From Paramoeba atlantica (lineage: Eukaryota > Protista > Discosea): a DNA stretch of 64,000 nucleotides. Shown here piece after piece: positions 1 through 64,000 of this stretch. A program made the translations under genes and the position numbers. How positions within the stretch are numbered: the first letter of the stretch is position 1; every line of letters starts with the position of its first letter. The notes under the pieces were generated by a model. The model searched no databases. It saw nothing but the letters and a program-made list of their open reading frames with translations, and was not told where the DNA came from. Where the stretch lies: NCBI GenBank assembly GCA_977017575.1, contig CDRNVI010000144.1:1-64000 (forward strand), written 5' to 3'.

Positions 1-789
1 CCTAAACCCTAAACCCTAAACCCTAAACCCTAAACCCTAAACCCTAAACCCTAAACCCTAAACCCTAAACCCTAAACCCTAAACCCTAAACCCTAAACCC
101 TAAACCCTAAACCCTAAACCCTAAACCCTAAACCCTAAACCCTAAACCCTAAACCCTAAACCCTAAACCCTAAACCCTAAACCCTAAACCCTAAACCCTA
201 AACCCTAAACCCTAAACCCTAAACCCTAAACCCTAAACCCTAAACCCTAAACCCTAAACCCTAAACCCTAAACCCTAAACCCTAAACCCTAAACCCTAAA
301 CCCTAAACCCTAAACCCTAAACCCTAAACCCTAAACCCTAAACCCTAAACCCTAAACCCTAAACCCTAAACCCTAAACCCTAAACCCTAAACCCTAAACC
401 CTAAACCCTAAACCCTAAACCCTAAACCCTAAACCCTAAACCCTAAACCCTAAACCCTAAACCCTAAACCCTAAACCCTAAACCCTAAACCCTAAACCCT
501 AAACCCTAAACCCTAAACCCTAAACCCTAAACCCTAAACCCTAAACCCTAAACCCTAAACCCTAAACCCTAAACCCTAAACCCTAAACCCTAAACCCTAA
601 ACCCTAAACCCTAAACCCTAAACCCTAAACCCTAAACCCTAAACCCTAAACCCTAAACCCTAAACCCTAAACCCTAAACCCTAAACCCTAAACCCTAAAC
701 CCTAAACCCTAAACCCTAAACCCTAAACCCTAAACCCTAAACCCTAAACCCTAAACCCTAAACCCTAAACCCTAACCCCTAACCTCTAA
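1..789. repeat. Telomeric repeat array (CCCTAAA)n / (TTTAGGG)n, chromosome left end
   Basis: Perfect CCCTAAA repeats from 1 to ~775 (about 110 units), then degenerate units (cccctaa, cctctaa) to 789. The C-rich strand is on +, as expected for a left end. Confidence 0.99.
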
Positions 790-913
790 GAAAACTTAAT
801 GTTGCAAAAAGATTTTTAAAAAAAAATATTGATTTAAAAAAAGTAAAGAACTTAAACCTATAAAATAATAGGTTGCACTGGGCAAAAGCTATAAACTCTA
901 GCTATAAACTCTA
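788..913. repeat. Telomere-adjacent ~125-bp module, with a second copy at 52350-52471
   Basis: aagaaaacttaatgttgcaaaaaga...taaacctataaaataataggttgcactgggcaaaagctataaac aligns directly with 52350-52457. It ends in two gctataaactcta units. Confidence 0.9.
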
Positions 914-3873
914 ACCACTAATTTACATAATCATCATCAAGATCAATTTTCAAAAAAGCATCACTTTCATCAATGGTGCTTTTAGATTCAGTTTCAGGTT
1001 CAATATAATCTTTCAACCAATTTATATTGAAGTATTCAGGGAGAAAAGTCAACATATTAGACATATTATATATTTTAGATTTAAGTTGTACTCTTTAAGA
1101 ACTATAGTCATCCACATATTCATCATCAGATTTATCTTATTTATATTAGTTATCATGGGTGTAAGGGAAATCAATTTCTGCAAATTTGATCTCTTTTGAG
1201 TTTCTACACATTGGTTTGCTTTTCAGTTCATTAAATGGTTCAATATCTTCAGAATAATAATATTTAAGCATTTTCTTTTTCAATGTTTATTCTTTCAATT
1301 TAGAAATTCCAAAAGTATATTCATCAAACAACACACTTAAGCATTAGAAAGTATTTCTTATAATTAGATTATATAATAAAAAACTATTCAAGTTTTTAGC
1401 AAATCCAAGATTAATTGTAGCTCTGGATTTGACATTAATTTTCAATTAAGAATTAACAAAAATATAATCAAAAATATAGTATCCAAAAATATAAATTAAA
1501 TCTATACTTGACTTTACACCATAAAGTTTCTCATAAGGTAATATCTTTTGTTCTTACTTAACAACCATTAAAATTACTTTGTTAGTTATTTTTTCAGCAA
1601 ATTTTCAAAAATTAAGAGGCAATTAAACAATAAAATAAATTGTTTGGGTACAATTTCAGTGAGTTTCATTTGCTTTTTCAACAACACCATTTTTCTTAAG
1701 ACAACTAGAACTAAATTTTCTAATTTCAATTCCTTTCTTTGCACAATATCTTTTAAAATTAGTATTTTTACTAATAAACTCAAAGGCACCATTACATTAA
1801 ATAATTTTTACTTTTACATCAACTTGTTTTTGTAATTTTTGAATCACATTAATGATTGTTCTTCTAGTACAAGATTTTCATTTAATAAATCAAGAAAAAT
1901 TAACATCAAAATAATTTTCAATGATGAATACAGAATAGTAGTTGTAATGATAGAATAGAATAGATTTTTTATGTAAGTTAACATAAAGTATTTCACCACA
2001 TTTCCTCACAATTTTGGTTTCAGTATAATGTGGTTTCTTCTTATTTTTTACAAAGACACAAGCATCATAGATATAATCAAAATCAGCAATCAATTTTTTG
2101 TAATTATTAGATAAACCATGGATAGCTTTTGCTTTGATGGTTTGACAAGTGTCAAAGAGATAGGTCAATCTATCATAATATAACTTCAGTTCTTTTTCAT
2201 ACTTAGGAGTGAGAGTATAGCAAATTCTTTTCAGGTTTGTATTCTTTGATCTTATATATTCATTTACATTAGGTTTTTCAATAATTTTCACATAATAGAC
2301 TTCTTTTACAAAGTGATTAAAGAAAGATATTTAATATAATTTATCTTTGCAGGATTCACTCAAGAGTTCTTCAGAGAGTTTTAAATCAATTTTTTTTCTT
2401 GTTACAAAAACACTATTTTTATCAAAAATCATAGAAACATTCTAATTATCACACATTTAAAACACAAATAACAAATTTATAGTACATTTGGTTACAACAG
2501 AAACATCTTCAAGAGGAGATAGATTTACATTTAATTCAAGGTCTTTTTTCAATTCTACTAGTATTAATTCACCATTTGCTTAAAAAATATATGTAATTTG
2601 ATTAAATTCACATACATTAAAGATATGATTTTCAGAATTCATAATTGAATTGGAAATATTAGAATCAACAATTACATTATCTTTTTGGTTTATTGATTTC
2701 ATTTTCATAATCAGGATATCAATAAATTGAAGCAAAGTGTAAATTTGAAAATTTTTATTTAATATTTCAATTTTTTACTTTTTTTTTGCTTTTTCAAAGG
2801 TATAGAATTCAGTTTTAGTTAATACACCATTGGAAGATCTTTGATAGGATTTATTAGAGCAAGAATTCTTACAATGTCCAGCAAATTCACAATACCAACA
2901 TGCATTAGGACTTTAGGAGGATCATACTAATCAAAGTTTGCTTGAAAGGTAGTATACTTATTGATTCAATAAATAGAGAAAGATTGAAAGTGAAATGAGG
3001 AAAAAATTAAAGTTTGATTTTGAAATTTCCTTTTCAAAGTAGTATATGTTTTCTGTAAGATAACAAGTTCATTATCTTCTTTTCTTTTCATGTTTCTCTC
3101 TATAATAAATTTTTCAGCCTCAATTAATATTTTAAAAACTTATTTATAAATGAATTCTTGAGCTTTAGATTTTTTTACAATCTTCTTAATCATATTATCC
3201 CACTTTGATGCTTTCATTGAGTTCTTTAAATAATCTATTTTTTTCTTTTTAGTTACATCTCCACCAAGTTTCTCATACTTCTCAATTAACAAGTTTAATT
3301 AGAAGTTCATTGCAACAATCATTTTGATTTTTAAAATTCAAAATGTTTTAAGTTCTTTCTTCACCTTCTGCAATTCTCCAAGTTTCTAAGATGAATCATA
3401 AATCCTGTTGAGTGTTTTCATTATTTTTGCAGATTTACCAAGAAATCCATTAGTTATGATTTCCCTTTGTGCCTCTCTTATGAGATTGCTGATGATGAAA
3501 CAGTATATAGTGTAGTGATTTGTTATTTTTATAATATTGATCACTTGATGATTTCTTTTTCTAATATTGAAATCATTAGTATTGTCTACTATTAAGTGGT
3601 GAATCAACTTGAATCAGATCAACTGTATTTTTAATCCAAAGCACCAAGAAGAATAATCACCAATATCATCAAACTTTGTTTCGATATGTTTTAGTATCTT
3701 TTTAATATTCTTGGAATTATATTCAAGTTCAAGATAAGCATTTGCTATCCTTTAAAAAATGCTATATGTGAATAATTCCACATAAGGGTTTGTGAAAGAA
3801 GAGGGGATCTTTTCATGCTCAAAAATTGGTTTTAGCCAAGGCTTAGTTTCAGGGCAAGTCTAAACTTTTAATT
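914..3873 (-). mobile_element. Degenerate Ty1/Copia internal region (gag, protease, gag-pre-integrase, integrase), truncated before RT
   Basis: Minus-strand translation gives a CCHC knuckle CWYCEFAGHCKNSC (~2855-2900), a protease-like DSNISNSIM...ANG...NLLFV segment (~2480-2670), HGL...YDACVFVKNKKKPH...GEILYVNL...FIIENY (ORF 1890-2291), and the integrase core NGAFEFISKNTNFKRYCAKKGIE...KNGVVEKANET...LP...LYGVK...IFG (~1480-1800). It has many stops. Confidence 0.85.
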
Positions 3874-4038
3874 TATTAAAATTAACAGATTTCTGAAGAG
3901 CAAGAAACAAAGAACAGAAACACATGTGCTAAAGACAAGTCAAAAATGTGAATTTTATTCTTAAAGCAAAAACAAGGGAAACATTTGAACTAGAGATAAA
4001 ATGCAAAAGTAAAGAAAACATAGTTGAGATGGAGGTGT

Positions 4039-4352
4039 TGTACAGCTACTTCTGAACAAAACTAAACAAATGAACAAACAACCAAACTTCTGTAACAAAA
4101 CAAAAAACACGAAAAAGAAAATAATGCACTAAACTAGAATACTAAAGAAGATATTCCTCAAATTGTCTTTAAACACTTTTATTGATCCAATAACTACTTC
4201 TCAAAACAGTTATACTTGAAAGAATTCTCTACAAATCTTTTTTTTCATCACACCTAACCTTTAATCTTCTTAGTAAACCACTTTTAACTTTTTTAACAAA
4301 AACTTGTGCTTTCTCTTTTCTCTTGCAACCCCTGGAGAACTTAATCTGCATA
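4039..4352 (+). repeat. Gypsy 5' LTR
   Basis: Direct repeat of 10600-10913, same length, differing almost only by transitions. Confidence 0.93.
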
Positions 4353-4375
4353 CTTAGCAACACTGTTTTGAACTT

Positions 4376-7300
4376 ATGAACTGTAACACAAACACTGATG
4401 AAACTGTTTTGGATCAAACCACCCTTGGTCAAACAGTTGTGAATGAGAATACAACTCAGCAACAGCCTCAACCAAACTTGAATTTTGGCAATTTTGACCT
4501 TTTAACTATCATCAGCAAGTCTAAACCAAACAAAAAGGTTCCTCTCCCAAAGAACCTTACCCTGTATGAAGCAAAAATCCACAAGACAATTCAAAAATCT
4601 TTTGAATCATTCTTGAACTCAAGTCTCACACCACCTCTTGTAACAGGTGAAAACAGTCAAACACACTTTACCTATTTTCTCTCTAACATCTACTATACAT
4701 GGACTTACAACTTCTGGTTGAACCACAAATTTCTCTTTCAAGTGTTGTCTAAACACTTGAAGTTAAAGAGCTACACCATAGTTGCTATTTCCTTCCAATT
4801 TTTTTAAGATTTTTTAACAGCCATTAACATGGAACTGGGATCCAACAGTTTACTGGTCTCCACAAAGTGGATCATATGGTTAATGTTTGACAATTCAATC
4901 AAACTCTCCCAACACCTTCAAATCTTCTGCCAAGCAGCAGAGAGAGAGTATAAGAGAGGCATACAGTTGACTAACTCTTGAATCTTCCAAACTCTACAAA
5001 ACAAAATCCTCTCCTTACCTTTCTTAGAAGCCTGGCAAGCAGTCAAGAGGTTATCACCTGATCAACCCCCTGAAGAAACAGCTATCTCATATGAGAGCCA
5101 ACCAAAATATCCTTTTATCTGCTCTAATACCACTTCTTCACCCACACTTATACTCCACCTGAACTTTTATGGTCAGAAATTCAAAGATGCAGCACAACAT
5201 CTGCAGCAGTAGATAATATGTTTGGCTTGTGCCAGTACTGATCACTTCTCCCTGAATTGGCCTCAAGTTCTCAGATACTGTGAACAATTTACCAAACTTA
5301 ACAAACACTTCTTTTGTCTATTGCTGCTCCATTCATAGATTCAATATCATCCATGCTGACAAAAATTGTTGAGTGATTACAACTCTGCAAGCTGATAATA
5401 AATCACCTCCATCAAAGAGAAGGTACAAACAACCACCACACAATCCATATAGAAACCCAAATGCTCATGGGAACAATTCTTACAAACCTCTTCACAACAC
5501 TGGAAAACCCTCCACAAAGAAACCACAAACTGAAGAACAACTCATTTGTTCCAAAGTTACTGGCTGCTTTGACTCTACATCTTCAAAAAGCAGCCATACA
5601 ATCTGCTGCTTTGCCTCTACAACAACAACAAACTGTTGCTCAAGCACAACCTGCTATTCAACAAGGTAATGCTAATAAACTTTTCCAAAATTACCCTATT
5701 GTTTTTATTAATATTGAAATTGATAAGAAAATTTCTCTTTTTGATAAACAATATCAGACTGTGTTATACAAACTTAACAGTTGTGAATCAGAAAAGGAAA
5801 TCCCTCACACTCAAATATCTTTCAAATTGTTTTTTTGTAAAGAACACAAAATGCACTGTAGAATGATTGAGAGAACAGCCTATCAGGCACCTGCATCTGC
5901 TCCCTGTGAAGTAGAATTCCAACTGTTGCAGCATCTTCCAACCCAAAACACCCATCCACAAAAAGCTGATAAGGTTACAGCAATAATTGGGTTGCCACTG
6001 GAATTTCAAGCAACTGTGAAAGGCCTCCAAATGGTCACTTGTCTTGATACTGGGGCAGGACTCAATGCTATTAGCTGAGAATTAATACAAAAACATGGAT
6101 TCAAAATTGAGGAAATCAAAGAACTTGAAACTCCATTCTGCATTACAATGGGAAATTCAACTCAAACTCTCACTAAGCAAGCAATTGCAACCACATTTCA
6201 ATTTAAGGAATGCACTGCTAAGTTATGGTTTCTCATTGTTGATCACTTGCCAGTTCAATGCTTAATCAATCAACCAATCTTGCATCACATATAAATTGCA
6301 TATAATCCAAGTGACAACACTATAACTTACAGTGGTAAATTCCAAACACAAGCAAACTCCCCCTCAAATCTCTCTAATCAGATGGATCCACTTACACTTG
6401 AGCATTTAAAGATCTTTAATCATGCAAAATTACTTCATGCCCAAGCTGTGAGGGCAAAGTGTCTACCAAGAGCTTTAAAAACAATAACACTCAAATTAGT
6501 TGGACCTATCACATCACCACAAAGATTCTTTATACTGATAGTCACTGGAAGTGAAAAGTTGCTGGCTTTTCCTGAACTTGTGAACATCTGTAGTGATGAA
6601 GAAATCACACTGTTGGTAGCAAATCCAACAGCACAAACTGTTACCATACCAAACAAAGCTGTGCTTGGAAAAGTTTACATGGTCAATGAATAAAATGTGA
6701 CTGATATAGAGCTCATTGAACTCACAAAAAATCCTATTACAGAAACAAAATTTAATTTCAAGAAGGAAACCCCTTCTCTACTGAAAAAACTAGAACAAAA
6801 CACAAAACACCCAATTGTAATTGGCAGAAAACAAAACCAATCTATCCAAAATAACTCCAAAAGGACAACAAACCCTTTATTAAAAACAAACAATTTGATG
6901 ACATTGGTGAAGAACCAGTTATTCAAATGCTTGTAGCAAAATTGGTAGATTCTCAAAAGCCTACTGATGAATTTGATTCTCTGCAAACTCAGAATCCAGA
7001 ACTTCAACAAGTTTATGATGAGTTTAAAATCAATTCAATAAATTTAACAACTGTTCAAAAAGAAAAATTAGCAACTCTGCTTTACTCTTTCAAAGATCTT
7101 TGAAGTAAAGAAAAAAGAGAAGGACTTCTTGAAAGAACAACCTTTACTTCTCACACAATAGAGGTTGAGGGTCCATCAATTAAACATAATCCTCACAGAA
7201 CAAGTTCAGTTGAAGATTATATCATTTAGCAACACATCAATAAGATGGCACTTCACAAAGTTATTAGACCATCAAAATTGCTTTGGGCTTCACCCATCTA

Positions 7301-10300
7301 ATTAACTGATAAGAAAAATGAAAAAATCAGATTTTACATTGATTTTAGAGCACTTAACAAAGTGATAAAGAAAGATTCATATCCACTTCTGAAAATGAAT
7401 GAAATACTTGCAATATTGGAGAATGCTTCTTATTTCTCAACAATTGATCTCACTGATACATTCTGATCAATTCCAATCCATTCAGATGACATTGAAAAAA
7501 CAGCTTTTACAAGCAAATACAGCCTCTGGGAATTTCTTTCCATACCATTCAGGTTATGCAATGTACTTCCAATACAACAATGATTCATAGAGGCTGTTCT
7601 AAATGGTTTCTTATGGATATGTTGTTTTGCTTATCTTGATGATATACTCACTTTCAGTGCATCATTTGAGAATCATATCAAGCACCTTGAACAAATCCTC
7701 ATAAGATTGAGAGATCACAATTTCATCTTACAACTCTCAAAATGCTCCTTTTGCAGACCCACATTCAAAATACTTGAATTTGTCACATCAAAAGATAGAT
7801 TATCACCTAATCTCAAAAAAGTCAAAGCAATCAAAAACTATCCACTGCCAAGAACACCAAAAGAGGTGAGCAGATTCTTAAATATGATATTATGGCTCAG
7901 AAAATTTATACTAAGACTTTCAGCATTAATCACAAATCTTCAAAAAGCAACCCAACTGGATAACAAATCATTTAAATTAACAAAAAAAGCAATTAATGAA
8001 ATTGAATTGTTAAAAGAAATGCTTACTGATGAGACATACATGGCTCACCTCAATCTCTCAAAACAATTCTACATCTATGTAAATATAAGCAAAACTGGCC
8101 TTGAAGCCATTTTTACACAACTAAATGAGAATGGTAATCACTGAGTTGTTGAGTATATATCTTATGTACTTACTGAGATACAAAGAAAATACACAAATCC
8201 AATCCATGAAGGTTTTGGAATTCTTTGATCACTCAACACATTCAAATATTATATTTATGAATGTGACTCAATCATATACTGTGATTGTAGCAGTCTCTCT
8301 GACATAATAAATGCAACTGAATACATGTTCAATCACAAAATGTTCTGTAACTGGATCACAAGAATCCTGCAATATAATGTCTGTGTTATACACAAACCAA
8401 GCAAACTAATGGCAATTCCAGATGCCCTCAGCCATCATTACACTACATATGACACTGAAATGGAAACTGATGAGATAACAAATATTTTTAAAGATATGGT
8501 TGAGACAGCAGTTAAAACTAGAAACAGTGAAACCAACAAATCTCTGGACAAATAATCTGACCTTTTACAAAGATTAAACTTCCTTGAAGAACAAAATGTA
8601 CATATTTCTGAAATAAGAACAATTGAAAATTTAGAACCTGACCTTTTTCTTTTTCAAAAAACCTCCACAAGCTTGTGGAGGAACACTTTTTCAAAAGAAA
8701 TTGACCAACCAGTTAATCTTTTATGACTTGCTCAAATGCAACAGGAAGATAAACACTGTTTAAAATTAATCAATTATCTTCAATTTGAAACACTTCTTAG
8801 AAGAAAATCAGCTCTCAAATACCTACAAACACAATCTCACAAATATTGGATTGACAACCAAGGCATCTTTCAAAAAATCAATGAGATGTTCCTAATAGAA
8901 AAAGAACTGCCACCTGCAGTTCTTTCCAAAGCTTTCTGGAATGAAGTAATTGACATTAATCATAACTCTCCCACAGAAAAACACTGAAAATTCGAAAAAC
9001 TTTACAAAGTTATTCGAAATTCATTCTATTTTGAACAAATGTATACTTATATTAAAGCATATTGTAACTGTTGCTTGGAATGCCAAATAACAACCAAAAC
9101 TGCCCAATTGTATATAAAATTAAATCCAACCTGCAACATACAATACCTTGGCCTGGTAATCCAGATTGACTGCACCCCAGGACCAAACAGAACAATTTGA
9201 AGAAATTCACACATCCTTGCAGTTGTTAACATCTTTACAGAATATCTCTACTTATATGCTATCTCTCAACCTGATGGTAATACATCTGCATCATTACTCT
9301 TCAAATATGTTTGCTTACATTCAATGTCCTTAAAAATTATTACTAATAATAGAAGAGAATTTGCAAATGAATTAATTGCTAACCTGATTCATTTGCTTGG
9401 AATCAAACACACCTTGATTTGCCCTCTCCATTCATAAAGTAATGGAAAAGTCAAAAAAACACATCAAGTGATCAAAACAATGATCTGTACTTTCATCAAT
9501 GACTTCAAAGATGATTGGAACCTACTGATCCCACTCTTAAAATTTGCATATAACATATTTGAATTTTCAGTTATAAATTATATGCCATTCTTTCTTTTCT
9601 ATGGAAGACATTCAGTTTTATCCATTGAGGCTTTATATGACACAGCATACCATCCTGTTACAACAGCACATGAGTATGTTAAAACACTACAAACTCAACA
9701 AGATATAGTATTTGCTTGGGTCAAAGACTAAAAACAAAAAGCAGCAAATCTTTACAAAAATCACTATGATGAAACTTATCATACAATGATTAAAACACTG
9801 AACCTTGGAGATTCTGTCCTCCTCACAAAGGATAACAAAGACAGCTCCATAGGAAAGAAATATTGACTACTTTTCTATCAAAAAATCTACAAGGTCACTG
9901 GTATCCATTCCAATGGAACATATACAATCCAAGATTTCAAATAGGAAAAACTTCTACAAACTAAAAACATTATGAGATTAAAAAAACTAAAAATTCAATA
10001 TGAATTAAATCATGAACCTGCAAACCAGGCACTCATAGAACAACCTGTCTATTTTTCTGAGGATGACAAACAAATTGAATTTGATGACTTTGACCTAGGT
10101 AACAATTGTGACTATGAATTAAAGAAAATTCTTACTTATAAATTTGACTCACAAGGAAGACTTCATTACAAAGTTCAATACAAAAATTTCCAAGCAGACC
10201 ACACAGTCTGGTTTCTTGCAAATGAAATTGATGCTCCTGATTTCATTGAATTCTATAAACAAAATCACAATGTTACCCCTTCACTTTCGATAAACACCCT

Positions 10301-10334
10301 CCCAACTCAACTTCAACCCAATTTTTCTGCTTAG
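4376..10334 (+). pseudogene. Gypsy gag-pol: aspartic protease, RT, RNase H, integrase and C-terminal chromodomain, interrupted by stops and frameshifts
   Basis: MVTCLDTGAGLNAIS (ORF 5461-6078); IRFYIDFRALNKVIKKDSYP and AYLDDILTFS; FYIYVNISKTGLEAIFTQ; DNRREFANE...GKVKKTHQVIK; chromodomain ELKKILTYK...HYKVQYKNF...VWFLANEIDAPDFIEFY (ORF 9972-10334). Confidence 0.92.
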
Positions 10335-10599
10335 GGGAGGAGGCTACAAGTCAATACTTATTACACTAATTATGAATAACAAACCAAGAGTTACACTCCA
10401 ATGGTCCTTCCTCTTGCAAGAAAGTGAGGTTTTCCTCTCAAAACTCTTGGGTTTCCTCACACAACAAGCTTTTGCCCCTTCCACACTAGCTCTCAGCATT
10501 GGCTCTCTCCTGCAAACAACTCCTGAACCATGGCTTTTTTTCCCACTGCTTTACAAATCCTTATAATGCAAGTTAAACATTCTTCAAGCTCCAGGAGGA

Positions 10600-10913
10600 T
10601 GCACAGTTGCTTCTGAACAAAACTAAATGACTGAACAAACAATCAAACTCTCACAACAAAACAAGAAACACAAAAAAGAAAATAATATGTTAAACTAAAA
10701 CACTAAAAAAGATATTCCTCAAATTGTCTTCAAACATCTTTATTGATCCAGTAACTACTTCCCAGAACAGTTATGCCTGAAAGAATTTTCTACAAATCTT
10801 TTCTTTCATCACACCTGACCTTTAACCTCCTTAGTAAACCACTTTTAACTTTTTTAACAAAAACTTGTGCTTTCCCTTTTCTCTTGCAACCTCTGTAAAA
10901 CTTAATCTGCACA
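10600..10913 (+). repeat. Gypsy 3' LTR
   Basis: Direct repeat of 4039-4352, with TG...CA ends, followed by TSD GTGT. Confidence 0.93.
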
Positions 10914-11154
10914 GTGTGACAGAGATAAAAGGAGTATTAAATCAGCATTTTGATTAAAGAAAACAAGAATAGAATCAAATTAGAACAGGACAAAATAAAC
11001 ATCAGGAAAAACAAGAAAGAGGAAAATAATACAAGAGAAAATACAACAGAAAAGGAGGGAGGAAGGGAAAAAGGGAGCAGTGATCAATCAAAGGAGCAGA
11101 GCAATAAGATGGCATCAAATTGAATAGAAAACAAACAAAACAGGGTTTGTAACA

Positions 11155-12770
11155 CCATTAATTCCATTCCACCTGAGATTGATAATGAAATCCACATAGG
11201 AAATTGCATATTTTTTAAACTTTTTTAACAAGATAACTTTAATTCAGAGCACAGTTTAGATGTTCCATGTACAAGATTTGATTGTTTTGGTTCTTCAATA
11301 AGGAATGCAATGGTCCAATATTTGGATATTAATTCAATTTTGAGATCTTCTTCTTAACAACAACAAAATAAAACAAATGTAAAATATAAAATTTTTTTAA
11401 AAAAAAAAATTTAATTATTCAAAAAAATAAAGTTTCTTCTTTATTAAGTTTCAATCAAAAACCAAACTCTCTTTTTTGTGTCTTGTTAAGTTTATTAATT
11501 AATAAATTCAACCATTTCTTTAATGTCTCTAAAATCAAGAAATTACTTTTATTCAAAACACCACTTTCAAGCCTTTCAATCTTTTCCCTCACTTCAACCA
11601 GTTGTTGTTCAATCTCAGCACTCAATAACATTTTTGAAGTGATTGGAGTTGTTGAAGTTGGAGTTGAAGTACCAAGGATAGCAGTTTGTTACAAAAAAGT
11701 GGTAAAAGCTTTGGTTAATGCTTTGGTTCCATTATTATCATTCTCACTTCTCTCATTTTCTTCTTCTTTCTTTTTCAATTTTCTTCTTCTTTTTGCTGGA
11801 AGAGAGCACACAAATAATGAGGAAGAAGTGTAAGAAAGAGAGTCACTCTCCAAATCAATTGCTCCACTAATTTGTTATACAAAAGTTTGGCCTATTTGAC
11901 CATTTTCTTTAGATAGCAAATGTGTAAGTTCTACAATTGCACTTCCACCTGAAAACTTGTAAAAACCAATTGTATTGTAATGACCTAATTTGTCTCAATT
12001 TGCATAACATTAAGCATATTCATGTTTAATTTGTTGATATTTTATCAAAAAAGAATTATATGTTTAAGGCTTAAACTGATTGAGATTCCAAAAAGAGGCA
12101 ACTTTCACAAAATATAAATACTTAGTAAGGTCATAATCAGTTGGAACCTCATAAGCTGCATTTGAGTTATGAAATTTCTTCCAAAAGATTTCTGCTTTGA
12201 TATCAAGAAGTTAGTGATGATCAAGTCTCTATTTTTTCACCACTTAAAAAATATTTGAACAAATTGTTACCTTCAACTGTAGCAGAGGTGAAACTCTTAG
12301 TTATTAGATCAACAAAGACACTCAGTTTTATTATTCCTTTATTAAGATTTATTCAACTTATTACACCTTAGAGCATAGCATGAAGGATTTTGTAGGTTGG
12401 ATCATTGAAGATTAGCAACATTTGGACAGACTTATTTGCACTCCATTTTTCTCACATGATATGTTTTTGTTCTTTTTCTTCTTCTTCTTTACCTTTTCCC
12501 TCTCCCTCTCCTTTCTCTTTCTTTCCCTCTTTTTTTCATTTTCAACCTGTTTCCTCTTCTTTTGATAATGTTTCATTAGACTTGGCAACTCCCCTTTCTA
12601 AGACAATCCTTTGTTCGAACAAAGCTCTTTCATTTCATTAACTGTTTTTGTCTTCAAATCCTGGTCATCCAACCACTCCCTTTCAACTTTAGAAGCTTCC
12701 TCTTCATTTTGACTTCTTTGTGAACTCTAATCCACTTGAAGATCATCCATTAATTTGAGTTCATCACAGT
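11155..12770 (-). pseudogene. Decayed gene with SAP domain, a possible zinc knuckle and a possible Ulp1-like peptidase fragment (DNA-transposon-like relic)
   Basis: LKTKTVNEMKELCSNKGLS*KGE at ~12590-12660 fits SAP; FTSATVEGNNLFKY at ~12250-12295; CYAN*DKLGHYNT at ~11975-12015; QN*INIQILDHCIPY...VDFIINLRW at ~11170-11345. It has many stops and is cut by the Copia LTR. Confidence 0.4.
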
Positions 12771-13015
12771 CAACAAGAAGTTTGTCCATTCACCCCCAAA
12801 AGAAAAACAAAAAAAAACAAAAAAACAAAAAAAAAACAAAAAAACAAAAAAAATAGCAACTCATCACTTTTGCAAAGATATGAATTTTTTATTTTTGTTC
12901 TTTTCACACCAAAAAAAAAAAAAAAATAGCTTGCAACTTTTTGCCTTTTTGAAAAGATTTGGGGCTTTAAAGAAAGAGAAAAAGAAAAAAGAAAAAAGAA
13001 AAAAGAAAAAGAAAA

Positions 13016-13053
<38 letters not shown>

Positions 13054-13079
13054 CTCAAATAATATCAAGAAAAATTCCC

Positions 13080-16000
13080 TCTTCTTTTACATCACTCACA
13101 CAAGTTCAATCCTTACTTACACTCCTTGAAATCTATTCACTCTGTTCATTCAAATCAGAAAGAAAAAAAGAAAAAGAAAGGAGAAAAGAAAAGAGAAAAG
13201 AGAAAAGAGATAAAAAAAAGAAAGAGAAAGAAAGAGAAAAAAGAAGAAAGAGAAAGAAAAAGACCAATATGGACAGAAAAAAGAGATTGATCTATCACTC
13301 CAATTGTTGTTGGTCTGTACATTTTATGAGAGAGAGAAGAGAAAGAGAGAAAGAAAAAGAAAAGTGAAGAGACAAGATTGGTACATAACTTCCTTCTGTT
13401 GACTTTAATTGATCTCTGTTTTCTTTCCTTTTATTTTGAGAGAGAGAGAGAAAGAAGAAAAAAAAGAAAAGAGAAAAACAAAGATAAAGGAAAGAAAAAA
13501 ATACCAATAGGTTTGAGAAAGTTCTTCAACTTTCAAATACTTTCTAAGCTTTTTCAATATATTTTTCACCTCTCTTAAATCAAAAAATTAGAAGAAAAGA
13601 TGAAGAAAGAGAGAGAAAGACAAACAGAAAAGAAGAGAAAGGAAAGAAAAAAGAAAGAAAAGAAGAACCAACTAATCACACAATAACTGAGTTTAACACA
13701 AGTCATAATGGTAAAGTGATTAATCCCACAAAAAATCACTTTTGCTTCAAAGAAATTTTTTCAATTGAAACAAACCTTTGAGAAAGAGAAAAGGGAAAGA
13801 GAGAGAAGAAAAATAAATTTAAATCAAATGATTCAAGGAAGAAAAAAATGAGTAGAAAAAAAAAAGAAAAAATGGAAAAAAATAAATGGAGCAACAAAAC
13901 TTCAACAAGTTCAATTAACTGTTCCAACAAATTCTCTCTTTATTCAATAGAAGTTCAAAAAAATAAAAAGAGAGAAAAGAGAGAGAAAGAAAAAGAGAGA
14001 AAGAAAGAGAGAAGAGAGAAGAGAGAAAAGAGAGAAAAGAGAGAAAAGAGAGAAAAGAGAAACCAGAGTAACAGTTTGTTGATAGAAAATTTCAGAGGCA
14101 ATAGGTATTGAAAGATCATTCAAATGAATTGTTATATTCTTAATATCTTTATCCTATTTTATTTTTTATTAAAGAGAGAGAAGAAGAGAGAGAAGAAGAG
14201 AAAGAAGAAGAGAGAGAAACCTTCTCTTTTGTTAATTAATTCACAAGTTGGTAAAGAGAAATAAGAAACAATATCTCTAAATAAACAACATTTATTTGTT
14301 CAGAAAAAGAGGGAAAAACAAGAAGGAATAGTATTGAAAGAGGGAGAAAGAAGGAGAAAAAGAAGGAGAGGTTTCAGCAAATTCACTCTCTATTCAATAA
14401 AAGTTCAGAAAAATAAAAAGAGAGAAAAGAGAAAAGAGAGAAAAGAGAAACCAGAGTAATGGTCTGTCAACAGAGAATTTCAGAGGCAATAAACATTGAA
14501 AAATCATTAAAACAAATTGTTATATTCTTAATATCTTTATTCTATTTTATTTTTTTATTAGAGAAAGAGAAGAGAGAAGAGGAGAAGAGAAGAGAAGAGA
14601 GAAGAGAAGAGAAAGAAGAAGAGAAAGAAGAAGAGAGAGAAACCTTCTCTTTTATTAACCAACTTACAAGTTGGCAAGAAGAAATAAGAGACAATATCTT
14701 TGAATAAACAACATTCATTTGTTCAACCAATCCTTAAATATTTCATTCTTTTTTCTGATAAAAGAGAAGAGAGAAGATAAGAACAAAAAAGAAAGAAAAG
14801 AAAAGAAAAAAGAAAAAAGAAAAAAAGAAAATACAAAATACAAAAAGAAATTATGTTCTATTTTGGGTTTAAGAAAAGTAAAATCAATAAAAATAATAAT
14901 AAGAGGAACAAAAACAGAAAGGAAAGAGATGAGAAAAAAGAAAAAGAAGAAAAAGAGAAAGAGAAAGAAAAGAGAAAAAGAAAAAAGAAAAAAGAAAGAA
15001 AAAAGAGAAAGAGAAAAAGACCAATAGAGACTTTTCTGTTTGGATTTGAGGAAAGAAGATTGATCTATCACCTCAATTATTGTTGGTCTGGACATTTTAT
15101 GAGAAAGAAAAAGAAAAAAAAGAAAGAAAGAAAAGAAAATAGAGAAAGAAAAGAAAGAAAGAAAAGAGAGAAAGAAAAGAGAGAAAGAAAAGAAAGAAAG
15201 AAAAGAGAAGAAGAAAAACAAAAAAGAGAAAGAAGAAGAGAAACAAATAAGGGAAAGAATTAGAATGAATTTCAAGTAATTTTGCTCTCTTTTTCTTCCT
15301 TCCTTCTCTTTTTCTTTCTCTCTTTCTCTCTTTCTCTCTTTCTCTCTTTCTCTCTTTCTCTCTTTCTCTCTTTCTCTCTCTCTTTTCTCTCTTTTCTCTC
15401 TCTTTTCTTTTCTTTCTTTCCCTCTTTCTTTCTGTTTTGTTTTTTTTCTCTTTTCTTTCTCTCTCTCCTTTTCTTTCTCTTTTTTTCCTTCTCTTTGAGA
15501 GAAAGAGAGAGAGAAGAAGAAAAAGAAAAGAGAAAAACAAAGATAAGGAAAGAAAAAATTACCAATAGGTTTGGGAAAGTTCTTCAACTTTCAAATACTT
15601 TCTAAGCTTTTTCAATATATTTTTCGCCTCTTTTAAATCAAAAAATTAGAAGAAAAGATGAAGAAAGAGAGAGAAAGACAAACAGAAAAGAAGAGAAAGG
15701 AAAGAAAAAAGAAAGAAAAGAAGAACCAACTAATCACACAATAACTGAGTTTAACACAAGTCATAACAGCAGGGTGATGAATCCCATAAAAAATCGCTTT
15801 TGCTCCAAAGAAATTTTTTAAATTGAAACAACCTTTGAGAAAGAGAAGAGAGAAAGGGAGAGAAGAGAAATAAATTTAAATCAATTGATTAAAGAAAGAC
15901 AAAAATGAGTAGAAAAAAGAAGAAAAAATGGAAAAAAAAAATAAATGAAGCAACAAAACTTCAACAAGCCCAATTAACTGTTCCAACAAATTCGCTCTCT

Positions 16001-17170
16001 ATTCAATAGAAGTTCAGAAAAATAAAAAGAGAGAAAAGAGAGAGAAAGAAAGAAAGAGAGAAGAGAGAAGAGAGAAGAGAGAAGAGAGAAGAGAGAAGAG
16101 AGAAGAGAAGAGAGAAAAGAGAGAGAAGAGAAACCAGAGTAATAGTCTGTCGACAGAAAATTTCAGAGGCAATAGACATTGAAAGATCATTCAAATGAAT
16201 TGTTATATTCTCAATATCTTTCTACTATTTTATTTTTTATTAGAGAGAGAGAGAGAAGAGAGAGAAGAGAGAGAAGAAGAGAAGAGAGAGAAGAGAGAGA
16301 AGAAGAGAGAGAAACCTTCTCTTTCATTAACCAACTCACAAGTTGGCAAGGAAAAATAAGACAACATCTCTGAATAAACAACATTCATTTGTTCAACCAA
16401 CCCTTGAACATTCCATTCTTTTTTCTAATAAAAGAGAAGAGAGGAGATAAGGACAAAAAAAAAAGAAAAGAAAAGGAAAAAGGAAAGAAAAAAAGAAAAA
16501 AAGAAAAAATACAAAATACAAAAGGGAATTATGTTCCATTTCGGGTCTGAGAAAAGTAAAATCAATAAAAATAATAATAAGAGGAACAAAAACAGAAAAG
16601 AGAGAGGGGAGAGAAAAAAAAAAGAGAAAAAGAAAGAGAAAGAGAAAGAGACTAATAGGGACTTTTCTGTTTGGATTTGAGGAAAAAAAATTGCCAATTA
16701 TTGTTGGTCTGTACATTTTATGAGAGAGAGAAGAGAAAATAAAGAAAGAAAAGAAAGAAAGAAAAGAAAGAAAGAAAAGAAAGAAAGAAAAGAAAGAAAG
16801 AAAAGAAAGAAAGAAAAGAGAAAACATCCAAAGAGTAAGAAGGATTACAAGAAGAATGAGGAGTCACAAATGTTGATTTTTGAGAAGAGACCACAGAGAA
16901 GGGGAGAAGAAGAAGAAGAAGAACTTTCTGGTTTCTCTTTTTTTCTTGAGATGAAAAGAAGAGAGAAAGAGATAAAAGAAGAGAAAGGAAGAGAAAGAAG
17001 AACAGAAATGAAAAAGAGAAAGAATTAGAATGAATTTCAAGTAATTTTACTTTCTTTTTCTTCTTTCCTTCTCTTTTTCTTTCTCTCTTTCTCTCTTTCT
17101 CTTTCCCTCTTCTCTTTCTCTTCTCTTTTTCTTGAAAAAAATAAATAAATTACCTTGACCATTTACGAGA
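13080..17170 (-). pseudogene. Tandemly duplicated blocks of micro-exons (about 2.5 copies) of an unknown intron-rich gene
   Basis: The same short exons recur between purine-rich spacers, e.g. NITIHLNDLS(I/M)xIASEIF-x-QQT(V/I)TL|GT at ~14060, ~14450 and ~16130, and blocks 13470-13710 versus 15530-15770. GT/AG boundaries are on the minus strand. Confidence 0.6.
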
Positions 17171-17899
17171 AGGAGGAGAAGCAAAAAGGAGGGAGAGAAG
17201 AGAGAGGGAGAGAAGAAGGAAAAGAGAGAGGAGCTTGTTTCTATTAAATAAATATTTAAATTAAAATTAAAATTAAAAAACAAAGACAGAAGAGAAAGAA
17301 AAAGAAATGAGAGAGAAAAGAAAAGAAAAGAAAAGAAAAGAAAAGAAAAGAAAGAGAAAAAAACCAAAACGGAGAGAGAGAGAAACGAAAACAAAATAAA
17401 AAATTAATTCAAAAAATAGGTTTCTTTTTTTGAACCACACAAAAAGTGATGAGAATCGAGCAGTGTGTGGTTTTTTGTTTTTTGTTTTTGAAATTCAAAA
17501 AAATTAGATTTCCTTTTAGTTTGTTAATTCTTATTCTTCTTCCTTTTTCTACTTGGTTTCAACTCCTTTTTTTACTTTTTTTTTCATCTGTCAATTTGGA
17601 AGAGAAAAACATCTTCTTTCTTTTTGGTTCTGTTGGGAACCAAACAGAACCACCTCTTCTCTTCTCTTGCTCCAACCCCTCTGATCTCTGTCTTTCTTTC
17701 TTCAAGCAAGATTTGGATTTTTCCTTGTTTGTCTGTTTTGACTTTGCAGATGGTCCTTTGGAGATGATTCACTAAAACACTTCAAAAGCAGCCTGTCTTT
17801 GCTGCTCTGTGGAGTCACAAATAAAATTATTTCTTATTTTTCTCAACAAATCAATTTGATTTCAATAGATAAAAGAGTTCTTTTGCTTAGTCCACTTTC

Positions 17900-18870
17900 A
17901 CGTTTATTTATAATGTCGATCAAAACTGAGATTCTCAGGCTTGCCCAGACTAACTACTCTATATGGAAGAGTGCTGTCCACACACACACAAATCCATGCT
18001 GCAAATGGCTGGCATTACATCAGCAAGAACATTGAACCTAACACTGTTGATGGTCCTGAAAACATCAAGTCATATTGGACAGCAGCCTTGCTCATAACAT
18101 CCTCTGTTTCAAGCGAGTTGGCATATCTGGTCACTACCGAAAGTGATGAAAGCTAATACAATCCGTCAGTTTCCTGGGCGCACATCCTGTGAAGAAAGTC
18201 AAAGCGATCTGTACCGATAGTTCTAAAGAGTACAACACTTGGAGGTTATGTTCTTATTTGGATAGAAGAGGTATTCAGAAGGAGACACCTGTGCCCTACT
18301 ATCAATGTAAAGGAAGAAGTTTGAAAGCAAGGCGCAACAATATGCATTTTTCTTGGGATTGCATCAGAACACACACAGCGGATATCTTCTTCGTCCAATC
18401 AATAAGGAGGGAAAGACATCATCACCCAAGATGCTCATTTTCGAGAAACAATCTTTCCAAAACTTGAACCTCAATTTCTAATTTCACTCAAGCTCTCACT
18501 TTTCAACAGGTTTATATCTGAACTGTAAATCAAACGAAAGTATGGTCTCACCTTTGATTATTCTGAAGCAAAAAGAAGAGGAAGAGGAAGAAGAAAAGAC
18601 TATTAGAGGATGAAGAAACTGAGAATGACACACCTCCTGGTACACTGCTGTTACAATCCGATCTTGTGATTGCAGGGAAGAATATATTTGATGAGGGTGA
18701 TGAAGAAACCAATCACAATCCTGAGCCTAAAACAACTTTCCACCAGTTCGGAGAAGTTCGAGAGTAGTTCCTGTGCCAAACCATCATTACCCCCTTGATC
18801 TCATCTCTGAGATCACAAAGCCCCTGAGCCAAAATCCTTCAAACAAGCAATTGCATGGTGTAATGAAATG
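17900..18870 (+). mobile_element. Internally deleted Ty1/Copia fragment
   Basis: Gag N-terminus RLAQTNYSIWKSAV...ANGWHYI; integrase KKVKAICTDSSKEY...YLDRRGIQKETPVPY; pre-RT EPKSFKQAIAWCNEM at ~18825-18870. Confidence 0.75.
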
Positions 18871-18980
18871 ATTGAAACCAACAATTACCATACTTTTCGT
18901 TCGCTCTTTTCACTAAATCGAAGAGAAAACTCATTCTGATTTAATCCAAACAGCATCCTCATTTTGTTCCGAATTATCAA

Positions 18981-21900
18981 TCACCTCTTCAAAAAAACAA
19001 ACTCACTCACCATTGGAAGACTTTTGTGAGAAAATCTTCTCTTTTCCACCCTGCTGAATGAAAAAGAAACCAACAAGTTTTTTCTATATTTGTGGTTTTT
19101 CCTTGTTTGTAATTGTTTGACTTCGGCAATTGCAGAACTGCCCCAATAATGTGAAGAGAATTTATTTTTGTAGTTTTTTCTTTGAGTCAAATTATTTGAA
19201 AGAGAAAGACATGTTGCCAAAAAAGATTTATCACATCCTTGAAAGTAGTTGAAGTTGAAAGAAGGAAAGGGTTATTTTATTCCAAAGTCTCGACTTTTCG
19301 ACTTTCATCTTGATAATGTTCAACAAGATCTTCGATTGCTTTGATTAGATAAGTCACCACCCGGAAACCATGAATACCTTCTTGAAAAACATCATTCTCT
19401 TGAAAAACTGTGCCGTGACACTTCTGAAATTGGTGGAATACAAGACAGAGAAAGTTAGGATGCATAGTTTGAATTCGTGCCCCCCTTCCACCATTCTGAT
19501 GCTGGAAACAAACCAAATCATTTTGTGGTAATGGATGATCACGATCACAATCTTTAATATTTGGTTCAACAAAACAGGAATAATACATCAATAAACCTGA
19601 GTTGTAAATTGGATCTTCTGAAGATCATCCACATGAAGGCTAGAACCTCCATTCTTGGCCAATTTCTTGTATTCTTCTGATGGTCGGATCAGGTTCGAGA
19701 CAGTCACTAAGACAGTCACTGAGAGAACAAAAAAGAAGAAGAAGAAGAAAAGAACAGGAGAAGAATTAATTCTGAAAGAAGAAAAGGAGCCAAGACAAGG
19801 AAAAGGGGAGTGTCAGGAGGAGACGTTTAATGAGATGAAGAAGAAGGGAGTGTTGAATTTTGTCTTTGTTTTCGAGCAAGCTTCTGGTGCACTGCATCCT
19901 TTTTCGACCTCTCTCTCTTTTCTGATTCTGACTCGTTTTCTTTTCTCTTGATACCTTCTTTGCTTTTCTCTTCGTTTTTTTTTCTTTCCTCATTATTTGT
20001 TGCCTGTTTGAAAAGAAAGTAATGAAACAAAGAAGCCAAGAGAGAGAACCTTTGACCAAGGAGTCGCAGTTGCATCAGCAACTCCAGGGCGAAAATAAAA
20101 AACTGGATTAAGAAAGAAAGAGAGAAGAAAGAGAAGAAGGAAAGAAAAAGGAGGAGAGAAAAATTATTATTTGAAAAAGAAAGAGAGAGAAGAGAAAAAG
20201 AGAAAAAGAGAATAGAGAGGAGAGAGAAAAGAAAGAAAAGAGAGAGAAAAAGAAGAAGAGAGAGAGAAAAGAGAGAGAGAGAAAAAAGAGAGAGAGAAAA
20301 GAGAGAGAGAGAGAAAAGAGAGAGAAAAGAGAGAAAACCATCAATTTGAGTCCCAGAACCACAAAAAAGAGGAAAAATTTTTTGAATTCCACAGGAAATT
20401 CTTCTTCAAAAAGTTGATTTGATAAAAAGTGAGAAAGAGAAGAGAAAGCAAAAGAAGAGAAAGAGAAAGAGAGAAGTGAAAAGAAAAGAGAGAGAGAGAG
20501 AAGTGGAGAGAGAAAACCTTTTCTCTTGCTTCATTCGTATTTGTTGATTGTTTTGGGCATGACATCCTTGCTCCTAAGAAAGAGAGAGAGAGAGAAGAGA
20601 GAAGAGAAGAGAGAAGTGGAGAAGAGGAGAGAAAATTTTATTGAGAAGGAAAAAGAGAAAGAGAGAAAGAGAGAAAGAGAGAAGAGAGAGAGAGAAAAGA
20701 AAAGAGAAAGAGAGAAAGAGAGAAAGAGAGAAGAGAGAAGAGAAAGAGAAGAGAGAAAGAGAAGAGAGAAAGAGAAGAGAGAAAAGAAACCTCCTCTCAT
20801 ATCTAAAGGTGAATTTCTCTTTTTTGGTGATTTTCTATTTATTTGAATGAGAAAGAGAAAAGAGAGAAAAGAGAGAGAGAAAGAGAGAGAGAGAGAGGAA
20901 GAGAAAGAAAAGAGAAAGAAAAGAGAAAGAAAGAGAGAGAGAGAAGAGAGAAGAGAGAAAGAGAGAAAAAGAAAACGAACAAATTTGTTGTGACTTTTCT
21001 CATTATTTGTTGCCTGTTTGAAAGGAAAGTAATGAGACAAAGAAGCCAAGAGAGAGAGAACCTGGGATGATGAGGGTTGTTGTTGTAACCTTGAGGACTT
21101 CCAGGGAGGTAAAGAAGGGAGAGGTTGGTTTCTTTTTTTGTTGTACCAATGCTTTTGGTACACGCATTGCTTTTCCTTCCTTTCTTGTTTTTCAGTTTCT
21201 GTCAGTTTTGCGAGTTTGTCTCTGTATCTTTCCATGGAAAAAGAGAGAACAGAATTCACATGATTTTTACGTTTCTTTTTTGGAAAATCGCGTCGGAAGA
21301 GTTTGAAAAAACTCTCATTTTTTCTTTTTTTTTTTTTGTTTTGTTTTGAGATGAAAAAGATTTTTATTCGAAAAAGATGGTCATAAGAGTAGGGAATGGT
21401 TGCACATTTGGCAGAATATCTCACCCAGTGAGAGGAGGAACTGCAGAAAAAGGGGGTAGTACATGTGGAAAAGAAGAGGGGGGAATGGAAATGTCATTTA
21501 GATTGAGAAATGATGAGAAGCACAGAGAATGATGGGTCAAAAGGGGGTTGCTGGGTTTTAGATTTTCCTGTATGCTCATCATGTGGTTTGCCATTGCTTT
21601 CATTAGTGCAGCTGAAATCTTCTTCTTTGCTGTTCTCAAGAAGAGGGAGAGGGGGTTGGCATCTAGAACCCGGTCATTTTGGAGGGCAATTGAGGCAAGG
21701 GACCGTAGGAGTGCACTAATGTCAGGGGATATTCCACCACCTGAGGATGAAGATGCTGGAAGGAAGATGACTTCACCTTGGAGATCGGAAAGAGTTATTT
21801 GTTTAAAGGTCCATTTCTCCTCAGGGGTGTCTCTGTCCCTTCCTGCATTAAAGTCTGTTTCAGTCAGATGTCTGTCCACATATTCTCTGCGTTTTATGAT

Positions 21901-23300
21901 CCTGGCATGGTGTGCAGGTGAGAGGGTGTTGAGTGTGGGGTCAGAGTAGGTTTTGGTGGGTGTTTGGATCACACAACAAAAGCAGGGGGTTATGTGGGTT
22001 GACACAACTCGAACATTAATACACAGATCCTGGTCCCCTTGCCACTCACGGATTGTAAGATCAGGTTGCTTGTGTGACTTCCCAATTGGCCAGTAGGCTC
22101 CATCTTGGATTGTTGTTTTTCCTGCCCAGTTGGCAATGTTCTTGAGTTCATCACGGAGAGCATGGTGTCTTCTTGTGGTTCCTCTTCCACGACTGGTGCA
22201 GTCTGAGAGGTGGAGGAAGGATGCAGCACAGAGTTCTTTTTCACAAAATCCACACTTGACAGTCCCAAGTTCACAGAGAGCCCCAAGGTGTGGGTCAACG
22301 ATGTCAAGCCTACGTCGGTAGGCTTTTTTATTCTTTTTTTATTCTTTTTTTTTCTTTTTTTTTTTTTTTCTTTTTTTTTCTTTTTTTTTCTTTTCTTTTT
22401 TTCTTTTCTTTTCTTTTTCTTTTTCTCTTTTTTTCTCTTTCCTTTTTGTCATTTTTATTCATATCTGATTTTCTGAAACAGATTTACCTTTGCATTGTCC
22501 GGTGTTTTCCTTTCTGCAGAATCAAATTGCTGAATGTAATTTATCTTTCTCGAATGTCTTTATTAATTTAAATTAATAAAGAATTATTTTCTCTCTATAT
22601 CTCTTTCTTTCTCTTCAAAAAAGAAGAGGAATTTGAAGAAGAATGTTGTCGAGCTGGCTTCTGTGTTTCTTTTGAATCCTTTCCAAGTTGATTAAGATTG
22701 TTTCAAAAATTCTCAAAAAGGCCAGTTCAGTTTTTTCTGCAATTCAAAAAAGGATTATTTGCTTTTTTTTTTAGCCTATTCTACTCTCAAAATCAGTTTA
22801 TTTGTCAAAGGACCCTATTTCTGTCGAAATAGGGAATTTGTTGTTGAAAATTTGTTGAAAATTTGTTGAAAATTTGTTGTGTATTTTTCACAACAAAAGA
22901 ATTTGATTTCAAGTATGGTACACTACTCTCATATGTGAGAGAATAACAAGAAAAGAAACAAGAAGAAACTTTGAAGAGAATAAGTTTATTTGTATTAGCA
23001 AACAGATTTTGTGAGAAAGAAGGAGTGAGAAAAAACAGCAAAAAAGAAAAGAATGTTTCGAACAGAAATGAAAGAAATATGAAATGAAAGAAGAAAGAAG
23101 AAGAAGATAGAGAAAATAGAGAAAATGCCAGTTGAGGAAAGGAAGCTGGATCATTTGGTGAAGGAAAGATGATAGAATCGTAAAACTGGGAAGAGGAAAG
23201 AAAAAAATTAAATTCTTCAAAGAAATAGAGAAAAGGAGAAAAAGAAAAGGAGAAAAAAGAAGAACAAACAAAATAGAGAAAAAAACCTCTCTCTCTCACT
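18981..23300 (-). CDS. Multi-exon gene or pseudogene of unknown function
   Basis: Protein-like exons with GT/AG borders, e.g. ORFs 21421-22005 (ending in a GTGAG donor), 21990-22307, 19277-19591 and 18981-19220 (GTGAGT donor at ~19005). It has some stops and frameshifts and an internal duplication (19987-20047 versus 20996-21058). Confidence 0.5.
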
Positions 23301-23336
23301 CCTCACTCTTTCAAAGTTTAAAAGATTCAAAAACAC

Positions 23337-26300
23337 TCATTCAAAATCTTCAAAATCTTCAAAATCATCAAAATCATCAAAATCATCATTCTCTGTTGTT
23401 GTATCATCATCATCATCATCATCATCATCACTCTTTGATGAGGAGATCTCATCGTCATCAACCAGAAGGAGGAGAGAAGATGAAGAAAGAGGAGAGTGGT
23501 TAGGATTTCTTTGGGTGGTCTTGTTCTTTTGTAAACAATGATGAGGGAATAAGTTGGTGTTGGTTTGTTGTTGTTGTTGTTGTGATTTTTTAAAGTGAAA
23601 ATTTTGTTGTGGTTCATGTGGTTCAACATAAATAAAAGAAGGAGGAGGAGAATCCTTCTCCTCCTCCTCCTTTTTTTTTAAAGGATTTTGTTTCTTCTTT
23701 CTCTTTGGTTGTGATGAAGATGAAGATGGTGGTTGCTGATTGGCAATCCTCATTGAGGAGAGGTGGTGAGTTGGTAGTGGTGGTAGTAGGAGTGAGGAGG
23801 ATTGTTGCTCGGAAGAATAAGAAGAAGAAGAAGAAGAAGGAATGATGTTTTGTTGTGAAGTACAAAGAGGAGGTCGAGGAGGTCGAGGAGGTCGAGGAGG
23901 TTGAGGAGGTTGAGGAGGTCGAGGAGGATATTGGAGCTGGTGTTGTCGTTGTGGCAATAATTGTCTGACTCTTTTTGTTCTTAATTTTGTTGTTGTTTTC
24001 TTCTTCTTCTGTAGTTTCTCCCTTTCAAACTCTTTTCTCTTTGTCTGGGGCAAACAAAACCAAATTGCTTTTTCGAATAATACGTTCCACCCCTCCCAAT
24101 GTTCTTCTTCTTCTTTTGCACTATTATCTTTATCCCAGCAGCTGCTTCGCAAAAGGTATTGCACAAAGTTTTTCCATGTAGGAAATTCATTGTCATCTCT
24201 TCGAAAAAAACTTTCCCCACTAATGAGAGCCCACAATAAATCATAATAGAGTTCCTCTTTTGTGAAAAAAGCTTTTGTTTGTCCTCCATTTGGTTTTCTT
24301 GCGCAATATTTAGAGAAGTTTTTTGAATGATGAAAGATGTTCAAATGATCAATAAAGTATTTTACAATCTTTTGAACTTGTGTCATTTCAAAAATTCGAA
24401 GTTGGAGTGAGGGTGAAAGGTCAGCTGGCCCAATATCAACACTCAAGAGAAGTTCTTTTTGGAACAAAGAAGCAGAAGAATCAGAAGAACCAGGAGGAAA
24501 ACAAGAAGAAGAAGAAGAAGAAGACTGAGGAGAAGAAGAATGCTGAAAAGAAGAACACTGAGAAGAAGGACTGAAACAATCAGAAGTCAGAGAACAAGAA
24601 GAATCAAAAGAAGAATCAGAAGAATCAGAAGAATTAGAAGAATAATCAGCAGAAGAACAAGAAGAAGAATGAGAAGAAAAAGAAGAATGAGAAGAAGAAG
24701 AAGAAGAACGAGAAGAAGAAGAAGAACAAGAACAAGAAGAAGAACGAGAAGAAGAAAAAGAATGAGAAGAAGAAGAAGAACGAGAAGAATCAGAAGAACA
24801 AGGATATCCTTGTGAAGAACCAAGTCGTTGAGAAGAACCAAGTCGTTGAGAAGAACAAGAAGAAGAACCAAGTTGAGAAGAACCAAGTTGTTGAGAATTA
24901 CTTTTTGCAAAAGAACCTTCTTTTTCTTCTTCTAAATGCTCAACATTCAATTGTTGTTGTTGGAGATGTAACACAAAATGGGATATCAAATGTGCATCAG
25001 AAAAAAGAAGAAAAAATTCTTTCTTTTTTTGAAAAAAAGATAAGAAACGAGAAAATTGTTGAGGAAGACAAGAAGAAGTTGATGAAGAAGTCAAAAAAGA
25101 CTTTTCAATCAAAGAGAGAAGAGCATCATGATGTTCTTGAGAAGGTGGTCTTTGACAAAGACCAAAAGAAGAGGTCTCTTCACAAAAAACACAAGAATAC
25201 ACTGTGTGATGAGAAGGAGGAGGATCCTTCTTGGAGAGGTCACCATTATCACTACACCCATCACCACACCCATCACCACACCCATCATCACCACCATCAC
25301 CTTTTTTTTTCATCTGTTGGAGCTGTTGTGATGAAAAAAAAGGTTCAAAAAACTCCTTCTTAAATCCAACAAATTCCTCCTCTCCACCAATCCAAAGTGG
25401 AAGAGAGCTACTTCCAAATCCTTTCCCACTTCTTTTCATACGAGTCAGTTGGCCTCCCAAAAATTTGTGACAGTATCCAAAACTGTTAATCAAATCTCGG
25501 TAAAGAGCTTGTTGATCCGTGGACAAAGGTTTTGTATCTCGCCCAAAAAAAAGTCCTCCAAAATTAAATTCTTGTGTTGGGGCCCAATGAGAAAGAAAGA
25601 GAAGATCTCGCAAATGCTGAATATAAATCTTTTGCGGGATACAAAAGATTTGATCATGATTACGAATAAAGTCAATCATCTGAAGAGAAGAAGAAGAAGA
25701 AGGAGAAGGTGGTTGAAGAGAAAGTGCCTCAAAAAGACTTTGTAGTTTTAATAATTGATTTCTTTTAATAAAAGACAAACTTTCATTAAAACTCACACCA
25801 AAAATTCGAATTTCAATCCGTACCCCACCTAGACAACCATCACCATCACCACCTCCGCCCTCCCCTCCTCTCCTCCTACCATTAACAATCTTTTCAAATT
25901 TAAAGAGTAATTTCTGAAAAGATTTTTCCCGTTGGCGCAGTGCTCCAACTGTCTTTGGCATTTCACTCCACCGAATTTTCGAGAAATTGGTCAAAAAATG
26001 GAGAATTGGTGAATAAATCTTCACCATTGCCCATTTCTCACCCAACAAAAGAAATGGTTTCGTTCGAGACCCAAAGGTCAAAGTTCCAATTGGACACTCC
26101 TCTTTGAGAATTTCTTTGAAAAAAAGAAATCCTTCAGTTGTACCACTGCCAACATCACCTTTTTCTCCTCCTTCACCTTCTCTCCCTTCTCCTCCCCCAA
26201 CAAGAGGAGGAGCTTCTTCTTCTTCTTCTTGTTCCTCTTCATCATACTTATTGTCATTATCCTTCTTCTCACTTCTTCTTCTCTTCCTCACTATCCTCTT

Positions 26301-27950
26301 CTTTGAGTCAGAGAAGAAAGAAGAAGTTTGGAATGAAGAAAAAATCCCAAAGGATCCAAAAAACCGAAATAATGGAAAAAAGTTTACAATTGGAATTGGG
26401 GGGGGAGGAGGAACAACCACTGTCGCACCAAGGTTTGGGTTTGCTGTTGAAAAAGAGGAGGAGGAAGAAGAAGAAGAAGAAAGAGAGAGAGAAGATGAGG
26501 AAGACAAGCCAGAGGAGGAGGAGGAAGTTTTTTGGGGGAAAAAAGAAGAAGAGATAAGTTTTGGAGAAAAGAGAATAATCTCTTTCATTGGAATTGTTGT
26601 TGAAAAGTCAAAACAACAACAATGTCTCAATTCTTGAGATGATGATGAAAAAGAGATATTTTCTCTATCTTGTAAGGAACCAGGAGGTGGTGGGGGAGGG
26701 GAATTCGAGAAGGAGGAGGAGAAGGGAGAAGAATGAGAAGAATGAGAAGAAGAGTTTGAACAATGTGACTGCTGCTGCTGCTGTTGAGGCAAATGAGAAG
26801 AACAAGAATAAGAAGAACAAGAAAAAAAAGAACGACTTAAGGCAGAGGAGGAGGAGGAGGGAGACTGTTGCTGCTGCTGCTGCTGATGTTGCTGAGCATT
26901 TGGATCCAAAGTATTCGAACGAGAAGAAATTTGTTGTTGTTGTTGTGGTCCAACAAAAATCTTTGAAGGAGAGGATGATACACTCTGATCAGAGAGAAGT
27001 GTGGTATCACAAAAAGAAAATTTTCTTAAAAAAGAAAATAAGTCAGCGAATTGTTGTGTTTTTTCACAGTGGTCTGACCACTCCTGATCAACAATAGGAG
27101 GATCATCAGCATCATCATCACTCCAAAAAGTATGTTTTCCACCGTAACTTCCCACTCGAATATGAGAGACATCACATAACTGTAAGGCTTTCACAATCAA
27201 TGAAATCGAAAAATTTTGTGTTTTCCGGATCACACACTTTCGAGGAGAAGATTTTGGAGGAGGAGAAGATTTTTTCGAGGAAAAAGAAGAAGAGGAGACA
27301 TCTTCACCATCTCCTTCTTCATCAAATCCAGGTTGAAGGTCGACTGAAAGGACTCCGTAAATATTCAAAAAGTGAACAAAAGCTGTCCGTTTTGGAAAAG
27401 ATTGTTCAGTATCAGGAAACCAAAGAAAAACTGGTTGAATAGAGAGGATATTCACGAAGGGATAACGAAATAAAAGAGGATCTTCAGGGAGAGAACACGA
27501 AAAAGAATCAGGTATTAAAAGAGTTGATGGCCCTCCAACAAATAAAGGAAGCTCAGAGACAGGCAGCCAAAAGGTGTAAAAATCTAAATCTACCAATCCA
27601 TCCACCCATATTGGCAGTTGAGGTAAATCCAGAATGGATTTACCATCACATTCACCATCACCATCACCATCACCATCACCATCACCATCACCATCACCAT
27701 CACCATCACCATCACCATTACCACCAAAAGACTGCTTTGAAGAAGGAAAGTATTCTTCTTCTTCTTTACTTTCTTCTTCTTCTTCCCCTTCCTCTTTTAC
27801 TTCTTCAATTGTCCCTTCTTCTTCTTCTTTTTCTCCAAAAAAAGAAGTTACACAGTGGTAGTGGTGTGACTCTTCTTCCTCTTCTTCAGACAAAGACCGA
27901 ATAGAATGATCATCACCATCACCATCACCATCACCATCGCCATCATCCAT
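23337..27950 (-). CDS. 1537-aa uninterrupted terminal exon of a very large uncharacterised protein; upstream exons extend to at least ~30870
   Basis: A long open frame with globular blocks (VKIYSPILHF, GGVRIEIRI, FFGRDTKPLSTDQQALYRDLINSFGY, CARKPNGGQTKAFFTKEEL) between S/Q/E low-complexity tracts. Upstream in-phase exon candidates lie at 28130-28560, 28780-28970, 29128-29510 and 29600-30870. Confidence 0.8.
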   Translation of the reverse strand: MDDGDGDGDGDGDDHSIRSLSEEEEEESHHYHCVTSFFGEKEEEEGTIEEVKEEGEEEEESKEEEEYFPSSKQSFGGNGDGDGDGDGDGDGDGDGDGDGECDGKSILDLPQLPIWVDGLVDLDFYTFWLPVSELPLFVGGPSTLLIPDSFSCSLPEDPLLFRYPFVNILSIQPVFLWFPDTEQSFPKRTAFVHFLNIYGVLSVDLQPGFDEEGDGEDVSSSSFSSKKSSPPPKSSPRKCVIRKTQNFSISLIVKALQLCDVSHIRVGSYGGKHTFWSDDDADDPPIVDQEWSDHCEKTQQFADLFSFLRKFSFCDTTLLSDQSVSSSPSKIFVGPQQQQQISSRSNTLDPNAQQHQQQQQQQSPSSSSSALSRSFFSCSSYSCSSHLPQQQQQQSHCSNSSSHSSHSSPFSSSFSNSPPPPPPGSLQDRENISFSSSSQELRHCCCFDFSTTIPMKEIILFSPKLISSSFFPQKTSSSSSGLSSSSSLSLSSSSSSSSSFSTANPNLGATVVVPPPPPIPIVNFFPLFRFFGSFGIFSSFQTSSFFSDSKKRIVRKRRRSEKKDNDNKYDEEEQEEEEEAPPLVGGGEGREGEGGEKGDVGSGTTEGFLFFKEILKEECPIGTLTFGSRTKPFLLLGEKWAMVKIYSPILHFLTNFSKIRWSEMPKTVGALRQREKSFQKLLFKFEKIVNGRRRGGEGGGGDGDGCLGGVRIEIRIFGVSFNESLSFIKRNQLLKLQSLFEALSLQPPSPSSSSSLQMIDFIRNHDQIFCIPQKIYIQHLRDLLFLSHWAPTQEFNFGGLFFGRDTKPLSTDQQALYRDLINSFGYCHKFLGGQLTRMKRSGKGFGSSSLPLWIGGEEEFVGFKKEFFEPFFSSQQLQQMKKKGDGGDDGCGDGCGDGCSDNGDLSKKDPPPSHHTVYSCVFCEETSSFGLCQRPPSQEHHDALLSLIEKSFLTSSSTSSCLPQQFSRFLSFFQKKKEFFLLFSDAHLISHFVLHLQQQQLNVEHLEEEKEGSFAKSNSQQLGSSQLGSSSCSSQRLGSSQRLGSSQGYPCSSDSSRSSSSSHSFSSSRSSSCSCSSSSSRSSSSSSHSSFSSHSSSCSSADYSSNSSDSSDSSFDSSCSLTSDCFSPSSQCSSFQHSSSPQSSSSSSSCFPPGSSDSSASLFQKELLLSVDIGPADLSPSLQLRIFEMTQVQKIVKYFIDHLNIFHHSKNFSKYCARKPNGGQTKAFFTKEELYYDLLWALISGESFFRRDDNEFPTWKNFVQYLLRSSCWDKDNSAKEEEEHWEGWNVLFEKAIWFCLPQTKRKEFEREKLQKKKKTTTKLRTKRVRQLLPQRQHQLQYPPRPPQPPQPPRPPRPPRPPLCTSQQNIIPSSSSSSYSSEQQSSSLLLPPLPTHHLSSMRIANQQPPSSSSSQPKRKKKQNPLKKKEEEEKDSPPPSFIYVEPHEPQQNFHFKKSQQQQQQTNTNLFPHHCLQKNKTTQRNPNHSPLSSSSLLLLVDDDEISSSKSDDDDDDDDDTTTENDDFDDFDDFEDFEDFE

Positions 27951-28668
27951 CTTTTTTGGTTCAAAAAAAATTACATCATCATTGTCACTAAAAATTTTAA
28001 AAAAAACAATAAATTAGAAAAAAAACAAAATGAAAAAAAGAAAAGAAAAGAAAAAAACAATACTTAATAATAAAAAAAAATAAAGAAAAACAACACTTAA
28101 TAAAAAAAATAGATATTTTAGTGTGAACCTGAAAGAAGAAAAAGAGAGTTGTGGAGATGAAACATTAAGTATATGATCTCTTTCTTCTGTTTTCTCCTCG
28201 TTATAACTACTCATCATGAAGAGTAGTGATTCTTCTGTAAAGAAAAAATAAGAAAAAATTTTCTTCATTGTGTTTTTGTTCATTGAACCTTCCTCCCAAC
28301 CCAAAACCCAAAGGAGAGAGAGAGAAGAGAGAGAGAGAGAGAGGGAGGTTGAAAGAAAGAAAATAAAATGAAACAGAGATGAGATACCTTTTGTTTTGAG
28401 GGATGATGGCAGTGCTGATGAAAAGGGTGGGATAAGAGATAACCTCCTCTTTTCCTCTTCTTTTGTGTCCTCTCCTCTCATCCTGAAAGATGGAAGTGGT
28501 GATGGTGATAAAACATTCTTCTTTTTCTTAAATGATGATGATTTACAAGAAGAAAAAAACTTCTTTTTATCTCCTCTAGAAAAATTAAGAAAAAAAAGGT
28601 ATCATGTTGTTAGAACAAAAATATCTTAACATCATTTTTTTTTGTGACTTTAATTACTTTTTCTATAT

Positions 28669-28701
<33 letters not shown>

Positions 28702-29954
28702 AAAACTGTTGATCAGAAAAAGAAGAATGAGAAGAAGAAGAATGAGAAGAAAAAGAATAATAATCTTCATTATCATTCCTTTTCAAAGGGTTTTGGGTTC
28801 TGCTTTTTTTGTCAGTCTTCTTCTTCTTCTTAGCCACCACCACCAGAGAGGGAGACTGAGAACCATGGGATTGAGAACCAAATTGTTGGGATAAAAATTG
28901 AGATGATGATCGAGACTTAGTTGGCTGAGATGTTGGCCACTTGAAAATTTCTTTCTCCTGAAACACTTCCCTAAACCCAAAATAACATTAGATGAAAATA
29001 GTTGAATTTAATAAAAAGAAACAAAAAAATTTTAATTTAAAAAAGAACAACAAAGAAAAAATAAAAAAGACCACATCAACACACAACACACAACACATAA
29101 TACACAATCAATCAATCAATCTATCAATCAATCAATCAAAAAAAAATTGAAAACAAACATTCCAGCAGACAATGGAGAAGGCTGCCCCTTTTCTTGCAGA
29201 GAACATTGCAGCAAAGAGGATTGGTGAGAAGGGAAAGGAAAAGGGGAAGGAGGAGAAGGGGAAGGGGAAGGCTGCTGATGAGATGGAGAAGGAGAAGGAG
29301 AAGGAGAAGGAGAAGGAGAAGGAGAAGGAGAAGGAGAAAGAGAAGGAGAAGGAGAAGGAGAAGGAGAAGGGGATGATGATAGAGAAGGGGGTGATGGAGA
29401 AGGAGAAGAAGAAGAAGGAGGAGGAGAATTAGAGATTTTTTTTCGGTGATTTATCTTCTTCTTTTTTGTTTTGAGAGATGGAGCAGGAGAAAGTTTCTTC
29501 TTCAGTTTTTCAACCCCTCCATCATCCACTAAATAAAATCAAAAAAAAAAAAGGAATTGATAAAACTATTTTTCAATAATAAAGAAAAAGAGAAAAATCA
29601 AAAAGTGAACCAGTAGAACAATAATATTGTGGTAGACCATTATCAGTCACAAAGAAGGATCCAGCTTCATCTCTATTCTCACCACAATTTTTCTGAATGT
29701 TCCTTTTTTTAGAATATCCATAAGGGGGAACCTTCCAAAATAGTATTCTTTGTTGATGATAAAAGAAGTTTTTTGAGTCTTCTGAAAGACTTTTTCTTCG
29801 ACGATGACAATGATATCGAGATGGTTCAGATGATTGGCAGTGGATTTGTTGTCTTTCTTGGGGGGGGGGGGGGGGGGGAGCATCCAAATCAGCAACAACA
29901 GGATCACCAGCAAGAGCAACAGCAGCAGCAGCAGGAACAGCAACAGGAGCAATA

Positions 29955-30810
29955 GCAGCAGCAGCAATATTGCTGTTGCTGGAAAGACTTCTCTTTCGAT
30001 GAGTGGCACCAAGAGCAGCAACAGGATCACCAACAGCAGCAGCAGTAGCAGCAATAGCAGCAGGAGCAGCAACAGGATCACCAGCAGCAACAGCAGCAGG
30101 AGCCGGAGCAGAAGCAGCAACATTGCTGTTGCCGGAAAGACTTCTCTTTCGATGAGTGGTGCCAGGAGCAGGAGCCGGAGCAGAAGCAGCAACATTGCTG
30201 TTGCTGGAAAGACTTCTCTTTCGATGAGTGGCACCAGGAGCAGGAGCCAGAGCAGAAGCAGCAACATTGCTGTTGCTGGAAAGACTTCTCTTTTGATGAG
30301 TGGCGCCAAGAGCAGCAACAGGAGCAGAAGCAGCAACATTGCTGTTGCCGGAAAGACCTCTCTTTCGATGAGTGGCACCAGGAGCAGCAGCAGGAGCAGA
30401 AGCAGCAACATTGCTGTTGCCAGAAAGACTTCTCTTTCGATGAGTGGTGCCAGGAGCAGCAACAGGAGCAGAAGCAGCAACATTGCTGTTGCCGGAAAGA
30501 CTTCTCTTTTGATGAGTGGTGCCAGGAGCAGAAGCCGGAGCAGAAGCAGCAACATTGCTGTTGCTGGAAAGACCTTTCTTTCGATGAGTGGCACCAGGAG
30601 CAGCAGCAGGAGCAGAAGCAGCAACATTGCTGTTGCTGGAAAGACTTCTCTTTTGATGAGTGGCACCAGGAGCAGCAACAGGAGCAGAAGCAGCAACATT
30701 GCTGTTGCCGGAAAGACCTCTCTTTCGATGAGTGGCACCAGGAGCAGCAACAGGAGCAGAAGCAGCAACATTGCTGTTGCTGGAAAGACTTCTCTTTTGA
30801 TGAGTGGCAC
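29955..30810. repeat. 72-bp coding minisatellite (10 regular copies plus 1 displaced copy)
   Basis: The motif cattgctgttg recurs exactly every 72 bp from 30121 to 30769. The likely coding frame (minus) gives GATHRKRSLSGNSNVAASAPVAAP and is continuous with ORF 29573-29887. Confidence 0.95.
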
Positions 30811-31619
30811 CAGAAGCAGCAACAGCAGCAGCAGCAGCAGCATTATTACAAGAAACACTTTTTTTTTTGCCTAAAGAAAGGGTTATCAGAAGAAAAAAAA
30901 AGGAAAAAGGGGGTAGTTAAGAGAGGAGAGAGAAAAGAAAGGGTTTAAAGTCAGATTTAAAAAAACCAACCTTGATAGTTCAACATATTCAGAACCAAAA
31001 AAAAACTGAAATAAGAGCGCAGGGGGAGAGTGGTACAAAAAATACTAAAACGAAAGGATAAAATCGTTTCTCTAAAGAAAGAGTAAAAAAAAAAAAAAAA
31101 AGAAAATGTTCTTTTCTTTTTCGCCCAACAAAAAATAAAAAAAAATAAGTTTTTTTGTTGTGCAAGTGAAAACTCAAGAATAAAAAAAATCACAATCCCA
31201 AGGGAATACAACAATTCAGACTATTTAAAAAAAAAACTATTTGAAAATTCATACCTCTTTTATTTTGTGACATAAAAAAGTTCTTTTTGAATTCAAAAAA
31301 GTTCACAGAAATTTCATTTGTAGAGTGAGCGAGTGAGTGTGACACCACATAAATCAAAAACTCTCTGAAAAAATCACTAAAACCAAAAATTAAAAAAAGA
31401 TCCTTTTCACTATCAAAATGAGTTAAAATAAATCAAACCAAAAAGGAATCATCCCTTCCAAAGCGTGTGGTGTGTGTTTTTGTGTTCTCTATTCTCTCTA
31501 TTCTCTTTGCTTCCTTATTTTTCCTTCCATCCTACATTCTTTTCATTTGGTTTCCTTTTCTTTTTTTTCATTATTTTTGATTCTTTGTAATAACATATTT
31601 TTGTTTCATTACGACAAGT

Positions 31620-31666
31620 ATGATGAAACAAGCGAAGATTGATTTTCAATCGAACCATCAACAACC

Positions 31667-31697
<31 letters not shown>

Positions 31698-34600
31698 CCA
31701 CAACAATCGCAACTCCAACTACAACCACAACAACAACAACAATCGCAACTACAGAATCCACAACAGGGGGATTCTGTTTCCCTCTCTCAACAAGATGCAG
31801 CAACATCAACAATCCGAACAATGACAGAAATAATTCAAGAACAAAATATTGAAAAAAAAGTCGAATACCTCAAAACATTTTGGACAATTCCATCAAGAGG
31901 ATCTGCAACACAAAACAAAGAAACCCTTCCAACACATCTCCAAGAACTTGAAAATGAATCCATGATTGAGATATTAGCAAGTCAATATTATGATGATCCG
32001 GTAATTATGGTTGATTATGGTTGTTGATTGTTATGGTTGTTGTGTGGTTGTATGTAATTGTGGTTGTTGTGGTTGTAGTTGTGGTTGTTGTTTGTTGTTT
32101 GGTTGTTGTTGTTTTTTGTTTGGGGAAGGGAAAAAAAGAGCACCAGAGGTTTGTTTGTTTGTTTTTTTGGCGAGGAAATCTTCTTTTCAGCAAAAAAAAA
32201 TTCGCGAATTTTTTTGTTTTTTGTTTTGTTTTTTGTTTATTTTTTGTTTTTTGTTTTTTGTTTTTTCTGTCAGCAGTTTGAGAAAAGAAAGAAGAAAATT
32301 TCTTCAGAAAGAATGAAATGAAGAGAATATTATTATAACTCTTTCAGTATTTTTTTTATTTATCTTTTTTTTCTTTTCAAAAACAAACACTTAGGAAGTG
32401 AATTCACGATGCATAAGCTCTGAAAAGGAACAAAATGCATTGAGACAATCACTTTCTCAAAGCGGATGGAATTTGGGTTTGCTTGGTCTTTTTTGTTTTG
32501 CTAAAAAAACGAATTGTGATGGAAACAAAGAAATTCGAGTGACAAATGAAAATCTTGTAATGTTTTTTGCAATTGATGGGCGACACCGTTGTCTCGTTTT
32601 GAAGGTATTTTTCTTTTTTTTTTCAATGTTCTTTCAAGAGTGCAAGAAAGGGGAGTGTTTCTTGTTGGGGGGGGTGTTGTTGTGATTTGGTTTTTTTTGT
32701 GTTGTGGGTTTTGGGTTTTGGGTTTGTGTTTATGGATATATTTTTATAGGAGTGGAATTCCATACTTTCAACAACATGCTTTTGTTTTGTTTTGTTTTGT
32801 GTGTTGTGTTGTAGAAGGATAAAATAATACAACACCAATAATGCACAACAACAACCTTTAAAAACCCCATTAATTACCCTATCCCCACCTGGTTATTGAC
32901 CCCCCTTTTTTTTCTCTAAATTCTCTGATTTATAGAATTTGAGTTTTACTCATAATGATGTTTTGGGTTCAGAAACAACACCCTTCTTTCCTCTTTCTGC
33001 TTCCTCCTCCTTATCATTTCTTACTTCTTCTTCTCTTTCTTCTTTTTCTTTTTCTCCTTCTTCTTCTTCTTCTTCTTCTTCTTCTTCTTCTTCTTCTTCT
33101 TCTTCTTCTTCTTCTTCATTGTACAAGAAGTTTCGAACCATTTGCCGAGGGAAATGGTGGTCTTTTACGAACTTTAATTCTGAACCACAACAAAAACTAT
33201 TTTTTCTTTTTGAAGGGATTGCTTCAACAAACCGAAATGTTTTTGTTCAATGGACATTATTGGATTTTGTTCGTGCAATTCGAAAAATTCGACAAAATTT
33301 TGAAAGGGCTGATTTTGAAGAAGAAGAAGAAGAAAAGGGAGGAGGAGATAGCAGAGGAGATGATAGCAATAAGGCTGGTGAGTTGAAAGACAGTGAGGAG
33401 AAGGCTGAGGAGAAGACTGAGGAGGAGAAGAAGACTGAGGAGGAGGAGGAGGAAGGAGGGAAGAGGAGAAAAACAAAGAAAAAAAAAAAGAAAAAAAAGA
33501 AAAAAAAGAAAATGACAGAAAATTTTTTAAAAAAACTTTTGCAGTTAGAACACACCTCATCAAAACAAACACTTCTTCGGATGGCTAATACAATTTTAAA
33601 TTCTGCCGGAATGGAGTCTCAAATGATTCGATATTTAGTTCAGAGTGATTTGATTGTTGAAGAGAAAGGAGAAGGAGAAGGAGAAAGAGGAGAAGGAAAA
33701 GGAAGACGAGATTCAAAGGTTTTTTATTTTTTATTAATTTTAAAATATTTAAAGAATATCCTTATTTTTTTAATTTAAACCCCTCCCATAAAAAAGCCAA
33801 CAACCCTCTTTTTTTCTTTTTTCTTTTTCTTTTCTTTCTTTATTGCAAATATTAATTTGAAGAAAAAACTCTTCTCTTCTCTCTCTTCTCTCTCTTCTCT
33901 TTTCTTCTTTCTTCTCTTATTTCTCTCTTTTCTCTTCCCTCTTTCTCTCATTTCTCTTTTTTCTCTCTTCTCTTCTCTTTTCTTCTCCCGGCGGGGTTCT
34001 CTTCTCCCGGGTTCTCTTCTCCCTGGTTCTCCTATCTATCTCTTCTTTCCTTTTCTTTTTTTTTTTAGAAAGTAGATTTTGTTTTAAATGTACTTGAATT
34101 TTGGAGAGTTCTTCATTCGAGCACATATAAAGATATTTTTTATCGTGGCTTTTTTATGTGTGGACCTGTACAACAACAACAACACACCACCACCACCACC
34201 ACCACCACCACCACCACCACAATGTCTCCTTTTGTGGGTGTTGGTTCTCCTATCTCGTCTTCAGAGCATCCATTGTCATCATTGCCATCGCTATCATCCT
34301 CCTGTTTCTTTGCTCAAAACGATCAAAAGAGAACTGAATTTCTTCAATTTTGTGCTTCCAATCTAAAGCGTGTGAGTTCAAAATCAAGTATTGGTTTATT
34401 TCATCAGAAATTTAAAGAAATTTTTATCCCAGAAGATGCTCAAAATTTCATTTTAACTGGCCCTCTTCCGATGAACATCATTAATCGAAACTGTCGAAAA
34501 GGTTTATCTTTTATTTTTTTTCTTCTTTTTTTTTCTCTCTAATTAGAAAAGAACCACACAAAACATACAACACACAACACAACACAACACAACACAACAC

Positions 34601-35116
34601 AACACAACACAACACAACACAACACAACACAACACAACACAACACAACACAACTACAAAAAAAAAACCTGTGGCTGCTCTGTTGTGCTTTATTCATTTTT
34701 TAAGAAATAATTTTATTAATTATTTTAAATAATTTTAATAGATACGAAACAACAACAACAACCTGCCAAAACTACTAATAGTATCATTGAGGGAGATGGT
34801 GGTGACAATGAGATTATTGTTATTTCTGATGATGAAGTTTTTTCATTGTCACCAGTAATAATAAGTTGTTTGAAGAGTGGTGATGATAAGGAAGAAGAAG
34901 AGAAGGAAAGGGAAAGAGAAAGTGTTTCGGATGATAGTAAAGAAGAAAAGAGAGATGATAAAGAAGAAAAAGAAACTGCTGAGGAAAAGAAAAAAGAAAG
35001 AGAGAAGAAAAAGGGAGAAAGAGAACAACATACTACTGCCACCACAACATCATTATTATCGTTTCTATACCAAAAAATAATCCACTTTTACCTTTTCAAT
35101 ATTTTATCACTACAAG

Positions 35117-35175
<59 letters not shown>

Positions 35176-36022
35176 AACTCTTTTTCTTCTTCTTCTTTGA
35201 ACTACCATTGTAACATTGTCACTTCTTTAAAAAAAAAGAAGCATTACAAAAAGTTCGATAAAATGATAAAAGAAATTTCTTTTCACGGTTTTAGTTATCT
35301 CTCAACCCAACCTGCCAGTCTTTCTTTGAAGCATTCTTCTTCTTCTTCTTCTTCTTCATTAGATGGAAATAAAAACCCCTCAATTACCATCGTATCATCG
35401 ATCGAAGACTTGCTTGCTGAGGTAACTACTATTTATCTATCTCTCTTCTCTCTCTCTTGGTTAAAAAATCATTTTTTTTATTTAAAATGATTGAAATTTT
35501 TTTTTAAAAAAAGGAAAAAAAGAAAAAACATATTGATATTATCTTTTTTAGTTCTTTTACCAATGATGGTGATGATAAAAGAGTTGCAACTGCTGGTTTT
35601 GAACTGGTTTTTTATTTTCTTATTTTCTCATTTTATTTATATTTATTTAAAAATTATTTATTTTTTATCTTTTCTTTTCTCTAAACCCAAATCATATTGG
35701 TCTTTCTAAAATCCCCTTTCTTCCACCCAACACCCTAACACCCTAAAACCCTAACCTCAGTTGTACGAACTTCAAAATTTTACCAACCTGCTTAACATTA
35801 TCAAAGAAATGAATAAGTTAATTGTTTTCTTTGTTCCATTGAGTCGCTTTGAATTCACTCTCGATCAATTAAACAAAAAACAAATTTTAATTGATTCTAT
35901 TTGGTTATTTTTTTATTTATTTTTCCCACCAAATCCAAACACACACACACATAATACAACAATACTCTCTTCTTCTGAACTCTCTTCTGAACACATGTGT
36001 CACCCTAAACCCTCTTTTCTTT

Positions 36023-36070
<48 letters not shown>

Positions 36071-37711
36071 TTTTATATGTAACTCTTCCTCTCCTTCTCC
36101 TCTCCCTCCTTCTCTCTTTTCTCTCTTTTCTCTCTTTCTCTCTCTTCTTTCTCTCTCTTTCTTTCTCTCTTTTCTTTCTCTCTTTCTTTTTCTCTTTCTT
36201 TCTCTCTTTCTCTCAGTTTCATTCATTTGAAGCAAAACAACACCCAAAAAAGCAAAGAAGAAAAATGTTGTAACAAAAATTACAATTCTTTACCAATTTG
36301 GGTTTTGATTTATTCCCGAGAACCAAACGTAAAAAAGACAACGAAAGATGTTCTGTTCCAATGTCGTTATCAGAATATTGTAAAAGATGGTAATTTTGCC
36401 CAGTGGCTGCAAGGAAGAGAAAAAGTAAGAATGTCGTTCGAGAATGTTGTTATTCAAATGAAAAGTTATTCGTTTCAACGTAGTGATGGTGGTCGTAAAA
36501 TGATTTCTTACTTTATTGAGTCTGCTGTTCTGTGCCATATTCATTATCTTTTGAATGAATGTTTTTGCCCTACATCTCGAAATTTACATGTATGGGACCT
36601 TTGTGGTCAAGTTTGCCCCCAAAAAGACTTATGGGGACATTTCCAGTGGAAGTCAATCTCAATATTGAGTTCTTCCCCTCAATCTCTTGCTGATTTTCTC
36701 GAAATTGATAAATTAGTGGACACTCCTCTTCACAAATGTGGTGGTGGTCAACAACAACAACAACAACAACAAACAAAAGAGTTCTTTTCCTCTCTTTTCG
36801 TGGAGAATGAAGCGAAAGTGAGTCGTTTGGATGACGATAGTGATGAATATGATGGTGATGAAGAAGAAACTGACATGCATTCTTTTATTAATGATTCTGA
36901 TGAGGAGGAGGGGGAAGAGGAAGAAGGAGAAGGAGAGAAAGGAGGAGGAGGAGAAAGAGAAGAAGATGAGAAGACAAGAGGAGAGAAGAAGACAGAAGAA
37001 GAGAGAGTTGAACAAGAAGAAGAAGAGAAGAGGATTGAGGGAAAAAAAGAGAAAAAGAAACAAAAGGAGGACCAACAGTTGGTTGAGAAAGAAAAAGAAA
37101 AAGAGAAAAGAGAAAAAGAGAAAAGAGAAGAAAAAGAGAAAAGAGAAAAGAGAAAAAGAAAAAGAGAAAAAGAAGAAAAAGAAAAAGAAAAAGAAGAAAA
37201 AGAACAAGAAAAAGAAAAAGAAAAAGAAGAAAAAGAAAAAGAAAAAGAAGAAGAAAAAGAAAAAAAAAAAGAAAAAGAAGAAGAAAAAGAAAAAGAAAAA
37301 GAAAAAGAAAAAGAAAAAGAAAAAGAAAAAGAAAAAGAAAAAGAAAAAGAAAAAGAAAAAGAAAAAGAAAAAGAAAAAGAAAAAAAAGAAACAGAAAAAG
37401 GAACCAGGGCCAAGAAGTCTTTTCGTCATGCAAAAAGGGGGAAGGGAATCCCTCACAAAACTTCTTCAATTTTTTCATCTTCTATTCAAACACTCTCTTC
37501 AGTTCCTTCTTCTTCGTCTTCTTCTTCTTCTTCTTTTTTGTCTCAACCACCTCTCTCTTCTCGAAAACGACTTGCTTCTACAAACCTCTCTCCTCAAAAC
37601 CAAGAAAAGAGAAAAAAGAAGATAAGAGAAGAAGAAGAAAAAAGAAAGAAAATGAGTGTGAGAAAGAAAAGTGGGAAAAAAAGGGAGGAAGTTCCTCGGA
37701 TTGATTCTTAG
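31620..37711 (+). CDS. Multi-exon gene: ParB/Srx-like N-terminal domain, degenerate beta-class DNA methyltransferase-like region, and a KE-rich tail
   Basis: Phase-compatible exons (31620-32000, 32395-32604, 32936-33718, ~34068-34501, ~34741-35421, 35761-~35902, ~36216-37711). Exon 2 has LRQSLSQSGW...AIDGRHR (32572-32589). FILTGPLP (34447-34470) sits at the motif-IV position, and LLNECFCPTSRNLHVWDLCG (to 36607) at the motif-I position. Confidence 0.55.
34568..34652. repeat. (CAACA)n microsatellite in an intron
   Basis: A direct run of caaca units. Confidence 0.95.
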
Positions 37712-38305
37712 AAAAGTTTTTGTTGGGAAGGGGGGGAGGGGTAGAAAGTTTAGTGTCTGGTGGTTTTTTTTTTTTTAACTTTGTTGTTTTTATCTCTTTC
37801 TCTCTTTAATTTTTTTGGTTGAAAAAAAAAATAAAAATTAAAAAAAATTAAAAAAAAAAAATAAAAATAAAAAAAAATTAAAAAATTAAAAAATCAAAGA
37901 TTTTTTCTTGTTTCTTGTTTCATCTTTTATTAAAGCCTTCTCCTCCTCCCTCCTTCCCTCCTCTCTCTATATGTTTAATTAGGGTTGTGCAAAAAATATA
38001 AGGTTGTTTGATGTCAACAACACTCGTTCAAAAACTTGATTGATTCCACACTAATTTAGATGGATCAAAAATCGAGTCATGGTATTGAGTTAAAAAACTG
38101 CCCGCCTCAACAACACACTAATATCACACTCCTTATGACTGCGTATTTTTGTGTGAAACACCCTGAACAGTCTGTCAATAAAATTAGAGATATAATCACC
38201 CTAATCGGATAAGAATAATTATTATGCCTTGCTCATCCTCATGCTATCCCAAATTAAGAAAATCAAAAAAGAACCTTTTTTGAGCCCTTTTATCCAGAAG
38301 AAATG

Positions 38306-38306
<1 letters not shown>

Positions 38307-38368
<62 letters not shown>
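38307..38368. repeat. (GATT)n microsatellite
   Basis: A direct run of gatt units. Confidence 0.95.
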
Positions 38369-38370
<2 letters not shown>

Positions 38371-39420
38371 GTCAGATTGTTGTTGTTGTCGCTTCAGGTT
38401 TTCAACCAAAGAATCGCTTCTCTTTTGGTTAAACCATCAAAACCACCACCACCACCACCACCACCACTCGCCAGAACACCAACACAACCCCTTACTACAC
38501 ATCAATTCCCATCATCTCAAATAAAGGAAGAAGACACTGGAGCATATTGTTTTGTTGTCTTATCCGATTGCCCAACCTTCGAAAATACTGTTTCATCTGA
38601 AGATTGTCCCATTGAAAGATCCCAATTTCCTCCTTTTGTTCGAATTCAATAAATATCTCTTCAACATTGAAACTGAAAGTTCACCCAAAACCCCAAATAT
38701 GCTTTTCCTTCAAAAAGAACTGAAATCAAAACCTCGCAGTAATGTACTTTTATAAGGTGATGAATTTAACCAAGGTTCAATAATTCCACCACCACCACCA
38801 CCAAACAACAACCCGCCATGATCCTTATTCTTACTATCGCCATCACAACAACTCCTACTGCTGTTTCTGTTGCCCGCCATTGCTGCTGCCACCACCACCA
38901 CCACCATCATTTCAATCATGGTGATGAGAAAAAAAAAGGCATCATCTCATTGAAGTTCAAAAAAGGTTTGAGGAATGAAGGAATACAAGAACCAACAGCT
39001 GAATTATCGAGAGCCCCGAAGCCGTTTCCGTCGAGATGATTGACTTTCCTTTAATGAATAATCTGTAATCCCACCACCACCACCCATTCTCAACAGAATT
39101 TGTTGTTCTCAACGTATAAGGTAAAAACATGTCTTTTTCGCTCGGATTCATATTCAACATCAAACGAAGAGAGGAGACAGAGATGTTTCCTTCTCTCCTT
39201 CCTCCAGCAGCAGCAGCAGCAGCAGCAGAGCAGTACTAGCAGCAGCTTTCTCCTCCTCCGTTTCCGTCGTTGTTGTTGTGTGTTGTTGTTGTTGTTGTTT
39301 GATGAGTTGTCAACGTTGTGTTGTTCTTTGTGGTTGTCTCAAGAAGAGAAGATGTTCAAAAAAATTCAAAAAAAACCTTTTCGAAAAAAGGTTATCATTG
39401 TCCTCTCTCTCGCACCACAC
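38360..39420 (-). pseudogene. Fragmented coding region of uncertain identity, possibly YEATS-like
   Basis: Minus-strand segments NGWWWWDYRLFIKGKS...IQLLVLVFLHSS, SPYKSTLLRG and FNVEEIFIEF lie in different frames. Confidence 0.25.
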
Positions 39421-40862
39421 CCTTAGTCTTTCCATGTGTACCTCTAAAAAAAGAAAACAAGAAAAAACAAAAATGTTTTTCTTCTTTTCAAAAAAAAATA
39501 AATTAATCTTTCACAATAAAAAGAATTCTTTGAAACAAAAAAAGAAAAAACCTTTTTTCGAGCTTAAACCCTCCCTCCTCAATATGTTATTCAAACATCA
39601 GAAGAAGAGAGAGAAAGAAACACAACTTTTGAACCCCCCTCTCTCTCTCCGCCCCCCTCCCTTCTTCTCTTGACTTTCATTTGTTTTGAGACTCAAAATG
39701 AGAGAAAAGAAAAAATAAATTGAGTATTCAACTTAATCTTTTCTTTTTTTTTCTCTTTGTTATATTCAACTCTGCTGTCATATTATCGTTGTTGCCTCTT
39801 CCTTTAAAAAAAGAAAGAAAGAAAAAGTAATGTTGAATTAGTGTTTTGAAGGATAAAATGAAAAAAATATTATCTTGTTGTTTTAAATTAAAAAAAAAAA
39901 AAAAGAAAACAAAAAACCTTCTTGAAACCTCTTTCTCTTTCTTTCTCTTCTCTTGAGTCTCTTTCGCTCTCCCCCCCCCCCCCCCGAAACCCTAAATCTC
40001 TTTGGATGCCGTCGATTGATTCTCTTCAATAAATCACTAATTACATAAGTTATTAAAAAATATCTCTCTTCTTTCATAATATCAAATTAGAACAAACCAG
40101 CAAAAAGAAACGATTTATCACTGCTGGAAAAGCTTGATGTTCGCTCTCTCAACAAACAATAACAAACAACAACAACACATGCATCAATTTTGTGTGAGAT
40201 GATCTTTCCTCATCTTTCTTTTCCCCCCCCTTTCTTTCGTGGTTTGCCATCATAACACATCTTCTCCCTCTCTTTCCCTCTCTTTCCCTCTTCATATACT
40301 CACAAGACCAAACATTGACAACACAACAAAAGGATCACTGGAACAACCCAAAACCCAAACCCTCTTTTCATTCCAAAAACAAAAACAAAAACAAAAACAA
40401 AAACAAAAACAAAAACAAAAAAATCGGTGTCCCGAATTAAAAGACACCTTTTCAAATTGTTCATTTTTTTTTTATCAAAGAATATTTTTATTTGTTTCAA
40501 AAATAAATATCTTGTTCAAAAGAAACCCAAAAGAAACCCAAACACCCAACAAGATAAAATATGTGTTCATCAAACAATAGAAATCAAGAAGAGAAAATCC
40601 TCAAAGTCAAGCGTACAGTATAATATGACCACGAAATTCATGCGATTTTTGAGCGGAGTCCACAATTAAGCAGCACCTCTCACAAGAATTCCTTTTTCAC
40701 AACTCAACTTGAAGTTTTTGAATAACAATTGTTTTTGTTTGAATAAACAAACAAATAAACAAAAAATCAAAAACTGTAAGCTTTCATTGAATGATTTTCT
40801 TTTTCTGTCTTCTATTTTTGAATCAACATATTTCAACATGTTGTGTGTGTTGTGTGTGATAT

Positions 40863-40940
40863 GGGGGGAAGGGGGGGGAAGGGGGGGGGGGAAGGGGGGG
40901 GGGGGAAGGGGGGGGGGAAGGGGGGGGAAGGGGGGGGGGG
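40863..40940 (+). repeat. (G7-12 AA)n tract, potential G-quadruplex, ~225 bp upstream of the TET/JBP ATG
   Basis: Seven G runs separated by AA. Confidence 0.8.
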
Positions 40941-41164
40941 AGAGGTTTTGTGTTGTGTGTGAGTGTCAATTTTGAGGAGGTCACGGAAAGAAAAAGAAGA
41001 AAAAAAGAGAAAAGGCCAACGCGGCGGCGTGGCGTGTCACATTTAATTTTGCACTCTAAAAAAAGAGTGCTAAAAATTTCTCTCAAAAATCTCTCTTTTT
41101 TTGATTTCTCTTTTGCTCTCTCTCTCTCTCTCTCAATCTCTTTCGATAATCTCTCTCTCTCTCA

Positions 41165-42592
41165 ATGGCTGATTCTCAAGGGTTAGAAACTTCTGTTCAA
41201 AAACTCTTAAAGGAACATAATGATTTGGTTTTGAATGCTTGTCTCAAAATCAATGATTATATTCTTCTTTCTGAAACAACAATGACAAAAAACTCGCTGC
41301 CGCCACCACCACCACTACTGCCACCCTCATCGAGTGACCCTTGGTTTCGGTATCAAACTCATCAATCCTCTCCCCCAAGTGAAGCTAAAATCACTACACG
41401 AAAGAAGCCACCAAAACAATTAAACATTTGGTTGAATTCATTTCCTTTCGCTCTTCCGGCTATCTTTTTTTCTCTCCTCTCTCCCTACGAAAATGAGTTG
41501 AAAGAAAAGAAACTCAAAATGGTTCATCTCTTCTGTGCTGTTCTCCACTCTCTTGGACTTGAAACAAAACCTTCTTCTTCTTATTCTATGATCAAACAAT
41601 CGATTTCTTTTCATCGTCTCCAAGATCTCAGTCGAAATTTTTTTACAAAACCACCAGAGAATTCATGGAACGTCACGATAATATGCAAAAACCAAATTCA
41701 CCAAACGAAAACTCTTCCTCATCCTTCAAATCATGACCTTCAGAATCGTCACCTTTCTTGGTCTAAGATTCAGCCTGGATCAGGTCAATATCCTGTCCAA
41801 CTTATTCACGATGAACAGAGCGGAAAGTTTCTTGCTTGTTGCTTCAAGTTAGATTCTGAACATCAAAAGAAAAGAGAATCAATTATTGATTTGATAAAAA
41901 TTATTGTCGACTCTCACAACAATGTTCGAAAAGCTGAAACGAACTCGAAAACTCGATCTGGAACAATGGTTGGCTCGAATGGTCGGTTTGATGATTTTAA
42001 AAAGATGAGAACAATTTATGCTTTTAAAATAGGACTTCAAAGATGTGCTGATATTGTTTCAATTTTAAGTGATACAGTTTCGTTTTTGCATACTCTTCTC
42101 GTTAATTATTTTGCGGTCGCGGTGAAACAACTTAATCTCCCGGTGATCAAGGAAGATTTTTCAAAGTCCATTCTTGCCGATTATTTTCGTGATCAGACAG
42201 TTCAACCGAAATCAGCAATTCCAATCTTTGGTACTCACCAATATGTTGCAAATGCTCATACTGATAAAGATAAATCATTGACTTATGGTTTTTGCTTTCA
42301 AGAGAAGGGCGCAAAAGGTCGAAAGTTATTTTTCCCACAACACAAATTTTTTTTGGATTTAACCGATTCCTGTGCATTTATTTTTGATGGGACTGTTTCA
42401 CATGGGACAACTGAAGCAGGGCACAAACATCTTTCTCGATGGACTTGTGCAATGGTTGATAAAGGGGTTAATGAAAAAGATGAAAAACGGCAACTAAACC
42501 TTGATCTCAAACGAAAAACAAACCAATCACCTCAACAACAACAAACCCTAAAAACCAAAAAAAAACCAAAAATAAAACAAACTAAAAATTGA
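41165..42592 (+). CDS. TET/JBP-family 2OG-Fe(II) dioxygenase, intronless, 475 aa
   Basis: TRSGTMVGSNGR N-terminal motif; NAHTDKD (HxD, 42257-42265); LFFP...AFIFDGTVSHGT (distal His at 42401); final SRW arginine. This is the motif order of Tet_JBP domains. Confidence 0.8.
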   Translation: MADSQGLETSVQKLLKEHNDLVLNACLKINDYILLSETTMTKNSLPPPPPLLPPSSSDPWFRYQTHQSSPPSEAKITTRKKPPKQLNIWLNSFPFALPAIFFSLLSPYENELKEKKLKMVHLFCAVLHSLGLETKPSSSYSMIKQSISFHRLQDLSRNFFTKPPENSWNVTIICKNQIHQTKTLPHPSNHDLQNRHLSWSKIQPGSGQYPVQLIHDEQSGKFLACCFKLDSEHQKKRESIIDLIKIIVDSHNNVRKAETNSKTRSGTMVGSNGRFDDFKKMRTIYAFKIGLQRCADIVSILSDTVSFLHTLLVNYFAVAVKQLNLPVIKEDFSKSILADYFRDQTVQPKSAIPIFGTHQYVANAHTDKDKSLTYGFCFQEKGAKGRKLFFPQHKFFLDLTDSCAFIFDGTVSHGTTEAGHKHLSRWTCAMVDKGVNEKDEKRQLNLDLKRKTNQSPQQQQTLKTKKKPKIKQTKN

Positions 42593-43219
42593 TTTTTTTT
42601 ATTAATTTTTTAATTATTTTATTAATTATTTTTTTGATTTTTGAAAAAAAACAAACCCTAAACCCTTAAACCCTTTTCTTCTATTATTTTGAACTCCAAA
42701 AAACAAAAAGAGAAAGTAAAAGAAAAAAAATAAATCAGAAAAGAGGAGAGAGATTAACTAGCCGTGGGGGGGCGGTACGTATCAGAGATGAAACAAAAGA
42801 GGGGAGAGCAAATTGAGTACAGAGGGAGGGAGAGAGGGAGGGAGGGAAAAAAAGGAGCAATGAAAGGAGAGGGAGGGAAGCTTGTAAATCCTAATTGGTG
42901 GCCCACAATATCACCCCTAAACCCCCAAGAATACTTTAGGAAGAAAGAAAGAGGCAAAAAAGGAAAATCAGCAAAAAGAAAAAAGAAAAAGAAAACAAAA
43001 CAAAACAAAAAAAAAGAGAGAAAAAAGAAAAAAAAAAAAAAGAGAGGAAGAAAGAAGGAGAAGAGAAAAAAAAGGATCGGAGGAGCAAGAGAGACAAAAA
43101 AGAATAAAAGAGAGAAAAAAAAAAAGAAAAAGAAGAGAAAAAATAAAAGAAAAAAAAGAAAAAAAACCAAAGCACAAAGAATCCCAGTCCAGTACTTATT
43201 TCTTGGTGGTTTCAAAGCA

Positions 43220-43670
43220 AGAGTAAATCACAAAAGAAATAAGATGATACAATTTTCAATAAATAAAAGAACATTCTCTGAAAGAAAAAACATTAAAACA
43301 AAAAGTTATTTAAATATTATTTAAAAAAATATCAGAAAAAAGAAACTGAACCCCTAACCCATCACATCACATTGTGCTTTATTTGAGAGAAAAATAGGCT
43401 TCTTTGGATACAGTAAATCACAAGAGAATAAGACGATATCATTTTCAATAAATAAAGAACAGTTTCTGAAGGAAAAAACAATAAACCCAAAATTATTTAA
43501 ATATTATTTAAAAAAATACTGGAAAAAAGAAACGGAACCCCTCACATCACATCACATTGTGCTTTATCTGAGAGAAAAATAGGATTCTTTGAATAGAGTA
43601 AATCACAAGGGAATAAGACGATGTAATTTTCAATGATAAAGAACAGTTTCTAAAGAAAAAAACAATTAAA
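43220..43670. repeat. ~188-bp tandem repeat (about 2.4 copies), each an exon plus intron unit on the minus strand
   Basis: gagtaaatcaca...cacatcacattgtgctttat repeats. The minus-strand exon reads NCSLFIENDIVLFSCDLLYPKKPIFLSNKAQCDVM|GT. Confidence 0.85.
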
Positions 43671-43689
43671 ATAACAACGATAATTGGTA

Positions 43690-46600
43690 AAGGTGAAAAA
43701 ATTATCGCTTCAAACCTTATTAATTAAAACCCCAACAAACACACACACACACAGGTGAGAGAGAGAGAACTCTGGAGAAAGAGAAAAGAAAAAAGATTAG
43801 TGTTAAAAAAGGAAGGAAGGGGAGGAGGGAAAGGGGAGGGATAAAATGAATGTGGTAATCTTTATAATACATGCACACATCATTGATATTTGACAAACAA
43901 CCTCTCAATAATCGATAAGGGTTTAGGGTGTCCATTCACCTTGCAATCCAACACACACAAACACTTTCGTGCACAACACTCTCAACACTCTCCAAGAGTG
44001 TGCTTTGGGAGAGCAAAACGTAGCCAGGACCAAAAAATGGAGCCCACACCAGCAAGTTAGAGAAAGGCACTGGTTTGTCAAAGTAAAATCATGCACAGTT
44101 AATCCCAACTACTTCCAAGGAGGAAACTCACGGGGGTTCCAGAGTTCCATCGAAAAATCCCAACTTCAAACCCAAAGAGAGACAACCAAAAAAAAAAAAC
44201 AGCGAAAAGGGTGTCCCCCCCTTGGTGTGTCCCTTCTGAGAAAAACAGAAACTGACTGGAGAAAGAAAGGGGTTTCATTGAATGGAGGGGGAAATATGAG
44301 GGGAAAAACACAAAGAAAAAGAATCAAAGAAAACATATATGACCAAAAACAAACACTAAAACCCCCGATGAAATTCACAACAACAACAACATGATGGTGG
44401 AAGTGGGATGATAGAGCACAGAGCAAGGGGGGGCATCCTCCGACAAACTCAACAATCAGACATTAACAAAAACAAACTCTCGGTTTAAGTTCTCCTTTTA
44501 TATTAAGAATTCTATGAATTTCCAACAAACATCTTAACAACAAAGGAACAATACAACAGCAATTTGTGATGAAACACAAATAAAGACCATCCAAAACGCT
44601 CCCTAAACCCTTTTGGGAAAACCCGAAGGAAACACACAAAACAACACATCAAATCAGGAAGCATCTTTGTGAGTCGCAACACACACACACACTTTGATAT
44701 TTTTAACAAACAATAACAATCTCTCGATATATTGATAAAGGGTTTTAGGCTGTCCATTCACCTTACGATTGGTGGGGGGAGGGGATATGGCAGGAAGGAA
44801 CTAAAAGGGAAAGAGAAAAGGAAAAGATTAGTGTTCAAAGGAATGAAGGAGGGATAGAAGAAAAAAAAGAGGAAGAGAATAAAAGAAAACAAACATAACA
44901 GTTATGCAACGATGGTGGTGGAGATCAATGGCAATCTTTGTGACATATTTGATAAACAATCTCTCGATATATTGATAATATTGGTGTCCATTCACTTTGC
45001 AATCCAACACACAAACCCTTACCTCAATTAAAACACCTCACAAACCTGATGAGAACTGAAAGAGAAAAGAGAAAAGAGAAAAAAGAAAAGAGAAAGGAAG
45101 GATTTCGTTCAGTTCAATGTAAGGGGGAAAAGGGAAGAAATACAAAGCAAAACAAAAACAAAACAAAAACAAAAATAAAACCAATGAATTTTACAACAAT
45201 ATATTATTATAGAAGTTGGTGTGGATCAATTAAAACAAAAAAAAACAGAGAACTGCCAGTTCAAAAAACAAAAAAAGAGAGAGAGAAAACCAGATGATTG
45301 TTTGGGGCTTTTGAAAAATTATTGTCGAATATTTTAGGAACAACACACGTCGTGAAACAGCAGCACACTTCCGGAACACAAGAAGTCAAGAAATTATCCA
45401 ACAATAACAATGACATCTCTCTTTTTTTTAAAAAAAAAAAACATAATCAGGAAAAAAGAGAGAAAAGAGAGGGAAAAGAGAGGGAAAAGAGAGGGAAAAG
45501 AGGAAAGAAAAAGAAAACCAGAAAAGGAGAGTGAACACACAACAAAGCCTTTGAAGAAGAGAAACATGATTCTTTTTTTTAACAAATATATTTACTTGCT
45601 GATTACAAAACTCATCTCCCTTCGAAAAAAAAAATCAGTTTGGAACAACAATTAAAAGAAAAGAAAAAGAAAGAGAAAGAGAAAAAAGAAGAAAAGAAAG
45701 AAAAGAAAAGAAAACCAAAAAAAACATTGTAAAAACTGTTCAAACTAAGGAAACAAAATTTTAGAATCTTATTTGGTGAGAAGAAAGAGAACAAAAAGGA
45801 CACACCAAGAGGAGGGGGTAGGAGAAAACAAAAAGAAAACAGAAACAAAAAAGAAATGATCTATCAATCGTCAAACGAATGGAGAGAAAAGACAGTCAAA
45901 CCAAAAAAAATCAAAACAACCACCTTTTATCATGAAAAGGAGGGGGGAAACACAAAGAAGGAGGAGAATAAAAGAAAACAAAAAAAAAAGAAAACAAACA
46001 CTAAACACCATGATTCGCAATAATAATAATTGGTAACGGCGAGATATTATCGCTTCAAACCTTATCAATTAAAACCCCAACAAACACCCACAAGCAAGAG
46101 AGAGAGAGAACTCTGGAGAAAGAGAAAAGAGAAAAGATTAGTGTTAAAAGGAATGAGGGGGAGAGAGGGAGGAAAAAGAGGAAGAGAATAAAAGAAAACA
46201 AACCCTTCATATAACAATGCAACAATGATAGTGGAGATCAATGGTTTCTTTGTGACACACACTACTGATATATTGACAAACAATCTCTCTTAATATTGAG
46301 GCAATTCAACACACAAACACTTTTGCACGCAACAACAACACTCCCCAAGAGCTCTTTGCAATGCAACAGCAAAGTGTATTGCTTGATCATCACCCAAAAC
46401 CCTTTCAATCAAGACCCACATCTTGAATGTGGGAATAGCAGCAGCAGGAATAAGTGGTTTTAAAATCCTTATCAATTAAAACACCTCACAAACCCTGATG
46501 AGAACTGAAAGAGAAAAGAGAAAAGAGAAAAGAGAAAAGAGAAAAGAGAAAGGATTTTGTTCAGTTCGACGGAAAGAAATACAAAACAAAACAAAAACAA

Positions 46601-47350
46601 AACAAAAACAAAAATAAAACCAATGAATTTTATAATAATATATTATCGAGGTGGTGGATCAATCAAAACAAAAAAAAAAAACAGAGAACTGCTAGTTCAA
46701 AAAACAGAAAAAGAGAGAAGAAAGAGAAAGAAAACCAGATGATTGTTTGGGGTTTTTGAAAAATTATTGTCGAATATTCGGAACAACACACGTCATGAAA
46801 CAGCAGCACACTTGCGTAACACAAGAAGTCAAAAAATCATCCATCAACAATGATGACATTCTCTCTCTTTTAAAAAAAACATAATCAGGAAAAAAGAGAT
46901 AAAAGAGAGAAGGAGAGAGGAAAGATAAAAGAAAACCAGAAAAGGAGAGCGAACACACACAACAAAGCCATTGAAGAAAAGAAATACGATTCTTTTTTTT
47001 TAACAAATATATTTATTTCCTGATTACAAAACTCATTCTCCCTTTGAAAAAAAATCAGTTTGGAACGACCAATTAAAAGAAAAGAAAAAAAAAAAAAAAA
47101 AAAAAAGAAATGAAAGAAAAGAAAACTGGAAAAAAACTTAGTAAAAACTGTTCGAACCAAGGAAACAAAATTTCAGAATCTTATTTGGTGAGGAAAAAGA
47201 GAACAAAAAGTGCACCAAGAGGAGGGGGGCAGGAGGAAACAAAAAGAAAACAGAAACAAAAAAGAAATGATCCATTGTCGATCAAACGAACGGAGAGAAA
47301 AGAGAGAGAAAAGACGGTCAAACCAAAAAAAACAAAACGACCACCTTTTC
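43690..47350. repeat. Segmental tandem duplications of an intron-rich gene relic
   Basis: 45020-45925 is repeated at 46470-47350, and 43690-43990 is repeated at 46025-46330. Confidence 0.85.
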
Positions 47351-47577
47351 ACGCGAAAAAGCAATTCATCATTTATTTTTAGCACTCTAAAATATATGTC
47401 AGCCTTTTTACTACCTTTCGGCTTTGGAGTAGATGAATTTTTATATTTTATTTTTTATGTCTTTTTCAATAAAACGAAAATAACAAAAATACTCACAAGA
47501 AAATCTGATTCGATATTTTGCCGCCCAAAAATCTTTTATTTTTTGTCTTTTTTTGTTTTTCGCCTTGAAAAACATGC

Positions 47578-50395
47578 TGTTGCTTGTTCGGGGGAGGGTG
47601 ATGAAGGGAGTCGCGGTCAGGGGGGCAAAGGGAAAAGACTTTTTTTTGCTTCTTTCAAACAACTCTTTTTTTGTTTTCTTTGTGTGTGTAAAAAAAAGAG
47701 AAAAAGAGTTGATCTTGATGAGGTGAGAGATCGCTTCAAAGACTACACGCGGAGAGAGGAAGGAAGAATTGTGGTGTGGATTGCTCAGAACATTATTCCT
47801 CCCCTATGTGATCAGGTTTTTCTTTGTTTCCTCTCAGTGTTTTTTTTTTTTTTTTAGTCCTTTCTCTCCTCTTTTCCCCCCCTTTTTTTTTGGTTTTTGA
47901 TCTCTTTTCCTTTTGTTTGTGTGTCTTTTGTTTGTGTGTCTTTTGTTCGCCACCCTAAACCCTTGTTTGTCACACTTGTTTTCGTTATGTTTATTTTTCC
48001 TTTCTTGGGTATCATGATGGATGAGGTTTGAGATGTGGTTCTCTTCATCCTTTTGTTTGTCTTGTCTTTTTTATTTGTTCTTCTTTCTTTGTTCTTTTGT
48101 TCGTTCTTTTCTTTGTCTTTTTGTGTCCTCTTTGCTCTTCCTTTCCCCCCTTTTCCCCCTTCCCTTTCACTCTCCCTTCCCTAAACCCTTTTCTGTTGCG
48201 AACCCCTACCTTGTTCTGTTGTCTTCTATTCATTTTGAAGTCTTTCTCACTGCTCTTTCCTGTCGAATCTCCCCCGTCGATTCTCCCCTCTTCTGTTTTT
48301 CTCCTGCCTCCTTTCTTACCTTTTCCTCAAAAATTTGTTTTCTCACTTTGATTGTTCTTTCTTATTTGGAGTGTTTTCCTCTTTTGTGTTTTTCCCTCTC
48401 TTTTGTCTTTCGTTGGTGCTCTCTGTGCTCCTTCAACAACAACAACCCTGCCTGCTGTGTTTTGATTCATCCTTTTGTTTTTTGCCACATTTGATTTTTT
48501 TCTGTGTTTTCTCTCTTTGAATATTTTCTCTTTTGTTCAAAACCCTATTCTTTCTTTTGTTGTTGTTGTTCCTTTTATTTGATATAAACCACACCTTCTG
48601 CTTTTTCGATTTGATCTTTGGATTGACTTTCGTTTATTGTTTTGTTGTTTTTCTGTGGAGATCTCATCAATCCTGACATTTTCCCTTTCCCCTCCCCCCC
48701 AAATCTTCGCTTCCCCCTCTTTTCCTTTTCTCTTTTGTTGATATCTCCCCATCTTTACTCTAATAACCTTATTCTCTTTCTTCTCTCTTTCTAAACCTTT
48801 TTTTCTTTCAATAGAGTGTAGTTGTGGGGTAGAGGAAGTTTTTCTCCTAATTTGTCGTCATTGCAATCTTTTTCTCTTTCTTTTTTTTCAATCTCTTTTT
48901 TGCAAGTACTTTTTTCTTTTTTTTTTCATTTTCTCTTTCTCTTTCTCTCTTTTAAAGAAATAAAATAGAATGATCAATTATTGCTTGTTTGGGGGAGGGT
49001 GATGGAGGGAGTCAAAGTTAGGGGGGCGGCAAGGGGAAGAGACTTTTTTTTGCTTCTTTCATCAAACAACTCTTTTTTTGTTTTCTTTGTGTGTGTAAAA
49101 AAAAGAGAAAAAGAGTTGATCTTGATGAGGTGAGAGATTGCTTCAAAAACCACACGCGGAGAGAGAGGAAGGAAGAATTGTGGTGTGGATTGCTCAGAAC
49201 ATTATCCCTCCCCTATGTGATCAGGTTTTTCTTCTTTGTTTCCTCTCAGTGTTTTTTTTTTTTGTTTTGGTCCTTTCTCTCCTCTTCTCCCCCCTTTCCT
49301 TTTTTTTTTGGGTTTTTGATTTCTTTTCCTTTTGTTTGTGTGTCTTTTGTTCGCTACCCTAAACCCTTGTTCATTACACTTGTTTTCGTCATGTTTATTT
49401 TTCCTTTCTTGGGTATCATGATGGATGAGGCTTGAGATGCGGTTCTCTTCATCCTTTTGTTTGTCTTGTCTTTTTTATTTGTTCTTCTTTCTTTGTTCTT
49501 TTGTTCGTTCTTTTCTTTATTGTCTTTTTGTGTCCTCTTTGCTCTTCCTTTTTCCCCTTTTTCCCCTTTCCCTTTCCACCTTATTCTGTATTTCAAACCT
49601 CTACCTTGTTCTGTTGTTTTCTATTCATTTTGAAGTCTTTCTCACTGCTCTTTCCTGTTGAATCTCCCCCTGGTTGATTCTCCCCTCTTTTGTTTTTCTC
49701 CTGTCTCCTTTCTTACCTTTTCCTCAAAAATTTGTGTTTTCTTCTCACTTTGATTGTTCTTTCTTATTTGGAGTGTTTTCCTCTTTTGTGTTTTTCCCTC
49801 TCTTTTGTCTTTCGTTGGTGCTCCTTCAACAACAACAACCCTGCCTGCTGTGTTTTGATTCATCCTTTTGTTTTTTGTCACAATTGATTTTTTTCTGTGT
49901 TTTCTCTCTTTGAATATTTTCTCTTTTGTTCAAAACCCTATTCTTTCTTTCTTTCTTTTGTTGTTCCTTTTATTTGATATAAACCACACCTTCTGCTTTT
50001 TTTCAATTTGATCTTTGGATTGACTTTCATTTATTGTTTTGTTGTTTATTTTCTGTGGGGATCTCATCAATCCTCTGACATTTTCCCTTTCCCCCCCTCC
50101 CCTCCCCCCCCCCAAATCTTCACTTCTCCCCTCTTTTCCTTTTCTCTTTCGTTGATATCTCCCCATCTTTACTCTAATAACCTTATTCTCTCTCTTCTCT
50201 CTTTTTAAATCTTTTTTTCTTTCAATAGAGTGTAGTTGTGGGGCAGAGGAAGTTTTTCTCCCCAAATTTGTCGTCGTTGCAATCTTTTTTTCTCTCTTTT
50301 TTTTCAATCTCTTTTGCAAGTACTTTTTTCTTTTTTTTTCATTTTCTTTTCTCTTTCTCTCTTTTAAAGAAATAAAATAGAATGACCAATTGCTG
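47578..50395. repeat. ~1.4-kb direct tandem duplication (47578-48979 and 48980-50395) carrying short plus-strand exon-like segments
   Basis: Both copies start ttgcttgtt(c/t)gggggagggtgatg and end aaagaaataaaatagaatga; both contain DLDEVRD(R/C)FK. Confidence 0.9.
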
Positions 50396-50782
50396 CTGCT
50401 GCTGTGTTGTTGTTGTGGTCAGATGTCAACTATCACCCCATCTGCCTCTCCCCGAACAAAAATATCATTGCTTTTTGGAGTCATTTTTGAGTGCTGCTAA
50501 ATCAGGTTTACTTCTTTTATGGTAATTAGTTGTTGTTGATTAATTATTTATTGTTCTTTGTTTGTTCTTTGTGTGAAATTCTTATATATGAAAATTATTA
50601 ATATTTTGGGGATGATTATTTATTGTTAATATTTAACATGTTATTTTTCTGTTGTATTATCAATCCATTTTTATTAAGGTTTTGCTTTCATATATTTGTT
50701 GCTCTTGAATAATATAACACCTCTCTTTGTTTTGGTTTGATTCCTGGTTGGTTCTTATTTTTTAATTTTTTATTTTTTTTTT

Positions 50783-51840
50783 GGGAGTCAAAATCCAGAC
50801 TTTTGATCGATTTATTTTTGGGTTCAATTTTTCATTGGTTCATATTTTTTTTTTAATTTTTTTTGGGGAGTCAAAATCCTTCTGTGACGAGAATTTTGAT
50901 CGATTTATTTTTGGGTTCAATTTTTCATTGGTTCATATTTTTTTTTTTAATTTTTTTGGGGAGTCAAAATCCTTCTGTGACGAAAATTTTGATCAATTTA
51001 TTTTTGGGTTCAATTCTTCATTGGTTCATATTTTTTTTTTTTTAATTTTTTTGGGGAGTCAAAATCCTTCTGTGACGAGAATTTTGATCGATTTATTTTT
51101 GGGTTCAATTCTTCATTGGTTCATATTTTTTTTTTTTTAATTTTTTTTGGGGAGTCAAAATCCTTCTGTGACGAGAATTTTGATCGATTTATTTTCACAC
51201 CAGGCTGGCTAAACCCTATGCACTTTGAGTCATGAATTTATCAATCATCCAAATCAACCCTGTTTATTCCTTTCAAACCTGTAAAAAAAATCATGTCCAT
51301 ATCAGTTTTTTTGGTTTTTTTTTTTGATTCACCACTCTTTTTTGTTTTTTTCTTGTGTTTTGAGTTTCAGAAAAGTTGAAAGATGAGAGAGAAACAAGAT
51401 TTGTTCTTCTTTTTTTCAAGTTTTTTTTGTAAGCTTTGTTGTTTTTTTGGTTTGGGAGTTTTCTTGTATCTTTTTGTGTTTTTTTCTTTCATTTTTTTAT
51501 CTTTTCAAGAGAAAACAAGGTTTTTGTGTTTTTTGAAATTCTAAAAATGAATTTTTTTTTTGTGTTTGGCTGGATTCTGAGTATTTTGTTTTTTGGAATT
51601 CCGAAAAAGAAAGATTGTTTTTCAGAATTCTAATTTTCAAAGGTTTGTTCAAAATTGAGTTGGAACTGTTTATTTGCTAAGGTGGAACTTTTTTTTTGAG
51701 GCCTTGAATGGAAGTGACAGGGTTAGTTTGGATGATTGATAAATTCACAACTCGAGGTGCATAGTTTAGCCAGCCTGGAGTGATGGGTTCAATTCTTGAT
51801 TGGTTCATATTTTTTTTTTTTTTTTTGGAGAGATCAAAAA
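50783..51840. repeat. ~93-96-bp tandem satellite (about 5 units) interrupted by a MITE
   Basis: The unit gggagtcaaaatccttctgtgacgagaattttgatcgatttatttttgggttcaat...ttggttcatattttt starts at 50783, 50865, 50958, 51053 and 51149. The last unit resumes at 51783. Confidence 0.92.
51196..51782. mobile_element. Non-autonomous TIR element (MITE) with CAC...GTG ends
   Basis: ~66-bp terminal inverted repeats, cacaccaggctggctaaac...caaccctgt (51196-51263) and acagggtt...gccagcctggagtg (51717-51782). It splits one satellite unit and has no ORF. Confidence 0.88.
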
Positions 51841-52349
51841 TCCTTCATTTTTTTTCTTTTTTTTTTCTCATATTATTTTTTTTTTATTTAAAGGTGAATT
51901 ATTGAGTGAACTTTATGGATTTCACTTTTCTTCTTGTTATGTTAAGCTGTTTTGCTTTTTCTTCTATTGTATTAATTGAACCTTGTGTTGGTTACTATTA
52001 TCAAAAGAAAGAGAAGAATAGATTAAAATCTTTTCTATTGTATTATTTCCTTTTTTTTTTATGTTTTTTGTTGACCTTTTTTTTGTTTGAATTTTTTTCT
52101 TTTTTCTTTTTTCTTTCTTTAAATCCTTTTTATTTCTTTTTCAACTTGTTTTCTATTTTTTTTTTTTCTTTTTAATTTTTTTCAATTGTTTTTTTTAAAA
52201 AAATAATAAATAATTTTTCAAAATAAATTGAATAAATTTATTTTTTCAATTTTTTTAAGAAACCATTTTCTTTCTCTTACAACCATTTATTTTAAATAAA
52301 AATCTTTTCTTTAAAGAAAAATAAAAAAAAAGAAGAAATTTTAAGTTGC

Positions 52350-52471
52350 AAGAAAACTTAATGTTGCAAAAAGACTTTTTAAAAAAAATATTGATTTAAA
52401 GGGAGTAAAGAGCCTAAACCTATAAAATAATAGGTTGAACTGGGCAAGAGCTATAAACCCTAAACCCTAAA
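52350..52471. repeat. Internal copy of the subtelomeric module, ending in aaaccctaaaccctaaa
   Basis: It aligns with 788-895 in the same orientation, with two perfect telomere units at its right end. Confidence 0.9.
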
Positions 52472-52642
52472 TTAGTTGACAATGAAGACGAGTTGAGACC
52501 GCTTGGATCTCTGTCCACAACAGCTTGGAGCAAACTAGTGAGAGCATCAAACCGCTTTTCCAAGGAAGCAAGACGATCAGCGGGTTGTGGCATCGCCCAT
52601 CACGACCTCATATTCGGTATCAGAATCGTGAGTGTCTGACAT
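52472..52642 (-). pseudogene. 5' fragment of an ORF that runs directly into TTTAGGG repeats
   Basis: ATG at 52642 gives MSDTHDSDTEYEVVMGDATT, then after a frameshift PADRLASLEKRFDALTSLLQAVVDRDPSGLNSSSLSTN, followed by TTAGGGTTTAGGG. It is GC-rich relative to its flanks. Confidence 0.5.
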
Positions 52643-52821
52643 CGTAGTACACAATACGGCCAAACAGAAAAACAAAGGGTAAAAAAGGCACTAGGCAACA
52701 AAAAACCCAATAAACAGAACACAAAAAACCAATAGCGTCAGGCTCATGAACGGAACACAAGAAAACAACGTTCACAAGAACGAAGGAATAAAAAGAAAAG
52801 TGAAAAAGAAAGAAGAAAGAA

Positions 52822-52966
52822 GCGAGAGCGGTGGCACTGGTCGAGATTCCAATCTCAGAGACCAACAGGGTCTGACGTCAGCCACCTTACCAGAAAAAAG
52901 GAGACCTCGGGTGAGGGAAAAGTCACCCTCTACAGGTTACCCTGCTTTCCTAATTGGAAAGCGGCC
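52822..52966 (-). other. GC-rich structured segment with possible pseudoknot
   Basis: Complementary pairs GCTTTCC/GGAAAGC, GGGTGA/TCACCC, CAGGGT/ACCCTG, GGTGGC/GCCACC, TGGTC/GACCA and GAGATT/AATCTC within 145 nt. The strand is inferred. Confidence 0.45.
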
Positions 52967-54867
52967 AAGAAATATCAATTTTTTAGATTCAAAACAAAGA
53001 TTGATCACATATTCCAAAGCCATTGGGATCCTTCAATTACTGTCTCACAAACATAAGCTGAAGGCAGTGTTGTACTCTTGTTGGGGGGGGCTCTTGCATT
53101 GGTATGAGGTCACTTCACTCAATTCGATATTTTTATCATGGGGAGTCGTGATTTTGATGATTTCAATTGCTTGGTGGGTGTGGTTGAGAATGAGAATGTC
53201 TGGTTTGTTTTATTGTCATAATTCCTTCATAGTGATGCAAGGAGACCGGTTATCAATTAGAAGGAGATCATGAGGATACAGACATTTAAACAAGAGGAAG
53301 ACATTTTGAACTTGGTTGTGTCAATGGATTCTGACTGCCTACAGAGAGGACACTTCCCATCACCCTTCTGGTATGATTTCTTTTAAACCACAGTTCGTGG
53401 TCTAAATTATTTCCTGATTTTGTTTTTGGCTGCATTCGAGTTTTTTTTTTGTGTGTGTGTGTTTGGTGTTGTATTTTGAGAAACAGAGTTGAACAGCAGA
53501 GTTATGAAAAGAGGAAGAATTGTAGCAAGAACTTCCGAGAAGAGGAAGAAACAAAAAAATTGGCTGTCAAAGCAAGGAGTGAAAAGAGTCAGCAAAGTGT
53601 CGAAAAATTGTGGTAAATTTGAGAAAATTGTTGTAATTTTTGTGTACAATTGGGCTACATCTGCTTTTATTGTTTATTTTGAACGTTTTTTAGAAGGTAA
53701 TTATGGGAAAGTTTATGGGGGAGGTGCCTGTCTCTAGTTTGCCTACCTTCGAGGTGATTTCAAATGAACTTCCAAGGTCCCAGCTTGCTCCACCATTCGC
53801 AAAATGTGGAAGGACATTGGACAGGACCATCTGAAGTAAGATCAACATCCAATGTACATTACTTGATTCTGCAGTGGTGAACAAGCTGATTGGCTTGGTT
53901 GGATAGAGGGAGAACAGACAAGTAACACCCTGAAAAGAAGCACACAAAGGGTAAGAAAGACGAGGTTTTTATTCCTTTTTTTTCTTCTTCCTCCTCTGCC
54001 TTTTTCCTCTTGTTGACTAGCCAACTTAACAAGCTCCTTGGCAACTCATTTTGCATCTCTCTTTGCAGCAGCTTTCACCTCTTTTTGGGGTCTACTCTCC
54101 TACTTTTGGAGGACAGGGAGTTGAAGGGGGTTGAGGGGTTCCAGACCTCTTGCGGAGGTTATGAGATTGTGCTCAGGCTTTGTTTGGACATCTTTTCTCA
54201 AAATGGCCAATTTCACCACAGACATAACAAGAAGATTTTATACTGCACCATTGCCGCTTTGCTTCCCCATGTTTGTCATACAAGGGAAAAGAGTTAAGAG
54301 TTGAACGAGAGATTACGGGATAATAATTCTTCTGGTCCTGAACAACTTGTCCAACAACAAATGAACCCTGTGTCTTTTTGCCTTTTTGCAGCAGATAACC
54401 ACGCTTGGGCAAACTCAGACTGAGCAACTTTGGATTTAAATAATTCTTGAATTCCTTGCACCAAAATCTTTCTTTTTGCCATTTACCCTTCAACCTCAAT
54501 TTGGTAGAGAGAGAAATTCAATCACATGGAGAGGGTAATTCCATGCCAGTATTGAAATGTGTCTGTCTGCAGCTCTGACAAACCTGAAACCCCAAGGGGA
54601 ATATGCGCATAGCGCCAATTAAAACACTATCTCTTGAAGAGTTAAAACATCTTGCTGCTGAGCTGTTGAGCAACAGGGATGTGTTGTTTTTATAGGGACT
54701 AAACACTTGTGCAGCATCATTTGGTAATTCTTTCCACCATTAAAATGAATAACTGGGAAGCCATTCTCAGTTGAGACTCTGGCTCTCTCTCTAGGTCTAG
54801 ACTCGTGACCATCTCCCACAATATCTCATAGTCAAAGTCCTCTTCTTTCAAGAGAGAATTGTCTTCC

Positions 54868-55259
54868 TGTTATGAACCCTGTTCAGTTGTCTTCTGTTCA
54901 ATTTGATGCCATCTTATTGCTCTACTCCCACCAATTGATCACCGCCCTCTCTTTCCCTCTTTTCCTTTCTGATATTCCCTTTGTTTTATTTTCCCTTTTC
55001 TTGTTTTTCCTGATGTTTATTTTTTTCCTTTCCTGATTTGATTTTGTCCATGTTTCCTTCCACAAAAACACCATTTCTGAATCCTTTTTGTTTCTATCAC
55101 ACCCCCATCTCAACTGTCACTGCTTCCACATTTTCTCTCTTGTTCAAAAGTTCCCTTTGTTTGTTTATCTTGAATAAAACTCACATTTTCGATTTGATCT
55201 TTGGATTGGGTTTCGTTTTTGTTTTGTTTGTCCTTCCGGAGATTTGGTCGATCCTGACA
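54868..55259 (+). mobile_element. Copia solo LTR
   Basis: TGTTATGAACCCTG...CCTGACA; homologous to 55614-56014; flanks CTTCC and CTTTG form an imperfect 5-bp TSD. Confidence 0.85.
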
Positions 55260-55613
55260 CTTTGGGAGGTTCATCATTTTGCTGAAGATCCTTGTCATCG
55301 AGAGAGATATTCCTCTCCTCTGGGGAACTCTGTCTTCAGGAAGAGCTTCTTCCCTTGGGTTGAGCTTCATTTTGGTAGCTTGCTCCAAAGTTGGTTGATT
55401 TTTCGAGATTTTTTCGGTTTGGTGTGTGGATAATCCCAATGATCGCCATGTTGTTACTCTTGATATTTTGTGTTAATGTATGTGGAGGCAAATGATTGAG
55501 AACCAGTACTTGAGTAACTTGCAAGGAAATTGAGGGTAACATTTCATAAGATGGATGAGGTTGTTTGATGATGCCCCTCTTACTGTGGGGTGATAAGGTG
55601 AAAACACTCTTGG

Positions 55614-56014
55614 TGTTACGAACCCTGTTCGGTTGTCTTCTATTCAATTTGATGCCATCCTGTCGCTCCGCTCCTCCGATTGATCACTGCTCTTTCTCTC
55701 TCTCTTTTCCCTTTCTCTGTTGTATTTTTCCCCTTGTATTATTTTCCCTTTTCTTATTTTTCCTGATGTTTATTTTATCCCTTCCTGATTTGATTTTGTC
55801 CTTGTTTCCTTCCACAAAAACGCTGTTTTTGTGTTCCTTTTTATTCTTGTCACGATCACATCTCAACTGTCTTTTCACTGCCCTCACATTTCTCTCTCTT
55901 GAGCAAATGTTCACCTTGTTTGTTTCCTTGAATAAATCTACATTTTCGATTTGATCTTTGGTTTGGCTTTGCTTTTGTTTTGTCTGTCTCTCCTGAGATC
56001 CAGTCGATCTGACA
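55614..56014 (+). mobile_element. Copia solo LTR with perfect 5-bp TSD
   Basis: TGTTACGAACCCTG...TCTGACA, flanked by CTTGG at 55609-55613 and 56015-56019. Confidence 0.93.
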
Positions 56015-56529
56015 CTTGGAAGGGTTTGTGAGGCGAAAGGAAAAAAGAAAACATTTGAATATGGAATTTGATTTGGGAAATGAGTTGGGAAAAAGAATGA
56101 AGGTTGTTTGTTTACTTGTTGTGGTCTTATTTTTGTTTTCTTTGTCTCAAGAAACTCTTTCTTCTTCAAAATCCTTCTTCCTCTTCTTCCTCTTTTTTTT
56201 GAAAGAAAGAGAGGAAATTTCAAATATTTTTTTTGAAAAAACAAAAAAATACAGGAGATGTATCAGAATGTGTGAATTTCGGAACTTGTGGAGAATGAAC
56301 TCGAATGTATTGTTCCAAATGTGATATGTTTATTATTTTTTTTGTGTTTTTTGGTTTTGTAATTGAAAAAAAAACCAAAGAGAGTCAAGCCCGAGTTTTT
56401 AACGTAAAAATCGGTGAGTAGACCTATTAAAAAAACCCCATATTTTTTCAATTCAGATCAGAAAAAAAAGAAATAAATTTTGAATCAATAATTATTCAAC
56501 AATTTTCTTGTGACAAGCAAGAGCAAAGT

Positions 56530-57400
56530 GAAGGGTACAATCATGTTGATTCTCATCTTCATAATACACACCACCAAGAGATTTGAAAGTAGATTTACAC
56601 CAGCCACTCGTACAAAAGCAATTTCTTTATTATTTCTTTGTATCCTCTTGGCTCAACACACAAGGCACTTTCTTCCCATCAACAATTTTTGACCTTCCTC
56701 CACAAGACTTGTTTGTGATCAAAAAGACCTTTTTCAAGAATCAGGTCACTTTTCGAAAATGGTTGTCAGCAACCACTGTTCCGCCCTCAAACAACCAATC
56801 AATTGTTTTGGCAGAGTAAATTAACAAATCTCCATCATACTGCTTTGGAGAGTGAGGCCCACTCACCCACTCAGTTCCTCCTTTGGCATTACAAACTGTT
56901 ACCCATCTTCTTCCTGGAGCCAGTAACTTGTGAGACCACATTTTTTTCCTCTCTTTCTTGGGACCTTGTTTTCCCTTGATTCTAAAGTCACTCGAGTCCA
57001 TCCATAAACAAACATTTTCACAAGGAGGACAGCATTGAGTTTTTGCGGCCAGTTGTTCCACCCTTCTCCGTGAGCTTTGAACCAAGACTGTCTCTTTAGT
57101 GGGTCTAAAACAGGGGCTTGACCCTCAAACCCTTTCTTTTTGCCGCTTTTCCATGTTTTGGTGGTCACTTGGCACACCAATTCATCTTGCGAAAGGTTTT
57201 CATTAAAAGCCTCCTCAATAACCACAAAGGGTTGGGAATATATTTCCCTTTTCCTTTGGCTCTTCCAACACATTGTGGTAATGTCCTGCAACTGCATCTC
57301 AGTCAGCTTTTTTCTGAGCGTTGGGTGAGGATGTGTTTACTGGTTTGGATTCTCTCAATTGCTTGCTGGTAGTTCACACCATTGTGCGTGCTCTCCTCCA
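56530..57400 (-). pseudogene. DDE transposase pseudogene (IS5/PIF-Harbinger/ISL2EU-like, DDE_Tnp_4 type)
   Basis: HTH-like FPTLCGY...FAR*IGVP; LWMDSSDFRI; SGPHSPKQYDGDL; VVADNHF; NKEIAFVRV. It has frameshifts and stops, and no TIRs were found. Confidence 0.75.
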
Positions 57401-57944
57401 TTAAGTAAAAGTCCTCCTGAAGGGAAAAGGCTCGCTCTTTCCCTTTTCCTCTTGTGCTACCTCCCCCTCCTCTTCCTGATTTTTCTCTTTTTTTTTTTGA
57501 TGATCAACTTTTTTCAAACTCTTCTTTAAACTGCAAATTTGTTTCTGAAAGGAGGTGTTGTTGATTTACCAAAACCAAAGAAAGGAGTGATTTATTGTGA
57601 TGTGAACACGACTACTTTGGTACAGACTAAAGAAGGCGTGTCAGAAATATGTTGAATGGACAACTGAAGAGCGGTCCTCAGAAGTCTCACGAAAAGTGAC
57701 AAACTTCCTGATGACATCATCAATGGTGTTCTTTCTTTAGATTCACAGAAGGTCGACTTGGAGGAGACCAAGGGTTGACTTGAAGGAGATTGAGAATTGA
57801 CTTGGAGGAGGAGATCAAGAGTTGGATCAAACAAACAGAGCAGAGAGCCAAGTGTCTTCAGAGTAGCGCACATTGCTCGTGTGCAGATGGTGGTGGTGAT
57901 TCGATTCGATTCGTTTTCTTTATTTTCCTTTGAGGAATGAATCT

Positions 57945-58470
57945 ATAGGGTGAGTGTGAACAGTGATGGGAATCTTTTTATTTGTGAAGATGATGATGAT
58001 GGATTGAGTGTGAGAGATAAAGAAGGAAATGAGACAATTGAATATCAATAAAACAATTGATTCAATTCAGTTGGAATTTTATGATGGTTTCAATTGGATT
58101 GAATGATCTAATTGTTGTTCTTGATTGGTCTCAAGATTCTTTTCAGGTTGTAATCTTAAACAAAGAAGGAGATTTGGTCAAATCTTTTGGATCAAAAGGT
58201 TCTGAAGATGGTCAGTTTGATGAACCATGATGTGGTGTGGGTGTTGTGGATGAAGAAGGTTGAATTATTGTTGCTGATACTTCCCATCATTGAATTCAAG
58301 TGTTTGTTTGATAATGATGGATCTTTTCTTCATTCTTTTGGTTCAGAACATTCTTCTGAAAGGTCAGTTTAACAATTCTTACAATGTTGGTGTTGATGGG
58401 GGGATGGGGATATTGTTGTTTCTGATGATGGGGAGGGTAGAATTATTGTTTGTGATTCAGAAAATGTATT
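57945..58470 (+). pseudogene. NHL-repeat (beta-propeller) pseudogene fragment
   Basis: VSVNSDGNLFIC; GDLVKSFGSKGSEDGQFDEP; DEEG*IIVADTSHH*IQV; FDNDGSFLHSFG. Stops and frameshifts are present. Confidence 0.75.
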
Positions 58471-58752
58471 TTTAGAAAGAAAGAACATTACTTTTTCGTT
58501 TGTTTTCACATGAACAAACCTCATTTTATGGGGTTGTTGTTGATTCATTTTGGATCAATTATTATTTCAGATTTTAAGAAGAATTTAAAATTGAATTGTG
58601 GAACTAATTTGGAAGAGAGGACAGGATTTTTATTATTCTTTTTCATTTTCTCCCTTTTTATTTTCTCTTCTTCAAGAGGGTTTTTGTTTTTTTGATTTTT
58701 TTGATTGATTTTTTTGGTAATCCTTCCTATTTTTTTCACTCTTTTCAACAAA

Positions 58753-58824
58753 TCCCCGATAGTATAGTTGGCAAAATCCCCGCCTGTCACGCGGGAGTCC
58801 CGGGTTCGATTCCCGGTCGGGGAG
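58753..58824 (+). tRNA. tRNA-Asp (GTC)
   Basis: Acceptor TCCCCGA/TCGGGGA; anticodon arm CCCGC-CTGTCAC-GCGGG; T arm CCGGG-TTCGATT-CCCGG. Confidence 0.95.
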
Positions 58825-59659
58825 GATTTTTTTCTCTTTCTTTTTATTTTTATTTTTTTTTGTTCAAAAAGATCAAGTGCTATGGTTTTTTCTTTTTTTC
58901 CTTTTTCTTTTTTTTCTCTCCTCTTCTCTTTTTTTTCTATTTTTATTTTTTGATTCTTTCTCCTTTTTTCTGATTTCTTTGAACTCACATCATGAAAAGG
59001 GTCTCTGTTTTGCAAACTCCAATGTGTGTGACTCTATTTGTTGTGAAGGAAGTTAAATTTTGATCATAGTTCAACTTCAATTGGTTTCTTCTGTTGGAAA
59101 GTGAACAATCACCATCTTCACCCTTGACAACAATCATTCTCTTGCCAACAAAAAATTGAAATTTCGTTTCCAGAGCATAGAGTGTATGAAATCTTTTGTT
59201 TTTTCTGATTCACCAGATCAAAAGTTGTTTGAAAACCTTCCTTTCAATGAGTTGTTTCAAAAATTTTGGTCCATTCTCCAATCTCTTTTTCATGAACATC
59301 AATCTCAAAACTACTTTGTTGTGCAATGGAGGAGGGAGGGCCTTTCAGTTTTTGGAGAAAGTCTTTTATCCTTTTTCTGTTTCTTTCCAAGCAATTTGTT
59401 CCCATCCCCCCCCCAAAAAAGTTCTTTTTTTCTGAGACAGAGTCAGCTAAATTTATTCAGCTCACAAATAGAATTTTAAAGAAATGTCTTCGGGGAATTT
59501 CTCCCCCCCCCCCCCCCCCAAAAAAAAAAGAGAAAAACAGAGAAAACCAAATTTTCCCAAAATGAATTTGAGTGTCACACAAACAAACTTCAATTGGAGC
59601 AAAAGAGTGTTTGAGGAAACTTTTTTCTTTTTTTTTTTGAAAATTAAAAAAAAAAAAAA

Positions 59660-59732
59660 AGCCACTAAAGGGGCTCGAACCCTTGACCACTAGGTTAAAA
59701 GCCTAGCGCTCTATCGACTGAGCTATAGTGGC
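59660..59732 (-). tRNA. tRNA-Lys (TTT)
   Basis: Acceptor GCCACTA/TAGTGGC; anticodon arm CTAGG-CTTTTAA-CCTAG; T arm AAGGG-TTCGAGC-CCCTT. The D loop has GA instead of the usual GG. Confidence 0.92.
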
Positions 59733-59935
59733 ATTTGTTGAAAAAAAAGTCAAATTTTTAGTGTGATGGGGGGGGATTGATTTTGATGGAAGAAGGAAAA
59801 AGAAGAAAAAGATATGCAAACAGAAAAAAAAAAAGATTTTTAATTCCTTCTTGGAGCAAAACAACAAAGACAAAAGAAAACCCATTCAGTCAGCGAGATT
59901 TATCTTTTTTTCAACTTTTTTTTCAAAAAAAAAAT

Positions 59936-60008
59936 TGCTCATTACAGGGATCGAACCTGTGACCTCCGCGTTATTAGCACGGCGCTCTACCGACTAAGTT
60001 AAACGAGC
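59936..60008 (-). tRNA. tRNA-Ile (AAT), with an imperfect D stem
   Basis: Acceptor GCTCGTT/AATGAGC; anticodon arm CCGTG-CTAATAA-CGCGG; T arm ACAGG-TTCGATC-CCTGT. The D stem is ACTT/GAGC rather than GCTC/GAGC. Confidence 0.88.
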
Positions 60009-60264
60009 ATTTCTGAAAAATGACCCAATTTTTTGGCTTTCCAGCCAGAAAAATTTCTGGAGAAACAGAAAAACAAAGTGAAAAAACAAAGAAAAGAGCA
60101 GAAAAAGGAAAAAAACAAAAATGAAAAAAGTGATTGGAGAAAATGAAGGTGAAAATCACTTTTTATTGTTAATTGACTCCATTTTTTTTTCTTTTTCAAG
60201 GGAAGGGAAAATCTTTTCAAAAGTAAAATCGAATGATTTTTTTTCATTCAAAAAAAAATAATAG

Positions 60265-60447
60265 ATGTTAATTACGTGTGAGAAAAATGGACTTTAATCG
60301 TCGAGGGTGCTTTTTGCCTCGAGACTTGGATTCTGACGTCGAGGTCCATCAACTTGTTGATGGACAGAGACCCAAAGAATCCAAGTCGAGAAAGGAAAAA
60401 AGCACCAGAGACTTGATTGACCATTTTTCTCACACGTGATTCAACAT
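60265..60447. other. ~180-bp interrupted palindrome (fold-back) immediately left of the recombinase unit
   Basis: Nested pairs: acgtgtgagaaaaatgg/ccatttttctcacacgt, ggtgcttttt/aaaaagcacc, gacttggattct/agaatccaagtc and gtccatcaac/gttgatggac with a 2-nt loop. Confidence 0.92.
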
Positions 60448-61833
60448 TTAATCATCTTTTCCATGCTGCAAAGGAATTTTCAAAAAAAAGTTTTCTTGGA
60501 AATTAATCATTCATGTTGGTTGTCACAATTATTTGATTTTCTTTTCATTTTCATTTTTTCAAAAATGGCGCAACACCAAATGTCAACTCGAGAGGAAAGA
60601 CGAAGGAGGGTTGAAAATGGGGTCCCTGACCATGCAAAAGCCCTGACTGTTGACAACTGTGGGTTTGATCGATCTCGTAGGGCTGTTGAAGACTTTTTCG
60701 ATCGACGAACCCCAGCACCAACAAGACGAGCAGTTCTCCATGCGGGTGCGTGTTTCGAAAACTTTCTTCAGCTGAAGACAGATGCTGGGTTGGATTATTC
60801 AATTAACGAAAAACTTTTAATTGAGTTTTTTGAGTTGTATCTCTGGTATTTGATCCACCCCCGAACACACGTGTGTGTCTTTGACTGTGGATCTTTTTTT
60901 CCAATCGTTGCATACACAAAACGGTTCATCTACCTAAAATACGCGGTTGACCTTGGGCCGTGTCGTGAACTCAACAGACTCTTGAAAAAGGAAACCTTTG
61001 GGCACCAACCAATGAAAAAGGAAATCTTCACTCTTGAGGAGTTGACCAAGTTTGTGGAACGGAAACCGCAAGATGGAGGAGAAAGACAAGAGTCCCTTTT
61101 GGTGCTGTGTTCCTTTTTTGGTTTGGGACGATCTGCTGAGGTCATCATGATGACGAAAGAAACTGTTTTGGTGAAAAGCGATTCTGTTGTTTTTTCTCTT
61201 TTCCATTGTGCGAAGTCAAGGACCTTTCGAACCACAAAAGTTGTTGTCCCAAATGTTGGAAAGTTCGATACCGCTCGTGAATTTGCTGCCCACCTGGCTT
61301 CAATTCCTGACAAACCTCGTTTGTGGTGGACCTGGAGACAAGGGAAGTTTGTTGAGCAACCAATGGGGAAGAACCAAATCACAGTGATTGCAAAGAAGGT
61401 TGCACTCTTTCTGCAGAAAGATCCTCCACTGTATGCTTCACACTCTTTCCGCCGATCCGGGGCTACAGCAATGGTTGAAGGGGGAGCCTCCACTGATCAA
61501 CTGATGGTGTCTGGGGCTTGGGCTTCCCAACGTGTTGCACATGGTTATATTCAAGATTCTGACCGAGCTGCCAGAGAAAGAACAGAGATCTTGACTTCAA
61601 CTTCTTCAAGTTCTCAATCGAGCTCATCTTCTGGGGTTCAACTGACCATTAATTTGGGAGATCTTGTCTCTCGAGAGAGGTTGGGTCATTAATGTTAATG
61701 AGCAATGTCAACAATAAATACTGATAATGTTTTGAAATTCAATTATTTTTCATAATTGCAAGGGAACAAAAGACCATTTATTTCTGAATTTGGGCAAACT
61801 CAGTGAGTTTGCTGCATGGAAAAGATGATTAAA
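60447..61833 (+). mobile_element. Tyrosine-recombinase unit bounded by 26-bp inverted repeats (Crypton-like)
   Basis: tttaatcatcttttccatgctgcaaa (60447-60472) versus tttgctgcatggaaaagatgattaaa (61808-61833), one mismatch. There is an additional palindrome gcaaactca-g-tgagtttgc at 61794-61812. Confidence 0.7.
60565..61692 (+). CDS. Tyrosine recombinase (phage-integrase fold), intronless, ~375 aa from the probable ATG at 60565
   Basis: The catalytic set is intact: GLGRSAEV (R), AKSRTF (K), HSFRRSGAT (HxxR), SGAWAS (W) and HGYIQDS (Y). Confidence 0.93.
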   Translation: MAQHQMSTREERRRRVENGVPDHAKALTVDNCGFDRSRRAVEDFFDRRTPAPTRRAVLHAGACFENFLQLKTDAGLDYSINEKLLIEFFELYLWYLIHPRTHVCVFDCGSFFPIVAYTKRFIYLKYAVDLGPCRELNRLLKKETFGHQPMKKEIFTLEELTKFVERKPQDGGERQESLLVLCSFFGLGRSAEVIMMTKETVLVKSDSVVFSLFHCAKSRTFRTTKVVVPNVGKFDTAREFAAHLASIPDKPRLWWTWRQGKFVEQPMGKNQITVIAKKVALFLQKDPPLYASHSFRRSGATAMVEGGASTDQLMVSGAWASQRVAHGYIQDSDRAARERTEILTSTSSSSQSSSSSGVQLTINLGDLVSRERLGH

Positions 61834-61901
61834 GAAAAAATTGTTTTCAGGCAAAAAAAAAAAGAGGAAAAAATTCAAAAACAAAACAAAGAAAAAAAAT
61901 T

Positions 61902-61985
61902 CGTCAGAAGCAGGATTTGAACCTACGCCCCGTTTCCAGGATGTGATTTCTAGTCACACGTCTTAGACCACTCGACCATTCCGAC
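61902..61985 (-). tRNA. tRNA-Ser (AGA)
   Basis: Acceptor GTCGGAA/TTCTGAC; anticodon arm TGTGA-CTAGAAA-TCACA; long variable arm CCTG-GAAA-CGGG; T arm GTAGG-TTCAAAT-CCTGC. Confidence 0.95.
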
Positions 61986-62018
61986 ATTTCATAAAAAATA
62001 AATGAAAAAAAGGAAAGG

Positions 62019-62055
<37 letters not shown>

Positions 62056-62119
62056 GAAAAGAAAAAAAAAAAAAAAAGAAGAAAGAAAAAGAAAAAGAAA
62101 AATAGAAAAAAATACATTT

Positions 62120-62539
62120 GAACAAGATTTGTGAGTTGAGTGGTCCTGTGAATGGATTCTTACTGAAATACCTACAAAGAAAAAAGAAAGAAAAAAGAAA
62201 GAAAAAAGAAAGAAAGAAGAGGGAAAGAAAAGAAATAAGAGAAGAGAAAAAGAAAAGGAAAGGAAAAGAAAGAAAAGGAAAAGAAAAAAGAAAAAATAAA
62301 AAATAAAAAATAAAAAATAAAAAATAAAAATAAAATAAAAAAAAAACATGATTTGGACCTCTAGAAAGAGAAGAGAGAGAAGAGAGAGAAGAGAGAGAAG
62401 GAGAGAAAAGAGAGAGAGGGAGAGAAAAGAGGAGATAGAGAGGAAAGGGGAGAGAGAAAGAGAGAGAAGAAAGAAAAAGTTCAAAGAAAAAGAAAAAGAA
62501 AAAAGAAAAAAGAGAGAGAAAAATTAAAAGAAAAAGAAA

Positions 62540-62571
<32 letters not shown>

Positions 62572-63935
62572 AAAAGAAAAAAAAAGAAGAAAAAAAAAAA
62601 AAAGAAACAAATAAAACAAGAGAAGAAAGAACTTCAATTTTGGTTGGGATTGTCCCACTAGATACACTGAGATAGTTGTCTGCCAAAAGCCTTTTTTAAC
62701 AAATAATAGAAAGAGAGAAGAGAAAGAGAGAAGAGAGAAGAGAGAGAGAAAAAAAAATCAGAAGAGAAAGAGAAAGAGGAGAGGAGAGGAGAGGAGAGAG
62801 AGGAGAGAGAGGAGAGAAGGAGAGAAGGAGAGAAGAAGAAAGAGAGAAGAAGAAGAAGAGAAGCAAAAAAACAGAGGTTGTATGTTGCTCACCCTCCTCT
62901 CTCATTCTCTCTCCCCCCCCCCCCCAAGAACCCCCTCCCCCCTTGAACACACACACTCTCTCCAGAACCTTTTTGCTTCCTCCCTCTCCTCCCTTTCCTT
63001 CTTCCTCTCCCTCTTTCCCTCTTTCATGAGCCAACACAAAAAAAAACCATCCAGACCTGAAATAGAGGTCCATCATTCCTGTTTCAGTTTTTTTGTTTGT
63101 TTTTTTTTCGTGGGGTTTGTGGTTTTTTCTCTTTCTCTCTTCTCTTTTTCTCAAGTTATTCTTCTCTTTTCTTTCTTTTTCTTTTTTTTTCTTTTACTGT
63201 TTTTTTTCTTTTTCTTTTTCTTTTTTTCTTCTTTTTCTTTTTTTTTTTTCTTTTCTTTTTTTCTTTCTTCCTGGTTTTTCTTCACTTTATCTTTTTTTCT
63301 TTCTCTCACTCTTTCTCTTTTTTTTTCTCTCTCACTCTCTCTCTTTTTTATCTTCTTCTTTTCCTTCAAATTCCTCTTCTTTTCTCTCTCTTTTTTGTTT
63401 TTCAAAGAGAAAAGGGAAAAAAAAAGGAAAAGGATTCAAAAAAGAAAAAAAAAGGAGGAAAAAAAAAGAAAAAAGGAAAAAAATAAGGGAAAAATAAGAA
63501 TAAAAGGGAAAGAAAAAAAAAGAATAAAAGAAAAAAGGAAAAAATAAGAGATGAAAAAGGAAAAAAGAAACCCAAGAAAAAAGAAACTAAAAAAAAAGGG
63601 GGGGAAGAAGAAAGAAGGAAAAAGACCTCTTGGTTTGAACTGGCAGCACAGATCACTACAACCAAGATCACAACACACACAGGATCCCTTGAAAAGAAAG
63701 TGCCACAACCTGAGATAGGGAACAACAATATGAATTGTTTTAGAAAAAGGAGAATGAAAGAGGAAAAAAAAAGGAGGGGACAACTTTTGAGAAGAGAAAA
63801 GAGTGGGGAAAGGGGGAAAAAAAGGGAGAAACAACAAAGAGAGAAACGAAAAAAAAAAAAACCAAAGCACAGCTTATTGAGTTTACAAAGAGCATCTTCC
63901 ACGGTTTTCGATGTCCTGAAAAATTAAGGGATCTA
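62120..63935 (-). CDS. Micro-exon leucine-rich-repeat-like gene (partial; continues beyond the window)
   Basis: AG/GT-bounded micro-exons encode TSKTVEDALCKLNKL, MMDLYF, NYLSVSSGTIPT and YFSKNPFTGPLNSQI, resembling LxLxxNxL/FSGxIPxxL repeats. Confidence 0.45.
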
Positions 63936-64000
63936 AATCAGTGGTTCAACCGCTTTTTTTGTTTTTTTTTTTTTTTGGTGAGCAACAGAGAGGAAAGGAA

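Follow-up and report, generated by a model that had tools for sequence, protein, structure and literature searches.

An intact, intronless open reading frame (ORF) near a chromosome end of the protist Paramoeba atlantica is predicted, by homology, to encode a very divergent, new member of the Tet-like 2OG-Fe(II) oxygenase superfamily. The ORF lies at the right-hand edge of a block (23337-42592) in a 64,000-nucleotide stretch of contig CDRNVI010000144.1 (positions 1 to 64,000; hereafter, the window). A sequence-only reading had proposed this block as a DNA-modification island that unites a ParB-methyltransferase-like gene, a TET/JBP dioxygenase gene and a giant protein. The ORFs are real, but the unit is unsupported, and we consider the block to be probably an ordinary piece of subtelomeric sequence in an AT-rich eukaryote, neither a functional nor a mobile unit. 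It would hold two unrelated orphan genes, both lineage-specific and of low complexity, together with an intact, divergent TET-like oxygenase gene, their adjacency arising by chance and segmental duplication of the chromosome end, with function not involved. The nearby telomere was read correctly, directly from the CCCTAAA repeats that open the window (Table 1); TTTAGGG telomeres are found in plants, cryptomonads, some fungi, oomycetes, xanthophytes and myzozoans (PMC3622300).

Table 1 Features of the window and the basis on which each was defined
Feature	Position	Strand	Basis or remark
Telomeric CCCTAAA array (TTTAGGG-type)	1-780 (end approximate)		Read directly; context, outside the feature under study
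Giant orphan ORF, 1537 codons, intact	23337-27950	-	ORF list
72-bp minisatellite, 10.5 copies, 92% matches	30087-30844		Repeat analysis
Duplicated segment	31112-51777	+	Second copy L001 (ENA ERZ24900291 ctg2991l), 96.6% identity
Multi-exon orphan gene	31620-37711	+	ORF blocks, GT..AG junctions, frame-compatible splice candidates
Likely exons of the plus-strand orphan	31620-32000, 32395-32604, 32936 onward	+	Frame-compatible GT..AG
Further ORF blocks of the plus-strand orphan	34069-34539, 34729-35487, 35755-36270, 36083-37708	+	ORF list
DGRHR motif, exon 2	32575-32589	+	Motif scan; sole ParB/Srx-like feature
Putative TET-like 2OG-Fe(II) oxygenase ORF, 475 codons, intronless, intact	41165-42592	+	ORF list and homology

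The TET/JBP-type call for this intronless gene holds transitively only, through a metagenomic family that passes PF20515. Neither the whole ORF nor its core matched PF20515 or PF12851, even at E values up to 10; comparison of both with the PDB reached no solved TET structure by sequence, and a word-indexed homologue search returned nothing for the ORF. An exhaustive phmmer search of 1.8 billion representative proteins identified P0005 at a library-wide E value of 2e-4, and P0005 as a query in the word-indexed search yielded two further relatives only. The three known relatives among the 1.8 billion proteins (P0005-P0007) are all metagenomic. The ORF aligns with a metagenomic relative at a BLASTP E value of 1e-12 and with the metagenomic family at an hhalign probability of 95% (E 3.4e-8, 186 columns). 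P0005 in turn scores 34.4 bits against PF20515, above the gathering cut-off of 27, P0006 scores 23 bits, and P0007 has faint matches to PF12851 (E 0.017) and PF20515. Within the homologous catalytic region (residues 213-421), the predicted iron-binding residues H365 and D367 (H365-T-D367, 42257-42265) and H413 (42401-42403) are invariant in the alignment of the window protein with P0005-P0007. AlphaFold2 models from 4-sequence alignments reached a pLDDT of 36 for the window ORF and 41 for P0005, and Foldseek with the P0005 model returned noise only (best E 0.1). A family scan of metagenome contigs found only the two loci already known, and prokaryotic genomes and viral contigs contained no relatives. 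The genomic context of P0006 (L006, 59% GC) was uninformative.

The TETs carried by fungal transposons suggest, by analogy, that the substrate would be a methylated base in DNA, most likely 5mC. Alternatively, the protein could be a Tet-like oxygenase that acts on protein, RNA or a small molecule, at a locus unrelated to base modification. Consistent with this, the link to TET is at the superfamily level only and runs through one intermediate family. Moreover, the residues that govern 5mC/6mA recognition in CcTET, a G at +5 and a D at +11 after the HxD motif (PMC12730594), are K and F at the equivalent positions of the window protein, and the alignment of the TET-like family has no conserved arginine after the distal histidine. 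However, the intermediate family matches PF20515 and PF12851 alone among oxygenase models, and the gene is multi-copy, pseudogene-rich and intronless, as are transposon-associated TETs and unlike housekeeping hydroxylases. We therefore regard a non-DNA substrate as unlikely.

For the plus-strand neighbour, the proposed gene stood as a chain of ORFs with compatible junctions, but its ParB and methyltransferase identity, for which the DGRHR motif is the one indication, did not. The predicted protein is rich in poly-Q, S, E and K. Searched as ORFs and as exon-sized pieces, it gave no credible ParB, methyltransferase or other family in Pfam (the long ORFs, and each exon-sized piece at E up to 10). 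The exon that carries DGRHR had no ParB match in the PDB or, by tblastn, in phage sequences, and residues 1-190 of the final ORF block (36221-36790) found no ParB or methyltransferase support in the PDB, the only methyltransferase-named match being to NodS at chance level (E 2, 11 bits). In motif scans of the plus strand at 31.5-41.2 kb, DGRHR stood alone, unaccompanied by a GxxRxxA box, and the methyltransferase motif pair FxGxG with [DNS]PP[YFW] or PC was absent from every plus frame. A GmrSD-like architecture (a ParB-like plus an HNH domain) was also considered for this gene and dropped, its statistical support being nil. These results bear on the idea that the locus is a cassette, mobile or gained by horizontal transfer, whose ParB-methyltransferase, TET/JBP enzyme and giant accessory protein would jointly shield the DNA from C>T mutation. 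By eye, DGRHR after a helix-like 'EKEQNALRQSLSQSGW' segment does resemble a ParB/Srx core, which favours such a cassette; the failed profile, PDB and phage searches and the missing motifs argue against it, as does the lack of prokaryotic or viral relatives that would suggest horizontal transfer.

The very large minus-strand gene was correctly described, as an uninterrupted ORF. About half of its product is low-complexity sequence (D/G, E, S, Q and P runs), with three more complex regions at about residues 100-330, 580-1018 and 1160-1300. Pfam returned no credible family for the whole protein or for these regions, the central region had no match in the PDB, and no homologue came from a search set to lengths of 485-1542 aa. 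No further copy of the gene exists in the window, in L001 (where the left end of the duplicate is a contig end) or at two loci with TET-like fragments (L003 and L004), and the absence of a second copy or detectable relatives again speaks against a cassette. A promoter at about 31.2-31.6 kb, said to be shared with the plus-strand gene, would need the giant gene to reach 3.3 kb upstream of its ATG and through the minisatellite, and we do not retain it. The minisatellite lies in a setting of 48% GC that is open in both orientations (ORFs at 29647-30858, minus, and 29834-30874, plus), and because the stretch is open on both strands, these ORFs are no evidence of a gene. Both orphan genes could conceivably have functions invisible to sequence searches.

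Base composition does not set the block apart. It had been described as a discrete CpG-retaining block of about 19 kb, and its CpG observed/expected ratio (o/e) of 0.40 is the same as that of the right flank (42593-64000, 0.40), which weighs against a cassette. The giant ORF, at 0.33, equals its left neighbour (17001-23336, 0.33), and a CpG-poor patch (27951-29575, o/e 0.08) lies inside the block. Strong depletion in the window is found only at 781-17000 (0.03) and 61701-64000 (0.20). The sole CpG outlier within the block is the TET-like ORF, with a near-normal o/e of 0.84, as a self-protecting cassette would have it.

We then asked how the genes recur. Outside the window, two of the three genes occur together only in L001, one segmental duplicate that is 20 kb or more in length. 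The plus-strand orphan and the TET-like gene both fall within this duplicate, which continues to the right of the proposed block through another 9 kb of repetitive DNA, as far as 51.8 kb or more. In L001, the ORF blocks of the plus-strand orphan carry 8 stops, whereas those in the window carry none, and the L001 copy of the TET-like gene also contains stops. One related assembly contains three further copies or fragments of the TET-like gene, one of them within the 20-kb duplicate: the 96.6% copy with stops, a truncated fragment with 93% and then 77% identity, and a 183-bp fragment. The fragments at L003 and L004 adjoin unrelated genes, one lying beside a copia element, and have no partner genes next to them, a further point against a cassette. 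L004 also carries a fragment of PreP that scores 108 bits with human PITRM1 and 41 bits with the Arabidopsis enzyme.

C>T changes dominate the divergence between repeat copies in this genome. The window and L001 differ at 389 positions (368 transitions and 21 transversions), 299 of which read as C>T or G>A changes in L001. Of the CpGs in L001, about 20% are mutated; NCG sites were struck at 18-28%, compared with 1-6% for other cytosines (about 3% overall), so that a CpG was mutated about six times as often as any other C. With L003 as the outgroup, all 16 of the 16 L001-lineage changes are C>T or G>A, and the two members of an LTR pair are separated by 36 transitions and 2 transversions. The spectrum, its polarity and the LTR pair together bear out the C>T mutation of repeats that had been read from the window.

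Whether the locus escapes this process is a separate matter. The window keeps 109 CpGs that L001 has lost, with 13 the other way round, and across 20 kb the copy with the intact TET-like gene has about four to eight times fewer C>T losses than L001. Fewer losses in the intact copy are expected from a protective role, and a difference in chromatin context explains them equally well. The proposed self-protection is contradicted for the duplicate, which is heavily C>T mutated, stops in its TET-like gene included, although it carries both genes. We think it very unlikely that the TET-like gene keeps its own copy unmethylated in cis, and hence spared deamination, with the DGRHR protein perhaps a true divergent ParB/Srx-type partner. 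The cassette reading draws on the same 109 to 13 imbalance; it is largely refuted, because profile searches did not bear out the domain calls and co-occurrence of the genes is limited to one duplicate, and we judge it extremely improbable.

Nor does the block behave as a mobile element in its own right. No transposase domain was detected in 114 complexity-filtered flanking ORFs of at least 55 aa (17-23.4, 37.7-41.2 and 42.5-52.7 kb), in the two large genes or elsewhere near the TET-like gene. As the sequence-only reading had noted, no terminal repeats bracket the block; a repeat scan and self-BLAST around the gene and the block gave no TIRs and only low-complexity, purine-rich (GA-rich) matches. 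These results, the partnerless TET fragments and a duplicate that runs on past the block count against a mobile cassette. The TET-like gene alone could still be cargo of a DNA transposon comparable to fungal Kyakuja, Dileera, Zisupton, Plavaka and other TET+ elements (hAT, EnSpm and Helitron among them), with its transposase and ends decayed beyond recognition or with an element larger than its recognisable part. Its intronless, multi-copy state and the truncated fragments at unrelated loci, one next to copia, fit the pattern of TET genes that ride on DNA transposons in fungi (PMC12730594), and the host clearly silences and mutates repeats. Against this, transposase domains and bracketing repeats are missing, homology at L003 is confined to the interior of the ORF (41411-42580), and viral and prokaryotic collections hold no relatives. 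We hold current transposon cargo to be an unlikely reading and return to that of ordinary subtelomeric DNA, in which the TET-like gene may be what survives of an old TET lineage that was once mobile.

A modification island would have been notable, and the evidence does not bear it out. What is new here is an intact and, by homology, very divergent TET-like member in an AT-rich eukaryote with plant-type telomeres; transposon-linked TET dioxygenases have so far come from three fungal lineages and are thought to counter methylation-based silencing. The window and L001 form a natural pair of loci for asking whether a TET-like enzyme guards DNA from methylation or deamination. Were cis-protection true, the gene would encode a eukaryotic anti-silencing enzyme from a branch of the TETs not sampled before.

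Compared with phage and prophage ParB-methyltransferases, the likeness of the plus-strand gene consists of one DGxHR-type motif (DGRHR), carried by an exon of 70 residues. Unlike those enzymes, it is matched neither by profile or structure-sequence searches nor in phages, it lacks the GxxRxxA box and any SAM-binding or catalytic methyltransferase motifs, and it is a large, intron-containing eukaryotic orphan. The differences between copies here, as in methylation-linked C>T decay of repeats and the RIP-like processes of fungi, are nearly all C>T or G>A and biased to CpG; as in such decay, one copy has been struck far harder than the other, and repeats near the telomere are nearly free of CpG. 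In contrast to fungal RIP, there is neither a CpA preference (Neurospora-type) nor a strict TCG preference (Pucciniomycotina-type), and every NCG context is affected.

With canonical TET/JBP enzymes (PF12851: metazoan TET1-3, NgTet1 and kinetoplastid JBP1/2), the window protein would share the same predicted iron-binding chemistry, but it has no direct sequence match to solved TET, NgTet1, CcTET or CMD1 chains and no Cys-rich or CXXC region. The closer comparison is with PF20515 and the fungal TET/JBP proteins of the PU, AG and PE types (Kojima 2025, PMC12730594). The window protein itself falls below the PF20515 model, and only a homologous family clears the cut-off; the gene differs from fungal TET+ elements in having no adjacent transposase, TIRs or TSDs, and its genome differs from those of fungal hosts in its TTTAGGG-type telomere, which is unusual in fungi. 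An HxD...H triad and a predicted oxygenase domain some 200 residues long are nevertheless common to all of them, to which the window protein adds about 210 N-terminal residues that do not match that family. As with the TETs borne by fungal transposons, the gene lacks introns and has several copies, decayed ones among them, and it resides in a host genome that mutates its repeats by C>T.

The intronless ORF that the sequence-only reading had called a TET/JBP dioxygenase (TET ORF) matched nothing in Pfam or PDB directly. When 1.84 billion representative proteins were searched exhaustively with phmmer, five matched, of which four (P0001–P0004) are fragments of close copies. The fifth, P0005, is a 321-aa soil-metagenome protein (E = 2e-4) that scores 34.4 bits against PF20515 ('Tet-like 2OG-Fe(II) oxygenase superfamily'), above the gathering cut-off of 27; two relatives of P0005 (P0006 and P0007) match PF20515 and PF12851 weakly. 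Profile–profile comparison joined the window family to the P0005 family over window residues 213–421 (95% probability, E = 3.4e-8), and H365, D367 and H413 are invariant across the family members compared. Two AlphaFold models built from four-sequence alignments reached pLDDT values of 36 and 41, and Foldseek gave noise. The TET/JBP call is supported transitively, through P0005. Judged by these sequence comparisons, the gene belongs to the Tet-like superfamily, a known enzyme family of which we take it to be a new and divergent member with a putative substrate; its divergence leaves it only three metagenomic relatives.

The neighbouring plus-strand gene had been read as ParB/methyltransferase-like, a call that failed every search. 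Its pieces matched no ParB, methyltransferase or other domain in Pfam at E values up to 10, its exon 2 matched no ParB/Srx chain in PDB and nothing relevant among 50,697 phage records, and a motif scan found neither a GxxRxxA box nor FxGxG paired with [DNS]PP[YFW]; a DGRHR motif is its sole ParB-like feature. A NodS methyltransferase match (E = 2) was at chance level. The ORF blocks probably make up a genuine multi-exon gene; they contain no stops in the window and eight in the duplicate on L001, a related contig (ctg2991l of ENA assembly ERZ24900291).

The giant minus-strand ORF cannot be open by chance, because by our own estimate the window's base composition should give a stop every 15 codons or so, yet 1537 codons are uninterrupted. 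An in-frame stop precedes its ATG, and half of the protein is low-complexity. Pfam gave no credible family for the whole protein or three complex pieces, PDB no relative of the central 439 residues, and a search tuned for full-length proteins and large fragments no homologue; neither the window nor the related contigs hold a second copy. The 3.7 kb between this gene and the plus-strand gene contains a 72-bp minisatellite, the minus strand of which would encode a 24-residue NSNVAASAPVAAPGATHRKRSLSS repeat; it lies in a stretch of 48% GC, in a region that otherwise has 35%. Since this stretch is open on both strands, the 'shared promoter' placed at 31.2–31.6 kb is unproven. The end of contig L001 directly adjoins the minisatellite position.

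The C>T process noticed earlier is real, as the mutation record of the window and L001 attests. L001 is collinear with window 31112–51195 and onward (to 51777) at 96.6% identity; 368 of the 389 differing sites are transitions, with C/G in the window and T/A in L001 at 299 sites and the reverse at 69. On the L001 side, 18–28% of NCG sites changed and 1–6% of other C (about 3% overall), CpG being altered about six times as often as other C. In the TET region, with the related contig L003 as outgroup, 16 of 16 L001-lineage changes are C>T or G>A, and the window lineage has four changes. The block had been proposed to shield itself from this process; yet in L001 the same process ruined a copy of those supposedly resistant genes, with three stops in the TET gene besides those in the plus-strand gene. 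Decay of one duplicate was about four times as fast as that of the other, and this held across all 20 kb, in non-genic repeats too. The simplest explanation is that the two loci differ in chromatin or methylation state; protection in cis by the intact TET gene is a less probable alternative.

Nor is the block a CpG-retaining island: the segment values place it level with the right flank and the immediate left flank, and within it the TET ORF alone stands out. All close copies of the TET gene come from the single metagenome assembly ERZ24900291. L001 holds both the plus-strand and TET genes and reaches 9 kb past the proposed island, and the left end of its homology is the contig end. Homology on L003 is confined to 41411–42580, within the TET ORF, beside DUF4246 and B-box/NHL genes; on the related contig L004 it spans 183 bp, adjoining a copia element. 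No transposase domain was found among ORFs scanned in 17–23.4, 37.7–41.2 and 42.5–52.7 kb, no TET-like relative in prokaryotic and viral collections, and no repeats bracketing the TET gene or the block, in agreement with the earlier remark that terminal repeats were not seen. The mobile or horizontally acquired cassette is not supported.

Its opening CCCTAAA repeats place the start of the window (GC about 35%) at a chromosome end and make the telomere one of the TTTAGGG, or plant, type; such telomeres are reported in plants, cryptomonads, some fungi, oomycetes, xanthophytes and myzozoans (PMC3622300). CpG is nearly absent from the first 17 kb (11 in 16 kb), where a decayed Ty3/gypsy chromovirus, also with a matched integrase domain, has LTRs differing by 36 transitions and two transversions. 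L004 carries a presequence-protease (PreP) fragment at 5275–6213 (108 bits against human PITRM1, 41 against Arabidopsis PreP). Despite the telomere type, the source is therefore probably no plant.

The strands are very strongly asymmetric in composition at 13000–23000 and 42000–51000, where AT skew ranges as far as +0.48 and −0.58. The cause is long GA/GAA/GAAA-rich low-complexity tracts, which also give rise to numerous spurious long ORFs in both orientations. The tandem 1.4-kb units (89% identity; 68 transitions, 17 transversions) and a second, dispersed 0.9-kb pair (82.6%) contained no protein domains. Window ~55600–58700 shows 72–85% DNA similarity to two B-box/NHL (TRIM-like) genes at L003 8652–14480 and is fragmented into short ORFs, which suggests a repeated family. 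Such a family is unusual outside animals. Within a four-tRNA-gene cluster (58753–61986), a 418-aa ORF (GC 43.5%, CpG o/e 0.65) may be a Crypton-like element, given a weak Phage_integrase match (E = 5e-4) and tyrosine-recombinase motifs (GRSAE...HSFRRSGAT...HGY).

Features and CpG observed/expected (o/e) values of the window
Feature	Position	Strand	CpG o/e	Basis or detail
CCCTAAA repeats	1-780			about 780 bp; read directly
Segment	781-17000		0.03	
Decayed chromovirus	4039-10911			inside the 16-kb stretch of o/e 0.03
LTR pair	4039-4350 and 10600-10911			312 bp each; 87.8% identical
RVT_1 + RNase H	7584-8141			domain match
Chromodomain	9945-10331			domain match
Segment	17001-23336		0.33	
Proposed block	23337-42592		0.40	
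Giant ORF	23337-27950	-	0.33	ORF reading
Segment	27951-29575		0.08	
Minisatellite ORF	29576-30916		0.24	
72-bp minisatellite	30087-30844			10.5 copies, 92% matches; frames open on both strands
Plus-strand gene	31620-37711	+	0.42	ORF blocks chainable via frame-keeping GT..AG junctions
DGRHR motif	32575-32589	+		motif scan
Segment	37712-41164		0.50	
TET ORF	41165-42592	+	0.84	475 codons; ORF reading
Right flank	42593-64000		0.40	
Tandem 1.4-kb duplication and dispersed 0.9-kb pair	47580-50397 and 45013-47349			
tRNA Asp-GTC	58753-58824	+		
tRNA Lys-TTT	59660-59732	-		
tRNA Ile-AAT	59935-60009	-		
418-aa ORF	60436-61692			between Ile and Ser tRNA genes
tRNA Ser-AGA	61901-61986	-		

Taken as a whole, the sequence-only reading keeps its TET call and loses both the ParB/methyltransferase call and the island; the setting of the TET gene is ordinary subtelomeric DNA. 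The closest described systems are fungal: in rusts, mushrooms and Pezizomycetes, TET/JBP genes ride Kyakuja, Dileera, Zisupton, Plavaka, hAT, EnSpm, Helitron and other DNA transposons, and are proposed to help the elements to escape methylation-based silencing (PMC12730594). Unlike these, the window gene has no detectable transposase or termini and is highly divergent, with its three metagenomic relatives only; like them, it is intronless and multi-copy, lies in a similar host environment and has the same predicted chemistry.

What the first reader, a model, noticed from the sequence alone, without database searches (positions are those of the whole stretch)
60265..61985. Intact tyrosine recombinase between inverted repeats, embedded in a tRNA cluster
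Seen: a complete R-K-HxxR-W-Y ORF bounded by 26-bp inverted repeats (one mismatch), with tRNA-Ile ~260 bp before the left palindrome and tRNA-Ser 69 bp after the right repeat; there is no RT and no evident TSD. Known: Cryptons are eukaryotic YR-only DNA transposons, and HSFRRSxAT...GxWxS..VA.GYI.DS resembles the non-fungal Crypton-type YRs; prokaryotic YR elements favour tRNA genes. Inferred: this may be a compact, possibly active, tRNA-targeted YR element, or an invertible segment, since inverted sites would give inversion rather than excision.
Basis: partly seen in the sequence, partly recalled or inferred. Interest (0 to 1): 0.8.

Follow-up and report, generated by a model that had tools for sequence, protein, structure and literature searches.

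The report
Crypton-like transposon with giant hairpin
A 1.6-kb jumping gene that encodes only a Cre-like recombinase sits between two tRNA genes of a protist-like eukaryote. When its two ends are joined they form one long DNA hairpin, and relatives from other protists and from insects share this layout, which gives a concrete, testable picture of how this poorly understood class of transposons may move.

Summary
There is an intact 375-aa tyrosine recombinase at 60565-61692, with R189, K217, H293, R296, W319 and Y328 and a Cre-like fold. It is flanked by a 26-nt inverted repeat with one mismatch, and tRNA-Ile lies 256 nt before and tRNA-Ser 68 nt after.

The mobile unit is 60257-61832. A 99% identical, frameshifted copy with unrelated flanks (L002) fixes these ends. 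The unit includes the 190-bp palindrome, so the left repeat is internal and only the right repeat is terminal. It is a Crypton-type element: recombinase only, no reverse transcriptase.

tRNA targeting is not supported, because none of 15 related loci holds a tRNA. An invertible segment is not supported either, because every copy has the same orientation.

The new result is the layout: AATAG terminus, ~140-190-bp bulged palindrome, left repeat, gene, terminal right repeat. It recurs in all 10 related element lineages examined, down to 26% protein identity, including firefly and mealybug elements. Joining the ends gives one 200-305-nt hairpin (z -10 to -21), and in five of six lineages the junction lies beside a bulge. 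This resembles folded recombination sites such as CTX-phage attP(+), but that reading is inferred.

Another scan note (s1-389384) describes a probable second copy elsewhere in this genome; I did not check it.

The parts
60257..61832 (+). Whole mobile unit (1,576 bp), a Crypton-type transposon copy
   Evidence: It is 98.99% identical to L002:3678-5262, and the flanks diverge at both ends. L001 shares the same right end.
60257..60264 (+). Left terminus AATAATAG, the family-wide (A)ATAG terminus. It becomes the unpaired bulge beside the junction when the two ends are joined.
   Evidence: Alignment with L002. The same motif starts L006, L007, L011/L012 and the firefly copies. Fold of the joined ends.
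60265..60447 (+). Imperfect palindrome of about 183 bp, centred near 60354/60355
   Evidence: the repeat finder pair I8. DNA fold -54.7 kcal/mol, z -10.5 and -9.5 on the other strand. 19 of 68 pairs show compensatory changes among the window, L003 and L005.
60302..60412 (+). Six top-strand CGAGG / (C)GAGAC motifs at 60302, 60320, 60340, 60366, 60387 and 60407, spaced 18-26 nt. They occupy the internal loops of the hairpin.
   Evidence: The same strand bias is seen in every relative's palindrome: 2-8 motifs on the top strand against 0-2 on the bottom strand.
60448..60472 (+). Left inverted repeat (internal), directly after the palindrome
60565..61692 (+). Tyrosine recombinase gene: 375 aa plus stop; R189, K217, H293, R296, W319, Y328
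61808..61832 (+). Right inverted repeat, ending at the right terminus of the element (...GATGATTAA)
59935..60009 (-). tRNA-Ile(AAT). Neighbour, not part of the element.
61901..61986 (-). tRNA-Ser(AGA). Neighbour, not part of the element.

Best explanation
Window 60257-61832 is one copy of an autonomous Crypton-type DNA transposon in a eukaryotic nuclear genome. The host has (CCCTAAA)n telomere repeats at the window start and eukaryote-type tRNA anticodons. The element's only gene encodes a Cre-like tyrosine recombinase.

Shown:
- The ends of the unit.
- It exists in at least two nearly identical copies with different flanks, plus older broken copies.
- The recombinase evolves under purifying selection.
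- A fixed layout is conserved from protist to insect relatives: (A)ATAG terminus, bulged palindrome of about 140-190 bp, left repeat, gene, right repeat at the very end.

Inferred:
- The element leaves the chromosome as a circle and re-enters A/T-rich DNA by recombinase-mediated strand exchange at the point where its two ends meet (61832 joined to 60257).
- In that joined form the right repeat pairs with the left repeat and the two palindrome arms pair with each other. About 250 nt can then fold into one long hairpin, or a cruciform in supercoiled DNA.
- The exchange point then lies at the 5' edge of an 8-nt bulge between two helices that carry related half-sites.
- My preferred reading is that this folded form, not plain duplex DNA, is the recombination site. 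I give it about 0.35 on its own. It would work like the folded attP(+) of phage CTX or integron attC sites, where one pair of strands is exchanged and replication finishes the job.

The position between two tRNA genes is most likely incidental: an A/T-rich intergenic spacer.
For: Ends and copies. L002 is 99% identical over 60257-61840 with unrelated flanks and a 1-nt insertion. L001 is 76-84% identical with the same right end.

Eukaryotic host.

Recombinase: (catalytic residues; the best fold matches are all Cre). There is no reverse-transcriptase domain in the element or in the long relatives.

Selection: dN/dS is 0.076 against L001 and 0.20 between L006 and L007.

Conserved layout:
- L003, L005
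- L006, L007, L008
- L009, L010, L011
- Three 99.8-99.9% identical firefly copies, L123-L125
The loci examined fall in three separated clades of the tree. The large clade is made of insect proteins.

Unit-length contigs L006 and L012 begin at (A)ATAG and end at ...AAA(A).

Joined ends fold into one hairpin in 6 of 6 lineages tested, with dG -56 to -114 kcal/mol and z -10 to -21. The junction lies at a 4-9-nt 5' bulge in 5 of the 6.

Pairing is kept while the sequence changes. 19 of 68 palindrome pairs are compensatory. The 25-57-nt repeats differ between lineages but stay 80-100% complementary within each.

Published work on CTX phage describes two inverted site pairs that fold back into a hairpin stem with an unpaired overlap region and exchange a single pair of strands (PMC3442271).
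Against: - No circle junction, empty site or excision event was seen.
- Folding is predicted, not observed. A plain duplex site (right end, spacer, left end with related half-sites) would give the same junction. The half-site resemblance is strong in L003 and L007 but only moderate in this window (about 7 of 12 positions, read).
- In the firefly element the junction lies within continuous stem, with only a 1-nt and a 3-nt bulge nearby and no large bulge.
- The mealybug locus L009 has overlapping arms and is less clear.
- Palindromy could in principle be kept by a copying or repair process rather than by selection.
- This copy carries four derived amino-acid changes, so it may not be the active master.
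- No source of single-stranded DNA is known for such an element in a eukaryote.
Confidence: 0.8

Rival explanations
1. The palindrome and the two repeats work at the RNA level. This could be a long 5' hairpin plus pairing of the 5' and 3' untranslated regions that controls translation, stability or small-RNA production from the recombinase transcript, while recombination uses only short duplex sites at the ends.
For: The purine-rich CGAGG/GAGAC loop motifs lie on the sense strand in every lineage. Both repeats lie in the likely untranslated regions. The only Rfam hit is a weak microRNA-precursor-like match, E 0.68.
Against: The hairpin starts 8 nt from the left terminus, so the element has no room for its own promoter upstream of it. 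The right repeat ends exactly at the DNA terminus, which points to a DNA role. No RNA run was shown to hold the element.
Confidence: 0.12
2. An invertible gene cassette. The recombinase flips the segment between the two inverted repeats (60448-61832) as an on/off or orientation switch.
For: Inverted sites give inversion with Cre- or FLP-type enzymes. The repeat pair is highly significant.
Against: The orientation of the gene relative to the palindrome is the same in the window, L002, L003, L005-L011 and L123-L125. The right repeat coincides with the end of a unit that is found at different genomic places.
Confidence: 0.04
3. A tRNA-targeted integrating element, in the manner of bacterial integrases or of eukaryotic elements that seek tRNA genes.
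For: This copy lies inside a 3.2-kb cluster of four tRNA genes, 256 nt and 68 nt from its two neighbours. Another scan note reports a recombinase retroelement inside a tRNA-Thr gene of this genome (s1-381649, not checked).
Against: There is no tRNA gene in any of 15 related loci, including the 99% identical copy L002 and the three firefly copies. The neighbouring tRNAs are complete, no tRNA fragment is repeated at the ends, and the immediate flanks are A/T runs.
Confidence: 0.05
4. A plasmid-like episome in the style of the yeast 2-micron circle. It would be a small circle whose inverted repeats let the recombinase flip one half to amplify copy number. The periodic CGAGR motifs of the palindrome would serve as an origin or partition site, and the chromosomal copies would be accidents.
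For: In the circular form the two repeats divide the molecule into two segments, as in 2-micron-type plasmids. There are six evenly spaced direct motifs. Unit-length contigs exist in two short-read assemblies.
Against: All copies with flanks are chromosomal insertions. There is a single gene and no replication or partition protein. Unit-length contigs are equally expected for a dispersed repeat.
Confidence: 0.04
5. A domesticated host recombinase gene, not a transposon.
For: The ORF is intact and under purifying selection.
Against: There are several copies, including frameshifted and truncated ones, in different flanks. Terminal structures are conserved and end exactly at the copy boundaries. 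The firefly has three 99.8-99.9% identical copies.
Confidence: 0.02

Closest known systems
Crypton DNA transposons, especially the animal groups CryptonA/CryptonI (Goodwin 2003; Kojima and Jurka 2011, PMC3212892)
   Same: The host is a eukaryote. The recombinase is the only enzyme and has no C-terminal extra domain. There are no true terminal inverted or long direct repeats and no target-site duplication. The nearest named relatives are multi-copy insect proteins. Published non-autonomous CryptonI derivatives keep 438 bp of the 5' end and 260 bp of the 3' end, which fits a need for the structures found here.
   Different: The literature I could read states that Cryptons lack terminal repeats, and that no repeats were found in animal Cryptons. 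Here a conserved set of cis structures is present: the AATAG terminus, a bulged palindrome, and a repeat pair with one internal and one terminal arm. At 1.6 kb the element is much smaller than the 3-7 kb I recall for fungal Cryptons (not checked here). Placement against reference Crypton sequences could not be tested.
Phage CTX attP(+) and other elements that exploit Xer recombinases (PMC3442271)
   Same: There are two inverted site pairs on one molecule that can fold back into the stem of a hairpin. The overlap region is unpaired. The crossover point is sharply defined with no duplication. After integration both site pairs stay together at one end of the element.
   Different: CTX is a bacterial single-stranded phage that uses host recombinases. 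Here the host is a eukaryote and the element carries its own recombinase. No single-stranded stage is known, and single-strand exchange has not been shown.
Integron integrase with folded attC sites (PDB 2A3V; PMC4792948)
   Same: The site is a bulged hairpin whose asymmetry marks one strand. The integron integrase is among the structural matches to the recombinase model (ranks 47-48).
   Different: attC hairpins are 60-140 nt and are recognised through extrahelical bases. Here the stem is 200-305 nt with regularly spaced purine-rich internal loops. Cre is a much better fold match than IntI.
Cre/loxP
   Same: Cre is the best structural match over both domains, with the same catalytic set including the tryptophan in place of the third histidine.
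   Different: Sequence identity is only 12-14%. loxP is a simple 34-bp duplex site, and Cre is not a transposase.
DIRS1-type recombinase retrotransposons (inverted terminal repeats plus an internal complementary region)
   Same: The recombinases are related. Internal sequences complementary to the ends are thought to bring the ends together into a circle.
   Different: DIRS elements encode reverse transcriptase and RNase H and move through RNA. This element has neither.

Membership tests
Crypton | Tyrosine recombinase is the only enzyme; no reverse transcriptase and no DDE transposase | tested here: met
   There is a single meaningful ORF in 60257-61832. Pfam finds only PF00589. Long relatives carry no reverse-transcriptase domain.
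Crypton | Complete catalytic residues of a tyrosine recombinase | tested here: met
   R189, K217, H293, R296, W319 and Y328 are present. The model has a Cre-like fold.
Crypton | Dispersed copies in a eukaryotic nuclear genome | tested here: met
   Telomere repeats and eukaryote-type tRNA anticodons mark the host as eukaryotic. Copies L002, L001 and L004 have different flanks. L007 carries a GT..AG intron.
Crypton | No terminal inverted repeats or long direct repeats; short (4-6 bp) direct repeats at the termini as crossover sites | tested here: inconclusive
   There are no true terminal inverted repeats, because the left arm is 191 nt inside the element. The string shared by the two junctions is 3 nt here (TAA), 7 nt in L002 and L003, and 4 nt in L007 (read). 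All are A/T-rich, so chance cannot be excluded.
Crypton | Recombinase groups with a named Crypton group (F, S, A, I) in a tree | not testable with these tools
   No reference Crypton sequences were available. The protein is sister to a clade of multi-copy insect proteins. DUF3504, which I take to be the Pfam family of CryptonA-derived domains, does not match.
Crypton | Excision as a circle and reintegration | not testable with these tools
DIRS / Ngaro / VIPER recombinase retrotransposons | Reverse transcriptase and RNase H genes; inverted terminal repeats with an internal complementary region, or split direct repeats | tested here: not met
   There is no such ORF or domain. The unit is only 1,576 bp.
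tRNA-targeted integrating element | Insertion at a fixed place in or next to tRNA genes in most copies | tested here: not met
   0 of 15 related loci hold a tRNA gene.
Site-specific invertible segment | A fixed chromosomal segment found in both orientations between inverted sites | tested here: not met
   One orientation is seen in all copies and relatives, and the segment is part of a mobile unit. Reads at this locus could not be examined.
Folded-substrate recombination sites (CTX attP(+), integron attC) | Two inverted site halves that fold into a stem with an unpaired overlap region at the crossover point | tested here: met
   The joined ends fold into one hairpin in 6 of 6 lineages. The junction lies at a 4-9-nt bulge in 5 of the 6. 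This is a prediction from sequence only.
Folded-substrate recombination sites (CTX attP(+), integron attC) | Single-stranded or extruded substrate, exchange of one strand pair, resolution by replication | not testable with these tools
   This needs biochemistry or in vivo assays.
2-micron-type plasmids | Autonomous circular replicon with replication and partition functions and long inverted repeats that carry the recombinase target | tested here: not met
   There is a single gene. All copies with flanks are chromosomal.

The most novel reading that the evidence does not exclude
A large, ancient group of eukaryotic Crypton-type transposons, running from protists to beetles and a mealybug, uses a folded DNA substrate. 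After the two ends are joined, a hairpin or cruciform of 200-305 nt presents the recombination site. The recombinase exchanges only one strand pair at the edge of the bulge, and replication completes the insertion. This would be a eukaryotic counterpart of integron attC and CTX-phage attP(+) recombination. The evenly spaced sense-strand CGAGG/GAGAC loops would be a recognition or stabilising code for that folded form.
Probability: 0.3. Interest if true: 0.85.

Novelty: new variant of a known kind. Interest (0 to 1): 0.62.

Why it matters
As far as I know, Cryptons are the least understood class of eukaryotic DNA transposons. I found no report of a demonstrated transposition reaction. The literature describes them as lacking terminal structures, which makes them hard to delimit and annotate.

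The conserved signature found here is the AATAG start, the bulged palindrome, and a repeat pair with one internal and one terminal arm. It has three uses:
- It gives a practical rule for finding exact element ends and non-autonomous derivatives.
- It predicts the exact crossover point.
- It turns the mechanism into simple experiments: recombinase plus folded versus duplex junction DNA, and compensatory mutations in the stems.

If the folded-site reading holds, hairpin-based recombination by tyrosine recombinases, so far a bacterial speciality, would extend to eukaryotes. A 1.6-kb self-contained recombinase-and-site module from a eukaryote could also interest tool builders.

Tried and rejected
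No test for inversion, circles or empty sites was possible. One local script used the whole window file as a BLAST subject on the closed machine.
- RNA evidence. No RNA run was shown to hold the element.
- More relatives from metagenome contigs. A9 found nothing. A DNA pattern for the conserved left end gave 110 loci, none with a recombinase, so these were chance hits.
- RNA families. Rfam gave only the four tRNAs at gathering scores and one weak microRNA-like hit on the palindrome.
- Solved structures. The sequence search of solved structures returned nothing at E <= 1.
- Palindrome alignment. A joint MAFFT/RNAalifold alignment of six palindromes failed with no consensus. A three-sequence alignment worked.
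- Other copies in the window. There is no other copy of the element or its palindrome; other inverted repeats are low-complexity runs.
- Protelomerase-like hairpin-telomere idea. Rejected: the best fold match is Cre, the palindrome centre is not conserved between lineages, and integrated copies keep the palindrome whole at one end.
- Flip-flop inversion of the palindrome interior. Rejected: the strand bias of the loop motifs is the same in all lineages.
- Prior literature. The held papers gave no description of hairpins or cruciforms in Cryptons.
Full report
WHAT IS THERE. The window starts with (CCCTAAA)n telomere repeats. It holds four tRNA genes with eukaryote-type anticodons in a 3.2-kb cluster at 58753-61986. 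It is open from 60436, its first ATG is at 60565 and its stop is at 61690-61692, giving 375 aa. Pfam recognises only the C-terminal part of the phage-integrase domain, below its cut-off (E 4.5e-4). The family context is clear all the same: 1,547 relatives at E <= 1e-3. R189, H293, R296, W319 and Y328 are nearly invariant in a 51-sequence alignment. K217 lies in the expected hairpin and is invariant in the small alignment A9. The AlphaFold model (pLDDT 88, pTM 0.82) has 30 Cre chains as its best structural matches, aligned over both domains (E down to 5e-11, TM 0.63-0.73). The 26-nt inverted repeat (60447-60472 / 61808-61833, one mismatch) is real and is not expected by chance. So is the palindrome to its left (z -10.5 and -9.5).

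WHERE THE ELEMENT ENDS. Five close relatives of the protein were found, four of them on contigs of one long-read metagenome assembly. Contig L002 carries a copy that is 98.99% identical to window 60257-61840, and the sequence outside it is unrelated. L001 carries an older copy (76-84% identical) with the same right end. The shared sequence starts at AATAATAG (60257) and stops at ...GATGATTAA (61832). The next base is A here but T in L002 and L001. The mobile unit is therefore 1,576 bp and includes the palindrome. The left repeat arm lies 191 nt inside the element, and only the right arm is terminal. There is no target-site duplication. The two junctions share TAA here and 7 nt in L002, all in A/T-rich sequence.

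IS IT ALIVE? The L002 copy differs by 12 substitutions and a 1-nt insertion after 61113, which breaks its frame. The window copy is intact. The gene diverged from the L001 copy at dN/dS 0.076, as expected when only functional copies give offspring. Most differences between the window and L002 are CpG against TpG or CpA. With L001 as outgroup, the window copy is the derived one at 60751, 60836, 61169 and 61205. Together with the matching protein differences this gives R63C, S91L, T149M and R214H. The copy is therefore young and complete but slightly decayed, and its activity is open.

WHAT KIND OF ELEMENT. It has one gene and no reverse transcriptase. The long relatives also have none. The host is a eukaryote, and the copies are dispersed and partly broken. 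These are the features of a Crypton (PMC3212892). In a tree of 51 relatives the window protein sits in a well-supported clade of unnamed metagenome proteins. Another part of the tree is filled with multi-copy proteins of beetles, a wasp and a mealybug, which is where insect Cryptons would be expected.

tRNA targeting: none of the 15 related loci, including the 99% identical copy and three firefly copies, holds a tRNA gene. The two neighbouring tRNAs are whole, and the immediate flanks are A runs. One copy in a tRNA cluster is not enough to show targeting. Inversion: the gene has the same orientation relative to the palindrome in every copy and relative examined, and the right repeat ends exactly where the mobile unit ends. 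The repeats therefore belong to the transposon's end structure.

THE NEW RESULT: A CONSERVED LAYOUT. I fetched the DNA around ever more distant relatives and found the same order of parts each time.
- A terminus reading (A)ATAG.
- Directly after it, an imperfect palindrome of 140-190 bp.
- Directly after that, the left repeat arm.
- Then the gene, and the right repeat arm at the very end.

This holds for:
- L003 (49% protein identity) and L005 (about 40%; palindrome only, no repeat pair found).
- L006 and L007 (37% and 35%; repeats of 56-57 nt) and L008 (30%; the contig ends before the right end).
- L010 and L011 (33% and 26%) and the mealybug locus L009 (29%; arms overlap, less clear).
- Three 99.8-99.9% identical copies of a 1,767-bp firefly element, L123-L125.

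In the firefly, similarity between L123 and L125 drops from 99.8% to about 89% exactly at the AATAG start. The 14-nt right arm ends exactly where the flanks diverge. Two short-read contigs, L006 and L012, begin at (A)ATAG and end at ...AAA(A). They are unit-length elements, as expected for a dispersed repeat. The loci examined lie in three separate clades of the tree, so the layout is probably ancestral to the whole group. Every palindrome is far more stable than shuffled sequence (z -4.6 for L010, otherwise -10 to -13).

PAIRING IS WHAT IS CONSERVED. The repeat arms differ in sequence between lineages beyond the first 6-10 nt, yet they stay 80-100% complementary within each element over 14-57 nt. 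Among the window, L003 and L005, 19 of 68 palindrome pairs show changes on both sides that keep the pair. The palindromes are interrupted at regular steps of about 21 nt by internal loops. These loops read CGAGG or (C)GAGAC on the sense strand. There are six such motifs here (60302-60412) and 2-8 in each relative, against 0-2 on the other strand. The role of these motifs is unexplained. They could be protein sites on one face of the helix, or purine-purine mismatches that shape a folded strand.

WHAT HAPPENS WHEN THE ENDS ARE JOINED. The accepted model for Cryptons is excision as a circle. If the right end is joined to the left end, the right arm pairs with the left arm and the two palindrome arms pair with each other. 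The result is a single hairpin of 197-305 nt, with dG -56 to -114 kcal/mol and z -10 to -21, in all six lineages where both ends are known. In five of the six the junction lies at, or within one base of, the 5' edge of a 4-9-nt bulge that holds the (A)ATAG motif. That bulge faces 0-5 nt on the other side. In the firefly the junction lies within continuous stem, with only a 1-nt and a 3-nt bulge nearby. Read as duplex DNA, the junction has the classical form of a recombinase site: related half-sites in inverted order around a spacer. This is clear in L007 (about 11 of 13 positions) and L003 (10 of 10), and moderate here. A second such site with a different spacer lies on the other side of the palindrome. 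Two inverted site pairs that fold back into a stem with an unpaired overlap region is how the attP(+) site of phage CTX is described. That site exchanges a single strand pair and leaves resolution to replication (PMC3442271). Integron attC sites work in a similar way.

MY READING AND ITS LIMITS.
- Shown: the element, its ends, its family, the conserved layout and the maintenance of pairing.
- Inferred: the circle, the crossover at 61832/60257, and the idea that the folded form (a hairpin on single-stranded DNA, or a cruciform on a supercoiled circle) is the true substrate.

Long stems kept by compensatory change are hard to explain if only 13-bp duplex half-sites mattered. That is why I prefer the folded reading over a plain duplex site. 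But it is a prediction from sequence, the half-site match in this window is modest, and no single-stranded stage is known. An RNA-level role of the same structures is the main rival. It is weakened by the hairpin starting 8 nt from the DNA terminus and by the right arm ending at the terminus.

COMPARISON WITH WHAT IS KNOWN. The papers I could read say that Cryptons have neither terminal inverted repeats nor long direct repeats. They also say that 50 copies of an insect Crypton showed no terminal repeats. That agrees with what is seen here in the strict sense, because one arm is internal. It would also explain why the layout went unnoticed. No paper in the held library links Cryptons with hairpins, stem-loops or cruciforms. 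I therefore rate the element itself as a new member of a known kind, and the conserved end structure as a new variant worth testing.

Noticed in passing
window 60618-61731 against L002: Most differences between the two 99% identical copies are CpG against TpG or CpA. This is the signature of deamination of methylated cytosine, so the element is probably CpG-methylated in this organism. Other scan notes report a TET/JBP dioxygenase and a methyltransferase-like gene in this window (s1-369854, not checked).
   Followed up: partly
L001:3941-4911: A different recombinase paralogue (about 30% identical) is fused head-to-tail to a copy of this family that lacks its left end, giving a chimeric ORF at 4177-4908. 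This could be one Crypton inserted into another or recombination between the two. The copy also has a 60-bp in-frame deletion near L001:5410.
   Followed up: partly
L123 and L125, 2079-2433: Two of the three firefly copies abut the same older repeat (about 89% alike) at exactly the same point on their left side, while their right flanks differ. This may be a preferred target inside another repeat family.
   Followed up: partly
L007:1717-1760: The recombinase gene of this relative carries a short GT..AG intron, and the gene caller's protein P0008 reads into it. The proteins of L006 and L007 have an N-terminal basic stretch with a C-x2-C-x-G-C motif that the window protein lacks.
   Followed up: no
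L006:1760-1830 and L007:2150-2240: There are several copies of a TGCAATAAAAT-like motif, in both orientations, between the stop codon and the right repeat. These may be accessory binding sites.
   Followed up: no
window 1-600 and 2911-3836; L002:5719-6698: The window begins with (CCCTAAA)n telomere repeats, so the element is about 60 kb from a chromosome end. The flank of the L002 copy is 79% similar to window 2911-3836, so that copy also lies in subtelomere-like sequence.
   Followed up: no
A highly conserved tRNA is a likely reason for the filter to trip. Nothing else was done with it.
   Followed up: no
window 60272-60439, both strands: The two 53-aa ORFs listed on opposite strands of the palindrome mirror each other and are by-products of the palindrome, not genes. 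The 187-aa ORF antisense to the recombinase (60930-61493) has no support either.
   Followed up: no
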